Positions 1-64,000 of a stretch of DNA of 64,000 nucleotides are shown here, one piece after another. Below the pieces are notes generated by a model. The model was not told the DNA's origin. It saw only the letters and a program-made list of their open reading frames with translations, and did no database searches. Location of the stretch: the IMG/VR virus record IMGVR_UViG_3300033183_000491, positions 62,001-126,000 of that record; one strand, given 5' to 3'. Each line of letters opens with the position of its first letter. Position 1 is the first letter of the stretch. The position numbers and the translations under genes are program-made.

Positions 1-81
1 GATTTTTATTCTGCATCTAATAAGCATATTGACAAGATCATCATGTCTTTCTAATAATATTTGTTCTTTTTTGTTAGTCAT
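1..81 (-). CDS. hypothetical protein, 3'-truncated by window edge
   Basis: ATG at 81 with GAGG RBS; open frame MTNKKEQILLERHDDLVNML... runs off the edge. Confidence 0.6.
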   Translation of the reverse strand, partial: MTNKKEQILLERHDDLVNMLIRCRIKI

Positions 82-120
82 TTTAACCTCACAGATATAT
101 ACTTATAAATATGATAACAA

Positions 121-825
121 TTAACTTCTGTTAATAAAAGAATTAACTGTTACAGGCCATAATTCAGAAATTATATTTAACATTTCGTTTGCTAATTGTT
201 GAATTTCCCATTGTGCACCTTCATGAGTTCTAAGTTCAATAAACTTAAGAATATTATTTAAATTAGCTGTAGCATAATATTCAGTATATAAATTTTGTGG
301 AAGAATTCCTCTTGCTTGCTCTCTACAAACACCCACTGACAGAAGAGTATCAAATAATTTTAATGAATCTTTATGATAATTTTTAATAGCTTCTGAAACT
401 GTAACTGTTAACGGAGTTGAGCTATAATCTGTATTAAACGAAATTTCTGGATTAATTAAATCTTCAATGTTAGACGATTGTCTATTGGATTTATGTTGAG
501 TCCTAAAAGACTCAGGTTGATAGAATTCTAAATTAGAATCTGTATATCTTCGGCTGATTTCGTTATAAGACCATGTTCTATGCCTATGATGTTGAGATCT
601 AACAAAAAGTGGGACTTTAATTCTAAAGGTTGCAATATTATGCTCAAGAGTTGAAGTATGTTTATGATTAATAAGATAATTGATTAGTTTTTCATCTTTT
701 TGGTCTAAAGAGTCTTTATGAACTCCGAAAGAAACTCTTGCTGAATTTACTACGGTGATATCTTCTCCGACATGTTGTACTAATTCAATTTTACCAATAT
801 TATCATCATATAAATAATTTGTCAT
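121..825 (-). CDS. thyX: FAD-dependent thymidylate synthase ThyX
   Basis: SARVS, H.S.LEH, RHRTWSYNEISRRY signature, EQARGILP, AQWEI. Confidence 0.97.
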   Translation of the reverse strand: MTNYLYDDNIGKIELVQHVGEDITVVNSARVSFGVHKDSLDQKDEKLINYLINHKHTSTLEHNIATFRIKVPLFVRSQHHRHRTWSYNEISRRYTDSNLEFYQPESFRTQHKSNRQSSNIEDLINPEISFNTDYSSTPLTVTVSEAIKNYHKDSLKLFDTLLSVGVCREQARGILPQNLYTEYYATANLNNILKFIELRTHEGAQWEIQQLANEMLNIISELWPVTVNSFINRS

Positions 826-847
826 TAAATTTCCTCTGTTTTAATGA

Positions 848-877
848 ATTATAAATTTATAATTAAACCAATTACAC
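848..877 (-). promoter_or_regulatory. sigma70-type promoter GTGTAA-18-TATAAT
   Basis: read directly upstream of thyX; member of an 8-site family. Confidence 0.6.
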
Positions 878-880
878 TTA

Positions 881-1645
881 TTAATCTTCACTATCAGTGT
901 CATTTAATGGTTTTTCAAAGTGATAAAATGCTCCACCTGTATGTCCATCATGGATCAAAGTTGCAAAGCATCTAGCAACAGGACCTCCAAGTTTATCTTT
1001 TAGAGCTTTGTAGTAAGGATGGTTTTTAATTTCTTTCGGGATTCTCCACGAAGAAGAAGTTGAATACCCCGTATCGTACTTAATAAAATTAAATCCTGTA
1101 TTTGTACCTAGTTCGATAAAGTCTTCGTGAACTGGAAAATTTACGTGTCCAATTTTATGCTCTTTTTCAGGGGAATGAAACTGAGTATCTTTTGTGTTCA
1201 TTGGAAATCCTAATACCATTTTTCCGCCAGGACGAAGTATTCGATAAAGCTCTTTCATAATATAAGGATAGTTATGATCTTCAATATGCTCAAAAACTTC
1301 AGATGAAACCATAATATCAAACATTTCATCGTCATAAGGAAGTCCTGTTGTAATATCATGCTGTTTTAGCTGAAATTTGTTACTTTGTTTACTCCATGCC
1401 ATATCGATGTATTTTTGTTGATAATCAATACCATAATACTCTGTAAAGACAAAAAGACTTTTCATAAAGGTCCATAAACGTCCATTATAACATCCGATAT
1501 CTAAGAGTTTAGGTTGATTTTTTCCATCATATCCATTCTCTACACACCATTTCCTTACAGCTTCAACTAGGTAATTCTGTGAAAAAACAATAAATTGACA
1601 ATCAATAAGAGTTTGAGGATGTGATTTTTTTTGGATAGCAACCAT
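881..1645 (-). CDS. class I SAM-dependent methyltransferase
   Basis: LLDIGCYNG motif I, YGID, FDIMVSSEVFEHI, RILRPGG. Confidence 0.9.
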   Translation of the reverse strand: MVAIQKKSHPQTLIDCQFIVFSQNYLVEAVRKWCVENGYDGKNQPKLLDIGCYNGRLWTFMKSLFVFTEYYGIDYQQKYIDMAWSKQSNKFQLKQHDITTGLPYDDEMFDIMVSSEVFEHIEDHNYPYIMKELYRILRPGGKMVLGFPMNTKDTQFHSPEKEHKIGHVNFPVHEDFIELGTNTGFNFIKYDTGYSTSSSWRIPKEIKNHPYYKALKDKLGGPVARCFATLIHDGHTGGAFYHFEKPLNDTDSED

Positions 1646-1691
1646 TTAATTATATAACCTTTCATGATTTATTTGTTAATAAGATTATATA

Positions 1692-1720
1692 ATTTTAATA
1701 ATTAATGTTTAAATTTACAC
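1692..1720 (-). promoter_or_regulatory. promoter GTGTAA-17-TAAAAT
   Basis: upstream of the methyltransferase gene. Confidence 0.6.
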
Positions 1721-2509
1721 TAAATTTTCATCAAGGCCGTAATATAATTTTTCTGCCCATGGAATAACATCCCATTTTTTATCTGAAATGTTGTGGTGAC
1801 CTACAATACTGTAATTAGATGCTTCCTTAACAGACATAACATCTAAACTTTCACAAACAGGTTTGTCTTCTAATCCAGTAGCTTCTCTTAATGATTGTAA
1901 AAATTGTCGACAAATATCAGCAAATTCATCACCAATCATTACCGTTTTGCGACCTTTTACTCTAGAATCAGGAATATTGCAAACTTGAAGTTGTGCATCT
2001 GGATACCAGTTTTTTGTTTTTTCCCAATATTTCTCTTCAGGATGCATACAAATATCAATACCGATAGAGTACTTATTAAACTTTCCTGCATGATATGCTG
2101 CAAGACCTGTATCTAAACACTGTAAGATTTCATATTCACCTGACTTGTGATTTCTACCAATTAAGAAATGTGATGATACATGGCGACCTCTTGCCATATT
2201 AAATACATTATAACAATGTCTCGTATTTAAACCTCCCCAGTGTACGCAAATAGTAGACGGTGCTGCTTTCCTTGTATACCAGTTCTTTGTTCCATCATCA
2301 AGTTCATATAGAGGTGCAGACCAGTCAACTTCTAACGGTGCATCAATAGGAACTACTTTTCCCATATGCATAATAACTGGCATTCCATAATAGTTTTTGA
2401 CTGCATTGTGAGTTGCAGGCCCATAAACTCCGTCAGCTTTAGCGCCTACTTCTTGTTGAAGAGATGTTACATAGTCTCTATTACTGTTTAATGTACTAAA
2501 TTGTTCCAT
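1715..2509 (-). CDS. N-acetylmuramoyl-L-alanine amidase (Amidase_2) with N-terminal PG-binding motif; likely endolysin
   Basis: LQ..VG..ADGVYGP.T PG-binding motif; ICVHW, VSSHFLI, AYHAG..N..SIGID, IVGH, KWD zinc-amidase motifs. Confidence 0.88.
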   Translation of the reverse strand: MEQFSTLNSNRDYVTSLQQEVGAKADGVYGPATHNAVKNYYGMPVIMHMGKVVPIDAPLEVDWSAPLYELDDGTKNWYTRKAAPSTICVHWGGLNTRHCYNVFNMARGRHVSSHFLIGRNHKSGEYEILQCLDTGLAAYHAGKFNKYSIGIDICMHPEEKYWEKTKNWYPDAQLQVCNIPDSRVKGRKTVMIGDEFADICRQFLQSLREATGLEDKPVCESLDVMSVKEASNYSIVGHHNISDKKWDVIPWAEKLYYGLDENLV

Positions 2510-2538
2510 TTTATTTTCTTTCTAAAAATTTTTATTTA

Positions 2539-3402
2539 TTACCAATCGTCGCCTAATTCTTCACTAAATATGTCAGAATCAAATACTAAATTAGGTAACT
2601 CACGTTCGGGAATTTCATTAACATCAAAGTACGGATCATCTTCATAAACATCAGGATTTTCTACTAAGTAAAGTATCTTTTTAAGAGATAGTGAATAATG
2701 ACGTCCTCTATTATACGGTGAACTATCAAAAACTGCAATTAAAAATCTTAAAGACTCAGCGTCGTTCTCATCAAACTCTGATGAGTTTGATTGGACAAAA
2801 TCTGCGAGTGTTGAAAGTTCAGTTCTCCAATCTTCTTGCGTTAAATTTTGCAAATAATTTATATAATCTTCACTTTTTTCTTCACCTGATAGTATGTTCT
2901 TAAATGAATCGTATTTATATTCATGTTCATTTTCAATAAAATTATTGACTTCTGAACTTTTTCCTAAAACTAAAGCAAATTCTTCTGTAGAAAGACTAGA
3001 CAATTGTTTAGGTGTTAATTCAGAAATTGTCTTATTTCCCTTAGAAGGTACTGTTGTGTTTTCTATAGTATTAACAGCTCTGTCTATATTATCGTTATTA
3101 ATTTCTAAATTGTTTTTTGCTAAATAAAAGCAAGTTAAAAGAGTCAAAATCTTAATTGGTACTGCATTAGTTTTATTTTTCTTTAATAAATTTTGATTGC
3201 TATTTTTTTTATCTAATTTATAATCTAGTCTATCTTTAGACTTTAATGCTTTGTTGACTTTAGATAAATCTTTTTCGCTTGGGGTAAATCCAAGTTTTTT
3301 CTTGAAAAAGTCAAGAATCCTACCTTCTATAAGAAGATCTTCTTTATTATCTTCAAAGTAAAAAAATTCTTTTATATAATTTTCTATTAATACTTCAGAC
3401 AT
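2539..3402 (-). CDS. hypothetical protein, possible internal head protein
   Basis: 287-aa ORF; N-terminal LIENYIKE...LLIEG leader, acidic C-terminus. Confidence 0.6.
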   Translation of the reverse strand: MSEVLIENYIKEFFYFEDNKEDLLIEGRILDFFKKKLGFTPSEKDLSKVNKALKSKDRLDYKLDKKNSNQNLLKKNKTNAVPIKILTLLTCFYLAKNNLEINNDNIDRAVNTIENTTVPSKGNKTISELTPKQLSSLSTEEFALVLGKSSEVNNFIENEHEYKYDSFKNILSGEEKSEDYINYLQNLTQEDWRTELSTLADFVQSNSSEFDENDAESLRFLIAVFDSSPYNRGRHYSLSLKKILYLVENPDVYEDDPYFDVNEIPERELPNLVFDSDIFSEELGDDW

Positions 3403-3459
3403 GTTTTAATCTTTCGAGTTTATGTTTTATTAATTATATATTAATAGAAAATTATAGTT

Positions 3460-4065
3460 TTAAACTAAATCAATAGTGACATTTACAGTTCCTTTCAACG
3501 TAGGAACTCTTAGTTGCTGAACTATATTATGTTCTTTAGCTTCTTCTGCTTCCAAAAACCAATCAGCATGCCCTTTATCATGAATAAGATTCATAAAATA
3601 GTCATCAGGTTTTCCACAGTTTCTTGCCATCATTGTATATAATTTTTTATTTAATCTATCTGCTTCCCTAGCATCTGCCTTCATTTCTTCAACTTTACCA
3701 AACGCTGAAGATGAAACATCATGTATCATGAGGACAGCGTCTTTATCCATGAATCTTAAACCTTCTTCACCGAAAGAAGACAAAATTGCTCCGCAAGACA
3801 TTGCTTTCCCTTTAACAATTGTAGCGATAGGAATTGTTGAAGATTTAATCGATCCAATCATCGATAATAGAGAATAAGCTTGTCCACCATAAGAATCAAT
3901 AACTACCGGGATAACTTTTTGACCTGTGTTTTGTGCAGCGCTAACTAGAGTTGCAAATTCATTTGCAGATTCCTCAGTAAATTCATTAACTATAATAACT
4001 ACAGGGTCATTCCTAAGTTCAACTTCTTTAATAAGAGGAGATACGTCTGCAATAAAATTAATCAT
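3460..4065 (-). CDS. clpP: ClpP-like serine protease
   Basis: IDSYGG, GKAMSCGA (Ser), LMIHD (His), DWFLEAEEA (Asp). Confidence 0.92.
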   Translation of the reverse strand: MINFIADVSPLIKEVELRNDPVVIIVNEFTEESANEFATLVSAAQNTGQKVIPVVIDSYGGQAYSLLSMIGSIKSSTIPIATIVKGKAMSCGAILSSFGEEGLRFMDKDAVLMIHDVSSSAFGKVEEMKADAREADRLNKKLYTMMARNCGKPDDYFMNLIHDKGHADWFLEAEEAKEHNIVQQLRVPTLKGTVNVTIDLV

Positions 4066-4130
4066 ATTTTTTTAATAACCTTCCGTTTGTATTTGTAATA
4101 TTATAATAAGATTTTAAAGATTTTATTTAA

Positions 4131-4373
4131 TTACATCTTTTTTAATTCGTCAAGAGAAACAGATCCGATTTTTCTTGAGATTTCTTTTCCATCTTCTAGT
4201 ACTACAAATGTAGGAACATTCATAACTTGAAATTGTGTTGCTTTATCCATGTCAATTGATATATCAATTATCTTCATATTAAGTTCAGATTTGATTTCTT
4301 CATTTAACATTGATTTCATATGTCTACAAGGTCCACACCACGGTGAACTAAAAAATAGTATTTCTTTATTCAT
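4131..4373 (-). CDS. trxA: thioredoxin
   Basis: WCGPC active site, VPTF cis-Pro motif, adjacent to nrdB. Confidence 0.93.
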   Translation of the reverse strand: MNKEILFFSSPWCGPCRHMKSMLNEEIKSELNMKIIDISIDMDKATQFQVMNVPTFVVLEDGKEISRKIGSVSLDELKKM

Positions 4374-4385
4374 TGTTTTTCTTTC

Positions 4386-5351
4386 TTATCCTATTAATTC
4401 CCATCCCCAACTATCACCACTCATACCATCTGCATTATAATCAGTGACAGTTCCTTCGAAGAAGTTTTTAAAACTATCTCCGTTAATAATCCAGTCTAAC
4501 CAGTCTAAAGGATTTGTTTTTACCTTGAAGTTAGGTTTAAGTCCTAATTGAATTAATCGACGGTCAGCTAGATATCTAATATATTGTTTTACTTCTTCTT
4601 TATCTAATCCTTCAATTTGTCCCATCTCGTAAGCTAAGTCAATAACTTTATCTTCTAATTTAACAGCTTGTCGATACATTTTATAAATAGATTTTTTAAA
4701 TTCATCATTTATAATTCGTGGATGTTCTTTTACATATTCTCTAAATAATTGAGTCATTCCTTGAACATGCATTGTCTCGTCTCTAATAGACCATTCAACA
4801 ATTTCGCACATTCCTTTCATTTTTCCAAACCTTTGATAGTTTAATAACATAACAAACGCTGAAAATAGACTCATTCCTTCGTTACATGCAGACTGAGCAA
4901 GAGCCAAACCTAATCCTTTTTTAGTACTTACATCATTTTGTTGCATGAATTCAATTTTGTCACTCATTTCTTTATATTCAAGAAAGGCTCCATATTCTTC
5001 TTCGGGTAGACCAAGGGTATCATTTAAAAGAGCATAACTTCTTTGATGAGTTCCTTCTCGATTTGCAAAACTTAATAACATACTCCTAATTTCATTATTC
5101 TTAAATTTAGGAATAAATAAGTCACAATAGTTTCCACCAACTTGTACATCACTTTGAGTAAATAATCTAAGGATTTGTGTAATGTGATTTTTCTCTTCAG
5201 AAGAGATTTTTCCACCTTTCCATTGATTTACATCTTCAGCTAATTTAGCTTCCCAACTTCCCCAGTGAATTTTTTCATGACTTTCAGCTATTTCCATTGC
5301 CCATGGGTATTTAAACGGTTTATATGTTGTGTTATATTTTAGTAATGACAT
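4386..5351 (-). CDS. nrdB: class Ia ribonucleotide reductase beta subunit
   Basis: YKPFKYPW, FTQSD, EGTHQRSY (radical Tyr), EGMSLFSAF, RDETMH, NFFE...DY. Confidence 0.96.
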   Translation of the reverse strand: MSLLKYNTTYKPFKYPWAMEIAESHEKIHWGSWEAKLAEDVNQWKGGKISSEEKNHITQILRLFTQSDVQVGGNYCDLFIPKFKNNEIRSMLLSFANREGTHQRSYALLNDTLGLPEEEYGAFLEYKEMSDKIEFMQQNDVSTKKGLGLALAQSACNEGMSLFSAFVMLLNYQRFGKMKGMCEIVEWSIRDETMHVQGMTQLFREYVKEHPRIINDEFKKSIYKMYRQAVKLEDKVIDLAYEMGQIEGLDKEEVKQYIRYLADRRLIQLGLKPNFKVKTNPLDWLDWIINGDSFKNFFEGTVTDYNADGMSGDSWGWELIG

Positions 5352-5386
5352 TGTCGTTTAACCTTTGTAAAATCCTTGTATAATAA

Positions 5387-6445
5387 TTATCCTTGACAGC
5401 TTAAACATTCTTCAGGGTCAGCAAAATCTTTAAGTCTATCTTGTTCTACCTTTTGACTAACTTTTTCTGCAGAAGCACCGGCATTTGTTCTTAGATAATA
5501 TAAACCTTTTAATTTCTTTTTCCAAGCTCTAATATGAACTGCATTTACAACAGATTTATCAGTTCCAGCGGGAAAGAATAAATTAACACTTTGTCCTTGA
5601 CAAATAAACTCTTGTCTATCTCCAGCATGATCAACAATCCACCTTTGATCTAGTTCGAATGCAGTTTTAAAAACTTCTTTATGCCAATCTGACATATATT
5701 CTAAATGTTGTACAGAACCTTCAGCCAAAATAATTGATTTCCATTGTTCTTTCATCCATTCTTCAATATTATTATCATTTTCTGTGCAATAACTTCTTAG
5801 AACATTTTCTAGATGTGGATTTTTAACTAAGTAAGATCCGACTCTTGTTCTATGAGTATAGGCATTACTTTTCCAAGGTTCAATCGAAGGAGATGTACCT
5901 GCGATAATAGAAGAATTAGCGTTAGGAGCAATAGCTAATAGGTGAGAATTTCTAACATTATGACCAATACCATCCGGGCATTCACCTTTTATTTTAGATA
6001 ACTCTATTGTTTTCTGTTTTGCTTTTTCTTTAATATCCATGAATATACCTTTGTTTGCAGCAACTGCAATACCAGATTCAAACGGGATATTCTTTTTCTG
6101 TAGGTATGCGTGGAATCCCATGGCACCTAAGCCTAAACTTCTTTCAGATTGTGCAGATTTAATTGCTCTTTCTAAAGCTGGAGGTGCGTTATTAACAAAA
6201 TAAGAAATAACATTATCAAGATATTCTATAAGATCAGCAACAATTGATGTATCTTTCCATTCGTCATATTTTTCAATATTTAAAGAGCTTAAACAACAAA
6301 CTGCGCTTCTTTCAGGAGAAGTGCTAAGATGGATCTCGTTGCAATTGTGAACAAGTATATTATTTGCAAAAAAATTACTATTGTCTTTAACAGTTATATC
6401 GAAGACAGTCTCTTTAGCTTCTCTTTTAATTATTTTTAGTCCCAT
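5387..6445 (-). CDS. nrdA: NrdA C-terminal half fused to split-intein C fragment (IntC 34 aa, 6344-6445)
   Basis: MGLKII...VFDITV...FFANNILVHN then CNEI; CCLSSLN, LGLGAMG, AIAPNANSS, QGQSVN, KGLYY, CLSCQG. Confidence 0.95.
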   Translation of the reverse strand: MGLKIIKREAKETVFDITVKDNSNFFANNILVHNCNEIHLSTSPERSAVCCLSSLNIEKYDEWKDTSIVADLIEYLDNVISYFVNNAPPALERAIKSAQSERSLGLGAMGFHAYLQKKNIPFESGIAVAANKGIFMDIKEKAKQKTIELSKIKGECPDGIGHNVRNSHLLAIAPNANSSIIAGTSPSIEPWKSNAYTHRTRVGSYLVKNPHLENVLRSYCTENDNNIEEWMKEQWKSIILAEGSVQHLEYMSDWHKEVFKTAFELDQRWIVDHAGDRQEFICQGQSVNLFFPAGTDKSVVNAVHIRAWKKKLKGLYYLRTNAGASAEKVSQKVEQDRLKDFADPEECLSCQG

Positions 6446-7184
6446 ATTTCCTACCTTTTATCCATTCTTCATTATTAAGTATATCAATTTCTTTTTTACT
6501 CATTTGCCTTGAAATTTTAAGTTTTTCGTTAGAGTACCAAACTTTTCCTGATAAAGACTTAGAAAGTTTTTTACTGTGACTATTTGTTCTTTTATATTTA
6601 AAATCATCATCTTTTAAATTATACAAATCTTTCATTGCATTTACAAAACCTTTTAAACCTGATCCGTATTTTTTAAATCTAAATTTTGAATAAGACTTTG
6701 GAAAGCCATAGACTTCTGAACTATATATTTGCCACTTTCTTTTAGGTAATTGACCTTCTTTTTTAAAATAAGAAAAAGCTGCTTCTAATATTTCTTCATC
6801 TGTAAATCCTGTATATGTTGGATTTTTTTCTCCTGAAATTGCAATTGATTTTTTTCTTATCCATTCATCATATTTTTCATCGGGTACTACCCATCCTCCG
6901 TCACCGCCTATAGTCATATTATAGCCATTTTTAAAAGTATCATAATATTCTATATAATACTTTTCTTTTTCTAAGGCTTCCTCTTTAGAACTACATTCGC
7001 AAATTACTTTAGATACTATGTTTTTAGGACTGTGTTTTCTAATTGCTCTATAAAAGTGTGTATCTAATCCTGATTGTGCATTTGTAATATGTTTATGTAA
7101 TCTTTTTGACAACGTTAGTCCTGTATATCCAATATACGACTTATTTGTTTGCTTAAAAGTGTGCATATATATTATATATTTCAA
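6426..7184 (-). mobile_element. free-standing GIY-YIG homing endonuclease between the nrdA halves
   Basis: IIY...SYIGYT, conserved R, E and GYNMTIGGDG; NUMOD-like C-terminus (GEKNP, GKVW...WIKGR); TTG start with AAGGAG RBS. Confidence 0.92.
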
Positions 7185-7242
7185 AACGTCTCCTTAAGTC
7201 TGTAAATGAATTTCAATAATAAATATACATCTAGCGATCAAA

Positions 7243-8418
7243 TTAAGAAAAAACTAACTCATCGTCTTCTTTAAGATCTTTAGCTTTTACGTAGCCTCTA
7301 TTTGTAGTGTATACTTTATGATCAGGAGTACAAACTATTTTTTGACCAGACTCTTCGTCTATAATTTCAAGTACTTCCGCGTTTTTACTAATTAATCCTG
7401 CATCAGTAATTTCTTTGTATTCAATTTCTTCTGTATCAATATTGTAAGACAAAACAAAAACTTCTTTTCCTTCATTGAAAAGATTAACAACTTCTTCTAA
7501 TGATATTTGAGAATTTGGAACATTGTCAATTAATACATCAATTTTTGTATCTCCTGTTAAACAAAGATTTGAACCGTGAATTTTTAACCCTAAATCTTTT
7601 TGAAATTGTGGGAGATGTCTATTTGCTTCGTCAATAAAATTGACATAAGGCTCACCTGTCCTAAACCTAACTTGTAGTATTCTCTGCCAAAGTTGTCTTG
7701 CATCTATAGAATCTCTAATAGAACCGTCATTCGGATCAATAAGATTCCATTTTTCTCCTTTTAAAACTGCTTCCATAAAATCATCTGTAATATTTACAGC
7801 ATTATTTAGATTAAAGCATTTGCGATTTACATCACCACCAGTTGGAACTCTAATGTTAAGAAATTCAACGATATCGGGATGTGAAATATCAAGATAAGCT
7901 GCATATGAACCTTTTCTTGTTTTTCCTTGTCGATAAGCTGTCATATCGCTATCGACTGTTTTAAGAAAAGGCACTGGACCGGGAGAAATTGTACTATTTG
8001 ACCTAACGTCACTCCAATGTCCTCCAACGCCTCCTCCTTTTACAGACATCCAACGTAACTCATCTGAATGAGAGATTAGTCCTTCAAGAGAGTCATCAAC
8101 ATATGTTAAAAAACAAGAAATAGGTAATCCTCTTGTCGTTTCTCCTGGTTTAGGAGCATTTGACAGAATTGGAGAACTAAACATAAACCAGCCTTTTGAA
8201 GCATAATCATAAATTCTTTGAGCTAATTCTAAATTATTTATATTGTTTTCTTTTGTATAAAGATCACCTGAAAATGCTACAGCTGCTCTGGCAAAACTTT
8301 CTTGAGGAGATTCTTCATAATCATTCATATAATAATCTCTTAGTAAGTTTTTTGAAAAGTCTGTAAGTAAATTATCCCTATCTAAATCTATAGTAATACC
8401 ATAGCATTCTTTTTTCAT
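7243..8418 (-). CDS. nrdA: NrdA N-terminal half fused to split-intein N fragment (IntN 106 aa, 7246-7563)
   Basis: FSSPIL, PISCF, GGGVG, QGKTRKG, HPDI.EFL, TGEPY, GSNL then CLTGD...CTPDH...DLKEDDEL; no ATP cone. Confidence 0.95.
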   Translation of the reverse strand: MKKECYGITIDLDRDNLLTDFSKNLLRDYYMNDYEESPQESFARAAVAFSGDLYTKENNINNLELAQRIYDYASKGWFMFSSPILSNAPKPGETTRGLPISCFLTYVDDSLEGLISHSDELRWMSVKGGGVGGHWSDVRSNSTISPGPVPFLKTVDSDMTAYRQGKTRKGSYAAYLDISHPDIVEFLNIRVPTGGDVNRKCFNLNNAVNITDDFMEAVLKGEKWNLIDPNDGSIRDSIDARQLWQRILQVRFRTGEPYVNFIDEANRHLPQFQKDLGLKIHGSNLCLTGDTKIDVLIDNVPNSQISLEEVVNLFNEGKEVFVLSYNIDTEEIEYKEITDAGLISKNAEVLEIIDEESGQKIVCTPDHKVYTTNRGYVKAKDLKEDDELVFS

Positions 8419-8432
8419 AAATATTCCTTTAT

Positions 8433-8918
8433 TTAATCTGAACTTCCTATCTTGCCTGATTTTCTCCGGGAAGAATCGGTAATATTTAAATATTCGTCTT
8501 CATCGACAATAGAAAATTCATTGTCACATTTAACAACAACAATTTGTACAGGAAGTTTTTTATATGAATCAAGTTTATATTCTTCAGACCCTGTGTTAAT
8601 TAAATTGACAAAAACTTCCCCAGTATATCCACTATCAATTACTCCCGCTCTAACTTTAAGTGGTGTTTTAGTAATCGATCCTCTTTCTTGAATAAGAGCA
8701 ACATAACCTTTTGGAACCTTCATTTTTAATCCTGTTCCAATTAAAGATTTGTGATTCTTAGGTAAAACAGTTTGAGGAAGAATTGTAACACGATCTCCTG
8801 CGTTATATAAATCTAATCCTGCACTCTCTCCATTATATGCAGGAATATAGTCTTTTACATCTATATTATTTATATTTAAAGCTAATTTTAAACTTTCCAT
8901 TAAACAAATATTAATCAT
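8433..8918 (-). CDS. dut: trimeric dUTPase
   Basis: SAGLDL, ERGS, GVIDSGYTGE, R..G.IGSS motifs; start uncertain. Confidence 0.93.
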   Translation of the reverse strand: MINICLMESLKLALNINNIDVKDYIPAYNGESAGLDLYNAGDRVTILPQTVLPKNHKSLIGTGLKMKVPKGYVALIQERGSITKTPLKVRAGVIDSGYTGEVFVNLINTGSEEYKLDSYKKLPVQIVVVKCDNEFSIVDEDEYLNITDSSRRKSGKIGSSD

Positions 8919-10287
8919 CTTTTTTATTTACCTCTTTCCATTTTTCTCTTAATTTCTCTTTCATAGAGTGATTATCTTGAGTAACTACTTCATTTAGTGT
9001 AAGTTCAGTATCATCAAGAATATCAAATTTTGATTTTGCTGTATCGATGTTGATTGGAAAAAGCAAACCATCTCTACCAGCCCTGTTTTTTGCTACGAAT
9101 ATACGTCCTCCACCAGTTGACTTTTCCATAGGTTTTCTACTAATTGAAAGAACAACATCAGCTACTTGAGCTTTTCCATAAGATTCGCCAAGATTTTCCA
9201 AACCAACAACGTCAGATTTTGAAGAATCTTTATTAGCTTGTGAAGCTGTCCAAATAGGAATATTTAATTCAACTGCGAGGTTTCTTAGTTCAGTATATAT
9301 TAATTTTAATTCATGACGTAAAGAGTCATAAGCTTTAGAAGATTTCATAACATCAGCATAGTCAACCGTAACTAGACTTGGTTTAAATCCTTTTAAAGTA
9401 AGTTTTTCAATATGATTACGCAAAGTCATAACTGACGCAGAACCAGTTGGATATTCTTTAATAATAAGTTTTCCTAAATCCATCGATTTATATTTGTCAA
9501 TGACTTCTTGTTTTCTCTCAATGATTTCATTTGAAGGAATATCACATAAGTTCGAATCATATCTCTTACCTGTATCATGTTCTGATAATTCAAATGTATA
9601 GTGAATAACATTTTTACCAGCACGCATAGCTGCACATCCCATTGCTACCAAAAAGTGAGATTTACCAACACCTGTATTAGCTGCAATAACACCTAATTCT
9701 CCTCTTCCAAGACCACCCCTTAAAATATCAGGAGCATCAATCCTATCTAAACCTGTTGGACAAACTTGACGATTAATTTGAACAAAGCGAGCTTCAATAT
9801 CATCAAAGAAATCATGGCCTGCAGTATTAGGCATACCAACAGAAATAGCTTCTTTCATAATGTTTAAAACAGATTCATATTTTTCTGTTTGAATAAGTTC
9901 AACGCTTTGTTCTAGAGCATCGCGAAAAGCTTGTCTTTTACAAAATTCGAGTGATTTATCTTTTACATATTGTAAATCACCCATATCAGGATTTGTTTTC
10001 ATCCTGTGGAGATATTCAATGATTTGATCTCTTAAGACATGGTCTTTTGATTTAGAAAGATCTTCTTTGATAATAGTTATTAAGATTGTAAGTGTTGGAA
10101 AAGTTTTATATTTCTGATAGTATGAGTAATATCTTTCACATAGATAAGAAAGATATTTTAGATCAAAATAGTCTGAACTCATAACTTCGATCATTTGTGC
10201 AGACCAATGAACATCAGTTAACATACTTTGAAAGACTTTTTCTTGAAAAGCTTTTCCAAATTTAGAGAAGTTTTTTTCTTGACTCAT
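8911..10287 (-). CDS. DnaB/T4 gp41-like replicative helicase
   Basis: ANTGVGKS Walker A, FELSE, IIKEYPT, VDYAD, WTASQANK, KNRAGRDG. Confidence 0.94.
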   Translation of the reverse strand: MSQEKNFSKFGKAFQEKVFQSMLTDVHWSAQMIEVMSSDYFDLKYLSYLCERYYSYYQKYKTFPTLTILITIIKEDLSKSKDHVLRDQIIEYLHRMKTNPDMGDLQYVKDKSLEFCKRQAFRDALEQSVELIQTEKYESVLNIMKEAISVGMPNTAGHDFFDDIEARFVQINRQVCPTGLDRIDAPDILRGGLGRGELGVIAANTGVGKSHFLVAMGCAAMRAGKNVIHYTFELSEHDTGKRYDSNLCDIPSNEIIERKQEVIDKYKSMDLGKLIIKEYPTGSASVMTLRNHIEKLTLKGFKPSLVTVDYADVMKSSKAYDSLRHELKLIYTELRNLAVELNIPIWTASQANKDSSKSDVVGLENLGESYGKAQVADVVLSISRKPMEKSTGGGRIFVAKNRAGRDGLLFPINIDTAKSKFDILDDTELTLNEVVTQDNHSMKEKLREKWKEVNKKDD

Positions 10288-11264
10288 TAAGTATTATTCC
10301 TTAAACATGACTTAAGTGATATTAAAAAAGAATGAATATCGTAAAAATTTAAACCTTCACGATTCATTATTTTCATAAGCTTGAATTTATTGATTTTCGC
10401 TTCTTTGTTTTCATATTGAAAGTTTATTTTTTTTATTTGATCTGCGCTTAACATTGCAGAGTCTAAATACATTAACTTCCAATTTTTAATTAAATGATTT
10501 TTATTTTGTATTATATTACTAAAGAGTTTCAATTTACACCCGTTATTAATTTTTTTATCTGACTCATTAATAATATCATTAATTGATGTTTCTCTTTTCT
10601 GAATTAAATCTGGGAATCTCTTTACTATTGTTTTAATCCCTGCACCTTTGATCCCTTTGATACCATCACTAACATCTCCTGAAAAGCATCTTGCAAGACA
10701 AAAATTGTATGCTGGAACTCCCCAGTTTTCTAATACATATTCTTCATCTATTAATTGCTTTTTATTTGGAGACCAGATTTTAGTATTCTCATCTAAAAGT
10801 TGATAATAATCCTTATCAGAAGTTACTATTATATTTTTTGTATCTTGTTTTTTTGTTTTAACTAGATAAGAAATAACATCATCTGCTTCACAGTCATTTA
10901 CATATATTTGTGTAACAGGTGTATCATATAATATTTCTACTAAAATCTTTAATTGATTATCTCTATTTTCAGTTGTATCTGGAATGTCTTTATAATATTC
11001 ACTTCTATTAAGTTTTACTGGTCTACGTCCTTCTTTGTAATTTGGGTCGATGTTTCTTCTTCTCAAAGATCCTCCACCTTCCCAAGCAACGACTATTTTT
11101 TGAGGTCTAAACTTAGAAGATAAATAATCTATATTTTTAAGAAAACCAATAATTCCTCCACAAAGATTTCCATTTAAAGACTTTGTGGGGTTAGCAGCAA
11201 AATGTCTCATGAAAACATTCAGACCATCAATATAAATAATAGGTTTATCATTATAGTAAATCAA
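10287..11264 (-). CDS. 5'-3' exonuclease / flap endonuclease (T4 RNase H-like)
   Basis: IDGLN, YKEGR, EADDVI, SDKDYYQL, GDVSDGIKGIKGAG H3TH; TTG start. Confidence 0.93.
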   Translation of the reverse strand: MIYYNDKPIIYIDGLNVFMRHFAANPTKSLNGNLCGGIIGFLKNIDYLSSKFRPQKIVVAWEGGGSLRRRNIDPNYKEGRRPVKLNRSEYYKDIPDTTENRDNQLKILVEILYDTPVTQIYVNDCEADDVISYLVKTKKQDTKNIIVTSDKDYYQLLDENTKIWSPNKKQLIDEEYVLENWGVPAYNFCLARCFSGDVSDGIKGIKGAGIKTIVKRFPDLIQKRETSINDIINESDKKINNGCKLKLFSNIIQNKNHLIKNWKLMYLDSAMLSADQIKKINFQYENKEAKINKFKLMKIMNREGLNFYDIHSFLISLKSCLRNNT

Positions 11265-11288
11265 GAATTTTCCTTTTTTTAGATAATT

Positions 11289-11317
11289 AGAATATTAATA
11301 TAATTTTGTTTTTACAC
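11289..11317 (-). promoter_or_regulatory. promoter GTGTAA-17-TATTCT, overlapping a divergent plus-strand AT motif
   Basis: upstream of the exonuclease-helicase-dut-nrd operon. Confidence 0.6.
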
Positions 11318-11332
11318 TTTTAGAGAGGAAAT

Positions 11333-11770
11333 ATGTCTTATATAGAAAGAAATACTTATTTCGCTGAATTGAATGGTGCTACTTCAACTAGAATACAAGG
11401 TGGTGGAAATGGTGTAGGATCAGGAATTAAAGGAGTTTTAACGTTTTCAAGTGAAAAACACTGGATTAGTTCTAACACAGAAAATACAGATTTTACAGTA
11501 ACTTCTGAATGTTTAATTCAAGGTTCTTCACAATCAACAAATGACGGTGCTGATCTTTATCATAGATATGGTATTACAGGAAATAATTTGTCTATTGCTT
11601 ATAGTGGACAAACTAACGCTGAAGCTGCTGGGTCTTTTTCGAAAATAGATGAAGATGTATTTTCAATATCCAATGTAGGAAACTTTAGCTTTGAATTAAC
11701 TGGAAAGTATAACAGTGGTTATTTTTGTGACGAAAACTCAAAATTAGTAGTTTTAAGGTTAGGATATTAA
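11333..11770 (+). CDS. hypothetical beta-rich protein (inverted cassette, gene 1)
   Basis: GAGGA RBS; Ser/Gly/Thr-rich 145 aa. Confidence 0.75.
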   Translation: MSYIERNTYFAELNGATSTRIQGGGNGVGSGIKGVLTFSSEKHWISSNTENTDFTVTSECLIQGSSQSTNDGADLYHRYGITGNNLSIAYSGQTNAEAAGSFSKIDEDVFSISNVGNFSFELTGKYNSGYFCDENSKLVVLRLGY

Positions 11771-11771
11771 A

Positions 11772-12290
11772 GTGACATATGGACACATTTTAAAACCTGA
11801 TGTTAGTGTTGGTATAATTGATTTAGATACTGCAGGTGTTACTATTTCTAATACTGCACCTAAAGTAGAATTTAATCCAATAAATTGGAGATCATCAAGT
11901 AGTGGATCAGCTTCTGTCACTGGTATAGATAGTGATATTATTACACTTGTAGCTAATAAAAAATATTTATTACAAGCTACTTTAAGTTTTAACGCAGCAA
12001 TTGGTTATAGTGATAGAAAATATAGATGGTATAATGAGTCTACTTCTTCATGGATAGGCAAACATGGTATATGTGATGGTTCATATGAAGCATATGGAAG
12101 CATAACACTAGAAAGAATTGATGAATCTGCCAGAGCTGTTATTACTGTTGGTTCTTCCAATGTCAATGTGAGTCTAAGATATTCTGGAACAACTGCACAA
12201 TCATTTTCTGTAGGGAACAGAAATCTCTCATCTCCCTGGACATACTTAGAAGATTATGGAAGAATAGAAATATGGGAGTTTAATCAATGA
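11772..12290 (+). CDS. hypothetical beta-rich protein, possible C1q/BclA-like virion domain
   Basis: GTG start abutting the previous stop; DIITLVANKKYLLQATLSF strand pattern. Confidence 0.7.
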   Translation: MTYGHILKPDVSVGIIDLDTAGVTISNTAPKVEFNPINWRSSSSGSASVTGIDSDIITLVANKKYLLQATLSFNAAIGYSDRKYRWYNESTSSWIGKHGICDGSYEAYGSITLERIDESARAVITVGSSNVNVSLRYSGTTAQSFSVGNRNLSSPWTYLEDYGRIEIWEFNQ

Positions 12291-12748
12291 CTTATAATCA
12301 ATATATAAATAGAGAAGCTGAGTCTATTCTTTGTGAATTTAAAATGTCCTCAGACCAAAGTATAACATCTACATCGAATTATGGTCAAACTGTTGCTATA
12401 GACACAGTTAACGGTTCTAATAGTGTAACTGTTAGTAGCAATATAATTTCTTTACCTAAAGGATATGAATTCTTAATAAGATTTTTTGTTGGTATAAGTA
12501 GAAATAGTATTGGTGGTGAGTTATACGCTAAAGTAGAGTATAGTAATGGGTCGAGTGTTTTAGATGCGACTTTAGCTGAAATTGGTGGCGCTGGTAACAA
12601 TAAGTCTTCCTTGGAAGATATCACATGTGTTATTGATACTAGTAGTGAAGCAAAAGATATTGTGTATAAAGCTCATATAAACTCAGGATACACAATATCT
12701 CTACTTTCAGAACATTGTTATGGTATTATTTTAGGTTTTGAAAAATAA
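12287..12748 (+). CDS. hypothetical beta-rich protein, probable paralogue of the previous gene
   Basis: ATGA overlap; NIISLPKGYEFLIRFFVGI pattern. Confidence 0.7.
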   Translation: MTYNQYINREAESILCEFKMSSDQSITSTSNYGQTVAIDTVNGSNSVTVSSNIISLPKGYEFLIRFFVGISRNSIGGELYAKVEYSNGSSVLDATLAEIGGAGNNKSSLEDITCVIDTSSEAKDIVYKAHINSGYTISLLSEHCYGIILGFEK

Positions 12749-12749
12749 A

Positions 12750-13943
12750 TTACTTTAACATTTCAAATGCGTCTTCGTGCACTTCCATAACGTGTTCTGC
12801 AACAGCTCTAATATCTGTATAACTTTCAGGATCAATATCTGGATCTTCTGTTTCGTTCTTTCTAATCATTGCTTTTTCTAAGAGCATGTCAACATATTGA
12901 CTATATTCTGTGTGATTCATAATTTCGCCGAAATCTCCTTTGTAGAATTTCTTTTGAATAATTTGTTCACCATCAGAATTATAGACTTCTAAATGTTTCC
13001 ATGCACCATTTCCTCCTACTTCGATTGTATATCCACCAATTTCTTCTGACCCATGTTTTCTTAATACATCAAAGACTTGTTCGTGTTCTTTAATACCTTT
13101 ACCAAAGTGAATTTCAAAATTACATGTTCTAAATGGAGCTGATACTTTGTTTTTAATTGTTTTAGCAGAAACATTAATCCCGATAGGCTCTTTATCTTTA
13201 TTAAGAATTTGAGAACCTGCACCTAATTTGATACGTACTGAACTATGGAATGGTATTGCCATGCCGCCCGGTGTTGTTGTCGGATCACCATACATTGTGC
13301 CAACTTTTGTTCTAATCTGATTAAGACAAATCATAAGAACTTTTTCGTTTGCAATTACACCAGTAATTTTTCTCATACCTTTTGAAATAGCGCGCGCTTG
13401 TAAGCCAATACTTTCTTTTTCATAATCACCAGTAAGTTCTGCTCTTGGTGAAGTTGCAGCAACTGAGTCCCATATAATTGTAACAGGAACATCTTTGTCC
13501 ATCGCCTTAGCTTTAATAATAGTACTTTCAGCGATGGACAATACTTCTTCTGTACAATGTGTATCTACATAAACAAATCTTTTCTTTATATCGACACCTA
13601 GCATTCTAAGGTTTTCAACTGATGTGGCGTTTTCTGTGTCAATATAGACTACGATTCCTCCCATCTTCTGTGTCGATTTTGCGATTTGAGTTGCAATATG
13701 AGATTTACCAATACTTGGAGGACCAAAGATTTCTACGATTCTACCTTCTGGTAAACCACCATCTTTTTGATTTGATATAATATAATCTAATTGTTTAGAG
13801 CCAGTGCTGATCCATCTGTTAACGTGTGTAGGAGATTCATCAGTACTTAAATTATAAGCGACGCGAGTTCCTCTTTCTTTGTTAAGAGATTTAATGAGAT
13901 CAGATGTAAAATCATCTAATTCTTCTTTTTTCTTTTTAGCCAT
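12750..13943 (-). CDS. recA: RecA/UvsX recombinase
   Basis: ISTGS..LD, GRIVEIFGPPSIGKS, YIDTE, WDSVAA, LNQIR, TTPGG.AIPFHSSVR. Confidence 0.97.
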   Translation of the reverse strand: MAKKKKEELDDFTSDLIKSLNKERGTRVAYNLSTDESPTHVNRWISTGSKQLDYIISNQKDGGLPEGRIVEIFGPPSIGKSHIATQIAKSTQKMGGIVVYIDTENATSVENLRMLGVDIKKRFVYVDTHCTEEVLSIAESTIIKAKAMDKDVPVTIIWDSVAATSPRAELTGDYEKESIGLQARAISKGMRKITGVIANEKVLMICLNQIRTKVGTMYGDPTTTPGGMAIPFHSSVRIKLGAGSQILNKDKEPIGINVSAKTIKNKVSAPFRTCNFEIHFGKGIKEHEQVFDVLRKHGSEEIGGYTIEVGGNGAWKHLEVYNSDGEQIIQKKFYKGDFGEIMNHTEYSQYVDMLLEKAMIRKNETEDPDIDPESYTDIRAVAEHVMEVHEDAFEMLK

Positions 13944-13968
13944 TTAAATTTCTCCTTGACATGACTAT

Positions 13969-13997
13969 ATTTTAATACAGACTTCTTGGGTCTACAA
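13969..13997 (-). promoter_or_regulatory. promoter TTGTAG-17-TAAAAT
   Basis: upstream of recA, just past a terminator. Confidence 0.6.
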
Positions 13998-14006
13998 AAT
14001 TACTTT

Positions 14007-14032
14007 AAAAAAATACCAGCATTAGCTGGTAT
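14007..14032 (-). terminator. intrinsic terminator after ssb
   Basis: ATACCAGC-4nt-GCTGGTAT stem followed by a T run on the minus strand. Confidence 0.8.
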
Positions 14033-14062
14033 AGATTTCGTAATATTTTTATGAGTCTTTTT

Positions 14063-14851
14063 TTATAGAGAATCTAGATCTGCAAAGGCATCATCTAAAC
14101 TCTTGTATTTACCGTTAATTGAATCTGGGGAATCATCATCTTGTTTTTGTGAATTATAATTTCCGCCTCTTGTTGTTTCTGAAGAGGATTCTTCATCATC
14201 GTCATTAAGCCAATTATTTACGATTTTTTCAAGATCTTCGTAAGATTTAAGTTCGAAAAGGTCATTAACATCTGGGATTGTATCCAACCATTGCTTTGAC
14301 TTTGATGAATCTTCAGACAAGGGTGAATCTTTTCCACGAGGTCTTACTTCAGTTGTTGCCCACATTTGACCGGGATTTTTTGTACAAATAATACGAACGT
14401 CTCTTCCTTCATGAGGATCAGTAATATCGCCATAATCTTCATCTAACATATAATTTAGAAGAGTTTGATAGACTGATTTTCCAAATGCCCAAAGTCTAAC
14501 ACCTTTTTCTTCTTCACCTCGGACAATAACTGGAGCATAACATCTCATTTTTGGATATAGCTTTTTAGCTAATTCATATGATTCTTTAGATCCTTCATCG
14601 CGAAGTTTTGTAATAAGCTCTTGAATAGGGTCTGGTTTGTCAAATTGATAAGGAGAAAGAAGTCCTGGATTGTTACCGATGTTGTAATAGAACATAAGCT
14701 CTTTAAATGGTTGACCGTCATTATTAGGATAAGCAAGGAGTCTTACTGTTGTTTCGGATCCTTCTTCTGGTCTCCACATAACATTCTTTTTAGAATTTTG
14801 TCCACTGAGTTGACCAAGTTTTTTACGGATTGCTGCTAGATCAATAGCCAT
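14063..14851 (-). CDS. gp32-like single-stranded DNA-binding protein
   Basis: WRP, VR.LAY, DPIQE, GVRLWAFG, DYGDITDP..GRD, acidic tail DDAFADL; next to recA. Confidence 0.88.
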   Translation of the reverse strand: MAIDLAAIRKKLGQLSGQNSKKNVMWRPEEGSETTVRLLAYPNNDGQPFKELMFYYNIGNNPGLLSPYQFDKPDPIQELITKLRDEGSKESYELAKKLYPKMRCYAPVIVRGEEEKGVRLWAFGKSVYQTLLNYMLDEDYGDITDPHEGRDVRIICTKNPGQMWATTEVRPRGKDSPLSEDSSKSKQWLDTIPDVNDLFELKSYEDLEKIVNNWLNDDDEESSSETTRGGNYNSQKQDDDSPDSINGKYKSLDDAFADLDSL

Positions 14852-14869
14852 ATTGTGAAATTGCCTTTC

Positions 14870-14916
14870 ATTGTTTATTTGTTTAATTTTTTAATTGGTT
14901 AATTGTTTAATTGTTT
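14870..14916 (-). repeat. six tandem ~8-nt units (consensus AAACAATT on the mRNA) in the ssb leader
   Basis: plus strand attgttt/atttgttt/aatttttt/aattggtt/aattgttt/aattgttt. Confidence 0.8.
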
Positions 14917-14937
14917 TTGTCTACCAATTATGGAGAC

Positions 14938-14966
14938 ATTATATGTTATAAATTTTGTTTTTACAC
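14938..14966 (-). promoter_or_regulatory. promoter GTGTAA-17-TATAAT
   Basis: upstream of the ssb leader. Confidence 0.7.
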
Positions 14967-14972
14967 AAAAAT

Positions 14973-15200
14973 TTATTTATTGTTTTTTAAGTAATATTGA
15001 ACTGATTTTGTTTTTGATTTTTTGTTTTTAGAACGATGCTTTTTATCTGTTGATTTTTGATCTTTATAAATATTTTCTCCATGAGAAGCTGCAGTAGAAC
15101 CTGTACCAAGAGGGGTTGCGACTCCACCGATTGCGCCTGCACCTGAAAATTCGTTTATTAGTTTTTCTAATATTATTTCATAGATATCATCTTCTAACAT
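14973..15200 (-). CDS. small hypothetical protein
   Basis: AGGAG RBS; LINE then Gly-rich FSGAGAIGG, basic tail. Confidence 0.75.
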   Translation of the reverse strand: MLEDDIYEIILEKLINEFSGAGAIGGVATPLGTGSTAASHGENIYKDQKSTDKKHRSKNKKSKTKSVQYYLKNNK

Positions 15201-15230
15201 AATTGCTCCTTTTATAATAATCTATAAATA

Positions 15231-15836
15231 TTAAAATGGAGAAGTGTATGTGTTATCGATTCTATCTTTTTCATCTTTCATTACAGATTCATGCGCTAAT
15301 TGCATTACTAACGAAAGACGACATTTATAATAACCATAAAATTTATTATCTTCAGAGGTTAAGTCTTTAAGTAAAGAGAGAGTTTGCCATTCATCCCAAG
15401 AAAGATTAATCCCGTAATGTTGGATTATAAACAATGTCATATCATTTACTTGGTATTTAGGGCAATTTTCATTCCAATCGTAATATTGACCAAGTTTTTC
15501 TTTATGCCACTCTGATTTTGTTTCAATGAATCTGTCTTCATGGATAGTACCTACTCTTCCTAAGATTGTAAGTAAAGAACATTTTATAATAGAAGATTTA
15601 TTTAAATCATAATTTAAAGCTTTAGAAATATTATTTGCAGATTTTGCAAGTTCTAAAGAATATTCAACGAGTCCTCCAATTCCACAAAAAGGTTCTTTTT
15701 CTCTTTGTGAAAATGATCCAGTTAAAATTCTTTGGCCAAATTGATCAACGATTTTACTCACGTTTTCATCATTTAGCTTATTTAATAGGTTACTATATTT
15801 TTCCCATAAAGATTCAACGTCGCGTTCTTTATACAT
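15231..15836 (-). CDS. HD-domain-like protein with degenerate metal site
   Basis: GGLVEYSL and LLTILGRVG align with GGL.EH and LLHD.GK of YhaM-type HD proteins. Confidence 0.6.
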   Translation of the reverse strand: MYKERDVESLWEKYSNLLNKLNDENVSKIVDQFGQRILTGSFSQREKEPFCGIGGLVEYSLELAKSANNISKALNYDLNKSSIIKCSLLTILGRVGTIHEDRFIETKSEWHKEKLGQYYDWNENCPKYQVNDMTLFIIQHYGINLSWDEWQTLSLLKDLTSEDNKFYGYYKCRLSLVMQLAHESVMKDEKDRIDNTYTSPF

Positions 15837-15846
15837 TAATTTCCTT

Positions 15847-16098
15847 TTATAATTTCCATTTAATTCCTGTTACATTTTGGAATCTTTTTGTTAAGTCTTT
15901 TTTCTTATGAATCATGTCAATAGCAAGATCGATATCACAATCTTTTTTATTAAGCTCAGTCATTAAATCTTTTGATACATTTAAAAGGTTTTGCAAAACT
16001 TCTAATTGAATATCTGAACCTGAAATGTTGACAGAGATATCTTGTCCTTTTATAAATCTTGCTGCAATTTGATGTAATAAGTTCTCATTTATATTCAT
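15847..16098 (-). CDS. hypothetical protein
   Basis: 83-aa ORF with AAGGA RBS in operon. Confidence 0.75.
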   Translation of the reverse strand: MNINENLLHQIAARFIKGQDISVNISGSDIQLEVLQNLLNVSKDLMTELNKKDCDIDLAIDMIHKKKDLTKRFQNVTGIKWKL

Positions 16099-16113
16099 TT
16101 TAATTCCTTTATT

Positions 16114-17163
16114 CTAATCACATGAATTATTAAATTGTGATATAGACACAGGAAAATTACCTAAGTCTTTATCATTATATCCTTTCTTAATTATTTCTGA
16201 AAATTCATTAATATAGTCTTTTTGTATATCAAAAACAATAGCATCATGAATTATAAAAATTGGAACTGCTCTTTTTAAATCTAATTGATTAACAAGTTCA
16301 GAAAAATAAGTTAATGAAATATCAACAGCAGACGATTGGACGAAATTATTAATTATTATATTTTCTTTCTTCTCTTCTAGATTCCAAATTGGTCTTCCAA
16401 AAAAATTTCTTCGTATTCCATGGTCATCTACTTTAGACGATATTTCTAGTAAATACTCCATATTAAAAAATTCTTTGATCGTTTCAAAAATCTTTAAGGA
16501 TTTAGATGCTGATATATTCTTTAAGTTTTCGTGACTTGCACCATACAAAACTGATATTATTGCTCTTTTTATAATTGACCTATCGATATTAAACTCTAAT
16601 AACTCATTGATTTTATTGTAAATGTCTCCATCAATATCATTTCCTACTATTTTTAGACAAAACCTAGGCTCTAAATTTACAAAATCTAAACTTAGCAAAG
16701 ATCCTTCTTTAAATCTACTCTCAAATATATTTCTGCATCTTTTAGGTAATGTTAAAATGTTTGGACCATTATTTACAATAAGCCTTCCTGAAATGTTTTG
16801 AGAGTTATCAAATTCACACCTGTCAGCATAACCTTGATTAGGTTTAAATGACTTTAAATTACTTAAAATACTTTTATTTATTTCTAAAGTTTGAATTGCT
16901 TTATATGCTAACGAATTAATTTTAGATCTTTCTATATTAGAAAAGAGACTATCATAGTTTTCTAGTCTTTTAACATATCCTAGTGAATCAATTAAATTTA
17001 TATTATCTAATATTTCTTTCTTGTGATTTGTAAATTCTTCTAATAGATAATCTGGTATTACTTCTTCTTCTTCGTAATTCTCGTTATTCTGTTCGAAGAA
17101 TTTAAACATTTTCTTAAAGTGATCATTATAATTTGTATTATATATTCTAAATAATTTTTTCAT
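16114..17163 (-). CDS. small family A DNA polymerase-like protein (palm/fingers, no exonuclease)
   Basis: SGRL...PNI, motif A SLDFVNLEPR, motif B R...K.....LYG, NFFGR, N..VQSSAVD, motif C IHDA. Confidence 0.82.
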   Translation of the reverse strand: MKKLFRIYNTNYNDHFKKMFKFFEQNNENYEEEEVIPDYLLEEFTNHKKEILDNINLIDSLGYVKRLENYDSLFSNIERSKINSLAYKAIQTLEINKSILSNLKSFKPNQGYADRCEFDNSQNISGRLIVNNGPNILTLPKRCRNIFESRFKEGSLLSLDFVNLEPRFCLKIVGNDIDGDIYNKINELLEFNIDRSIIKRAIISVLYGASHENLKNISASKSLKIFETIKEFFNMEYLLEISSKVDDHGIRRNFFGRPIWNLEEKKENIIINNFVQSSAVDISLTYFSELVNQLDLKRAVPIFIIHDAIVFDIQKDYINEFSEIIKKGYNDKDLGNFPVSISQFNNSCD

Positions 17164-17169
17164 GTTTAT

Positions 17170-17198
17170 ATGATAACATAAACAATGTAAATTTACAC
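17170..17198 (-). promoter_or_regulatory. promoter GTGTAA-17-TATCAT; predicted leaderless transcript
   Basis: -10 ends 7 nt before the ATG at 17163; no SD sequence. Confidence 0.6.
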
Positions 17199-17199
17199 T

Positions 17200-20100
17200 T
17201 TATTTTTTAATATCTTCCCATTCAACATATTTAAATTTTTCCAAGTAATCTGAATTGAGTTCGTCAGATCCCTCGTCAGATTTTTTGTTTTCATTACCAT
17301 ATCTGTCTTTAACTTGTTCAAGTAATATTTTAAAAGCTGTTTCTTTTTCAATAGACTTAACATTATAGATACCAGAATTAGCTCTAGAGTTTATGATTTC
17401 TCGAAGCCAAGTATCAGCAGTTGAAATAGTATCTTGATTACCCCAAACGTGTTTTGATGTTGGTTTGTATTTTTTTATACTTAAATTATTTTTAAATTTA
17501 ACACGGGAAGCAATGCCATCACTTGGATTTAAAGAAACAGTTTTATTTTCAAGTTTTTTTTCAAGTTTTTTAATACTTTCTGGATTTGCATATTTAAAAA
17601 TTTCATTAAGACTTACTTGAGAAGTATCTTCTCCTGATAAGAGATTGAAATCTTCGTATATTTGCGATTGATTAATTATATCAATATGAAATCCATTATA
17701 TTTTTTACCATTTGGTCTTAATGGGACTCCTCGTTCATCTAAAACAATCCTTCCTTTAAACTTTTTTGTGTTTTCATCGAGGCTTTTAATTGTATTAACA
17801 TTCTTCGTTGTTATTCCATATCTATGTGGTTTTGGATAAGCCATATAATCAATACCTGCACCTACATTGTTTGCGCCTAGATTAAAACATGTTTTTATAA
17901 AAAATTGTGTTATTTTAAAGTCATCGTCATCATTAGGATCATATAAACAAACATTTTTTTGTTCACCATCAATATTTCTAACTAAATATATATCAGCAGC
18001 ATATCCTAAAGCGTGGTTCATATCTCCGCCGTGTGATCTTTTTAGTATTTTTTTTAACATATTTTTTTTGTTTCTAATATTTCCTTGAAGAAAAAGACCA
18101 AACTCTTCTACGTTTTCTGTAAGACTTCCTAAATCTTCTGTATAAAATGTATAAAATGTTTTAGCTATTTTATACCATAAATTTATTGATAAAGAACCGC
18201 CACTAATAATTTTAACTTTTTCTAAAGAAGGATAAACTTCTTGCGTCAACTTAAAAGATTCATCTATTATCTTTAATAATTTAGGCTGAATGTTGCTTCT
18301 TCTTTCAGTCCAAGCATCATATTCAAAACCATATTCTATATTACTACTCCCCGTAGGATTTTGCTTTCCATTTGGGTTATCTTCGCTAATATTATTTAAC
18401 TTTATAAATTCATCTTGGTTTCCTCCACCCACGAGATTTATTTTGTCTATTATTTCTTCTTTTATTTTTTTTATTCTATCTTTGTAAACATATCCAGTGT
18501 TTTTTAAACTTGAAAGTTTTCGCTTATCCTTTTTAGACATATTGATGCTTTTTGAAGAAGTTTTATCATTTGAAATCTTTAAAACCTGTTCGCTTTTTCC
18601 TTTAAATAAATCTTCTTCGATAATTTCATCTTCTTCAAAAACTAAAGATGACGTTCTAATAATCGAAGAATCTTCTTCAGACTCAGTGTCAGATTCTTCG
18701 ATTAAAGACCTTCTATCATAAGAGTTTTTGTTATACTCTGATTTTAAATCATATAAAATTGATGAATAATAATCTTCTCTAAATTCAGGATAAAAATATA
18801 AATTAGGATCTCTCTTGGTAAGAGTATCTCCTAATTCTTTATAGTCGATAGATAAATATTTTTTACCATAAAGATTATGTAACAAAAAAATATTTTTTTG
18901 TTTAGAGAAAATATTTTTTTTAAAAATACATTTATCTATTATCATATTAACATTGATTGAATAAGTTTCATCAATCTTATAAAATAAATTAAAATCGCTA
19001 TCTCCTGGTTTTAAATTATAATACTTTGAAAATGGTTCTGGTGTTTTTGTAAATTTCTCTTTCTCTTTAGTAAGAAGATATTCTCCGTTTATTGTATTTA
19101 AATAAATATCTGGTTCGAACAAATGAAAATTTGAATATTCATCATCTGATATTACTTGATTATTTAAAAAAACGTTTTGATTTTTTGCTATCTTATCATC
19201 TAATATAGTATATTCAAAAACAAAATAAATTTTATTGTCTTCACTTGAAAAATAAATATCTTTTATAAAGTCTATACTAGACAAACCATCTAAAGTATAA
19301 CTGTCTAGTATAGACTTTATATCTTCATAAGACATAATACTACATTCGTTAGAAATTTCGAAAGAAGTGTTTGTTAATGTCGACTTTAAAATTTCATTAT
19401 CATTTTTGTATAACTCTATACCGACTGAAGATGTTATTGATTGTCTTAAATATGTATTATTTTTATTAGATGAAAAAACTGAAAAGAAAGCCAACGAATA
19501 TTTGTTAAAAAAGTCAACCCCAGCCTTATCAGTATTATTAATTGTAAAATCTTCTCTAAGTTTAGACAGTATTTTATTGTAATCATTAAATGTTAAAGAT
19601 TTTACAGAAAAACCTACAGTTCTAGAGAAATCATTTTTATCTTTATACACATCAGAAATATTTTTTATATAAGAATAATAAAAATCTTTATTGTTATAGT
19701 TATAGAACTTCGATGTAAAATCATCGTTTTCTCCTGTTTCCAAAACTATTTCTTCTAAAGACTCATATCCTTCCATTTGGTCAATTGTTTTTGAAAAATC
19801 TATTGTATCAAAGTCTTTTCCAAGAAATAAATCTTCTGTGTTATTTAATGTTATTTGAGCTTTAATACTTGGATCCATTTTAAAAACTATTTCTTTTTGC
19901 GGAATAAAAGAAGAATGTTTTAATAGATTTTTATTTGTACCTGATAATTCAAATGCAAAAGAAAAATTTTGATCTTCAACTTCGTTATTAAATATTACTC
20001 TTCCATACGTTTCATAGTTTTTAATATTATTAAGAACATATCTAAATTCATCAATAAAAGAATAATAAGATCTACTCTTAAATTTTTCAATAATCTCAAT

Positions 20101-20286
20101 ATCAGACTCAGGAGGATTTTTTAAATAATCAATTATAGATTTGTCATTACAAAAGTTATTTAAAAATCCGTTACTGTAAAAGAATAGATTTTCCCATTTG
20201 TTAGAATAATATCCAGGAAAATGTGTTTCAAAGTTTATTTTAAAAGAATTTTCACTTTGTGAGTATTTGTCTTCTATTGAACTCAT
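17200..20286 (-). CDS. large putative baseplate/virion protein with C-terminal M15-like (LAS) peptidase motifs
   Basis: NHALGYAADI ... GFHIDI; last gene of the baseplate cluster. Confidence 0.55.
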   Translation of the reverse strand: MSSIEDKYSQSENSFKINFETHFPGYYSNKWENLFFYSNGFLNNFCNDKSIIDYLKNPPESDIEIIEKFKSRSYYSFIDEFRYVLNNIKNYETYGRVIFNNEVEDQNFSFAFELSGTNKNLLKHSSFIPQKEIVFKMDPSIKAQITLNNTEDLFLGKDFDTIDFSKTIDQMEGYESLEEIVLETGENDDFTSKFYNYNNKDFYYSYIKNISDVYKDKNDFSRTVGFSVKSLTFNDYNKILSKLREDFTINNTDKAGVDFFNKYSLAFFSVFSSNKNNTYLRQSITSSVGIELYKNDNEILKSTLTNTSFEISNECSIMSYEDIKSILDSYTLDGLSSIDFIKDIYFSSEDNKIYFVFEYTILDDKIAKNQNVFLNNQVISDDEYSNFHLFEPDIYLNTINGEYLLTKEKEKFTKTPEPFSKYYNLKPGDSDFNLFYKIDETYSINVNMIIDKCIFKKNIFSKQKNIFLLHNLYGKKYLSIDYKELGDTLTKRDPNLYFYPEFREDYYSSILYDLKSEYNKNSYDRRSLIEESDTESEEDSSIIRTSSLVFEEDEIIEEDLFKGKSEQVLKISNDKTSSKSINMSKKDKRKLSSLKNTGYVYKDRIKKIKEEIIDKINLVGGGNQDEFIKLNNISEDNPNGKQNPTGSSNIEYGFEYDAWTERRSNIQPKLLKIIDESFKLTQEVYPSLEKVKIISGGSLSINLWYKIAKTFYTFYTEDLGSLTENVEEFGLFLQGNIRNKKNMLKKILKRSHGGDMNHALGYAADIYLVRNIDGEQKNVCLYDPNDDDDFKITQFFIKTCFNLGANNVGAGIDYMAYPKPHRYGITTKNVNTIKSLDENTKKFKGRIVLDERGVPLRPNGKKYNGFHIDIINQSQIYEDFNLLSGEDTSQVSLNEIFKYANPESIKKLEKKLENKTVSLNPSDGIASRVKFKNNLSIKKYKPTSKHVWGNQDTISTADTWLREIINSRANSGIYNVKSIEKETAFKILLEQVKDRYGNENKKSDEGSDELNSDYLEKFKYVEWEDIKK

Positions 20287-20310
20287 GTTTTATCTTTCTA
20301 TCCTATAGAC

Positions 20311-23300
20311 TTAGCTTTTCTGTGCAGCGAGAGTAACGTCGTATTCTTTGAGTTTTTCATAACCCGGATCTATTGTAAGTTTAAATACTTTTTTAACTTT
20401 AGACGAACTTTTTGTTTTAGACAATTTATCTTTAATACTTTTTTCTTCTTCTGCTTCTTTTGAATTTAAAATATCTGTATAGTTTTGTAATTGACCAAAA
20501 TTGTCACCATAAGAAAGAGTTAGTCTTGTTGTAAACTTACCAGGAGATAAATTATGATCTATACCTGTGACAATGTATCTATTATCAATAGTAGTACCTG
20601 TCCCAAAATCTAAAAATATAGATTGTCCAAAGTTTACCCAAGGACATCCAAATATCTCAATACTCGCTTGAGATGGCATAATAACCAATGGAAGACTTGG
20701 ATTAATTCTACTGTTGATTAAGCTTTGATCATTTCTTTCTGGACGAGTCATAAATATTGTTGATAGTTTATTATCGTTTATTGTTGTTACATTTGCATCA
20801 ATCATTATAGAATTTTGCATTCCAAATGTTAAAGAAGGATATATTTCTTTATAAAGATCTTTTATCTCTCCAATAAAATTTTTTCTTCCTCTTAGTTTGT
20901 CTTCATTTATTGAATAAGTTCCATTTTTATTTTTAATAATGTATTCTCTCGATAAAAGAGTTTCTAATTCTTTTTTGTGTTTTACATTAAACTCTTCTAG
21001 ATTTTTTCTTGTATCACCTTCTCTTTTATTGTTTTGATAATCTATTCTATTAGCGATTAAATCACCAAAACTTCCTTTTAGATTGTTTGTATAAATTTTA
21101 TTTAAAATCTCTGAAGACGAACTAAAAGGTGAATCTATTCTGTCAAAAACTGATATTCTTAAAATTGATTTACTATTCTTGTTTGATTCTAAACTATCTG
21201 AAGATAGACAATCAAAATTTATATGAATAATAGGCATTCTAAATTCTGCTTTCGAATCTTCAGATGGTTTATCACCATAATATATTTTTTTTAGAGTTTT
21301 TGACAAGTCAGACTTAAAGCTTTTTTTATCAATTAAACTTTGTTTAGGAGAAACGGGAGATTTATAACTAGTTTTACCCTTTTTTCTTTCATATAAATCT
21401 GACAATCCTAAACTAATGTTGTCTTCAACTTGGACAAGTTTTAAAAGTATTTGTGTAATAAGAGATTCTGGCGTAATAACTGTATTATTAGAAAAAATAT
21501 CTTTTAAGAGTTCACCTAACATTTTCTTATTAATTAAAAATGAAGACAGGTTTTCATTTGCCATTAATGCGGATTTGTCATTTGCTGTGTAAAATATTGT
21601 TTGAATTTCATCAAACCTAGACTCAAATCTACCTTTAGGATTTGCTATGTAGTTTTGAACGATTGAATTTATAATTGATCCTAAACTGATATAATCTTCT
21701 GGGTTTTTTATTTGTGAATAAATCTTGTTACTTGTAGGATAAAAATGATCAATATATTCAACAGATCCCATGACGCTTTCAAGAATTTTTCTTTCATTGA
21801 CAGCTTCTAAATTATCTTGTTTTACAATTTCAGATATAACATTAACTAATTCTTCTGAGTACAGGTATATTTTTTTTAATATCTCTAATATTTCTTCAAA
21901 ATCAATTTTATTATTAATAATTTTTATTTTATAAATATTTAAAGTTGAATCAAAAAATTTTTCATCATAAGTTTCATTAGTTAAAATCTCTATAAGAGTT
22001 TTTATTTGATTTTTCCCCAAATTTTGAATTTGAAATTCAAAAAAATCATCAGAAAAAGGTCCAGTTCTTCCTTGAATGATTGTTATATATTTTGATATAT
22101 TTCTTTTTATTGACGATAAAACTCTAATCCTCGGCGAATTATAAGATATTAAGTAATCTCTTTGATCAGGTGTTAATCTTGAAGTCTCACTAAAAATTCC
22201 TTTAAATTGATTTGTATTTATCGTTATATCTTTATCTAATAGTTGACTTTGCAAACTTCTTATTTTACTTAATAAATTTTCAAATTCCGATTCTGTAATT
22301 CTGTTTCTAACAGATCTTTCAATTTTTTGATTTTTAAACTCGTGAGGACCTTTCATTGCAAGAGACAAGTCAATATTAACTTGACCAGTATTATCCATAG
22401 ATAATGAAGAGTTAACAATCATATATTTTTCTAAGATCTTTGAATTTCCAATAAAATATCCAATAGGATTTTTTACATTTTCTTGATCCGGATTCGACCA
22501 TCCATATTCAACAGCAATTTCAGCACCAAAAGCACCTAACAGGTCTGGTTTTATAAAAGCTTGAACATCGTTCATACGTGATCTATCATGTAAGACTAAA
22601 CTCATTCTAGCAGTCTTATAAGACATTAAACCTTTTGTAGGAGCAGAATTTATATTAAAACTTTTAATTGTCATCAAAGGTTGAGTAGGGTCTATAACAG
22701 TATTTTTCCTGTTTTCGTTTGGATTATTTTGTGAATAACCAACTGGTTCATCAAGATTAACCATCGTTTGTGGTGATGTAAAAATAGACATGTTTGTCTG
22801 AGTAAAACCATTTACTTTGTTACCTGAAAGGTTGTCGTAATTTGAAGTTTTGTTTTTTACGTTTCCAAACAAGAAATTATTAATTGTTGTCGAATTAGAA
22901 GAAACTTTTAATTCTTTACTTTTATCGTTTGACGATATTGAAGGAATAATAAAAGTTGCATTAAAATAAGGATATGATCTGTTTAGTTCGAGAGTAGTTA
23001 ATCCATTAAAGAATGTTGATAATTCTAGACTGTTTTGTGAGCCAACTCTTATACTCGGATTGCTAATTAATATTGAAGAAACAGAAGTATTTTCTTTCGT
23101 AGGATTTGATACTTTTTTATTTAAATTATACTCTTTAAAAGTTGTTTTTAAAGAATTAAAGTTTGTCTTCGTGTTTTTGCTCGTTGAAACTCCTGCAAAA
23201 GACGAAAGGGATTTTATATCTCTTTTAAAAGGAGGATAACTGCCTATAATTTTTGATCCCGTAGATCCTATAACAAGACCCATATTAAAATGGTCTTTTG

Positions 23301-23736
23301 AGTCATGACCAAATAAAATGTTTTTTAATACTTTTTGATTTTTAGAACTACTAGTCCAAAGTTTATTTTTAGTATAGTCTGTATGGACAAAACAAAAAGA
23401 TCTTTTAAGAAACTCTATAATTTCATTTTTTTGTTCATCACTGAATATTTGACTGTCACCCGTTCCTGCATTAATTACATTACACATAAATTCTAAGATT
23501 TCATACGTTGTGTAACCAATATTTGTTAACGACTGAAAAATGTAAGAAATTAAGTCATAAAACTCTTCTTTTGATTTAATAGAGTCTGATTCTTCTCCTA
23601 AAACAATTCCTTTTTTTAAAACTTCAGAAGATTTAACTATTTGTATAAAGTTTTCAATATTGCTTCTTTTTAATACAGAGTGTATTTTTCCATATGAGTT
23701 CTCTGATTTAATATTAGAATATACTCTTCCACTCAT
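20311..23736 (-). CDS. baseplate hub-like protein (gp27/late control D type)
   Basis: VEYGWS and C-terminal SIEIFGCP...GQ.IF....IDNRYIVTGIDHNLSPGKFTTRL; synteny. Confidence 0.65.
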   Translation of the reverse strand: MSGRVYSNIKSENSYGKIHSVLKRSNIENFIQIVKSSEVLKKGIVLGEESDSIKSKEEFYDLISYIFQSLTNIGYTTYEILEFMCNVINAGTGDSQIFSDEQKNEIIEFLKRSFCFVHTDYTKNKLWTSSSKNQKVLKNILFGHDSKDHFNMGLVIGSTGSKIIGSYPPFKRDIKSLSSFAGVSTSKNTKTNFNSLKTTFKEYNLNKKVSNPTKENTSVSSILISNPSIRVGSQNSLELSTFFNGLTTLELNRSYPYFNATFIIPSISSNDKSKELKVSSNSTTINNFLFGNVKNKTSNYDNLSGNKVNGFTQTNMSIFTSPQTMVNLDEPVGYSQNNPNENRKNTVIDPTQPLMTIKSFNINSAPTKGLMSYKTARMSLVLHDRSRMNDVQAFIKPDLLGAFGAEIAVEYGWSNPDQENVKNPIGYFIGNSKILEKYMIVNSSLSMDNTGQVNIDLSLAMKGPHEFKNQKIERSVRNRITESEFENLLSKIRSLQSQLLDKDITINTNQFKGIFSETSRLTPDQRDYLISYNSPRIRVLSSIKRNISKYITIIQGRTGPFSDDFFEFQIQNLGKNQIKTLIEILTNETYDEKFFDSTLNIYKIKIINNKIDFEEILEILKKIYLYSEELVNVISEIVKQDNLEAVNERKILESVMGSVEYIDHFYPTSNKIYSQIKNPEDYISLGSIINSIVQNYIANPKGRFESRFDEIQTIFYTANDKSALMANENLSSFLINKKMLGELLKDIFSNNTVITPESLITQILLKLVQVEDNISLGLSDLYERKKGKTSYKSPVSPKQSLIDKKSFKSDLSKTLKKIYYGDKPSEDSKAEFRMPIIHINFDCLSSDSLESNKNSKSILRISVFDRIDSPFSSSSEILNKIYTNNLKGSFGDLIANRIDYQNNKREGDTRKNLEEFNVKHKKELETLLSREYIIKNKNGTYSINEDKLRGRKNFIGEIKDLYKEIYPSLTFGMQNSIMIDANVTTINDNKLSTIFMTRPERNDQSLINSRINPSLPLVIMPSQASIEIFGCPWVNFGQSIFLDFGTGTTIDNRYIVTGIDHNLSPGKFTTRLTLSYGDNFGQLQNYTDILNSKEAEEEKSIKDKLSKTKSSSKVKKVFKLTIDPGYEKLKEYDVTLAAQKS

Positions 23737-24020
23737 TACGATATCTCTTTTTTAAGATTAATAATTTCGTTTAAACTAATAGGGATTCTTAAAACAACAC
23801 CTTCAGGAACTTGAAGCCACCACCCTATTCCACTTGCTGCTGCGATAATCCACCAATTATTTGCATCACCATAATACTCGTTTGCATAATGATCTAACCT
23901 TTTACCTTCTTCAGATATTACAAGCTCATACTGGATTAAATCATTTTCTACAGCTTTGTAAACATGAGGTGATATATTAATAAATTTTCCTCTAACTAAT
24001 TTGTATTTATCAATAGCCAT
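23736..24020 (-). CDS. LysM-type baseplate wedge protein (gp53/X-like)
   Basis: RLDHYANEYYGDANNWWIIAAAS....G..LRIP. Confidence 0.85.
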   Translation of the reverse strand: MAIDKYKLVRGKFINISPHVYKAVENDLIQYELVISEEGKRLDHYANEYYGDANNWWIIAAASGIGWWLQVPEGVVLRIPISLNEIINLKKEIS

Positions 24021-26869
24021 TATTTATTACCAGTCAATCCGTCTCTTCCATAAGACAAAGTATTATTAATTGATCCTACATCATAAATTGGAGCTCTCAT
24101 AATTCCTTCATGGTCAAGACCTGGAGCAATATCGTGTATTGGAGAGAATCCTAGAGTTATTTTTACTGAATGTGGCGCAAGAGATCCTCTATTATCTCCT
24201 TCAGTAGAGTTGTTTGTCTCCCATGTCGAATCTTGAAATTCAACATTTAAATTTGTTATAAATCCTGCGAGACCTTGTCCGTAAGATGAACTAAATGATG
24301 CTGAATATGGATTGTTTATTGAAGAATCGTCACCTATTACGGTCGACAGAACTACACTATCGTCTATTGAATCATAGAATTCTTTCTTTAATAAACTTTC
24401 TTTGTTTCTCATTCTTTCAATTTTATCTGAAATTTCTACTGCTTTTTTTGGAATCGCAATAATTTCCGATCTTTCATCTTGGTCTATACTTAAAGATGTT
24501 TTAATTAGTAAAAAAATAAAGTTTTTATCTAATTCAAAAAGACGTAAATCTTGTGAAAATGAAGGCTCTCTTGTAAACTCTCCTGTCAAAACAAATTTTT
24601 TATCATTATCTTTTACAAAACCTCCTGGATCAACTTTCCCAGATACAACTTGACTTATTAAAATCTTTTTTATAAAAATTGTCTCTATTGTTGGATCAAA
24701 GTTATTAATATTTTTTTCTAGATTAGTAAAAATTAAATTTCCTTCTTCGAGATTTATTTCTTTACCTTCTAAAGATTTGTTTTTATATATTCTTACACCA
24801 TTACTGGATTTAACACCATTTTTTTCAACCTTGAAATCCATTAAAAACTTTAATCTTTCAACATCTTCAGGGTCTTCTTCAAAGTTATTACTTGTAATTA
24901 AGTCAATTGAATCATTAATATAAGTTAAGTCTCTAACTGAGTCTTCACTTAATACGTAATATTCATCTAGCGAAGAAACCTTATAAGATAAAATCTTGTC
25001 ATTTAAAGTAACAGTATTTTCTATTTCTTTAATAGAATCTAAAGTAGATTTTTTATATTTTTTATTTCCGTGGAGTCTTTTTAAGTTATTAAAGCTATAA
25101 TTTGTTTTAAAAACATCACCAACTCTAAGTCTTATAAGAGGAGAAGATGTTGGCATTTGTGTAAATGGAAATCTAAAGTCTTTGTCAAATTTTTTATTGT
25201 TAGAAGGTATACCTTGAGACCACTGTGGGTAAACCATTGAAACTATTTTGTTAATTTGATACCACATTAAATCGTGGTCTGATTTTTCCATAGAAACTAA
25301 AGAGAAAGTTAAATTAATATTTCTTGTTGTTTTAATATAATGTTTAACATCATCAATTCTTCCGTATCCGGATGAACTACTATATTCTGGTGAAAAAGAA
25401 TCTGAAATAGAGTCTAAAAACGCGTGCATAGAAATAATTTCATTTGTTCTTAAATCATGAAAATAAAAAGGCATATATTCATTACCTAAATATTGTTCTA
25501 CTTTTCTTACTAAGTCTCTTGGAAGTCTCTTAGAACTTTTTCCGTGCAAGTCAGAAGCAAAATTCTTTTGTTGTTTTATAGAAGATTTACTAAGTCTGTA
25601 TTTTAAATACTCATCAGACTTAAGTAATTGTGGAAGACTCCCGATAGAAGTTTTAAAAGTAGTATCTTTAATAACATCGTTTTCTCTCCACCTATATTCA
25701 TGATCGTCATTTGGCCCATTAGACAAACCACCTCGATTAACACTATTTCTTTTTTCAAGATCTGATTTATCCCTTTCAGGGTTAATATTACCTAACCTTG
25801 AAGCGTTAAACATTCTTGATCTTTGATCTTTATAGCTTAAATTATACATCCTGTCTTTATTAAAAATCAAATAACCAATATTAATTCTTTCAACGATGAA
25901 TTTAAAGTAATATTGGCTAAATTCTATAAAAAATTTATCAAGAAAATTTTCAGATTCATTTTCTTTTGCATTGTATAAAATTTCTGAATGCCAGTAAGAT
26001 TCTTGTTGAAATTTCCTTATTAATAAAAAAACTCGATTACGTCCTACTTTTGAAAAACCAAGTAATGAATTTTTAAGATAGGTATATATAACGTCAATTG
26101 ACCCAGAAAAACTAGATAGATTTCCTTCATAAGAACTAGTTAAACTAGGAAATTTTGGGTCCGTGTTTATAAATTTGTCTAATCCAATAATAAAATAGTT
26201 AACAAGTCTTGAGAATTCATTTTCTCTTAAAACATTATCGTTCATGTTAATAATTTTACTGAAATAGTAATGTATTGGTTTAAACAAAGATGGTTTAATA
26301 TTTTTACTGAACCAGAAGTCTTTATTTAAGATATGATAAACACCTAAATAAATAATTGATTCAACAATATAATCAAATAAAAACAAAATATTTGTAAGAT
26401 CAACACCTTTTGGAGAAAGGATAATTCCTAAAGAGTTTAGTTCAACACCAGCAATCATTTCAAGTTCTTCAGCATAGATTGATTTTTGATTATCATTTTC
26501 TAAAAATACTGAATTGTATTGTCCATAATATTTGATTGGTTTATTTGGGTCATGCCCAAAAGAAGGATTAACTAAAATGTTTGTTTGTCCTTCTGCATTT
26601 GTTTTTTCTGGAAAAAGATTTCCTTCTTTAATATTAGCTTTTTCTTCTCCAAGAACGTTACTTTTACTAGTATCTCTTCCTGTAGCTAAAGATATTGCGC
26701 CAGTAGGTAGTCTTGGTCTAGCATAGAGTTTGTTTCTTAAATTGTCAAAAGAATCATAGTTTTGAAGTATTTGTTGGGACACATTACTTGCATCTAATTT
26801 ACTTTCTCCACCATCAGATATATCTTTATCTATGATTTTTCCGCTTGGGTCCAACACATACTTTGGCAT
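24020..26869 (-). CDS. baseplate / tail-tube initiator-like protein with large insertions
   Basis: AFLDSISDSFSPEY....YGR.D...Y..T.R.I.LTF, P..RLRVGD, GFITNL; follows tape measure. Confidence 0.65.
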   Translation of the reverse strand: MPKYVLDPSGKIIDKDISDGGESKLDASNVSQQILQNYDSFDNLRNKLYARPRLPTGAISLATGRDTSKSNVLGEEKANIKEGNLFPEKTNAEGQTNILVNPSFGHDPNKPIKYYGQYNSVFLENDNQKSIYAEELEMIAGVELNSLGIILSPKGVDLTNILFLFDYIVESIIYLGVYHILNKDFWFSKNIKPSLFKPIHYYFSKIINMNDNVLRENEFSRLVNYFIIGLDKFINTDPKFPSLTSSYEGNLSSFSGSIDVIYTYLKNSLLGFSKVGRNRVFLLIRKFQQESYWHSEILYNAKENESENFLDKFFIEFSQYYFKFIVERINIGYLIFNKDRMYNLSYKDQRSRMFNASRLGNINPERDKSDLEKRNSVNRGGLSNGPNDDHEYRWRENDVIKDTTFKTSIGSLPQLLKSDEYLKYRLSKSSIKQQKNFASDLHGKSSKRLPRDLVRKVEQYLGNEYMPFYFHDLRTNEIISMHAFLDSISDSFSPEYSSSSGYGRIDDVKHYIKTTRNINLTFSLVSMEKSDHDLMWYQINKIVSMVYPQWSQGIPSNNKKFDKDFRFPFTQMPTSSPLIRLRVGDVFKTNYSFNNLKRLHGNKKYKKSTLDSIKEIENTVTLNDKILSYKVSSLDEYYVLSEDSVRDLTYINDSIDLITSNNFEEDPEDVERLKFLMDFKVEKNGVKSSNGVRIYKNKSLEGKEINLEEGNLIFTNLEKNINNFDPTIETIFIKKILISQVVSGKVDPGGFVKDNDKKFVLTGEFTREPSFSQDLRLFELDKNFIFLLIKTSLSIDQDERSEIIAIPKKAVEISDKIERMRNKESLLKKEFYDSIDDSVVLSTVIGDDSSINNPYSASFSSSYGQGLAGFITNLNVEFQDSTWETNNSTEGDNRGSLAPHSVKITLGFSPIHDIAPGLDHEGIMRAPIYDVGSINNTLSYGRDGLTGNK

Positions 26870-26874
26870 GACGT

Positions 26875-27141
26875 TTATCCTTTAATAATAGGCTTATCTT
26901 TTAAATATTCATCCAAGTCAACGTCTTTTGAGCTTTTTATGTTTTTGACGTTTTCTTCTGTTACACCTTTTTCAAATTTATTATGTATTGTATCAATATG
27001 TCTATTAAACTTTGCAGACACAATTTCTGATGCTTTCTTTTTATCTATTTCTAAGACTTGAGAATATACTTCAGACATCATCTCTTTAATTTGATCTAGT
27101 TCTTTTAAGTTTAACAATTCTTTTTTAAAATCAATATTCAT
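26875..27141 (-). CDS. hypothetical protein
   Basis: 88-aa ORF filling the gap in the tail operon. Confidence 0.7.
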   Translation of the reverse strand: MNIDFKKELLNLKELDQIKEMMSEVYSQVLEIDKKKASEIVSAKFNRHIDTIHNKFEKGVTEENVKNIKSSKDVDLDEYLKDKPIIKG

Positions 27142-27147
27142 TTATTT

Positions 27148-30100
27148 TTATATTCCTGCGAATTCTGTTGATCCACCCATTGGGTTTCTCGTTGCATTAT
27201 CATTTAATCCTTCTTGTCCTTTTAATAATGAAGGATTCTTTAAAGCCTTTGTTAATCCAGCACCCGGTAAATAAGGAACCATTATTGTTGCAATCGTTTG
27301 ACCGTCTATATTTAGTACTAAAGGTCTTTCACTAACTTGTTGATTCTGCTGAACTGTACTTGAAGATTTTCTTTCTGAAGGTTGCATTATTGACCTTGCC
27401 AACATTGATGCAACATTACCAGAATACCTAATTGCCTCAACAACAGGTCCTCCTCCCATTCCCGCAAGAATTTGATCATTGTCTGCTAAATTTGTCACAG
27501 ACATTCCCGATGGTCCGCTTTGAACAACAGATTGTCCTCCAAATAAATCTCCAAACCAATCTTTCGCTGAACTTTGTCTAATAATAATTGAGTTTTCTTC
27601 TAGTTTGTTAAATAGATTATTTAATTTAGTATCGTAACTATTTAACATCTCATTAACATAAGATTCTGACGCGTCGTATAATAATTTTAATAACTCATCT
27701 TTTTTTTCGTTATCTTTGACTTGATTTCTAATTATAGCTTCTAAAGTTCCAATAGCACCCGCCTGCTCAGAGTCATATCCTTTTCTTAACTTTTCTTCTA
27801 GATTCATAGCACGGGCATCTTTATCTGTAAATTCAAATCTTTTTGCTATATTGTAATCTCTAACAGTTGATTTTTTTAAAGAATTAGTAGCTATCCCTAC
27901 AGTTGAAGATAAGACTGATCCTAGCCATGTGCTTTCTATCGCTTTTGAGGCTGCCTCAAAAGCGATATCAACAATAGTTGTTGTCATATCATAAATAAAT
28001 TTAAAAATTGGTTTTCCTAACTGGAAAAATGAAGGGATAACTTTTGTAGTTACTGTATTTAATACTTTTTGTATTGATAATTCTAATGCTTCTGCTTCTT
28101 TATCGTCCAAAGAAAATATAGTCTTAAAGTTTTCACTAAGATTTGTAAATTTTGTATTACCATCAATAAAATCTACTAAAGTCTCAAATCCTGATGCTAA
28201 TGTATCAACAATCCCGGGACCAATTGCTGCGAATCCTTTCATAAATTGCCCGACAAGTTTTGTTCCCGTTAAGAATAAAGTAGAACCAGGATTATTTGGA
28301 TTGTTTTTTATATTATTAAAATCAAAAGTCTTTTTTAACAATAAAGAAAAGTTATTTTGTGCTTTTAATAAATTACTATTATCTTTAAAAGATTCGCCCA
28401 AAATCTTAGCAAGGTTATCCATGAAAGGTTTAACTGTTTTTGTTAATATATTTTTATTAAAAAGACCTTTTTTGCTAGACGTTCCATCACCAATAAGCTT
28501 TGTTAATGTGTCTTCAATTGGTTTAAATGCAGACTTAAAAGACGACATCATTTTATTATCTTTACCAAAGCCGATTGCTGTTAAATAAAAATCTTCCATT
28601 GTTTTGGAAACTTCAATAAATTTATCTCCAATACCTGAAGCTAGGACGATCGAAGTCCTTAAGCCTTTAAAGAAAGATTCAAAGAAAGAAGTTTCTTGCA
28701 TAATATTCTTTATTTCTTGTAAAGATCCTGACATTTCTTTGAATGCTTTAAGTTGTTTTGCTTCTGGCGTATTTTCCTGCATCTTTTTCATTGCAGCTTC
28801 ATAAGACATACCAGCATCTCTGAAATCAAACAAAGACTTGAGAGCCATTTGAGAAAGTCCTGTTGTTGAAGCAATTAAAGATTTTTCGTGACGATTTAGT
28901 TGTTCAAAGGATCTCCCTGTTGACATCATCGCGTTTCTTAAATCTTCAAAAATCTCTTGAGGATTTTCAGCTCGAATTAATTTAAGAGCATCAAGATTCA
29001 TTCCAAAAGATTGCGACAACATCGCAGCCATTTGAGCAGCAGATTCAAACGTATCTAACTTTGAAAACATACCTGCGGCATCTTGTGCTGATAATCCCAT
29101 CTTAGTCAAAGATTCAGACGTTTCTAATAATTCTTTCGAAGATAAATGTCCAAAATCTTGAATATTTCTTCTCATTACTAAGAAATTTCTTGATATAATT
29201 TTTTGGTTTACCCCAGATGTCTTTGAAACATCATTAAGTTCCATCTGCATCTTTAATAAAACTGTATTTATGTGTTGTCCACTCTTTACAGCTTCTTGAG
29301 AAAAATATGCAACATCTTCAGCGCTTGCACCAATTGCTCTTAAACTTTTTTCTAAGAAATTAAATTGACTTGCGTTTCCTCCTACTATCTTCGATAAACT
29401 TTTACCAAAGATATCAGCATAAACTCCCATTTCGCTTAATCTTTTTGCTAATGCTTGTAATCTATTAGCAACACCTTGAGCGCCTTTTCCAAATAAAATA
29501 ACGCTTTCACTTGTTATATCTCTAAATTCTAATAAACTACTTTTAGATGCTTCAGCAAAACTTTTAATTGCACTACCTGCACCACTACCATATTTCTCTG
29601 AAATATCGAACATTTCTTTTGTAGCTTCAACAGCAGTCCCAATTGTCATCACCAAGTCTTGTCTTAAAGAATTCCCCATCTTTGCAGCTAATCCTGCAAT
29701 CTTTAAAGGTAATGTCGACATGAACTTTACAAAGCGAGTAGCATACTTCATTGATTGAGTAAAAAGAGAAATAAAACCACCTAAAACTAGTTTTGTACCA
29801 AGTATAAAAGGATTTTGAAATAAACTCGTAAAAGATCTATTTACTTTGTTAAAAACATTAAAAGCCATCTTTGGAATAGAAAACAATCCTCCTAATATTC
29901 CTTTTGTCCAAGCTATTTCGTCTTTAAATTCATTAGAGATTTGATACCCTAATTTTTTAAAGGACATCGATGTTTTTAAAAGAAATGTATTAAGTTTACC
30001 AAGAGAATCTTTATTCTCATTTATTTTTTTATTTAAAACACTAAAAGCTTCTTCAATATTTTTACTATTCTTTTTATATAAATTTTCTGATTCTTCAATA

Positions 30101-30279
30101 GATTTTGTAAATTCTTTGTACTTGTCTTTAAGTTTATCTGTTAAACTTATTCTGACTTTGAAAGATTCTATAAATTTTTCTTGGATATCTTTTTGTAATT
30201 GACTCTCTTCATTTAGTTCACTTGTAGCTTTTTTAAGAGCATTAATCATTTCTAATTGGATTTGAGCAGAATCTGACAT
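27148..30279 (-). CDS. tape measure protein
   Basis: 1043 aa helical Ala/Leu/Met-rich, FDTFE.AA-like repeat region, C-terminal LNIDG; follows tail chaperones. Confidence 0.82.
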   Translation of the reverse strand: MSDSAQIQLEMINALKKATSELNEESQLQKDIQEKFIESFKVRISLTDKLKDKYKEFTKSIEESENLYKKNSKNIEEAFSVLNKKINENKDSLGKLNTFLLKTSMSFKKLGYQISNEFKDEIAWTKGILGGLFSIPKMAFNVFNKVNRSFTSLFQNPFILGTKLVLGGFISLFTQSMKYATRFVKFMSTLPLKIAGLAAKMGNSLRQDLVMTIGTAVEATKEMFDISEKYGSGAGSAIKSFAEASKSSLLEFRDITSESVILFGKGAQGVANRLQALAKRLSEMGVYADIFGKSLSKIVGGNASQFNFLEKSLRAIGASAEDVAYFSQEAVKSGQHINTVLLKMQMELNDVSKTSGVNQKIISRNFLVMRRNIQDFGHLSSKELLETSESLTKMGLSAQDAAGMFSKLDTFESAAQMAAMLSQSFGMNLDALKLIRAENPQEIFEDLRNAMMSTGRSFEQLNRHEKSLIASTTGLSQMALKSLFDFRDAGMSYEAAMKKMQENTPEAKQLKAFKEMSGSLQEIKNIMQETSFFESFFKGLRTSIVLASGIGDKFIEVSKTMEDFYLTAIGFGKDNKMMSSFKSAFKPIEDTLTKLIGDGTSSKKGLFNKNILTKTVKPFMDNLAKILGESFKDNSNLLKAQNNFSLLLKKTFDFNNIKNNPNNPGSTLFLTGTKLVGQFMKGFAAIGPGIVDTLASGFETLVDFIDGNTKFTNLSENFKTIFSLDDKEAEALELSIQKVLNTVTTKVIPSFFQLGKPIFKFIYDMTTTIVDIAFEAASKAIESTWLGSVLSSTVGIATNSLKKSTVRDYNIAKRFEFTDKDARAMNLEEKLRKGYDSEQAGAIGTLEAIIRNQVKDNEKKDELLKLLYDASESYVNEMLNSYDTKLNNLFNKLEENSIIIRQSSAKDWFGDLFGGQSVVQSGPSGMSVTNLADNDQILAGMGGGPVVEAIRYSGNVASMLARSIMQPSERKSSSTVQQNQQVSERPLVLNIDGQTIATIMVPYLPGAGLTKALKNPSLLKGQEGLNDNATRNPMGGSTEFAGI

Positions 30280-30338
30280 ATCTAAGTACTCACTTTAAAG
30301 GTATGATATAAATATTATCAAAAGAAAAACATAAAGAT

Positions 30339-30567
30339 TTAAAATTGTTTTTTAAATATATTTCTTGTGTTGTTTTGGCTTGGAGTACTTTGATTATTAT
30401 AATGATTTTGTTCTTGTTCTAATGTTTCTTTAAGTTTTCCTATAAACCAAGTTCTTTTCCATATTGGAAGGTTATAAGCATCTTTATAGCTGAAATTTAT
30501 GTGTTTCATAAGAACAAATAATTGTTCAAGAATGACGTCTTTGTTTTCAGGAGTCAGGCCAAAAAAA
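30339..30567 (-). CDS. tail assembly chaperone C-terminal segment (gp51/GT-like), probably reached by frameshift
   Basis: FFGLT...LEQLFVLMKH..FSY.DAYNLPIWKRTWF; overlaps the end of the upstream gene at a T7 run. Confidence 0.7.
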
Positions 30568-31386
30568 CGAGGCTCCGATTGGCAAATCAACCTCACTTTC
30601 TTCATGACAGTGTGAGCATAGCATATGAGATTTCATTTCAACTCCTGGTTCATGTTCGTCCAGGAATCTTCTAAGGGCAAGCGAATCTCTTGCAGGCATA
30701 TTTTGAACAAACAAACTAATTTTATTCTTATCAGAGATATTTTCAATTGAGAGAATAGAACGAGAAAGTCTATCTGTTACAGAACTCTCAACATTAAAGC
30801 CACTCTTTTTCTTTCTTTCATTGATGATCATCATTTCTCTTTCATCATGACCATTTAAGAATTTAACTTTTACGTTTTTCTTTGTGACAGGAAGTTGAAC
30901 TTCAAAAATGTTTTGTCCTATTTCAACAGGGTCAACTTGAAGTCTTTTAATAGGGAGACTTGAAAGATCAAAAGTTGATTTATTAGTCTTAGAACATTCT
31001 GGACATCCAATTTCTAGTGTGTAATCTGAGCCGTATCCTGTAATTCTAAGTGCAATAAGAAGAGCATTTCTATCACCTGAAATTAAATCGTCTGGGTCAA
31101 TAGATTTGTCAATTAAGCAGCTTTTAATAAGTTTTGAAATAACTGTTCCGTTTTTAATATAAGCTCTTGAAGTTAAAATATCTTCTTCTTTAGCTGTCAT
31201 TGGTTTGATTTCAAGAGTTTCTGTTCCAAGTAGGCTATCATTATTATAAATAACACCTCTTGATGGAAGAGGAACTGCTTCTGCTGCAATATCAATACCG
31301 AAGTCGTCAAGCATTACATTGCTTTTTTTAATAGGCCCACGATCATCAATATCAGATGGTTTAATTGGCTCATCTAATTTATTCAT
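30547..31386 (-). CDS. baseplate hub / tail assembly chaperone (T4 gp26-like)
   Basis: LPSRG..Y, MTAKEEDIL, GDRNALL..R...YG, CPEC and CSHC zinc pairs, FFWP end. Confidence 0.85.
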   Translation of the reverse strand: MNKLDEPIKPSDIDDRGPIKKSNVMLDDFGIDIAAEAVPLPSRGVIYNNDSLLGTETLEIKPMTAKEEDILTSRAYIKNGTVISKLIKSCLIDKSIDPDDLISGDRNALLIALRITGYGSDYTLEIGCPECSKTNKSTFDLSSLPIKRLQVDPVEIGQNIFEVQLPVTKKNVKVKFLNGHDEREMMIINERKKKSGFNVESSVTDRLSRSILSIENISDKNKISLFVQNMPARDSLALRRFLDEHEPGVEMKSHMLCSHCHEESEVDLPIGASFFWPDS

Positions 31387-31406
31387 CTTATCTCCAAATA
31401 TACATA

Positions 31407-34400
31407 CTATCTATTTACATTAATTATACCAATATTATTTTCATCTGTAAAATCATTTACGTTATTTATTAGATTATTAATTTGTATATTTTGGAAGAAA
31501 TCTTCATTTAAATTGTCTCCAAACAAAGAGAATCCAACATTACCTGAAATTGTATGTTCGAGATCTTCTAAGTTTGTTTTGTTTAAATTTGTAATAGGGA
31601 TATCAACAAAGTAATTTTTAATAATGCCTGATTGTCTGTAATTGTCAAAGAAATTTGTTAATTCAATAGAGAGTTGAGCTCTTGTATTTGCTAAAGGATT
31701 TGTCGACGAAGTCATATTAAATAGAACAGTATCATTATTAACAATAGGTTGAGTTATTAATAGATTCTTAAGATTTCTTTTTATATTTAAATAAATTCTG
31801 ACATTGTGAAACAGAGAAAATATATTTTTTCTTTGATTAATTAAAGTATTTGCTGAAAGTGGTTTTATTTTTTTATTAGCAGATAGAGTCCCGATAGGGT
31901 TAACAATATATTCTTTATTTTTTGTTTTTGTTAAGAGATTATCAAAATCATTATTTGAATAAATAAATTTAGAGTTTACAGGATTAGTAAATGTAATTAG
32001 ATTATTGTTATAATTTATACTATCGAGAGGCTGACTAATACTTTGACTTTGAGAAAGAGAATTTATAAATAACATAGAAGAAGGAACTTCTAGATTTAAA
32101 TCATCAACAACAGCTTCACATCTATTAAAAGTACTAATACTAAATCTAGAATTTAAGAATCTTAGTTTTTGCTGATCTAAACTAGTTTCAGTTCCATTAA
32201 TTAAACTAGATTTAACTTCATCTCTTTCATCTAATAAGTCAACTATATTTTTATCTAAATTATTAAAATAATATGTATCTTTAATTAAATTTTCATTCGA
32301 ATCGTACTCTAAAGTATCAAATACATATAAGAAATTTGAATCATCTCTTGATTTAACAACAATATCATCAACAATTTCAGGAGTATTAATACCTGGAATA
32401 TAGAAAACATCACATCTAAAATTATCATTATCTAATGCAATATCTTTAGCAACTTTATATGCATAAGTTGTTTGTCCTACAGTCTGATTAGGTATTTCAC
32501 CATCATATTCTCTTAAACAAGATTCATTAAGCATTTTTCTTTTATATTCATCAAGAATATTAATTCCATCAAACCCGCCATAAGAAAAGAAATCAAAACT
32601 TAAAAATCTCGAAGCAATTGCATCAGCTTCTGTTTCAGAATTAAGAACTTCATTAACATTAATATAATTAAAAGAATCAGGAATATGATCGATATCAGAC
32701 AAATCTTTTCCATCTCTTCTATAGAAAGAATATTGCCACTTATCATTTGTTGTTAATTCATTGGGAAGATATAAAATCTTTTCTAAATGAAAAAATCCAT
32801 TTTGACTATCACTATCAGTATCTTCTAAAGGTGTAATCCAAAACTTTTGATCTCTAAAGTCTTGAAAATATTTCGTATAACTGTGATAAAAATTATATTC
32901 ATCAGAAGAACTTTGCTGAAATGTGTCGAACATAAACTTATATGTATCGTTTTGCCCAACTAGAGAAACATCTTTAATTTCTCCTTTTAATGTTTTATCA
33001 AATTGAACTCCCCAATAACTATTGTCAATGTCATAATTTATTTTATTGTCACTAATTTCATTAATTTTTCTATTTGCGACATATAGTATCGGGTTCTGCA
33101 TTACAGAAACATCGTCTGTTACATCCAGATTACTCTCGTTTATGTTCAAATGAGGATATGGAAAAAATCCACATGGAATCAAAAAAGATTCATTCTGCAT
33201 ATATTCTACATCATCATGTATTTCAACATAAATGTGGTTATTTGTTTTTTTATAGTCACCAACATGAATAACTTCTTTTGTATTCAAATCATAGTATTCA
33301 TATTCTGTCCCAATAATCTTCCCTATATAATTTTCACTTTTAGGATTTAAATCTAAGTCTCTAAAAGACATTAAATTCATAAAAGAGTTATTTTTATAGT
33401 CGTATTTATATACAATTAAATCGAATATTGACCAAGATTCTCTTTGATCTCTTTTAAAAGATTTACCTAGTCTTCTTGGGATTATTCTAAATCTATATTT
33501 GTTTCCTTTTTTACCATCTGAATATGAATGGAATCTAAACAGTTTTTTACATTCATTATGAAAATTCTGTCTAAAACCTTCTTGTCTATATAAAGGTTGG
33601 GAAACGACCCAAGGTGTTTTTGCTTTTTTATAAATACTTTCAAACGATTCAAAATTAACTGTAGGATTGGAACCACTATCAATTTCTTCATTCCAATTAT
33701 TTATACCTACTGTAACAAAATGTCTACTATTATCAGCATCACTTTTAACTGTCTGATTAAATGAACTAATGTTTCTAAATGATGCGTAATTTAAATTTCC
33801 TTTTTCAAGATAATAATCTGGTGATGTATTAAAATAGCTTTCAAAATAATTCTTTTTTAAATATCGGTTTGTTTCATCAGGAAATTCTAAAATAACTTTG
33901 TTTTTATTAAGAACGCCTTGTAAATATATTTTTGGATTTTTTAATGAAGACTCAGTATTACCATATTCAATAGAGTTATTACTACTAACTGAAGATAGTT
34001 TGTTGTATAAATCTTCTTGTTTAAAAGTGTCAAGTTCATCTGATTGCAGTTTAAACTTTGTTCCTTTTGCTGCAAAAACAATGTCAGTAATTAAACCTAG
34101 TTTTGTAATTGAAGAATCACCTGTAATTTGCTCAATATAGTCTCTATAAGGAGAAACATATCCGTCTAAATCTATATTTTCATAATATGATCCGAAAAAA
34201 GTAGTTTTTCCTTTACTTCCACCAGAAACAGCAAAAGAATTATCACCTTTGATTCCAGATGTTATACTTCCTTTTAAAACGTCATCGCCAACAATAAAAC
34301 CAGCATGTTCATATTTGTTTTGAGAGTTTAAGCCGTTTCCATCACCAATACCAAGAACTCTTGTATAAGTTAATTGATTACCATTATTTGACAACCAGAT

Positions 34401-34646
34401 GTTTGAAGTTAAAGGACCATATTGATCTTTTTGATATTCAAAGTCACCAAATATGTTTTCCCACGTATTTAAAGTTGCTTCAGACTTTCCAAAAGACAAT
34501 ATTTGTTGTGGAACAAAAGCAGGACCCATATTAGCTGTACCAACAACTGAAAGTGTTTCTTCAGTTAATGATACTGTTACCTCTTCTTTAAAAGAGTTAG
34601 GTGTTACAATATGACCACTTATTTGTGAATTGTTGACATTTGACAT
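31407..34646 (-). CDS. divergent tail sheath paralogue 3
   Basis: VGTA..GPAFVP, TRVLG.G, AKTPW, FRFH...DG, GGFDGIN, NVR motifs shared with the other two sheaths. Confidence 0.8.
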   Translation of the reverse strand: MSNVNNSQISGHIVTPNSFKEEVTVSLTEETLSVVGTANMGPAFVPQQILSFGKSEATLNTWENIFGDFEYQKDQYGPLTSNIWLSNNGNQLTYTRVLGIGDGNGLNSQNKYEHAGFIVGDDVLKGSITSGIKGDNSFAVSGGSKGKTTFFGSYYENIDLDGYVSPYRDYIEQITGDSSITKLGLITDIVFAAKGTKFKLQSDELDTFKQEDLYNKLSSVSSNNSIEYGNTESSLKNPKIYLQGVLNKNKVILEFPDETNRYLKKNYFESYFNTSPDYYLEKGNLNYASFRNISSFNQTVKSDADNSRHFVTVGINNWNEEIDSGSNPTVNFESFESIYKKAKTPWVVSQPLYRQEGFRQNFHNECKKLFRFHSYSDGKKGNKYRFRIIPRRLGKSFKRDQRESWSIFDLIVYKYDYKNNSFMNLMSFRDLDLNPKSENYIGKIIGTEYEYYDLNTKEVIHVGDYKKTNNHIYVEIHDDVEYMQNESFLIPCGFFPYPHLNINESNLDVTDDVSVMQNPILYVANRKINEISDNKINYDIDNSYWGVQFDKTLKGEIKDVSLVGQNDTYKFMFDTFQQSSSDEYNFYHSYTKYFQDFRDQKFWITPLEDTDSDSQNGFFHLEKILYLPNELTTNDKWQYSFYRRDGKDLSDIDHIPDSFNYINVNEVLNSETEADAIASRFLSFDFFSYGGFDGINILDEYKRKMLNESCLREYDGEIPNQTVGQTTYAYKVAKDIALDNDNFRCDVFYIPGINTPEIVDDIVVKSRDDSNFLYVFDTLEYDSNENLIKDTYYFNNLDKNIVDLLDERDEVKSSLINGTETSLDQQKLRFLNSRFSISTFNRCEAVVDDLNLEVPSSMLFINSLSQSQSISQPLDSINYNNNLITFTNPVNSKFIYSNNDFDNLLTKTKNKEYIVNPIGTLSANKKIKPLSANTLINQRKNIFSLFHNVRIYLNIKRNLKNLLITQPIVNNDTVLFNMTSSTNPLANTRAQLSIELTNFFDNYRQSGIIKNYFVDIPITNLNKTNLEDLEHTISGNVGFSLFGDNLNEDFFQNIQINNLINNVNDFTDENNIGIINVNR

Positions 34647-34709
34647 TTAACATCCTGTTTTTAACTTTATTATATAACTATTAATGTAGGTTAAAAAACA
34701 GGATGTTAA
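34647..34709 (-). promoter_or_regulatory. ~19-bp inverted repeat covering the sheath-3 RBS, with an AT motif in the loop
   Basis: TTAACATCCTGTTTTTAAC (34647-34665) / GTTAAAAAACAGGATGTTAA (34690-34709). Confidence 0.75.
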
Positions 34710-34725
34710 TATTTAATGATTTAAA

Positions 34726-35214
34726 TTAGTATTGAAGTACGCAGTTATCAAATCTGATTGTTAAAGAAATGTCTGCTGGTGCTTCATCATCATATGAAAG
34801 ATCACTAAAGTTTGCATTAGTTAAGAAAGCTCCTTTAATATCCCAAAGTTCAACAACTGTTCCAACAGGATCAAGCATCTTAAGTTGACAATCTCTTTTA
34901 TAGAAATCTGCATAACCAGCTCTACCACTAACAGATTCATAGTGTGTACGAATCCATTCCATAACTTGTTGCGCTCCACTTGGCGCAATAGGATCGTGAA
35001 GAGTAACATTCATTTGTTCGAATGTCATCTTACCTGCAACATATCTTTTTGCATTGATAAAGTTAATTTCTTGCTCACCAATTGAAAATGAAGGTCGACT
35101 AGCAGACTTAAGGATAAAGGCATCAATACCCTCAATTGCGAAGACCCATCTGTTCTTTCTTTTTGGCTCAAACTTATTCGGAATCATTTCCGTGACTGAA
35201 AGCGTCTCTGCCAT
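34726..35214 (-). CDS. tail tube protein (gp19-like)
   Basis: FEPKR.NRW, RP, DPIAPS..Q.VMEW, YKRD..L..LDP.G..VE.W...GAF. Confidence 0.92.
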   Translation of the reverse strand: MAETLSVTEMIPNKFEPKRKNRWVFAIEGIDAFILKSASRPSFSIGEQEINFINAKRYVAGKMTFEQMNVTLHDPIAPSGAQQVMEWIRTHYESVSGRAGYADFYKRDCQLKMLDPVGTVVELWDIKGAFLTNANFSDLSYDDEAPADISLTIRFDNCVLQY

Positions 35215-35249
35215 TTTATTATCTCCTAAAATTCTTTATATTATATATA

Positions 35250-38200
35250 TTAGTCTATTGAATTAGTTACAACGAAATCAAGTGAAATAAACTCTACAGA
35301 TTTGGTAGGTTGCAAATAAACTTTACCACGAATTGTATTGTTTTCAATATCATTTTGAGTTGTTGTTGATGTATCAATTTGAACTTTATAACGTTCTACA
35401 CCTTGACGTGCCTGAACTTCTGACATGATCGGCTCAACGAGTGAACTAAATCTATTAAGAGTTGAAGCTCTATTCGGCTCGAATAAGAGTGTATTAGCAA
35501 CTGCCTTAACTCTACGACGAATGTTAATCAAAAGTCTACGAACATTAATTCGATCAAGAGCTGATTGATTTTGTAACAAAGTCTTTTGTCCAAATGCATA
35601 AACCTCGTTTGTACGTCCTGATGGAACATAAATTGGATTAATGTCTGCATCATAAAGATCATTTAACAAATCTCGATTCATTTGAACCTTTGCATTACTT
35701 GCATTTAAACGTCCACGAGTTAAACCAGCTGGAGCAAACCAAGGATCAGCTAATGTATCATTTTGACTCATAACACCAAGTATACATACTGACGGAGGAA
35801 CCTGAATTGGTGTGTTATTTGACGATCTTCTTGAAATAACATCTGGGAAATATGCAGCTGCAAAAGATGTATCCAATCCACGATTTTCAAATGTTGTAAT
35901 TGTTTGACCAACGTGAGGCTTAATATCTGATGATGTAATAACTGCAGAATTCTTATCAGATTCTTGAATATCCATAACCAACATTGCATCAAATCTGCTT
36001 TCGCAAGCTGTAATTGCATAATCTGTTACTAAAGGTTCACGAATACCAGGAATTGCTAACAACTGAATCTCTGTTGCACTCTTATCTGAAAGAACGTCAA
36101 TTGCTCTCTTGTAAGATTCAACAGTTGGGCCAGTAAACTTGTTTGATCCTACCACTTCCTCGTTAGCTTCACGATGAGCAGCAACTGTACTTAAAGCAGC
36201 TTTTTCCTTGTTAAAGATATTAAGACCATCAAATCCACCTTGCATTAAACAACGGAACTTAAGAAACTTAACATTACCACCCTTAGCTGCAGTTGAAATG
36301 TCAAATGCAGAAAGATTAGAATTGTCACTCGAACCAGATCTTTCATAAACAGCTGATGCCCAATCTGACCCATCCCAGAAAATATTCTCAAGAGAGAAAG
36401 ATTCACTAGACAATTTAGAGAAAGAATAAGTTCCCATATCAGGATAAAATTTTGTCCAAGATCTAATACTTGGATTAAGTCTAATCTCACCTAACTCTTT
36501 ATGAAGACCACCATTTTCTTTCTTTGCAAATTTAACGCCCCACGCCAAATCAGAAGATGGTGATACAGATACACCAGATTGTCTCGTTAATGTCTTTACG
36601 AAAGGTAAAGGTAAAACCTCAAGATTCTCAAGAGTGTTTACTAGAAGTAAACGTGATTCACCTGATCCATTTGTTCCTGATTCATCAAATAATCCTGTAT
36701 AACCTGTGTTAAGTGTTACATACTCTGAGAATCCACAAGGAAGAGTCACATAATCCAAGTCACCAGACATAAGCTCTTCAGACATTTCAACCCAAACATA
36801 TTTGTTTCGAAGTTCAAAATCTCCATCTTCAACGAGCTTTCCTTTCTTGAAATCATAATAAACATTCTTGTTACCAATAACTCTACCAATAAAGTTTCTA
36901 TGGTCTGGGTCAAGTGTTAAATTCTTCCAAGACACAATAGACTCACCCTTGACAGGATCACTATCAAAACTCTCTAATGATAAACTAAATGTTGCCCACT
37001 CAGACGCTGTTGAACCTAGTCTTAAATCTGAAATAAGGATTCTAAATCTATCGTTTGCTATTGCACCATCATCTTGTGCATGTAGTCTAAATAGTTTCTT
37101 TGTTTGTCCACCAAACTTTTGAGACATAATCCAAGGAGATTTTGCTGTTCTGAATCTTGTGTCAAAGCCTTCAAAATTAGGACTGTCAGCTGTTTCAGTA
37201 TTTCTTGATCCTTGTGACGGTAAACAGAAAGCAGCAGTTTCTGAACTAGCTGCGGTATTTGTAGACGTATATACACCTGTTACATCAATTACTGAAACGT
37301 CTGGATCAACGTCCCAATGAGCATATAAATAATGTCCACATTCTTCAATCTTTTCTGGGTCTGTGTTTAAAACTTTAGCAAAGTAATTAACACTTTCAGG
37401 ATCAAATGAACAAGTTAAAACTGCTGGATGATCAGTGTTACTAAACCCATTTAATAAAACTGTAAAAGAATTATTATCTACTTTACCTAATTCGTAACCA
37501 ATTAAATCAGAAGCCTCAGTGCCACCAAAGTTTCTTAAAGTACCTTCGCTAGTTACAGATTTTCTTGCATCTGCATCTGTAGTAGAGACAGATGTGTATG
37601 TTCCATCTGTAACGTCTAATGTAGCTTTAACTCCTTGAGGAGTCATAAGTAGACCTCGAATTACAGGAATAGCTGATCCACTTCCTCCAGTTAAGTTTAA
37701 TTGTTGAATTCCAAAACTACTATCAATCCTTGTTCCATTAAATGAAGCCTTTATTGGAGAACCTTTTATTTTTAAAATAATACTATCACTAAAGAAATTA
37801 CCAACATCTGAATTAGTCTTTGCTTCAAGACTAAGATACATTAGATAAATATTACTTTCATCCTGAACTGCGTCGCTTATGATACCAAATGGTCTAATAT
37901 TTTGATCAGTTTGACTATTTCCAATAGTATCTCTTAAAACATCTTGAATTCTATTAACTGTTTCAACTTGATTTGTATTGTCGATTTCAATTTGATAATA
38001 TCCACTTACTAGAGTACCATTAACTGTTCCATCTGTATACTCAACAAATTTGTATCTTACTGTAGTATCTGTTGCAGTATTAAGAGATTTAAAATCAAAA
38101 GAAAATTCATTCCCGATTAAAGTATCACTAATATCAAATTCCAAGAAAAAAGTACTATTTTCAGTAATATTAGACCCAGTAGTATCAACTGTTGAGGATG

Positions 38201-39623
38201 TATTATCAATATCACTTACATTAACAAAGTTTGTAATCGCGCCTTTTAAAGAACTTGTAATAGTTAATGTTCCATTATTATTATTTACAAATGTATACGT
38301 AGGATCTCCTTGACCATCTAATTGGTTTGCTTCAGCAGCAGCTCGTCCAAAAGTAATAGCTTCAGCTATTCTTCCCGCTATATTTGTATTATTACCTAAT
38401 TGGTTTGAAATACCAATAACAACATTTCCTTGAGTATTGTCTCTAGCAGCTGCTGAATCTTGTGTTGTATCAATTCTAATTGTTAAATCATTTCCTAAAA
38501 TATCTGTTATAACAATAGTATCATCATTTAATGGGTTGCCAGAAATTGTAAGAGTAACAATTTCTGCAACTGCAGGTGTGTCGTAAATAGGACCAAGTGC
38601 AAGCTGAGTTTCTAAATCTGTTCCACTTGAAGAACTATTCCCTAATGATGAAAGGGTAATCGACCCTTCTGTATCTGTATTTAAGAAATATTTAACACTT
38701 GTATTTGTAGATTCTCCTGTTCCAACGTGACTAATTTCAATAAAGTTACTAACTAAATCTTTTGTAATAACATTTAAATAGTTTGATGATAAAATTTTAC
38801 TTGAGGGAAAAGCTATTCCTAATTCGCTTTGTCCACTAAATGCTTTTTCTAATTGACTTAAAAATCCGTCAATATCTAAACCATTAATACCGACGGATAT
38901 CTCATGTGGATCTGACTCTGTCCCAGCAGAATCAGTCAAATCTTCAGGGGTGATAGTTGATGATCCTGTTAAGAAAATAAATTTAAGCCATTTAATATCA
39001 CTTTCACCTACAGCTTTAATTAAAATAAAATCATCGTTTGAAGGTAACTCATCTCCAAGAGTAATTTTTAATCTAGAAGAAACATTCGAACTTTGAAGTC
39101 CTGCATCTTTTAAGAATTCACTTCCAGCAGCATCTTTCATGAAACATCCTAAGAAGTGTGTTCTTCCGACATCTTTTGCAGCAGTTTTTGAAGCTGCAGC
39201 ATTAGGTCCTGATTCATAAGCTGCATGTTGATTATCTGTTAAATCTGTTCCATCGTATGAAACTGAGTCACCAACGATAAAACCAGCACCTTGTGTTTTT
39301 TTATTTGAATCTAATGTACCGTCGCCATCACCAACGCCAAGAACTCGAACGTAAGCTCCAGCTTGAGCATTTCTCATCCATTCATTAATAGCAAGAGGAC
39401 CAAAGAGATTGGCGTTGCTATCTTGGCTAACTTCTGAAAGAGATCCGAAAATGTCTCCGAATTGTTGTGTATTTGCGAATGTTTTTGGTACGAAAGCAGG
39501 GCCACGTTTAGCAGGCCCTACAACTGCAGCAGGAACACCTTGAGGTAGAACTTCTTGGTCCCTAACTTGTGATAAATCTATTTCTCTTAGAGTAACTCTT
39601 GCTGAGCCTTGATTATCGGCCAT
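35250..39623 (-). CDS. tail sheath protein 2 with a large internal insertion
   Basis: EIDLS, GPAFVP, PWFAPAG..RG, INPI, FGQKTL, SALDRINVRRL, LFEPN, PTKSVEFI. Confidence 0.93.
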   Translation of the reverse strand: MADNQGSARVTLREIDLSQVRDQEVLPQGVPAAVVGPAKRGPAFVPKTFANTQQFGDIFGSLSEVSQDSNANLFGPLAINEWMRNAQAGAYVRVLGVGDGDGTLDSNKKTQGAGFIVGDSVSYDGTDLTDNQHAAYESGPNAAASKTAAKDVGRTHFLGCFMKDAAGSEFLKDAGLQSSNVSSRLKITLGDELPSNDDFILIKAVGESDIKWLKFIFLTGSSTITPEDLTDSAGTESDPHEISVGINGLDIDGFLSQLEKAFSGQSELGIAFPSSKILSSNYLNVITKDLVSNFIEISHVGTGESTNTSVKYFLNTDTEGSITLSSLGNSSSSGTDLETQLALGPIYDTPAVAEIVTLTISGNPLNDDTIVITDILGNDLTIRIDTTQDSAAARDNTQGNVVIGISNQLGNNTNIAGRIAEAITFGRAAAEANQLDGQGDPTYTFVNNNNGTLTITSSLKGAITNFVNVSDIDNTSSTVDTTGSNITENSTFFLEFDISDTLIGNEFSFDFKSLNTATDTTVRYKFVEYTDGTVNGTLVSGYYQIEIDNTNQVETVNRIQDVLRDTIGNSQTDQNIRPFGIISDAVQDESNIYLMYLSLEAKTNSDVGNFFSDSIILKIKGSPIKASFNGTRIDSSFGIQQLNLTGGSGSAIPVIRGLLMTPQGVKATLDVTDGTYTSVSTTDADARKSVTSEGTLRNFGGTEASDLIGYELGKVDNNSFTVLLNGFSNTDHPAVLTCSFDPESVNYFAKVLNTDPEKIEECGHYLYAHWDVDPDVSVIDVTGVYTSTNTAASSETAAFCLPSQGSRNTETADSPNFEGFDTRFRTAKSPWIMSQKFGGQTKKLFRLHAQDDGAIANDRFRILISDLRLGSTASEWATFSLSLESFDSDPVKGESIVSWKNLTLDPDHRNFIGRVIGNKNVYYDFKKGKLVEDGDFELRNKYVWVEMSEELMSGDLDYVTLPCGFSEYVTLNTGYTGLFDESGTNGSGESRLLLVNTLENLEVLPLPFVKTLTRQSGVSVSPSSDLAWGVKFAKKENGGLHKELGEIRLNPSIRSWTKFYPDMGTYSFSKLSSESFSLENIFWDGSDWASAVYERSGSSDNSNLSAFDISTAAKGGNVKFLKFRCLMQGGFDGLNIFNKEKAALSTVAAHREANEEVVGSNKFTGPTVESYKRAIDVLSDKSATEIQLLAIPGIREPLVTDYAITACESRFDAMLVMDIQESDKNSAVITSSDIKPHVGQTITTFENRGLDTSFAAAYFPDVISRRSSNNTPIQVPPSVCILGVMSQNDTLADPWFAPAGLTRGRLNASNAKVQMNRDLLNDLYDADINPIYVPSGRTNEVYAFGQKTLLQNQSALDRINVRRLLINIRRRVKAVANTLLFEPNRASTLNRFSSLVEPIMSEVQARQGVERYKVQIDTSTTTQNDIENNTIRGKVYLQPTKSVEFISLDFVVTNSID

Positions 39624-39665
39624 ATCTATAGTCTCCTGTTATTCTTTAAATCTTTATATTATATA

Positions 39666-42600
39666 TTAGGGAAATTCAACACCTGCGTTTGTAATAACAA
39701 AATCAATTGCAATAAATTCAACAGCACGTGTTGGGACGATAACAATTTTACCATTTAATCGATTATTGTCAACATCTTCAGATGTATTATTTGTATCATC
39801 CATGATAACCCTGAAGTCTTCAATCCCTTGATTAACTTGAATTGAAGATAATTGTGAATTTGAGCTTTGAACGAACCTTGCTCTCGTTTCACTGTTATTT
39901 TGTTCGAATAAAAGCCCTTGAGCAATTAATTCGATTCTTCTCTTAACTTCTAGGACCAAACGACGTACGTTAACGCGATCAAGAGCTGTTCTTGCTAGTT
40001 GTGAAGTCTTTTGTCCAAAGATAACAAATTGTTTGTTCGGGAAGTTTGCAATAGGATTAATACGTGCTTCGTAAAGAGTATCACGATCTTCTGCATTTAA
40101 TCTAACATCGATTGCCTGAATTGTTTCGAGTGTTCCTCTTGTAAATCCTGCAGGAGCAAACCAAGGTTGTGCAACATCATCAGTCTTAGCTAATGCACCA
40201 AGAGCAATAATTGATGGTGGAACCTTAATCATTCTTCTACTTGCTAAAGCTGCTGTTTCATCATCGCTAAAGTCTAAGATCTTAACGTCAGGGAAATAAG
40301 ATGCTGTATAAGATGAATTAACTTCTCTACGATCAAATGCTCCAGCTGTTTCATCAACATCAGGTCTACTTGAAGAAAGTCCTTTTTCATTCACAAAGAC
40401 TCTAAATCCATCTGTATCGAATTGTTGGATGTCCATTAGGTAAAGAGATTTTCCAAATTCTTCGCTCTTTAATTTAACTCTATCAGTAATGAATGGATCT
40501 CTAATTCCTGGAAGAAGAAGAACATTATGATTAACAACCATTTCGTCAGTCATTAAATTAACAGCATTCATGTAAGATGCAACAACATTGTTTTCATCTT
40601 CAGCACCTTGCATAGCAGCAGCTGTTGTAAGCGCAAGACCACTGTCAAATCCAGATGAACTTGCTTTACCTTGATCAGCTAAATCAGAACCTGCTCCTTT
40701 TTGTGTCAATTCAATCGATGCAGCGCGATCTGTCATGTAATATGAGTCGCTGTCTAAGATATTAAGTCCATCAAATCCACCAAAGAAAGGAGCTGTAAAC
40801 TTAGCTGCAACGCTATACTTATTAAACTTAGTTACATCCTCTGCTAAAAGTTTTGCTAATGACATTCTAACAGATTGAACTTCAACTGATGTATCTTCAC
40901 CTGAAAGAGCGTCTTTTGAATCTGTAACTGTGAAATTAATTGTATGATTAGAAGAATCATATAGTTTTGATCCAACATCTGCATTTCTTATATAAACAGC
41001 ATCTTTAAATAGTTCTGAAACTGAACCCTTGAGAGCATCAACTCTAAGGTCAGCAGAACTTCCATCGTCTGCAAGAGGAGTTTTAAAACAAACTTTTGCT
41101 AAACTGAATTTGTTATTGTTATGAGAATCTGCCTTTGATCTTGACCAAACATCAGTATCTGCACTTAAAAACTTTGTATAATTCTCTAGGAGTTGATTAA
41201 ACTCTGTACTGTGATTAGGATTATCAATGTCTTTAATTCTTGTTGACATTAAACCCCAGTGAAGACTTAAATCAACAGATTCAGAAGGTGATGCTTCACC
41301 TGTAAACGTTTGATTATATGAAAGACCTCCTGTTTTAATACTTCCTTTTGTAATCTTAAATCTACTTGGTAAAGGAGGCATAACAGATTTATTTAGATTT
41401 GATGCTGGGTTACTATCTGTAAATGTAGTCCAAAGTGCTGTCGAAGAGTCTTTACCCTCTGCGTTTAATAAAAGAGCAGGAACTCCACGATAACCGAATG
41501 GAAGAGCTTTTTGTGGAGCTTCTCCATTTAAGACATCATCACTTACAACAACTCTAACTCTTGTTGAATTATTAGAGAATGATCCTTCACGAATTAATCT
41601 TCTTTCAGATTCTTGTGCTTCAAAATTATAATAAATCTTTTGATCACCAATAACATTACCAATAAATGATTCTGAATTGGGATCTAATGAACAATTTGTA
41701 AATGTTTCATAAACAATTTGAGCTTCATCTGTATCTCTTAAATCTCTTACCGAAACTGTGAATGTTCCATATTCGCTTGTTGGATCATTACTTGCTCTTA
41801 GATTCGAAATAGAAATCTTATATTTATTACTTGCATATGCACCATCATCTAATGATTCAAAGTGGAATAAATCGTATTCTTTATCACCAAAAGGTTGAGA
41901 GATAAACATTGGCGTTTCTGGAGTTGTAAACTTATTTTCAAAGTTAGCATACTTACTTAAATAATTTACTCCGCTAACATCATCATTTCCTCTTAAGAGA
42001 GCAACAGCTTGTCCGACGTTTGAAGCAACTTCTACATCAACAGGAAAATGTGCATATAATAAGACTTTATGTTCATCAAAAGCTAAAGGATCTGTATTTA
42101 AAACTTTTGAGATATAGCTTGAACTAGATGGATCTAATGAAATGTCTCTAGTATAAATTGAACCTGCATCGTTTCTAATATCTAAAGTAAATAATCCAGA
42201 TGTTTCATCAGAAGTTTCGACGTCAGCGTTTGTTCCTACTTTTAAGTGAACATCTTTATGAACAAAAATCATTGCTCTAACTAATTCGACAATACCATCT
42301 CCAGCATTACCTAAACCATCTGTTAAATCATTGTCCATGTCTGTTGTATGAGAATTATTGTCGTTAAAGTTACCTAAAGCAAGATGTTCTGCGTTATCTA
42401 ATTTATGCTTTGCAGCAAGAAAAAAGACGCTGCCTTTTCCTGATGCATCGTCTGAACTAAGTTTGAATCCTGCATTGACTGAAGGTGATCCTATAGAGTA
42501 TCCACTTCCAAGAGTTCTACAAAAAGTAAGAGCTTTACCGTTGTTTCTAAAAAATTCTGTTGCTGCGTGTCCGCCAAGCATGCGTCTGTCAGGTGCTCCG

Positions 42601-42773
42601 AAGATTCGAGTGTATTCTTCAATTGATGAAACAGTAGTTGGTACAAATGCTGGACCTCTTTCAGAAGGACCAATAACACCGACAGGTGTTGCTGTGTTTC
42701 TAAAAATAGGTCTACTGATTATTTCAATTTCACGCTCAAAAAAACCTGGAGACTTAAATGTCTGCTCTGCCAT
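39666..42773 (-). CDS. tail sheath protein 1
   Basis: SPGFFEREI, GPAFVP, PWFAPAG, INPI, GQKT, ALDRVNVRRL, PTRAVEFI. Confidence 0.94.
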   Translation of the reverse strand: MAEQTFKSPGFFEREIEIISRPIFRNTATPVGVIGPSERGPAFVPTTVSSIEEYTRIFGAPDRRMLGGHAATEFFRNNGKALTFCRTLGSGYSIGSPSVNAGFKLSSDDASGKGSVFFLAAKHKLDNAEHLALGNFNDNNSHTTDMDNDLTDGLGNAGDGIVELVRAMIFVHKDVHLKVGTNADVETSDETSGLFTLDIRNDAGSIYTRDISLDPSSSSYISKVLNTDPLAFDEHKVLLYAHFPVDVEVASNVGQAVALLRGNDDVSGVNYLSKYANFENKFTTPETPMFISQPFGDKEYDLFHFESLDDGAYASNKYKISISNLRASNDPTSEYGTFTVSVRDLRDTDEAQIVYETFTNCSLDPNSESFIGNVIGDQKIYYNFEAQESERRLIREGSFSNNSTRVRVVVSDDVLNGEAPQKALPFGYRGVPALLLNAEGKDSSTALWTTFTDSNPASNLNKSVMPPLPSRFKITKGSIKTGGLSYNQTFTGEASPSESVDLSLHWGLMSTRIKDIDNPNHSTEFNQLLENYTKFLSADTDVWSRSKADSHNNNKFSLAKVCFKTPLADDGSSADLRVDALKGSVSELFKDAVYIRNADVGSKLYDSSNHTINFTVTDSKDALSGEDTSVEVQSVRMSLAKLLAEDVTKFNKYSVAAKFTAPFFGGFDGLNILDSDSYYMTDRAASIELTQKGAGSDLADQGKASSSGFDSGLALTTAAAMQGAEDENNVVASYMNAVNLMTDEMVVNHNVLLLPGIRDPFITDRVKLKSEEFGKSLYLMDIQQFDTDGFRVFVNEKGLSSSRPDVDETAGAFDRREVNSSYTASYFPDVKILDFSDDETAALASRRMIKVPPSIIALGALAKTDDVAQPWFAPAGFTRGTLETIQAIDVRLNAEDRDTLYEARINPIANFPNKQFVIFGQKTSQLARTALDRVNVRRLVLEVKRRIELIAQGLLFEQNNSETRARFVQSSNSQLSSIQVNQGIEDFRVIMDDTNNTSEDVDNNRLNGKIVIVPTRAVEFIAIDFVITNAGVEFP

Positions 42774-42828
42774 ACTAGTTCTCCTAATATCTAAATTATT
42801 TATCTATTCTAATTATACATTAAATATT

Positions 42829-44058
42829 CTAATTATCTTTAATCGAGATATTAAAAATAGATTCTGCATATTTTTGATCATAAATTGTTTCTCCAGAAGA
42901 ACTTGCGACACCTTTAATTTCTATAATGTTGCCTTTACTGTCCTTATGGATAACTTTTCTTTGTTTTTTAGAATTTGAGCTTCTTTCTCCTACAAAATCA
43001 TAAACTTCTAAATTAGATTCACCAACTGCAAAAGCTGAAGATTTATCTGTATTATGTAGGTTATCTAAAGAGTCTAAAGCGTTGACTCCAATTCTTTGTG
43101 CAACAGGTTGTAAGTCTTCGTCTAGAATTGGATCAAGAATTCTAGAGTTTGGATCGTTGCTTTGAATACCACCTAGATGAGGATCTAGTTGTGAAGGATT
43201 ATCAAGAATTTCAAATGAAACTTGAGGAGCACTTGTTAAAGATTTAATTCCAACTTTTCCACCAGTTATATTAGGTGCAAGAATATATCCTGTTGCTCCA
43301 ACTGTCATACTATATTTAATATATCGTTCTGCATCAGTGTAATCTGCATAATTAGTATCTTGAGAAAAAGAACTTTCGACAAATGCTGGGAACCAATAGC
43401 CTTTCTTACTTTCTATACGAAATTGTTGTCCAGGATTAAGCGTGTAAGCACTCATGATTGATTCTAATATATTGTTCATTTGTTGAGTAAAAGATGACCA
43501 GATTGTAATCTCGTAACTTGCTCCAAAATATTTAACTGGTGGTATTTCTATTGTCTCATAGATATTGTTATTTATTTGTGGTTTAAGGCTATAAGAAGAT
43601 TTTTGTGAATCTGTATTGACTGAAGTGTGATTTAAACTTTTGAAACCTTCAAAATTATTAAGTTGACGATATTCTGTATTATTTTCAGCGATTCGTCTAA
43701 TAAATGTTTCTGGAAGCATTTCATTATTAGCAATACCTTTTTGAGGTTTATTTTCAAGATTTGTTCTTGTAATAGATATTAAAGGTAAGATTAAAGCACC
43801 AGATTTATCTGTAATAGGTTGTTTTCTTCTTAAGATTGCAAATCTTTCACCTGTTGCAAATATAACAGGAATTTTTTTAACTTCACCTTGAATCTCAAAA
43901 AATAAAGGAATTTGTTTGTTAAAAAGATTAAAAATAGCAAAGTCTAAATCTTCAATACCACATGAAGGAATAACATAATCATATGCTTTATTTGTATCTT
44001 CATATCCGCTTATAATTGAAGAGTTATCTTCTGTTGTTTTATCATATCTTGTTGACAT
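42829..44058 (-). CDS. tail terminator / sheath stabiliser (gp15-like)
   Basis: IPVIFA.GERF, LPLISI.R, YEITIW....QMN; between neck and sheath genes. Confidence 0.72.
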   Translation of the reverse strand: MSTRYDKTTEDNSSIISGYEDTNKAYDYVIPSCGIEDLDFAIFNLFNKQIPLFFEIQGEVKKIPVIFATGERFAILRRKQPITDKSGALILPLISITRTNLENKPQKGIANNEMLPETFIRRIAENNTEYRQLNNFEGFKSLNHTSVNTDSQKSSYSLKPQINNNIYETIEIPPVKYFGASYEITIWSSFTQQMNNILESIMSAYTLNPGQQFRIESKKGYWFPAFVESSFSQDTNYADYTDAERYIKYSMTVGATGYILAPNITGGKVGIKSLTSAPQVSFEILDNPSQLDPHLGGIQSNDPNSRILDPILDEDLQPVAQRIGVNALDSLDNLHNTDKSSAFAVGESNLEVYDFVGERSSNSKKQRKVIHKDSKGNIIEIKGVASSSGETIYDQKYAESIFNISIKDN

Positions 44059-44714
44059 TATTCATCTCCATAAAAAGATGTTCCGATTCCATTAACACTT
44101 TTAACAGACCCATCAGGAGCAACTTTTTTAGGTCCACTAATTGGTGCATCAAGAACACCATCTTTTTGAAGTTGTCTAACATCATGATCAGGTTTACCAC
44201 GTTGTTGCTCAAAAGTTGTTTGAACAGCGTTGTCTTCAAGATATGCTTCAGATGTTGGTCCAAGTGCATTCTTGTAGATATTTTCTATTCTTGTTTGTTT
44301 TGCAGTAAGTTTTATTGATGCTGCACGTTCAACTTGTCCATAAATAAGTTTATCAAAAACAAATGAAGTAATTTCAAAAAAGAATTCTCCATAAGAAATA
44401 AAATCACCTTGTTTGACATCGATTTCTCTATCAATTAAATCTCTATGATGCAAATAAGCTGTGATAACTTTGATTTGTTCATGACCAAACTGAGTTGTTT
44501 TAACTTCAGAAGGTTGCCAATCAACTAAACATTCTATTAAAATAGGTGGGTTAAATATTTTATGAATTGCTTCTTCATAAATGTCATGAACATCAGATAA
44601 ATCTTCTCTTATAGTATAATAATAGATTTTTTGACCTGCAACATCTTTAATAACTTCTTTTGTTAAATCTGAAAAGAAGTCTGCTTCTTTTTGTCCTAAA
44701 AATAATCTAGCCAT
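44058..44714 (-). CDS. neck / head-closure protein (gp14-like)
   Basis: E.I..V.GQ.I.YY, IYEEA..K.F, GDF..YG..FFEI; synteny. Confidence 0.75.
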   Translation of the reverse strand: MARLFLGQKEADFFSDLTKEVIKDVAGQKIYYYTIREDLSDVHDIYEEAIHKIFNPPILIECLVDWQPSEVKTTQFGHEQIKVITAYLHHRDLIDREIDVKQGDFISYGEFFFEITSFVFDKLIYGQVERAASIKLTAKQTRIENIYKNALGPTSEAYLEDNAVQTTFEQQRGKPDHDVRQLQKDGVLDAPISGPKKVAPDGSVKSVNGIGTSFYGDE

Positions 44715-44718
44715 TTTA

Positions 44719-46290
44719 TTATCCTATAATGATTGCTCTACCATTAGGAACAGGGACTCTTCGAAGAATATTTAACATTGCTTCTGATTGAGCTGCATCT
44801 GCTTCTAATAATTTTTGATAAGTTAATTTATCTAAAGTCTCTGTAAGTGTTTCACTTAATTTTGTTTTATCTTCTCTTCCTTGATTAATTAAATCACTAC
44901 CATTTAATTGAACATCACTTCCAGGAATTGGAACAGCACTAAACTTTGATCTAATTAATCCAAGAGTTTCTTTACAAAGAGCTAATGTATACTGTCTAAT
45001 CCATTGTCTACTCATTTGATTAATCTTACTAAAGTTAATATTTCCAAAAGGAATATTTGACAAATTTGAAACGCCGTCAATTGATGAATCATCATAAGGA
45101 AGATTAGGTTTAAAGGGATCTGAAGGGAAAGAAAACTTAATAAATAAATTTTGTGGATTGTCTTGCGTTGGTCGTGGAAAGATTCTTAATTCTTGACCTT
45201 GTAATTTATAACTATAATTACTTCTTCTTACTCTATTCGATATATCTAATTGTCCTGCTCTTAATAAGTCTTCAAATACAGGAAGAACATAAAAGACAGT
45301 CTCAGGAGTAAATGACTCAAAAGAGAATTGATTATTTAAATAGTTTATAGCTGAAGTTGTATCAAAGAATCGATATGCAGCTTGAGGAGAGAAATGGAAT
45401 ATCTCGTTAATCTTTAATTTTGAAGGTGTTGCTGATGGTAGTATTTTATCTTTATATACAGGATTAAATATAGATAATTGATTTTCATCGTAATTATATT
45501 CATCTAATTTTAATTCTTTACCTTCAAAAGGAATAATCAAATCTTTATAAACATTATAGTCTTGTTTATCATGTTCTAATTCAATATATCCTCTTATTGC
45601 ATTACTTACTCCTCCTACAAATGCATCAGAAGCGTAAGGTTCAGCTCTTCTAATAAGATAATCTAAAGTTTCTCTTGGGAATCTTTGTTCTTGTCCATTA
45701 GGACCAATCCTCTTATCAACGATAGGAGAAACTTCACCAGCTGAAGTCCCTGATAATTCTTCGATCTCAAGTGGTAATAAAATTATACTTATAGAACCAT
45801 CAGAATTTGTCTCTGTTTTGTATTTACCTTTTTTATTTTGAATTCTAAACCTTGGGTCATTTGGGTCTTGTATAAGTAAAACCTGAACATCTTCAGCGAT
45901 ATCTGATTGTTCATTACCTAAACTATCAAATTCGTGATTATTAACTATATCACTCGCAGTTTGTCCTTCATCTAACCAATAATAATGCCCAAATTTATTT
46001 TTCTTGAAAGTCTCACTTGGTCCAGATTGAAGACCAAGAATATTTGACATATAAGATTCTGCTTGATGAGTGTTTATTTGTCTTGAATATTCTAGTGTTG
46101 CTTCTTCAAAGTTTGCCCATATCTGTTTACTTGTCAATTCAACAGTCATAATGTCATCACCAAGACGTCTTTTCACATATAATACAATACTATCAGCCTC
46201 TTCCTGAAAGTGTGTGTCGTCATCAAATGCTCCAAAAGGTGTTGGTTTTCCATCAGTTGGACTGTTTAATATATCATAAAACGAAGCCAT
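44719..46290 (-). CDS. neck / head-tail adaptor (gp13-like) with insertions
   Basis: RRLG....VELT..Q, WIRQY.LAL.KE.LG.IRSKF..VP.PG....LNG. Confidence 0.82.
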   Translation of the reverse strand: MASFYDILNSPTDGKPTPFGAFDDDTHFQEEADSIVLYVKRRLGDDIMTVELTSKQIWANFEEATLEYSRQINTHQAESYMSNILGLQSGPSETFKKNKFGHYYWLDEGQTASDIVNNHEFDSLGNEQSDIAEDVQVLLIQDPNDPRFRIQNKKGKYKTETNSDGSISIILLPLEIEELSGTSAGEVSPIVDKRIGPNGQEQRFPRETLDYLIRRAEPYASDAFVGGVSNAIRGYIELEHDKQDYNVYKDLIIPFEGKELKLDEYNYDENQLSIFNPVYKDKILPSATPSKLKINEIFHFSPQAAYRFFDTTSAINYLNNQFSFESFTPETVFYVLPVFEDLLRAGQLDISNRVRRSNYSYKLQGQELRIFPRPTQDNPQNLFIKFSFPSDPFKPNLPYDDSSIDGVSNLSNIPFGNINFSKINQMSRQWIRQYTLALCKETLGLIRSKFSAVPIPGSDVQLNGSDLINQGREDKTKLSETLTETLDKLTYQKLLEADAAQSEAMLNILRRVPVPNGRAIIIG

Positions 46291-46369
46291 ATTAACTCCT
46301 ATAATTTTTATTTTCTTATCTAATTATAAAAGTTTTCATAAAACAATCAAATTAACAGACTACGAATAC

Positions 46370-46407
46370 AAAAAAACCCCTAAAACAATAATGTTAATTA
46401 GGGGTTT
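46370..46407 (-). terminator. intrinsic terminator
   Basis: AAACCCCTAA...TTAGGGGTTT stem plus T run. Confidence 0.75.
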
Positions 46408-46439
46408 AAAAATTTTATATTTTTTAATTAAATTAATTT

Positions 46440-46673
46440 TTATGCAAATGTTGCTGATGTATCATTTCCATCTGAGGTGCCATCCCCTGTTGGAATTGAA
46501 GTTGATAATGTCAATGCTGTTCCATTATTGTTAACATGTAGGTAGTATTGTGTACCACCTGCAGATGTTAAAACGATATATCCTGGCTTGTCAGAGTCAT
46601 TATTATCAATAATGAATCCTTCACCTGTCTCTTGAACTAAACCTTTTTTATCTGTGACTACGACTTTTGGCAT
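46440..46673 (-). CDS. small putative virion protein
   Basis: AGGAG RBS; MPKVVVTDKKGLVQ, beta-rich. Confidence 0.75.
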   Translation of the reverse strand: MPKVVVTDKKGLVQETGEGFIIDNNDSDKPGYIVLTSAGGTQYYLHVNNNGTALTLSTSIPTGDGTSDGNDTSATFA

Positions 46674-46709
46674 TTTATATCTCCTTTTTTTCTTTATTAT
46701 TTTAAGTTA

Positions 46710-47144
46710 TTATACCAATTTGAGTTGTGAAGACTCGTATAAATAAGTCTTACCTGGGTTTCTTTCGCTTTTTACTTCGAAATAACCTTTACGATTAATC
46801 GAAATAACCTTTCCACGTTTTCCAGAAGGCATTATTACTAATGATCCAATCTCTACAACACGTGGTGCTGGTGTAACAGCTTGAACTGCTACTTCTTCAA
46901 CAACAGTTTCAATAACAGGTTCTGCAACCGGTTCAACAACTGGTGCTGGTTCTGGTGCTGGTTCTGGTGGTGGTGGAGGCAACTCTTCTTGAACTGGTTC
47001 TGATGCAACCTTTTCAACTGCTTTTTTAGATGCAGCCTTTTTAGGCTCCTCAACCTTAGGCTCAATAACTTCTTTTTTAGGAGATTCTACTACGTCTTCT
47101 ACTTTTTTCTTTGACGTAGACCTTCTTCCTCTACTTGTTGCCAT
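46710..47144 (-). CDS. hypothetical protein: basic N-terminus, Pro/Glu/Val linker, C-terminal KOW/SH3-like barrel
   Basis: start moved to ATG 47144 (AAGGAGG RBS); IGSLV....GKRGKVI pattern. Confidence 0.7.
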   Translation of the reverse strand: MATSRGRRSTSKKKVEDVVESPKKEVIEPKVEEPKKAASKKAVEKVASEPVQEELPPPPPEPAPEPAPVVEPVAEPVIETVVEEVAVQAVTPAPRVVEIGSLVIMPSGKRGKVISINRKGYFEVKSERNPGKTYLYESSQLKLV

Positions 47145-47170
47145 AACTTCCTCCTTATAGGATAACTTGT

Positions 47171-47222
47171 CCACATGATTCCAATGCGCTGGTGGGGTCA
47201 GCTGTTATGTTTGCATTGGGCC
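47171..47222 (-). ncRNA. candidate structured 5' leader (nested stems plus possible pseudoknot)
   Basis: CCAATGC/GCATTGG and GCTG/CAGC stems; loop CCAC complementary to downstream GTGG; GC-rich island in AT-rich DNA. Confidence 0.45.
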
Positions 47223-47247
47223 TATTATTATATATTAGTTTAAATAC

Positions 47248-47272
47248 AAAAAAAGTGCAATTAAGCACCTTT
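47248..47272 (-). terminator. probable intrinsic terminator
   Basis: GTGC/GCAC stem plus T run. Confidence 0.55.
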
Positions 47273-47290
47273 ATAAATTAATTTTTTATA

Positions 47291-47530
47291 TTACTCAGAA
47301 TCTGAGTCAGTCTCTGGTAGGCTTACAGTTGCTTCAGCCTCATCACCTTGCGCACCATCATCTTGTGCTGCAGCTGCCTGTCTCTCTTGTTCTTCACGAG
47401 GAACCAAACGATCAATTGACTCTTGGAGGGTATGAGCATCTTGTAGAGAAAAAGCGCCACGTCGTTGAGCTACTTGAACAGCGGAGAGTAGTACGTTAAC
47501 AGATTGAACTTGTTCTGGTGATAGTTGCAT
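47291..47530 (-). CDS. hypothetical protein
   Basis: AAGGA RBS; L..AVQVAQRRGAFSL.DA helical motif, acidic tail. Confidence 0.8.
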   Translation of the reverse strand: MQLSPEQVQSVNVLLSAVQVAQRRGAFSLQDAHTLQESIDRLVPREEQERQAAAAQDDGAQGDEAEATVSLPETDSDSE

Positions 47531-47604
47531 ATTATTATATCCTTTATAAATAAATTTTTTAATTTAAATTAATTGATTAATCCCCGTTGATTAACCATGT
47601 GCAT

Positions 47605-47633
47605 ATAATAATCACGACAAATCAAATGTACAA
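47605..47633 (-). promoter_or_regulatory. promoter TTGTAC-17-TATTAT
   Basis: upstream of the 47291-47530 gene. Confidence 0.55.
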
Positions 47634-47657
47634 TTATTTTTTAAAAAAAATTAACTC

Positions 47658-47894
47658 TTAATTTCTTTCACTAAGGCGTGAATATTCTTCCTTAATAAGA
47701 CGATTAAGATACTCAGGTGTAACTTTAACTGGTTGATTTTGAATAGCTGAATATTCTTCTTTGATAAGTCTATTAAGATACTCAGGTGTAACTTTAACTG
47801 TTTTGCTTTCTTGAAAAGATTGTCTTTTTTCCATTTTAACATTATTCATTTCTTCAAGAGCGATTCTTCTTAAGTTTTCTGCTGTAAGCTTCAT
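47658..47894 (-). CDS. small protein built of three K.T.E.L.R.I.EE repeats; likely prohead core protein
   Basis: MKLTAENLRRIALEE plus VKVTPEYLNRLIKEEYS twice (69-bp period, 47679-47800). Confidence 0.75.
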   Translation of the reverse strand: MKLTAENLRRIALEEMNNVKMEKRQSFQESKTVKVTPEYLNRLIKEEYSAIQNQPVKVTPEYLNRLIKEEYSRLSERN

Positions 47895-47906
47895 AATTTA
47901 TTTCCT

Positions 47907-48173
47907 TTATTTATCAGATTTTTTATTTAATTCTTTTTCAACTTGAGTTAGTTTAGTATCTATTTTAGCCAATGCTACTTTGATTTCTTGAACAGAGCTC
48001 AATAATTCCTGAAGGACTGATTCTGTTTGTGAAGCTCTATGTTCTAATGAAGAAACTCTCGCCTTTAGTTCTGCCATTTCTTCAGCATTTTGTTTTGAGT
48101 CTTTGTGCCACGAGTAAAATAGACCTAAGACTGACAGGACTGTTCCTACTGAAAGTACTAGATTTGGTTCCAT
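47907..48173 (-). CDS. holin-like membrane protein (N-terminal TM plus coiled coil)
   Basis: LVLSVGTVLSVLGLFYSW TM segment then heptad repeats. Confidence 0.5.
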   Translation of the reverse strand: MEPNLVLSVGTVLSVLGLFYSWHKDSKQNAEEMAELKARVSSLEHRASQTESVLQELLSSVQEIKVALAKIDTKLTQVEKELNKKSDK

Positions 48174-48224
48174 AGACTTCTCCCTAAAATCTTTATAATA
48201 ATAATTATTACTATAGAATTTATT

Positions 48225-48737
48225 TTATTTAGATATCGTCATAATAAGTGCACCTAATCCTGCACCAACGAATGCTGAAATGCTTGAAAAGATTAAAACT
48301 TTCTTTTCTTCAGAGTTTAATTTTTTCTCTAAAACTATTTTATCGAGTCTTAATTGTTCGTTTTTATCTTCAATAGTTTTAACTCTTTGGTCGCAATCTT
48401 CTTGACATTTAGCTAAATCTTCTTGACAAGATTCATCAACAACATCAACAAGTGATCCACAACTTCTTTCACACCTTTCTAAAATACCTGTAATGATTTT
48501 TCTATCTTGAATTGTTAAAATATATCCTTGATGTTTTGCTATTTCGCCTTTTAAAACAAAAGATTCGTCTCTAAATCTTTCTTTTACTATTAATTCAATA
48601 GACTTAGGTTGTGTAACTAATTCTGACCTTTTTAAGACTAACGGGTTTGACTCAAGAGTATAATTTGGAACTTGAGCTGCTGAAGATGTTATTAAAGAAA
48701 AAATGACTGTTAATGAAGTGAATATATTTTTAAACAT
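48225..48737 (-). CDS. exported Cys-containing coiled-coil protein with C-terminal TM (spanin-like)
   Basis: signal peptide ending SAA-Q, five Cys, C-terminal hydrophobic helix. Confidence 0.45.
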   Translation of the reverse strand: MFKNIFTSLTVIFSLITSSAAQVPNYTLESNPLVLKRSELVTQPKSIELIVKERFRDESFVLKGEIAKHQGYILTIQDRKIITGILERCERSCGSLVDVVDESCQEDLAKCQEDCDQRVKTIEDKNEQLRLDKIVLEKKLNSEEKKVLIFSSISAFVGAGLGALIMTISK

Positions 48738-48738
48738 T

Positions 48739-49095
48739 TTACTTGCAAACTCCTCTTATTTTACAGATTGGGCAATGAATATCAGGATCAAAATCACTCC
48801 CATTAGAAGCTTCTTCGATATCTAATGCACACTCAGCATTAAGATCTTGTCTTAATTTTTGCAAAGATTTCTTTCTTTCAGTAGCACATTTTGTTCTTTG
48901 AGTTTTAAGTTGTTCAGATAGTTTATCTCTATCTTTTGATATGTCTTCGCAAACAACAGACTTAATACAAAGAGGAGCTGTTGCTCTTCCTGCCCAAAAT
49001 GATAAAGCACCTATTACTAAAAATCCAATAAATACTTGTACTGTTTTGTCTTTTAAAAGAATTAAAAATTCTTTCGCGTTACTTAAATCAATCAT
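48739..49095 (-). CDS. N-terminal TM, Cys-rich coiled-coil protein (i-spanin-like)
   Basis: VFIGFLVIGALSFWAGR TM, coiled coil, seven Cys. Confidence 0.45.
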   Translation of the reverse strand: MIDLSNAKEFLILLKDKTVQVFIGFLVIGALSFWAGRATAPLCIKSVVCEDISKDRDKLSEQLKTQRTKCATERKKSLQKLRQDLNAECALDIEEASNGSDFDPDIHCPICKIRGVCK

Positions 49096-49185
49096 AAATT
49101 TGTCTCCTATTTAAAATTAATTATAAAACATATATTAATAATATATAATAAAGAATCATATTAATATTTTTTAAGGAGAAATAAT

Positions 49186-49626
49186 ATGAAAAAAGTAAGA
49201 ACAATTATTTTAGCACTTCTAGTATTAGTTACAACTCTTGCAGCAGGATGTGATGATGACAAAGAAAAGTCAGAAGAAGATCCTCAAGCTGGTCAAGAAG
49301 TTTCTTGTGTAGCTGGTGAAGAAGTAGTTGATCCTGACGCAGAACCTCCTGTTGAAGCTGGCGAAGAAGTAGACCTAGTTGATCCAGTAGCAGGTGAAGA
49401 ACCTCCTGTTGAGGTGGGTGAAGAAGTTGATACAGACCCTGCGGGCGAAGAAGTAGTTGAACCACAACCAGAGGCTGGTACTGAGGTTGATCCTGTAGAT
49501 CCAGAGGCTGGTGAAGAAGTTGAACCTGCTCCTGAAGCTGGTGTAGAAGAAACTACTGAAGAAGTTCCTGCGGGTGAAGCAAGTGAGCCAGTTGATCCAG
49601 CTCCTCAAGCTGGCGAGCCTGGATGA
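49186..49626 (+). CDS. lipoprotein with acidic AGEE repeats
   Basis: AAGGAG RBS; MKK, hydrophobic stretch, lipobox LAAG-C; about ten AG(E/Q/T/V)E-type units. Confidence 0.85.
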   Translation: MKKVRTIILALLVLVTTLAAGCDDDKEKSEEDPQAGQEVSCVAGEEVVDPDAEPPVEAGEEVDLVDPVAGEEPPVEVGEEVDTDPAGEEVVEPQPEAGTEVDPVDPEAGEEVEPAPEAGVEETTEEVPAGEASEPVDPAPQAGEPG

Positions 49627-49861
49627 TATAATTTATCTTTTTAACACGATTTAATCGTTTAAATTGATATTCTTCCTTAGAAGCGATGGAGCGATTCATC
49701 GCTTTTTTTATGAGAGTAAATCGACAAGGTCTTCTTGATCTTGTATATTTAGCACCTCCTTTTAATTCTCCATTATGCTGTTTTAATCTTCTTTCTGGGT
49801 CTGTTGTTATACCACAATACAAAGAATTATCATTACAGATCAAAACATATAAATACCACAA
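49553..49861 (-). CDS. small GIY-YIG nuclease (UPF0213/SLX1-like)
   Basis: YLYVL.C....LYCGITTDP.RRL.QHNG...GGAKYTR..RP, A.KEE..FK. Confidence 0.88.
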   Translation of the reverse strand: MWYLYVLICNDNSLYCGITTDPERRLKQHNGELKGGAKYTRSRRPCRFTLIKKAMNRSIASKEEYQFKRLNRVKKINYIIQARQLEELDQLAHLLHPQELLQ

Positions 49862-50008
49862 AATTCTTCCTTACGTTTCCTTCTTGTTAAAGAAAGTGTG
49901 AAAATCTAACAAGTCAATTGGCATTACGACACTCTTTATACGCTACCACACTTCTTCTTCGCATAATATATAAAGCGCATTCAATAAGGCAAGAATATCT
50001 AGATTATA

Positions 50009-50533
50009 TTAACTCTTTTTTACTTTGTAATATTTTTCTTTTGAAATTGTTGGACTAAAGAAAGCTAAACGATTACCTTCTGGGTCAATGATATGAAAAG
50101 AAGCATCTCCCCACGGGTTTTCAACAAGATCTCCTAAGGTAATATTTTTCTTTTTCATTTTATCATAAAATTTATAAACATCATTAACTTTTACTGAAAG
50201 TGATACGTTTCCATGGAAATTCTTATTTGAATAATTTCTTCTTCCTTTCGAAAACAATTCAATTAAATTTCCTCCAACATTGATTTGAGTTCCATCCCCA
50301 TCAGAATATCTCCAATACCTAACTACAGGAAACTCTAATATTTGGTTATAAAACCTAACCATTTCTTCCATGTTTTTTACATAAATATGAACTCTAACTT
50401 CACGTGAATAAGCATTCCATTTATTGGCTAAATCAATTCCGATTTCTTTTGCAGAATCAACTTCAGATTTAGTAGGTGATGTATTAATTTTTTTTACTTG
50501 TTTCTTTTTATCTTCTTGATTATAAAACGGCAT
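50009..50533 (-). CDS. VOC / glyoxalase family protein
   Basis: V.N.EE...FY..ILEF, V.DV..FY, PWGD..F.I.DPEGNRL; start likely ATG 50533. Confidence 0.88.
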   Translation of the reverse strand: MPFYNQEDKKKQVKKINTSPTKSEVDSAKEIGIDLANKWNAYSREVRVHIYVKNMEEMVRFYNQILEFPVVRYWRYSDGDGTQINVGGNLIELFSKGRRNYSNKNFHGNVSLSVKVNDVYKFYDKMKKKNITLGDLVENPWGDASFHIIDPEGNRLAFFSPTISKEKYYKVKKS

Positions 50534-50534
50534 A

Positions 50535-50912
50535 TTACTTTTCTTTCTTTTCTCCACCTAAAGGATATTTTTTCCAAGCAAACTTTTCCCTATTATCTAA
50601 ATAGTAATCTAAATCATCACAGTTCCATGCTTCTTGTTCAAATCTTATAGATAAGTAAGATTCTCTATTAAAACCTTTTCTGCATAAAATAGAAGCCCAG
50701 AAATAATCAAATAAATAAACTGCTATAAATCCAATAAACCAAAGCTCTTTATATTGCAAATAATGAATTGTCTCGTGTCTTTTAGTTCTATCAGATAATT
50801 CTCCTTGACAAAACACCCATGGACCTAATGTTATCGCCCATATCTCTATTGGAGCAAATTTACTTAAATAAACAGGGACTTTGCTGTTTTCAAAAAACTT
50901 TGGATATTTCAT
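50535..50912 (-). CDS. HExxH-containing hypothetical protein
   Basis: AITLGP, RHETIH..Q, Y..I.FEQEA. Confidence 0.75.
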   Translation of the reverse strand: MKYPKFFENSKVPVYLSKFAPIEIWAITLGPWVFCQGELSDRTKRHETIHYLQYKELWFIGFIAVYLFDYFWASILCRKGFNRESYLSIRFEQEAWNCDDLDYYLDNREKFAWKKYPLGGEKKEK

Positions 50913-50913
50913 G

Positions 50914-51141
50914 TTAATAACTATTTAAAATTTCTTCGTCTTCAAATGAAATTGATGTATCTATATCGTCTCCTGATAAATCTTCATCTTCTGGAGCTTC
51001 TTCATTTTCAAACTCAGGTCCTTTAGAAGGCTCTTCTTCACCTAATGGGTCTTCTCCAAACTCATTAAAACTAGGTCTTTCTTCAGTGTCTTCTTTTAAA
51101 AATTTTCTCCAAGATTCCATTATAAGTTTTGTATTATTCAT
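50914..51141 (-). CDS. small acidic protein with KLIMESWRKFL.E leader
   Basis: 75-aa ORF. Confidence 0.7.
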   Translation of the reverse strand: MNNTKLIMESWRKFLKEDTEERPSFNEFGEDPLGEEEPSKGPEFENEEAPEDEDLSGDDIDTSISFEDEEILNSY

Positions 51142-51169
51142 TTTTTAACTTCTTTCTTTTAAATATTTA

Positions 51170-52918
51170 TTAATAGTCATCGCCAAAATCAAAATCATCA
51201 TATGATGGTATTTCAAAATCGTCATATAAATCTTCGTCATCTCCCATTAAATCGTCTTTTAGCTTTCTATAATATTCTTCTTCTTCTTCTGGAGACATTT
51301 CTTCTTTTTTCGAAGAAGATTTTATTTTTTTATAAACTATATTTTTAAATTTATCTGAAAGTGGTGAAACTGTTTCGAGATTTTCTAGGATTTTATCAAT
51401 TATTCCAATACAAAGATTTTTGTCTTCTTGACTATCAATAAAATCATCAAAAGAATAAGTAACTCCAAATCCATCATCAGATCTAGATAATTCTTCAATT
51501 TCACCTTCAACTTCATCTGTCAAATAATTTAAACTAGTTTTACATTGAACGTCACTTTTAATTATAGGATATTGATTATATAAATCTAATATTGCTCTAG
51601 ATTTAAATAATAATGTAAATAGATGCAATCCTAATGATGAATTGAATTTTCTTATTTTAGAAACAACGTCAGATTCTCCCGGGATTGTTGTTATAACATT
51701 CATTTCGCATAATTTAATCTCGTCAATAACTAATTTTAAGCATTCAACGATTGTGCTATTTTTATTTTCGCTCTTTAAATTGTCAACGAATTCTTTAATT
51801 TCATTTTTTAATTTTTCGTAAGCTTCGGGAGATTTAATCATAATTCCACTTGATTCATATGATCCAAAATCAATAACGTTTAAATTTGGGTCTTCTGAGT
51901 CAACTGAATAGAGAGATTTTTTAGCAAAGTGAATAAAATTATTCTTGTCCCAAATAAAATTATTTGCATCTTCAAGTAATCTAGGATCACTAGATGCATC
52001 TTCTTTAATTTTTTCTAAAGCCATACTATAAGATTCAGATAATTCTGGTGTAGAATTAGAAGTTAACTCAGACTTAAGTCTATTATAGAAATTATCTGTT
52101 ACATATTCTCCACAAATGTCATCATTAAAAGCATCAACAGATGCTCCACCATTTAATTCTGGTTCAATTCTGTTTTTGTAAGCTTTAAATCCAATACAAA
52201 CTTTTCTAAATTCATCATCTCCTCTAAAGATATTATTATTTTTAACAATATAATAAAGATTTATTTTGTCTCTTTCATAATAATCTTCAAAGAGATTTGC
52301 TTTACCTGTTTTTGCTGTACACCAAGTTATTTTAGGACCTTTTACTCCTCGAGGCGCATCTTTTTCTCTTGTTCCATCATACATTCCATGAGCCCATGCC
52401 ATTGATCCAACTATATTTAAAGGTTTTACAGCGACGATATTTTCATCTTTGTAAACAATTTTTGCATTTGTTGGATTATTCATAATATAATCACTTACAG
52501 CTTTAGTGATACCAGACTTTTCACCTGAGTCTTGAATATCGTAATCTAAATCGATAATACTATAGTTTCCTGAAATGAGATCAGATTTATCTTCTTGTTT
52601 TAATGAATTAAACTTTGTCTTACTATGTAAGATACAAACAGAGATTCTTTCTAAGAGAGATAAAGAAGAATCAGATTCAACTAAGTCTTGCAATAAAACA
52701 TTTTGATAATTTACTAATTCTTTATGATGTTGTCTTATTAAGTCAATACTAGAATCCAATGAATCATCAGTAGACCACTTTTGTTTAATTCTTTCTACAA
52801 AATCTTTAAGTTTATATGCTTCATTTAAAAGACTTTTGTCAGATTTAACATTAATATCATTATAAAGATATTCTCTCCAACCTTCTAATAAAACTTTAAT
52901 ATTTTTATTTGACTCCAT
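51170..52918 (-). CDS. hypothetical protein with PcfJ-like WCT motif and LLEGWREYL leader
   Basis: VAVKP....S...TWCTA....N.F..Y....LYY. Confidence 0.65.
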   Translation of the reverse strand: MESNKNIKVLLEGWREYLYNDINVKSDKSLLNEAYKLKDFVERIKQKWSTDDSLDSSIDLIRQHHKELVNYQNVLLQDLVESDSSLSLLERISVCILHSKTKFNSLKQEDKSDLISGNYSIIDLDYDIQDSGEKSGITKAVSDYIMNNPTNAKIVYKDENIVAVKPLNIVGSMAWAHGMYDGTREKDAPRGVKGPKITWCTAKTGKANLFEDYYERDKINLYYIVKNNNIFRGDDEFRKVCIGFKAYKNRIEPELNGGASVDAFNDDICGEYVTDNFYNRLKSELTSNSTPELSESYSMALEKIKEDASSDPRLLEDANNFIWDKNNFIHFAKKSLYSVDSEDPNLNVIDFGSYESSGIMIKSPEAYEKLKNEIKEFVDNLKSENKNSTIVECLKLVIDEIKLCEMNVITTIPGESDVVSKIRKFNSSLGLHLFTLLFKSRAILDLYNQYPIIKSDVQCKTSLNYLTDEVEGEIEELSRSDDGFGVTYSFDDFIDSQEDKNLCIGIIDKILENLETVSPLSDKFKNIVYKKIKSSSKKEEMSPEEEEEYYRKLKDDLMGDDEDLYDDFEIPSYDDFDFGDDY

Positions 52919-52962
52919 TATACACCTTATTACTATACAACGTTTTTATTATATAATATATA

Positions 52963-54360
52963 TTAACTCAGTAACCATATATTACTCCCGCATCCCCAAA
53001 CTTTATATAGATTCATTTCAAAAGCTTTTTCTCTTTCGCATTTATTAAGATCTGACTTAACAATAAATCTATCATACCTTTGTCTCCCGTCAGTATACCA
53101 ATAATCGATACCTGTTTCGCCATAATATTTAAAGCCTACTTTTTCATATCCTAATCCTTCACCAAATCTTCGATCTGCATAAGTCATCAAAGGATATTCA
53201 TAGTTTTCTTTAAATCTTTTTAAAAGTTTTCCTAATCCACCAACAACAACAGTATTTAGTTTAGAAGCAAACCTGCTTATTTCATAATAACCTTTCCATT
53301 TCTTTTGTCTAGGTTTTCTAAATCCAATAGCTGATATTAATTCTTCTTTATAAAACAATCCAAGTCTAATACTACTATTAACAGATCCACTAATATGACT
53401 CTTATTCATAAAAAGATCAAACTCTTTTTTACCAATTTCTTTAACAACACATTTTCTTGCCCATATCTTATTACAAAGTCCAAGTCTATTATTAATCATA
53501 CTTTTGCAGATCTCTCTTTTATATTCCCATTCATCAGAGAATATATGCATTAACTTCATCCCTAAAGACTTACATTCTTTTGTTTTCCAAATCATATCTT
53601 CTTTGTTTGTCGAATCAACAACTTCAGAGTGCCAATATAAACCATTATATTCAATTCCAAAATTCTTCTGTTTTAATGAAATGTCGATTTCTTTAGGTTT
53701 AATCAAATTTCTATCTCCATTAATAACAGAATCAAATCCTAAACTTTTTACATATTCATATATTTCTATCTCAGCTGCGCTTTTATTTATTGGATAACAC
53801 TTAGGACATAATGATCCTCTTTCAAATGATTGCAAAGTTTTCTTACAAATAAAATTACATTTTTTACATTTAAATTCTAAATACTGATGTTGTCTACTGA
53901 AATATTCTTCGACAGGTGTTAATATTTCAAATTCTTCATTTCTATCTAAGATTCTTTGTAAAACTTCGTAGCTTCCTAATTGTTTAGTCATGCTAATTCT
54001 ATTTTTAGTTTTTGATGTATGTTTCTTTCCCCAGAAAGGATTATCTTTACCTGACAAGCCTTTTATTCTATCATCGTCTAATTTTGTTTTTCCTTTATTC
54101 CAAGACTCAGACTTACCGCCTTTTTTCCCGCCTTCTTTCATTGCAAGTTTTCCACAATCTTTACAATATTTTTTAAAAGAAAACGCTACATACCTAGTCT
54201 CTTTTCCACAATTAAAGCATCCCTTGTAATCTTTGCAAATATATTCTCTTGTGTATTCTTTACTACTTAATTTATGTTCACTTCTCAAGTGATTACTAAA
54301 TTTTTTTCCTTCACCCTCAAAATCACATAAATAACATTTCATATCATTATACCTTTTCAT
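52963..54360 (-). mobile_element. Hef-like (Vsr/PD-(D/E)XK) homing endonuclease with Zn fingers and NUMOD3 repeats
   Basis: CxxC pairs, SWNKG, NPFWGKKHT, S.AE.EI, EIDI.....IEYNGLYWH, FSDEW, ARKC, YADRR...G..Y...GF. Confidence 0.82.
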
Positions 54361-54382
54361 GGTCTTTGTATAAATATCAAAT

Positions 54383-54411
54383 ATTATAAATTTAATTTTT
54401 CTTTTTTACAA
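54383..54411 (-). promoter_or_regulatory. promoter TTGTAA-17-TATAAT
   Basis: upstream of the endonuclease, immediately after the capsid terminator. Confidence 0.7.
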
Positions 54412-54414
54412 TAC

Positions 54415-54438
54415 AAAAAAACCAGCAAAAGCTGGTTT
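54415..54438 (-). terminator. intrinsic terminator after the major capsid gene
   Basis: AAACCAGC-4nt-GCTGGTTT plus T run; same core stem as at 14013-14032. Confidence 0.82.
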
Positions 54439-54474
54439 AATGTCACCCTAGGGTGCTAGCCACCAAAACTTATC

Positions 54475-56283
54475 TTAGATAACGTTCATGTCGAGGCATG
54501 TAACTGTTCCGTAGAAGTCAGCGCGGACCATCTTCTTACCGTAACGAGTCATAACACCCTTACGTGGTGTGAAATCCTCTGGTTGGAAGATGGTTGGTGT
54601 TACGATGAGTGGTACGTATGGAGCATAAACGAAGCCAGTCTCTAGGTAAGAACCACCTTTGTAACCAACGAGGATCTTGTTGCGTGGGAAGTATGGGTCT
54701 TTGTAAACTGTGAAACGGTTTGAAAGTGAACCAACCTTCTCTGCACCCATTGTGAAAGGAGCACCAACTTGTCCGTCACCGTCAAGGCTGTAGCTTGGGC
54801 GGTAAAGAACAGAAGCTTCAAGGATTGTAGCAACATCAGGAGAAACCACGATGAAGTTAGCAGAACCACGAAGAGTCTTTCTGTGGATTTCATTAGCAAC
54901 GTCGATAACAGTCTCTGTTAGGGTCTCATACCATTCACGAACTGTACCAGTGAATGCTGGACCAGGGGTGAGTGTAGAAGCACGTGCAATCTCTGCACCT
55001 GTACGCTTGTTAACGAATTTACCAGGTGAACGACTCCAGAAGAAGTTAGCACCTTGTGCACCTGTAAGAAGATCGCCAAGAATCTCACGATCGATTTCAA
55101 GAGCAATCTGCTCTGAAAGGATTTGTGTGAGCTCGACCTCTGCATCCATTGAGTGGTATGCGTTAAGGTCTTGCGCAAGCTCAGGACTCCAACGAGCACG
55201 GAGCTTACGTGTTTGTGCTGTTACTGGGATTGACTCGATCTTAATATCAATCTCTGGGATTGCAGATGGGTTAAGATCAGTAGGAGTTTCTGGCTGCAAG
55301 AATTCCATTGCTGGATCAACATCAACACCACCAACGCTGTTAGCAATACCTTCTGCACCATCAGCAGCTACGTATTCAACTGCTAAGACATTAAGATTAT
55401 TGTCAGCGCCACCTTTTGCTCTTAAAGCTTCTGTTGATGAGGTAGCACTTGTTTGAACGAGGAAAAGAACTCTATCACCAGCAACTGCATCAGCTTTAAA
55501 TAATGCGAGTGTATCACCTGTACCAACCTTTGAAACTTTTCTTACATTGTGTGAAAGACCACCTTGAAGTTTTTGCGCTGCAGAAATTTCAACAGAAATA
55601 GCAGCTGCATCATCTTCAATTGTTGCTTTTGCTGTCTTAATAAGAGAAAGATCAGCACCTGTAAGTGAAGATGTCGGACATAGAACAAATTGGAATGTGC
55701 TGCTCGAAGCTGCATCAATAACTGCTGAGTCATAATCAACAAGTGCTAAGTGAACTGCGTCAGTTGGATCAAATTTTGCAGTCTCTAAAAGAGCACCGTG
55801 AGCAACGTCTACAGATTTATGCTCGCGAGAGAAACCACTACCTACAAGATCGTATTGACCACCAAGAGCGTCAGCGCCACCTTGAATAGCCTTACCTGAA
55901 GGGCCACCATAGATTGACTCAGTTGTTTGGTGAGGACCTTCAACTGAACCGTATGTGTAATCTAGGTAGAAAAGGAGACCGCTTGGAAGGCTCATTGGTT
56001 GAATTGAAACGAGTTCATTTGCAATAAGACCACCAAAAACACGACGAACGATTGGGAATGCAATGTTTGAGAAACCACCAACATCGCCGCCATTCATTGT
56101 GCTGCTTTCGCGAAGAACTTGAGCAGCTTGGTTTTCTAGAAGAGTAGCCATGTTTTCACGGCTTGTTTCTTCCATGCCACGGAGAAGACCAGTGCGAGAC
56201 CATTTCTCAACGAGGCGCTTATTTTGTTGGCCTACGTGGCGGTCTCTAATACCTTCAGTTAACTTTTGTAATGAAAAACTCAT
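54475..56283 (-). CDS. major capsid protein (T4 gp23-like)
   Basis: KW..TGLL, LLENQ, PIVRR, VSIQPM..PSGL.F, RKLRA.WS.E.AQDL.AYH..DAE.EL, YAPYVP, F.PRKGVMTRY. Confidence 0.97.
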   Translation of the reverse strand: MSFSLQKLTEGIRDRHVGQQNKRLVEKWSRTGLLRGMEETSRENMATLLENQAAQVLRESSTMNGGDVGGFSNIAFPIVRRVFGGLIANELVSIQPMSLPSGLLFYLDYTYGSVEGPHQTTESIYGGPSGKAIQGGADALGGQYDLVGSGFSREHKSVDVAHGALLETAKFDPTDAVHLALVDYDSAVIDAASSSTFQFVLCPTSSLTGADLSLIKTAKATIEDDAAAISVEISAAQKLQGGLSHNVRKVSKVGTGDTLALFKADAVAGDRVLFLVQTSATSSTEALRAKGGADNNLNVLAVEYVAADGAEGIANSVGGVDVDPAMEFLQPETPTDLNPSAIPEIDIKIESIPVTAQTRKLRARWSPELAQDLNAYHSMDAEVELTQILSEQIALEIDREILGDLLTGAQGANFFWSRSPGKFVNKRTGAEIARASTLTPGPAFTGTVREWYETLTETVIDVANEIHRKTLRGSANFIVVSPDVATILEASVLYRPSYSLDGDGQVGAPFTMGAEKVGSLSNRFTVYKDPYFPRNKILVGYKGGSYLETGFVYAPYVPLIVTPTIFQPEDFTPRKGVMTRYGKKMVRADFYGTVTCLDMNVI

Positions 56284-56326
56284 ATGTTTTATCCTTTATT
56301 TATATAAATTAAATCTGTTAAAATTC

Positions 56327-57868
56327 TTAGTTCTTAATACCAGCAAGAGTTGCCCAGCGATCAAGTGCAGCAGATTCATTTAGAGTTTGTGCACTACGAA
56401 CAGGTTGTGAAGAAGAGTTAAGTGGTCTTCTTACAGAACCTTCTGCTAAGTTATTCTTCCTAGTTGGGTTTGCAATTGACTTAGAGAGGCTTTCAAATAG
56501 GATTTTAGCTTCACCAAGTGTTTTTGCGTTGTCGAGAGACTCAACAATGTGACGTTGTTGTTTCATTGAGAGTTCTCTGTTTTGCATGAGCTTGTTAGCG
56601 TAAAGAAGCTTCGCGTTGAATAGGTTCATTTCAGTGAGTTGGTCCTTCATTCCACGAAGAGCCTTTTTGTATTGAGAAAGCTTGCTTTCTAGCATACGAT
56701 TCATGCGTACAACTTTTGCAGCTTTAGTTTTCATCTCGTGCAATTTGTTAAGTTCAACACCATCAACAAATGCCTCACCCTCAATAGAACCTCCTCCAAA
56801 GTGTGAAGCTACATCTTTTGCTTCACCTTCACGAAGAGCCTTCATTCTACCAATTTCTCTTTTAAGCATATTTTCATCGATTTCTAGAATACGATCACGT
56901 GATTCGTACATACCTTCTTCTTTTGGCTCTTCTTCACCTTCTTCTTCACCTTCTTCTTCACCTTCTTCTTCAGAAGGTTTCTCAGTTTCGAAAAGAGCTT
57001 CGTCGATTTCAAGTTCTAGTTCTTCGCCAACATTCTCGTCTTCTTCAACAAGACCTGCAGCAATTGCTAATTCACGAACTGTAGTCTGGTCGGTGATTTC
57101 TAGTTCTTCACCTTCTTCTTCGACTTCTTCGACTTCTTCGACTTCTTCGACTTCTAGATCTTCATCTGCTTCTGCAGGTTGTTCCTCAGGAGCTTCTTCA
57201 CCAGCTTCATCTCCTGGAAGATCTGCAGCTTCATCACTTAAATCTAGTTCTTCTTCGTCACCGTCAGCTTCAAATAGATCCATCTCTAAAAGATCTGACA
57301 AGCTTTCGTTAAGATATTTACTATTAGAACGTCTTCTAGACATATTCTCTATCTCCTTGTTTAATTTATAGAATTCTTTTAAAAGTTCTTTATCACTTCT
57401 AATTATACTGTTTGTTTTTAAATTTGTTACTTCATTAAGTAAATTTTTATATAGAACAACAACTCTAGGTTTAGTCTGATGAAATAAGTTAGAGCTTTCT
57501 GATATTGTTATTGCCTTTTGAAGCGATTTAAGACTCTCTTTAAGAGATTCTAGTTTTTGGTGAGCTGCTTCTTTTTTTGCATTAGAATTAATTAATTTGT
57601 TTAATATTCTTCTAGACTCTGCATTAAGTTCAACTTTGTTTTCTTCTGTTTCTTCAACAGATTCATAATTGCTGCACTCTTCTGTCGTTTCTTCAGATTC
57701 TTCGACAGGACTATCAGTTTCTTCTTTTGATTCAAATAATCTTTTCTCAACTAAACTTTTGATTTGTGGAGAAATAGATTCAACAATATGTTGTTTGACC
57801 TTTTCTTCAGCAGCAAGTTTAATTTCTTCTGCAGCTTTAATTGCTTCGTTATATAATGTACTACTCAT
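56327..57868 (-). CDS. prohead core scaffold protein (gp22-like)
   Basis: upstream of capsid gene; acidic coiled coil, E.NL.NAKLLY.N, RW..LAGI C-terminus. Confidence 0.85.
   Translation of the reverse strand: MSSTLYNEAIKAAEEIKLAAEEKVKQHIVESISPQIKSLVEKRLFESKEETDSPVEESEETTEECSNYESVEETEENKVELNAESRRILNKLINSNAKKEAAHQKLESLKESLKSLQKAITISESSNLFHQTKPRVVVLYKNLLNEVTNLKTNSIIRSDKELLKEFYKLNKEIENMSRRRSNSKYLNESLSDLLEMDLFEADGDEEELDLSDEAADLPGDEAGEEAPEEQPAEADEDLEVEEVEEVEEVEEEGEELEITDQTTVRELAIAAGLVEEDENVGEELELEIDEALFETEKPSEEEGEEEGEEEGEEEPKEEGMYESRDRILEIDENMLKREIGRMKALREGEAKDVASHFGGGSIEGEAFVDGVELNKLHEMKTKAAKVVRMNRMLESKLSQYKKALRGMKDQLTEMNLFNAKLLYANKLMQNRELSMKQQRHIVESLDNAKTLGEAKILFESLSKSIANPTRKNNLAEGSVRRPLNSSSQPVRSAQTLNESAALDRWATLAGIKN
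56928..57155 (-). repeat. coding tandem repeats in the scaffold gene (EEEG x3-4; EEV x4)
   Basis: 12-bp unit at 56928-56972 and 9-bp unit ttcttcgac at 57116-57151. Confidence 0.85.
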
Positions 57869-57928
57869 GATAAAACCTATAATTTATATTATTTATATAT
57901 ATTAGAATTTTTGTTTTTTTATTAAACA

Positions 57929-58786
57929 CTAAATTTGTTTAACAATTCCTGCTCTTAAATTATCCAAAAATTCTTGATCAGACGTTGCATTTAAAATTTC
58001 AAAAGAAGATAATTTACCATTTTCTAAACTATTATAGTTAAATTTCGATAAAGGTGTATCAATAGTTTCTTCTCCCGAAGTTGTAGGAGTCATATCAATT
58101 TCAATGTCACCTTTAGGAGTACTTCCTTTAATTTTTACTTTGACTTTTTTTTGTCCGTAACCTTTATTATTAATACCATGACGTCCTGTGGGAAGATGTC
58201 CTGGAGGTGCTGCGTTTGCAGTATTTGTTGAAGCCATTGCATTTTTATACATGCTTCCTTTACCAGTAGACCTAACTGCAATACTTCCACTCATATATTT
58301 TTCAGACAAGATAACTTCTTTTATATAATCTTTAAGGTCGTTTTCCATTAAAGTATTCCCTTGGATTTCATGTCCTGCAGAAAGTCCTATAACACCAGCA
58401 ATACTATTTCCTAGGCCACCTAAACTAGAGATATCTGTACCTTTTTTAGCTAAACTATCTGATGCTCTTCTCTGGTATGATGTATGAGCTTTACTTTCAA
58501 TATCAGATTCGAATTCATTAAAATCAGATTCATTATCTCCAATAAGACCTGCATATAAAGCTAAATCTTTTACTGTAGTTTGAGAATTTATTTTGTAACT
58601 TTTTGTTTCTAATTCTTCTTCATCCCATTGGCCTTTTGGAGAGCTTAAAGCGTCACCCATATTCCAATTAGAACCAATTCCTTTACCGGGGCCTCCACCT
58701 AAAGATCCAATTCCTAATCCCGTTCTAGAATCGTAATTAAACGACCCTCCGAAAGAATTAGGATTAGTTGAACTGAAATTAGACAT
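57929..58786 (-). CDS. hypothetical Gly-rich head-region protein
   Basis: 285-aa ORF sharing a motif with the scaffold. Confidence 0.75.
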   Translation of the reverse strand: MSNFSSTNPNSFGGSFNYDSRTGLGIGSLGGGPGKGIGSNWNMGDALSSPKGQWDEEELETKSYKINSQTTVKDLALYAGLIGDNESDFNEFESDIESKAHTSYQRRASDSLAKKGTDISSLGGLGNSIAGVIGLSAGHEIQGNTLMENDLKDYIKEVILSEKYMSGSIAVRSTGKGSMYKNAMASTNTANAAPPGHLPTGRHGINNKGYGQKKVKVKIKGSTPKGDIEIDMTPTTSGEETIDTPLSKFNYNSLENGKLSSFEILNATSDQEFLDNLRAGIVKQI

Positions 58787-58799
58787 ATCTTCTTAAATC

Positions 58800-59381
58800 T
58801 TATTCAGGTTGAGAGTAATTAATGTTTGGATCTTCTGAAGGGTTTTTAGCTTCACCTAAAACTGGTCGAGATACATTTGAATTAACGCCTGATGAGTTAT
58901 AGTGAGAACTAAAATAAGTTCCTATTGTTGAAGCTTGAGTCCCTGGCTCATTTCTATCATCTCTCCAACCAAAACCTTTATTCTGTCTTTCAGCAGGAAT
59001 TGTAGCAACTCCACTAGTTTCAGCTGTAAGATTATTAATGTCTGGCGCAATAAGATTTGGACCTTTTCTAGACGGTTTATCTTTTGCACTTCCTAGATCA
59101 TCATACATTGAAAGAGCATTACCATGTGCAAAGTCAATTGCAGGAATAAAATCAGGGTTTCCACTTTCACCGGGTAAAGAAGAATCTAAACTATTCATTG
59201 TATTTACTGATGCAGTAAGTATTTCTGATCTCATATCGGGAAAAAGAAGACTTGATTGAGATGCAACTCCCATTGTACTAGTACTTCCATTTTGATATGA
59301 TTCTCTTTGGCGCTCTATTTGTTTATTAAATGTTGTTGCATTAACAAAGTCTTCAGCACCTGATTTTCTATATCCAGCCAT
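58800..59381 (-). CDS. hypothetical head-region protein
   Basis: 193-aa ORF, likely largely disordered. Confidence 0.75.
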   Translation of the reverse strand: MAGYRKSGAEDFVNATTFNKQIERQRESYQNGSTSTMGVASQSSLLFPDMRSEILTASVNTMNSLDSSLPGESGNPDFIPAIDFAHGNALSMYDDLGSAKDKPSRKGPNLIAPDINNLTAETSGVATIPAERQNKGFGWRDDRNEPGTQASTIGTYFSSHYNSSGVNSNVSRPVLGEAKNPSEDPNINYSQPE

Positions 59382-59412
59382 AATAAAGCCCTTTCAGAGT
59401 TAAAATAAAAAC

Positions 59413-59703
59413 TTATATACCTTTAATTATACGTCTTCTAAGCTCTCTTTTAACTTCTTGAAGAGTTTTTAGTTCTTCAACCATTTTAGCTTCTTTGATT
59501 TTACATGCTTGATAATAGTCCATACATTGTGCAAGACTATTAGCATAATCAGATGGGCCAACCTCTTTTACTTTGTTACTAACCTCTGAAGGGTGTTTTG
59601 CTTTTAACTCAAGTGTTTCATTAAGAAGATCTTTCTCTTCTAAGACCATTCTTCTAATTGTTTCAGGTGTAACTTTAATAAGCTTTTCTCTATTTCTAGA
59701 CAT
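59413..59703 (-). CDS. hypothetical protein with KVTPE.IRR.V.EE motif
   Basis: GGAG RBS; motif shared with the 47658 gene. Confidence 0.78.
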   Translation of the reverse strand: MSRNREKLIKVTPETIRRMVLEEKDLLNETLELKAKHPSEVSNKVKEVGPSDYANSLAQCMDYYQACKIKEAKMVEELKTLQEVKRELRRRIIKGI

Positions 59704-59785
59704 AAATTAACTCCATTAATTGTATTTTCATTAATTAATATATTCTTAAATATATCTAAAAAAATAAATTTTATTTTATTCAACA

Positions 59786-60202
59786 TTATTTATCCGAAAA
59801 TGCTAATGATGCCCAATTACTTGATGATCCACCAAACATTTCCATTGGGTCACTTTCGCTAACTGCTTGGCTAAAAACATCGATATTTTTTGCTGAAAAT
59901 TTGTTTGGTTGGTCAGCAGTGTTTTGCTCTTGTAAAGTTGTTTGCGCAGTATCTTCTAAAATCGAAGCCATAACAGGATCTTTTGTTGCTTGAGATATAA
60001 TCTGTTTTGTTTTCTTTTCAAAGTTTGGATTTAACACCTTGTTTGAAGATTCTTTTTTAACAGAGACATTTTCGTAATTACTTTTAACATTAAGACTTTC
60101 ATTTAGAGAAGTTGTATCTCCTTCACTAAGACCTTCAGCTAACAGTTCTACTAAACACTCTTTTACAATGCTTTTAAGCATACTTCTACTTACTTTTGCC
60201 AT
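59786..60202 (-). CDS. hypothetical protein with LKSIVKEC leader
   Basis: 138-aa ORF in the head operon. Confidence 0.78.
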   Translation of the reverse strand: MAKVSRSMLKSIVKECLVELLAEGLSEGDTTSLNESLNVKSNYENVSVKKESSNKVLNPNFEKKTKQIISQATKDPVMASILEDTAQTTLQEQNTADQPNKFSAKNIDVFSQAVSESDPMEMFGGSSSNWASLAFSDK

Positions 60203-60208
60203 TAATCA

Positions 60209-60607
60209 TTAACTCCAGTCTAACATTGACTCTGGGACAGATTTAGAAGAATCAATATGAGTTAACCCAGCTATTACACTTACAGTAGCATTCACTGTTG
60301 TTTTTACCCATATTTTAGAACATCTTAACTCTAATCTTAAAATATGAGTATCAGCAGGAACAGTAAAGTATTGATCTGCAATGGGTTGGTCAACGTTAGG
60401 TTCATCAGCTGCAGCAGTAAAATATACATCGACTGCGACATTTGATGAAATCGTTATCCATCTAGTTACTCTTGGAAATTCAAAAGTATCTACAGTATTA
60501 TTAATAGACTTTGTTTTACAAAAAGGCAAACCACTAAGTTGATATTCGGGAACACTTGTAGCACTTGGACTTGGCCATCTTGTGTTATTTATATTATGAT
60601 CAGACAT
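60209..60607 (-). CDS. putative virion protein
   Basis: start ATG 60607 coupled (TAATG) to the protease stop; VPEYQLSGLPF, FP.VTRWI beta-rich. Confidence 0.7.
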   Translation of the reverse strand: MSDHNINNTRWPSPSATSVPEYQLSGLPFCKTKSINNTVDTFEFPRVTRWITISSNVAVDVYFTAAADEPNVDQPIADQYFTVPADTHILRLELRCSKIWVKTTVNATVSVIAGLTHIDSSKSVPESMLDWS

Positions 60608-61209
60608 TATTTCCACTCCAATATATCATTGAATATTCTATCTATTCTGTCTGACTTGTTAAAGACATTATTAATTGCATTTGGTTCAATCTCTTTTCCT
60701 TCACGCATCATAAATGCACCAGGAGTTGAAGGTTCAGAAACAAAATCCCAACATATTAATTGAAAATCATCCTGAACGATTTGCATGTCACCTTGCGTTC
60801 TAGTACTTCCAACACCCCTTGAAGAAATACCTAATGTGACTCCACTTTCAACCAAAGACTGAAGTATTTTTCCACTAGGAGTATTTAGAATTTCTACTGT
60901 ACCATAGACAATATTACCTTCCATGTAAGCTTCTTTAATATTATGTGAAGCGTTTTTTAATTCAACAACAGAAGAATCTGGATGGTCTAGTTCACCAAGA
61001 GCTCTATTTTCTTTAATAAACTTTTGATAATTTGTGATTTCTCTTTCAAGGATATTACGAGGATAAACTCTACCATTTTGATTAAGAGTTTCTGCTTTTT
61101 GGAGAATCCCTTTCATAATCAAAGGTTGACCTTTTTCTCTTTGTTCTTTAATAATCTTTGGGTCATATTCAAAATTAACCCATTCTGTGATAAGTCTTTG
61201 AGCTCCCAT
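60607..61209 (-). CDS. prohead core protease (T4 gp21-like)
   Basis: NQNGRVYP, ALGELDHP, SH.I, TPSG, GISSRGVGS, DFVSEPSTPGA. Confidence 0.95.
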   Translation of the reverse strand: MGAQRLITEWVNFEYDPKIIKEQREKGQPLIMKGILQKAETLNQNGRVYPRNILEREITNYQKFIKENRALGELDHPDSSVVELKNASHNIKEAYMEGNIVYGTVEILNTPSGKILQSLVESGVTLGISSRGVGSTRTQGDMQIVQDDFQLICWDFVSEPSTPGAFMMREGKEIEPNAINNVFNKSDRIDRIFNDILEWK

Positions 61210-61210
61210 T

Positions 61211-62041
61211 TTAATCTCCTAGTACTTCTTCTTTTAATTTGCCAATTGTTAAAAATCTTTGTAAGTTTTCTTTTGACATATCATTAATGTCTAAATTAGA
61301 TATGTTTCTTTTAACTTCGTTATATTTTTCTAATAGTATTTGATTGTTACAATCACTTATATAATTTTCTAGGAGGTGATTACAAGAATTTTTAACTGCC
61401 TGATATTTTTGAGATAGATTATCTTCATTATCTTTAATGTAAAGAGAGATTATTTCTCTTTGTGTTTCGTTGAGTTTTGAACTATATTTTTTCTCAAACA
61501 TTTCATTCATTATTTTATAAGTAAGTTTGTCAACTTTTTTCGGAGTAATTTCATTAGAAATAAGTTCTCTTTTACTTGTTAAATTTTCATGAAGTTTTAT
61601 TTCATATTCAGTTACAATGTCAAATTGAGGAGATTGATTTCTCCATTCATTTAATAGTGTCTGAATTGTTGCATATCGTCTATAGTCTTTAACTTTTCTT
61701 TCGAATATAACACCTTTTCCAAAAGTATAGTTTAAATCTCTTATTAAAGTAGATTTTTCTTCTTCTAAAATTTTATTGTCAAACATATGATTACAAGCTT
61801 TTTTAGCTTCTTTAATAATAGATGTAGCTAAAGTATCAGAAATCTCTTGAGTTTCTGAAAGTGCTTTGAATAACTTGTATTCTTTAAATAATTGTGATCC
61901 TTCTTTGAAATTATTTTTAATAATATCAATTGCAGCTTCGGCATTAGATTTATCATTTTCCATTAGACTTTCACAAACAAAATTAATAATTTGTTCATAT
62001 ATAATTCCAATGTTTCTTTTTTTATTATGATTCTTCGCCAT
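61211..62041 (-). CDS. hypothetical protein between portal and protease
   Basis: HNKKRNIG..YE N-terminus; start likely 62041 or 62044. Confidence 0.75.
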   Translation of the reverse strand: MAKNHNKKRNIGIIYEQIINFVCESLMENDKSNAEAAIDIIKNNFKEGSQLFKEYKLFKALSETQEISDTLATSIIKEAKKACNHMFDNKILEEEKSTLIRDLNYTFGKGVIFERKVKDYRRYATIQTLLNEWRNQSPQFDIVTEYEIKLHENLTSKRELISNEITPKKVDKLTYKIMNEMFEKKYSSKLNETQREIISLYIKDNEDNLSQKYQAVKNSCNHLLENYISDCNNQILLEKYNEVKRNISNLDINDMSKENLQRFLTIGKLKEEVLGD

Positions 62042-64000
62042 CATCACTTCCCTTATTTTCAAACATATTATCGTCTATAATTATATCATAATCTTTGTCG
62101 TTATTTTCTTTTAATAATTTATTTGTATTAATATTTAAAGAATCAGACATTCTTTCTAAATCTTTTGACATTCTAAAAGAGATTTGTTTATCAATAAAAT
62201 CATTAATAACCGGACTTTGTGGCATTACATTGTCATTAAGTCCTGAAGAATAAAGCCCTAAACTTTCAGATGAATCTACTGATATTGGATTTAGAGTTCC
62301 ACCGTAACCTTTTTCAGACGAAGCTGATGCGAGTGGGTTTTGTGATTTTCCTTTTTTCTTAGAGGCTACTCTTGTAAATTTACCTCTAGTTTTTGGTGAA
62401 GCTTTTATCGGGTTTTTATCATTGTTTGATCCCGCATTTTTCATATCTTCAGCGTCCATTTCTTCAATCATTTCGTCATATTGAGAAAGTTCTTCTTCAG
62501 ACATTAAATTACCATTTTTAATCTCTCCAGAGAATAAATCAACTCCCCCACCTATTTCTTCAGGGGCTTGTTGATCTTGTTGACCTTCATCACCAAAAAT
62601 ATCTGAATCTGACTCTGGGAGCTGTAATCCTTCTAGCTCCATTTCTCTAAGTTTGTCTTTTTCTCTACCTTTTTCAATTCGAGAAATTTCATCATCGTTA
62701 AGGTCAATAATATGTTTTCTAATCCACTCTCTATCTACAAAACCTTCGGGAGCTTGAGAAGCTATTTCAAATTTAGTTCTTATTAGCTCTAGTTTTTGTT
62801 GTTGAGCAACACTTGAAGGATTACAAAGTTTAAGCTCGAAGTCTAAAATAGATTCATTTGTATAACCATGTGAATATAAATGAATCATTGCTATTTTGTT
62901 TAATTCAGATATTAATGTTTTTTGAATTCTTTGAATAGTTCTACTGAATCTGATATCTTCTTGTGCAAGAGTTGCTTTAGACCCGATGTCTTCATCATAA
63001 CCCAAATAAGCTTTAGGAATTTTAAGTGCAGCAAATAGTTTTTTCTGAATATATTCAACATCTTCGATCGCTGTAGTATTTGAACCTCCAGCGAGTGTAT
63101 CAATCCTTGTTCCACTTTCTCCACCTCTTACTGGTAAGAAATAATCTTCATCAACTGAAAGTGGGTTATATCTTAAGTCTACTTGTCCTGTATTTTTGTC
63201 GACAACTGCATTTCTTTTAAGAGAACTTTGAGCTTGTTCAAGATAGTCAGATATATTTTCAGGAGGAATATTACCTACGTCAATATAAAAAACTCTTCTT
63301 TCAGGAGATCTAATGACTCTGTAAACAAGCATGGCATCTTCAATAAGGATTAATTGACGCCAGACTCTTCTTGCTCCTTCAAGTACAGAAGCTCCATAAG
63401 GTAAAAATGCGTCATTACCTAGAAGTCTAAAGTGAGAAACTTGCCAGTTTTCTAAAACTCTATTTCCTTGTGTAACCCATCTAAAGCGGACTGCACCCGG
63501 ATCATCAGGGTCAAATCCTTCTTCTCTTTCAATCTCAGAAATAGGAATTGGAAAACAATTAACAACACCAAATTCAGGATGAATATCATTAAACAGAAAG
63601 AAATCTCCATATTTACATAAGTTTCTTACCCACATAACGAGATTAAAGTCAATATTAAGAGTATCATAAAAAAGTTCGTTTAGAAGTTTTTTGATCATTC
63701 TGTTTTCTGAATAGATGTTTAGTATATTACCTTCAACATCAGGAGAAACACATTCTTCAGCATAAATGTCTAACGCCGAAGCTATTTCTGGTGTTCCTTC
63801 CATTTCTGAAAAGTCTGAATATCTTGCCATTCTGTCATAAGAACCGTAAGCTCTAAGAGTACTATTATAAACATCACTGTGAGCTTTTTTAAAAACTTCT
63901 AACGAAGATTTTGAATATGATTGCTTATTTAAGTTTTTAACTTTTCTTTTAACAACAGGACCTGATCTAAAAAGGTCTGTTAGTTTTTTGAATAAGTTAT
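62025..64000 (-). CDS. portal protein (T4 gp20-like), 5'-truncated by window edge
   Basis: EI..ALD.YA.E, KYGDFF, L.EDAMLVYR..R.PERRVFYIDVGN, EDYFLP.RGG..GT.I.TL; frame stays open upstream of 63830 to the edge. Confidence 0.96.
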   Translation of the reverse strand, partial: NLFKKLTDLFRSGPVVKRKVKNLNKQSYSKSSLEVFKKAHSDVYNSTLRAYGSYDRMARYSDFSEMEGTPEIASALDIYAEECVSPDVEGNILNIYSENRMIKKLLNELFYDTLNIDFNLVMWVRNLCKYGDFFLFNDIHPEFGVVNCFPIPISEIEREEGFDPDDPGAVRFRWVTQGNRVLENWQVSHFRLLGNDAFLPYGASVLEGARRVWRQLILIEDAMLVYRVIRSPERRVFYIDVGNIPPENISDYLEQAQSSLKRNAVVDKNTGQVDLRYNPLSVDEDYFLPVRGGESGTRIDTLAGGSNTTAIEDVEYIQKKLFAALKIPKAYLGYDEDIGSKATLAQEDIRFSRTIQRIQKTLISELNKIAMIHLYSHGYTNESILDFELKLCNPSSVAQQQKLELIRTKFEIASQAPEGFVDREWIRKHIIDLNDDEISRIEKGREKDKLREMELEGLQLPESDSDIFGDEGQQDQQAPEEIGGGVDLFSGEIKNGNLMSEEELSQYDEMIEEMDAEDMKNAGSNNDKNPIKASPKTRGKFTRVASKKKGKSQNPLASASSEKGYGGTLNPISVDSSESLGLYSSGLNDNVMPQSPVINDFIDKQISFRMSKDLERMSDSLNINTNKLLKENNDKDYDIIIDDNMFENKGSDDGEES

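What the first reader, a model, noticed from the sequence alone, without database searches (positions are those of the whole stretch)
47658..60202. Shared amphipathic leader plus (L/I)xE site: a putative capsid-loading address system
Seen: KLTAENLRRIALEE and KVTPEYLNRLIKEE x2 (47658), KVTPETIRRMVLEE (59413; 16 bp identical at 59663-59678), KVSRSMLKSIVKE (59786), LKDYIKE (57929), LIENYIKE (2539), KLIMESWRKFL (50914), KVLLEGWREYL (51170). Most are followed by LNE/LIE/LKE; the scaffold and capsid (VLRE-S) have similar sites. Established: T4 gp21 cleaves after (L/I)xE and removes capsid-targeting sequences. Inference: a portable tag that loads unrelated cargo into the prohead, with the 47658 protein as a tag-only trimeric linker.
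Basis: partly seen in the sequence, partly recalled or inferred. Interest (0 to 1): 0.62.

Follow-up and report, generated by a model that had tools for sequence, protein, structure and literature searches.

The report
Shared N-terminal leader on phage proteins
A 240-kb uncultured T4-like jumbo phage puts short N-terminal helices ending in (I/L/V)-x-Glu on many otherwise unrelated proteins. This most likely works like a greatly expanded version of phage T4's capsid-targeting tag, but no experiment has tested that.

Summary
They are three leader classes, not one motif.

- Class A (K-[VIL]-T..L.R..[LK]EE): the 78-, 96- and 138-aa proteins in the window, plus three genes elsewhere in the genome.
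- Class B (..ENYIKE..): the protein at 2539, plus at least six outside the window.
- Class C (LL.E.W[RK].[FY]L): the proteins at 50914 and 51170, plus others outside.

Beyond the leader the proteins are unrelated. Two whole relatives each carry 45-46 such genes (13% of ORFs), mostly starting MKITKRQLKRIIRE. Codon usage shows selection on the peptide, not the RNA.

All 112 leaders end in [ILV]-x-Glu, most often at residue 14. This matches the conserved L-[RK]-E site of the capsid protein's propeptide. The phage encodes a T4 gp21-type protease, and two leader proteins sit in the head operon in all relatives examined.

The T4-style reading (capsid targeting sequence, CTS, removed by the prohead protease) is the best explanation, at about 0.5, but untested. 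The "tag-only trimeric linker" idea is not supported: homologs of the 78-aa protein have two copies plus a basic tail, and the third copy is a recent 69-nt duplication.

The parts
47658..47894 (-). 78-aa protein with three class-A motif copies (residues 2-15, 34-48, 57-71). Copies 2 and 3 are a 69-nt tandem duplication.
   Evidence: In the homolog family, M1, T4, L8, R10, E14, E15 and the second motif are invariant.
59413..59703 (-). 96-aa head-operon protein with the class-A leader at residues 10-24, followed by LNE and TLE sites.
   Evidence: In 28 orthologs only Met1 and the leader's Glu23 are invariant.
59786..60202 (-). 138-aa head-operon protein with the leader at residues 3-17, followed by a run of VKE/LVE/LAE/LSE sites.
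   Evidence: Across 29 orthologs the N-terminal 26 residues are more conserved than the rest (0.70 against 0.42). No known family.
57929..58786 (-). 285-aa head-operon protein with an internal class-B-like motif at residues about 151-162 (nt about 58301-58336).
   Evidence: The match is weak (6.5 bits) but conserved. It is C-terminal in distant orthologs.
2539..3402 (-). 287-aa protein with a class-B leader at residues 4-18. Cargo unknown.
   Evidence: 20.6 bits. Only 3 close homologs in 5.8 billion proteins.
14973..15200 (-). 75-aa protein with a weak class-B-like N-terminus.
   Evidence: 5.5 bits only.
50914..51141 (-). 75-aa acidic protein with a class-C leader at residues 5-18.
   Evidence: 28.3 bits.
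51170..52918 (-). 582-aa protein with a class-C leader at residues 8-21. Trp14 and Leu18 are invariant in orthologs, and a conserved L-x-N-E-A site follows at about residues 28-33.
   Evidence: The paralog at genome 52622 is the only cargo similarity found among leader proteins. The AF2 model was poor.
60607..61209 (-). Prohead protease, Peptidase_S77 (T4 gp21 type). It is the presumed enzyme that cuts after the leader's Glu.
   Evidence: PF03420 1.7e-28; phrog_207 2.6e-51. The N-terminal LLTEW is conserved in 31 orthologs.
56327..57868 (-). 513-aa scaffold-like protein, acidic and helical, with 23 [LI]xE sites.
   Evidence: Its position between the core genes and the capsid gene is conserved in relatives. 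[LI]xE density is 4.5 per 100 aa, against a proteome median of 1.4 and a shuffled value of 3.1 +/- 0.65. A TATAAATA motif lies upstream.
54475..56283 (-). Major capsid protein (gp23 family) with conserved LLE (48-50) and L-R-E (57-59) sites ahead of a variable Gly/Ser linker.
62025..63830 (-). T4-type portal (gp20 family), at the start of the head operon.

Best explanation
The window lies in a complete 239.5-kb T4-like jumbo phage from a large uncultured clade. The phage attaches short N-terminal amphipathic helices of about 12-18 residues to otherwise unrelated proteins: about 16-21 in this genome and 45-46 in two relatives. The helices come in three sequence classes and end in [I/L/V]-x-Glu.

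The most likely function is that of T4's capsid targeting sequence (CTS). The helix would dock the protein into the scaffolding core of the assembling prohead. The gp21-type protease would then cut after the Glu, freeing the cargo inside the head, from where it could be injected with the DNA.

The 96-aa and 138-aa leader proteins in the head operon, and probably the 78-aa protein, would be core components. Like T4 gp67 and gp68, they would be chopped at several (L/I)xE sites.

Shown: the leaders, their N-terminal position, selection on the peptide, the terminal Glu, the unrelated and variable cargo, the head-operon membership, and the protease, scaffold and capsid context.

Inferred: docking, cleavage, packaging and injection.
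For: 1. N-terminal similarity is far above controls. Pairs scoring 35 or more: 27 against 3 (middle) and 0 (shuffled) in this genome; 242 against 3 and 0, and 338 against 2 and 1, in relatives G001 and G002. In T4 itself the same test recovers only IPII/IPIII and Alt/alt.-1 as leader-type pairs.
2. Cargo is unrelated. There is no BLAST similarity past residue 25 except for one pair. 65 class-A proteins fall into 54 clusters.
3. Selection acts on the peptide. Leu8 uses five different codons, Ile12 and Glu14 are 38/38, and only a ribosome-binding site is conserved upstream.
4. 112 of 112 leaders have [ILV]xE with the Glu at residues 10-23 (56 at residue 14), against 34% of other proteins. P2 is often K or R, as in the capsid protein's conserved L-[RK]-E site.
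5. An S77 protease, a gp23-type capsid protein and a gp20-type portal are present. The scaffold and neighbouring small proteins are 3-fold enriched in [LI]xE.
6. The 96-aa and 138-aa leader proteins lie between protease and scaffold in all relatives examined. In the 96-aa family the leader's Glu is the only invariant residue besides Met1.
7. One leader-tagged protein in a relative matches the Alt/Mod ADP-ribosyltransferase family (phrog_832, 2.9e-8). T4 Alt is a packaged protein processed by gp21.
8. Cargo is more variable between genomes than size-matched genes (24% against 38% conserved, p=0.004), as with the T-even internal proteins.
Against: - There is no direct evidence of cleavage, packaging or binding. 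The only complex prediction (protease with the 96-aa N-terminus) gave no answer.
- No leader class resembles T4's MKTYQEFIAE beyond a short aromatic-I-x-E stretch in class B.
- Cargo is mostly acidic (median pI 5.0), unlike the basic T4 internal proteins.
- Some cargo looks like ordinary cytoplasmic enzymes: P-loop kinases, PAP2, HD, and a PNK/HAD-like protein.
- Most strong leader genes outside the head operon lack the TATAAATA late-promoter motif seen before the capsid and scaffold genes.
- Class C does not end in a strict [LI]xE in the 582-aa protein; the nearest conserved site is about 10 residues later.
- 45 packaged species per genome would be many.
- The [ILV]xE count is partly circular, because the set was defined by N-terminal similarity.
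Confidence: 0.5

Rival explanations
1. The helix is a docking or localisation tag for something other than the capsid, such as the membrane, a phage hub protein or an enzyme assembly. The terminal [ILV]xE would then simply reflect an amphipathic, charged helix.
For: Class A is a textbook basic amphipathic helix. Cargo includes kinase- and phosphatase-like enzymes. Most leader genes lack the late-promoter motif. Cargo is acidic.
Against: This does not explain why two leader proteins are fixed in the head operon next to the protease. It also does not explain why the Glu is the only invariant residue of the 96-aa family, or why the site matches the capsid propeptide site.
Confidence: 0.2
2. The leader is only a removable propeptide, for example one that keeps enzymes or toxins inactive until the phage protease cuts it. 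It would have no addressing role.
For: The Glu and the P3 Ile/Leu are conserved. Zeta-toxin-like and ADP-ribosyltransferase-like cargo occur.
Against: Twelve or more conserved residues upstream of the site are more than a gp21-type site needs. T4 requires only L/I-x-E. The protease is thought to act only inside proheads, which is established for T4, so substrates must get there.
Confidence: 0.12
3. The shared 5' ends are DNA- or RNA-level elements, either recombination linkers for swapping gene cassettes or a translational operator. They would not be a functional peptide.
For: There is a 16-nt identity between two genes. Leader genes occur in tandem arrays.
Against: Synonymous codons vary freely while the amino acids are fixed, and no nucleotides are conserved upstream beyond the ribosome-binding site. 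The two repeat units of the 78-aa gene differ at 5 of 56 nt without any change in the peptide.
Confidence: 0.04
4. The similarities are chance, or leftovers of one diverged paralog family.
For: The motifs are short and the genome is AT-rich, so Lys, Ile, Glu and Asn are common.
Against: Shuffled and internal-segment controls give 0-3 pairs, against 27-338 observed. Cargo regions show no similarity.
Confidence: 0.02

Closest known systems
Phage T4 capsid targeting sequence (CTS) of internal proteins IPI/IPII/IPIII and Alt
   Same: A short N-terminal propeptide shared by otherwise unrelated, fast-evolving proteins. It ends in L/I-x-Glu, and the phage has a gp21-type protease, a gp22-type scaffold and a gp23-type capsid protein.
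   Different: - The sequences are not alike: a basic 14-mer or ENYIKE-type helix against MKTYQEFIAE.
- There are 16-46 genes per genome, against 3-4 in T4.
- There are three leader classes.
- Cargo is mostly acidic and includes enzyme-like proteins.
- Nothing has been tested experimentally.
T4 prohead core proteins gp67 and gp68
   Same: Small proteins encoded beside the protease gene. They are rich in (L/I)xE sites and presumably degraded during maturation.
   Different: No detectable homology. Here the genes lie downstream of the protease gene rather than upstream. The 78-aa protein is not in the head operon.
Propeptides of inner-body and ejection proteins of phiKZ, 201phi2-1 and SPN3US
   Same: Jumbo phages with a gp21-like protease that cuts after Glu, and dozens of head-internal proteins.
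   Different: Those propeptides are mostly longer than 100 residues and are not one shared short leader. The cleavage motif is (S/A/G)-x-E, and the capsid lineage is different.
Encapsulin cargo-loading peptides
   Same: A short portable peptide addresses unrelated cargo into an HK97-fold shell (general knowledge).
   Different: They are usually C-terminal, bind the shell protein directly and are not removed. There is no sequence relation.

Membership tests
T4-type CTS / internal-protein system | The phage encodes a gp21-type (S77) prohead protease, a scaffold and a gp23-type capsid protein. | tested here: met
   PF03420 1.7e-28, PF07068 7e-78, PF07230 1e-79. The scaffold is identified by position and composition only.
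T4-type CTS / internal-protein system | A short (10-20 aa) N-terminal peptide is shared by otherwise unrelated proteins. | tested here: met
T4-type CTS / internal-protein system | The peptide ends in an L/I-x-Glu protease site. | tested here: met
   112/112 at the sequence level, with Glu most often at residue 14. Class C is looser.
T4-type CTS / internal-protein system | Sequence similarity to the T4 CTS. | tested here: not met
   The T4 sequences were read from NC_000866. There is no similarity beyond aromatic-I-x-E in class B.
T4-type CTS / internal-protein system | The leader is cleaved by the prohead protease. | not testable with these tools
   The complex prediction gave no answer.
T4-type CTS / internal-protein system | Cargo is found inside proheads or virions and is injected. 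| not testable with these tools
   No cultured relative. The 96-aa and 138-aa proteins have no match in GenBank phages.
T4-type CTS / internal-protein system | Cargo consists of small basic DNA-associated proteins. | tested here: not met
   Median pI 5.0; 62% are below 5.5.
T4 gp67/gp68 prohead core proteins (for the 96-, 138- and 78-aa proteins) | Encoded in the head operon next to the protease gene. | tested here: met
   Met for the 96- and 138-aa proteins in all relatives examined. Not met for the 78-aa protein, which lies 6.6 kb beyond the capsid gene.
T4 gp67/gp68 prohead core proteins (for the 96-, 138- and 78-aa proteins) | Sequence homology to gp67 or gp68. | tested here: not met
   No Pfam or PHROG match. 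The T4 sequences were read.
phiKZ-type inner-body propeptides | Long (>100 aa) propeptides and an (S/A/G)-x-E motif. | tested here: not met
   The leaders are 12-18 aa, with P3 = I/L/V (PMC5694885).

The most novel reading that the evidence does not exclude
In this clade of marine-type jumbo T4-like phages, up to 13% of genes encode a leader-defined 'injectome'. On this reading, dozens of fast-evolving effectors, including kinase-, phosphatase- and ADP-ribosyltransferase-like enzymes, are loaded into the head. Loading would work by a helix that co-assembles with the two leader-bearing core proteins of the head operon, and the prohead protease would then release the cargo. The packaged proteome of uncultured phages could then be read directly from sequence, and the 14-residue tag would be a programmable packaging signal.
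Probability: 0.35. Interest if true: 0.75.

Novelty: new variant of a known kind. Interest (0 to 1): 0.6.

Why it matters
If the leaders are capsid-targeting tags, three things follow:
- A simple N-terminal profile would name the head-internal, probably injected, proteins of an uncultured jumbo-phage clade. At least 597 related IMG/VR stretches exist.
- Internal-protein cargo would be shown to expand from 3-4 genes in T4 to about 45.
- New short tags would be available for packaging foreign proteins.

If they are not, then an unexplained addressing signal marks one gene in eight in these phages. That would be interesting in itself.

Tried and rejected
- **Pfam and PHROG scans** of all motif proteins found no family.
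- **tblastn against GenBank phages** with two 25-aa leaders and with the 96- and 138-aa proteins gave no match. Short queries cannot reach significance in 2.3 Gb.
- **Full-text search** for leader strings found no papers.
- **Complex prediction**, protease with residues 1-45 of the 96-aa family, using own alignments: no answer, score 0.01. This is not evidence either way.
- **Class C resembling the protease's own N-terminus.** LLTEW here and LLIETW in T4 gp21 looked like class C. However, a profile of 31 protease N-termini does not retrieve class-C leaders (2.6 bits at best). The resemblance is therefore unsupported.
- **T4 Alt, ModA and ModB** by BLAST and phmmer against the three proteomes were weak. 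Only the PHROG profile gave a significant ADP-ribosyltransferase hit.
- **Late-promoter analysis.** TATAAATA precedes the capsid, scaffold and large structural genes, but precedes only two weak leader genes. This does not decide the matter, because in the T4 record the IP and alt genes lie on the opposite strand to head genes 20-23.
- **AlphaFold2 of the 582-aa cargo** with a 6-row alignment gave mean pLDDT 54. It was not fold-searched.
- **ESM Atlas search** for the 138-aa protein returned only viral 'hypothetical protein' clusters.
Full report
**Context.** The window is bases 62001-126000 of a 239,550-bp IMG/VR virus record with direct terminal repeats, estimated complete. GC content is about 30%.

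On the minus strand it carries a T4-type head operon:
- portal, 62025-63830 (PF07230);
- a 283-aa protein;
- an S77/gp21-type prohead protease, 60607-61209;
- proteins of 135, 138, 96, 193 and 285 aa;
- a 513-aa acidic scaffold-like protein, 56327-57868;
- a gp23-family major capsid protein, 54475-56283;
- a homing endonuclease.

The capsid protein is at most 40% identical to anything in GenBank phages. The best matches are an uncultured megaphage and Rhodothermus phage RM378. In contrast, at least 597 IMG/VR stretches encode relatives; the 80 kept are 56-81% identical. This is therefore a large uncultured clade of T4-like jumbo phages.

A strict class-A pattern occurs five times in the whole genome, only in the 78-, 96- and 138-aa proteins. 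A small HMM scores these at 24-28 bits, and nothing else scores above 5.

To avoid cherry-picking, I compared residues 2-21 of all 275 ORFs of at least 60 aa with each other. 27 pairs score 35 or more. Residues 31-50 give 3 pairs (true paralogs), C-termini give 9, and shuffled N-termini give 0.

The pairs fall into three classes:
- **Class A.** This covers the three window proteins plus three genes outside the window that start MKITE(R/T)(R/K)LR and end I-[KL]-E.
- **Class B.** This has an ENYIKE-type core. It includes the protein at 2539 and at least six others outside the window.
- **Class C.** This has an LL.E.W[RK].[FY]L core. It includes the proteins at 50914 and 51170, plus one or two outside.

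True members score 12 bits or more and are all N-terminal. The internal LKDYIKE of the 285-aa protein and the N-terminus at 14973 are weak, at 5-7 bits. Past residue 25 the proteins share no BLAST similarity, except for the 582-aa protein and one paralog.

**Relatives.** In all relatives examined, orthologs of the 138-aa and 96-aa proteins sit between protease and scaffold and keep the leader.
- In the 96-aa family (28 sequences), the only invariant residues are Met1 and the Glu that ends the leader.
- In the 138-aa family, the first 26 residues are much better conserved than the rest.

I fetched two relatives whole, G001 (273 kb) and G002 (289 kb). The same unbiased test gives 242 and 338 N-terminal pairs, against 3 and 2 for internal segments and 0 and 1 for shuffles. 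Single-linkage clustering yields one cluster of 45 and one of 46 proteins, about 13% of ORFs. These start either MKITKRQLKRIIRE or MK.LRQYIRKILLE and are often arranged in tandem arrays.

The exact class-A core occurs in 117 IMG/VR stretches, mostly on contigs of 100-290 kb, with up to eight copies in 10 kb. All four such contigs that I could test carry the same capsid lineage.

As a positive control, T4 itself (130 kb analysed) gives only IPII/IPIII and Alt/alt.-1 as leader-type pairs. The other high-scoring pairs there are Seg/Mob endonuclease paralogs.

**Peptide or nucleic acid?** In 38 class-A leaders the amino acids are nearly fixed: Ile12 and Glu14 are 38/38 and Ile11 is 37/38. Codons vary freely, with Leu8 encoded by five different codons. 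Upstream only a ribosome-binding site is conserved. The two repeat units of the 78-aa gene differ at 5 of 56 nt and encode the same peptide. Selection therefore acts on the peptide.

**Link to the protease.**
- All 112 leader proteins of the three genomes have [I/L/V]-x-Glu with the Glu at residues 10-23, and 56 have it exactly at residue 14. Only 34% of other proteins have such a site there. The count is partly circular, because the set was defined by N-terminal similarity. P2 is often Lys or Arg.
- The capsid protein's N-terminal region carries conserved LLE and [VLI]-L-[RK]-E sites just before a linker of variable length. This is the position where T4 gp23 is cut, judging from the alignment anchor and the review.
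- [LI]xE density is 4.5 per 100 aa in the scaffold and 4-5 in the 78-, 96-, 138- and 277-aa proteins. The proteome median is 1.4, and composition-matched shuffles of the scaffold give 3.1.

This is the pattern expected of substrates of a gp21-type enzyme, which in T4 cuts after L/I-x-Glu and removes 10-19-residue targeting propeptides (PMC9026906; PMC3012670).

**Cargo.**
- 65 class-A proteins fall into 54 clusters once the leader is removed.
- Only 24% have a homolog in another of the three genomes, against 38% of size-matched genes (p=0.004).
- Most have no family. Of 38 larger ones, Pfam finds two AAA_33 kinases, a Zeta-toxin-type kinase, a PAP2 and an HD domain.
- One 285-aa protein of G001 matches the Alt/Mod ADP-ribosyltransferase PHROG at 2.9e-8. 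T4 Alt is itself a packaged protein processed by gp21.
- Cargo is mostly acidic, unlike the T4 internal proteins.

**The 78-aa protein.** Thirteen homologs exist among 5.8 billion proteins, all unnamed. In the 11 aligned, the ten more distant ones have two motif copies, nine with an Arg-rich tail. Only the window protein and its two closest relatives have a third copy in place of the tail, produced by a 69-nt tandem duplication. The 'trimeric linker' idea has no support. A small core or filler protein that is cut to pieces, as T4 gp67 is, seems more likely, but this is inference.

**Interpretation.** The best-supported reading is a T4-style capsid-targeting and processing leader. It is greatly expanded and differs in sequence from T4's.

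I put this reading at about 0.5, for these reasons:
- Nothing shows cleavage or packaging.
- Some cargo looks like ordinary enzymes.
- Most leader genes lack the TATAAATA motif that precedes the capsid and scaffold genes.
- Class C fits the cleavage rule less well.

The rivals are a non-capsid docking helix (0.2), a pure propeptide (0.12), a DNA- or RNA-level element (0.04, contradicted) and chance (0.02, contradicted).

Noticed in passing
window 52963-54360 (-): A 465-aa homing-endonuclease-like ORF (phrog_3339/559) sits directly downstream of the capsid gene. T4 similarly has segD between genes 23 and 24.
   Followed up: partly
window about 56297-56304 and about 57890-57897: The T4-type late-promoter motif TATAAATA lies 14-21 nt upstream of the capsid start and 22-29 nt upstream of the scaffold start. 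It also precedes two very large structural ORFs elsewhere in the genome.
   Followed up: partly
window 17200-42773 (-): Seven very large ORFs of 949-1457 aa lie in a row. Three of them share a GP..RGPAFVP stretch near residues 31-50, so they are paralogs, perhaps fibre or tail proteins.
   Followed up: no
window 49186-49626 (+) and 49553-49861 (-): On the opposite strand there is a lipoprotein-like ORF with a signal peptide and a Cys, followed by acidic AGEEV-type repeats. It overlaps the end of a small GIY-YIG-like ORF.
   Followed up: no
L068 4526-6217 (record G003): In one relative the prohead protease ORF is 563 aa. The S77 match is split into residues 4-86 and 70-200, which suggests an insertion (intein-like?) inside the protease gene.
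   Followed up: no
G009 C1:176278-180147: A complete 293-kb relative has two tandem capsid-protein genes, 63-64% identical to the query, like the T4 gp23/gp24 pair. The window's own genome has only one.
   Followed up: no
L120 (IMG/VR contig labelled GVMAG-S-1030632-100): A 17-kb contig filed as a giant-virus MAG carries three class-A leaders. It is probably a mis-binned phage of this clade.
   Followed up: no
window 57929-58786 against L018 7458-7958 and L063 7402-7947: The 285-aa head-operon protein appears extended or fused in this lineage. In distant relatives the protein ends at the leader-like motif, and a separate 72-75-aa basic ORF follows.
   Followed up: partly
window 46710-47174 (-): A 154-aa protein has a Pro/Glu/Val-rich repeat (PEPAPEPAPVVEPVAEPV-type) and a basic N-terminus. 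Its function is unknown.
   Followed up: no
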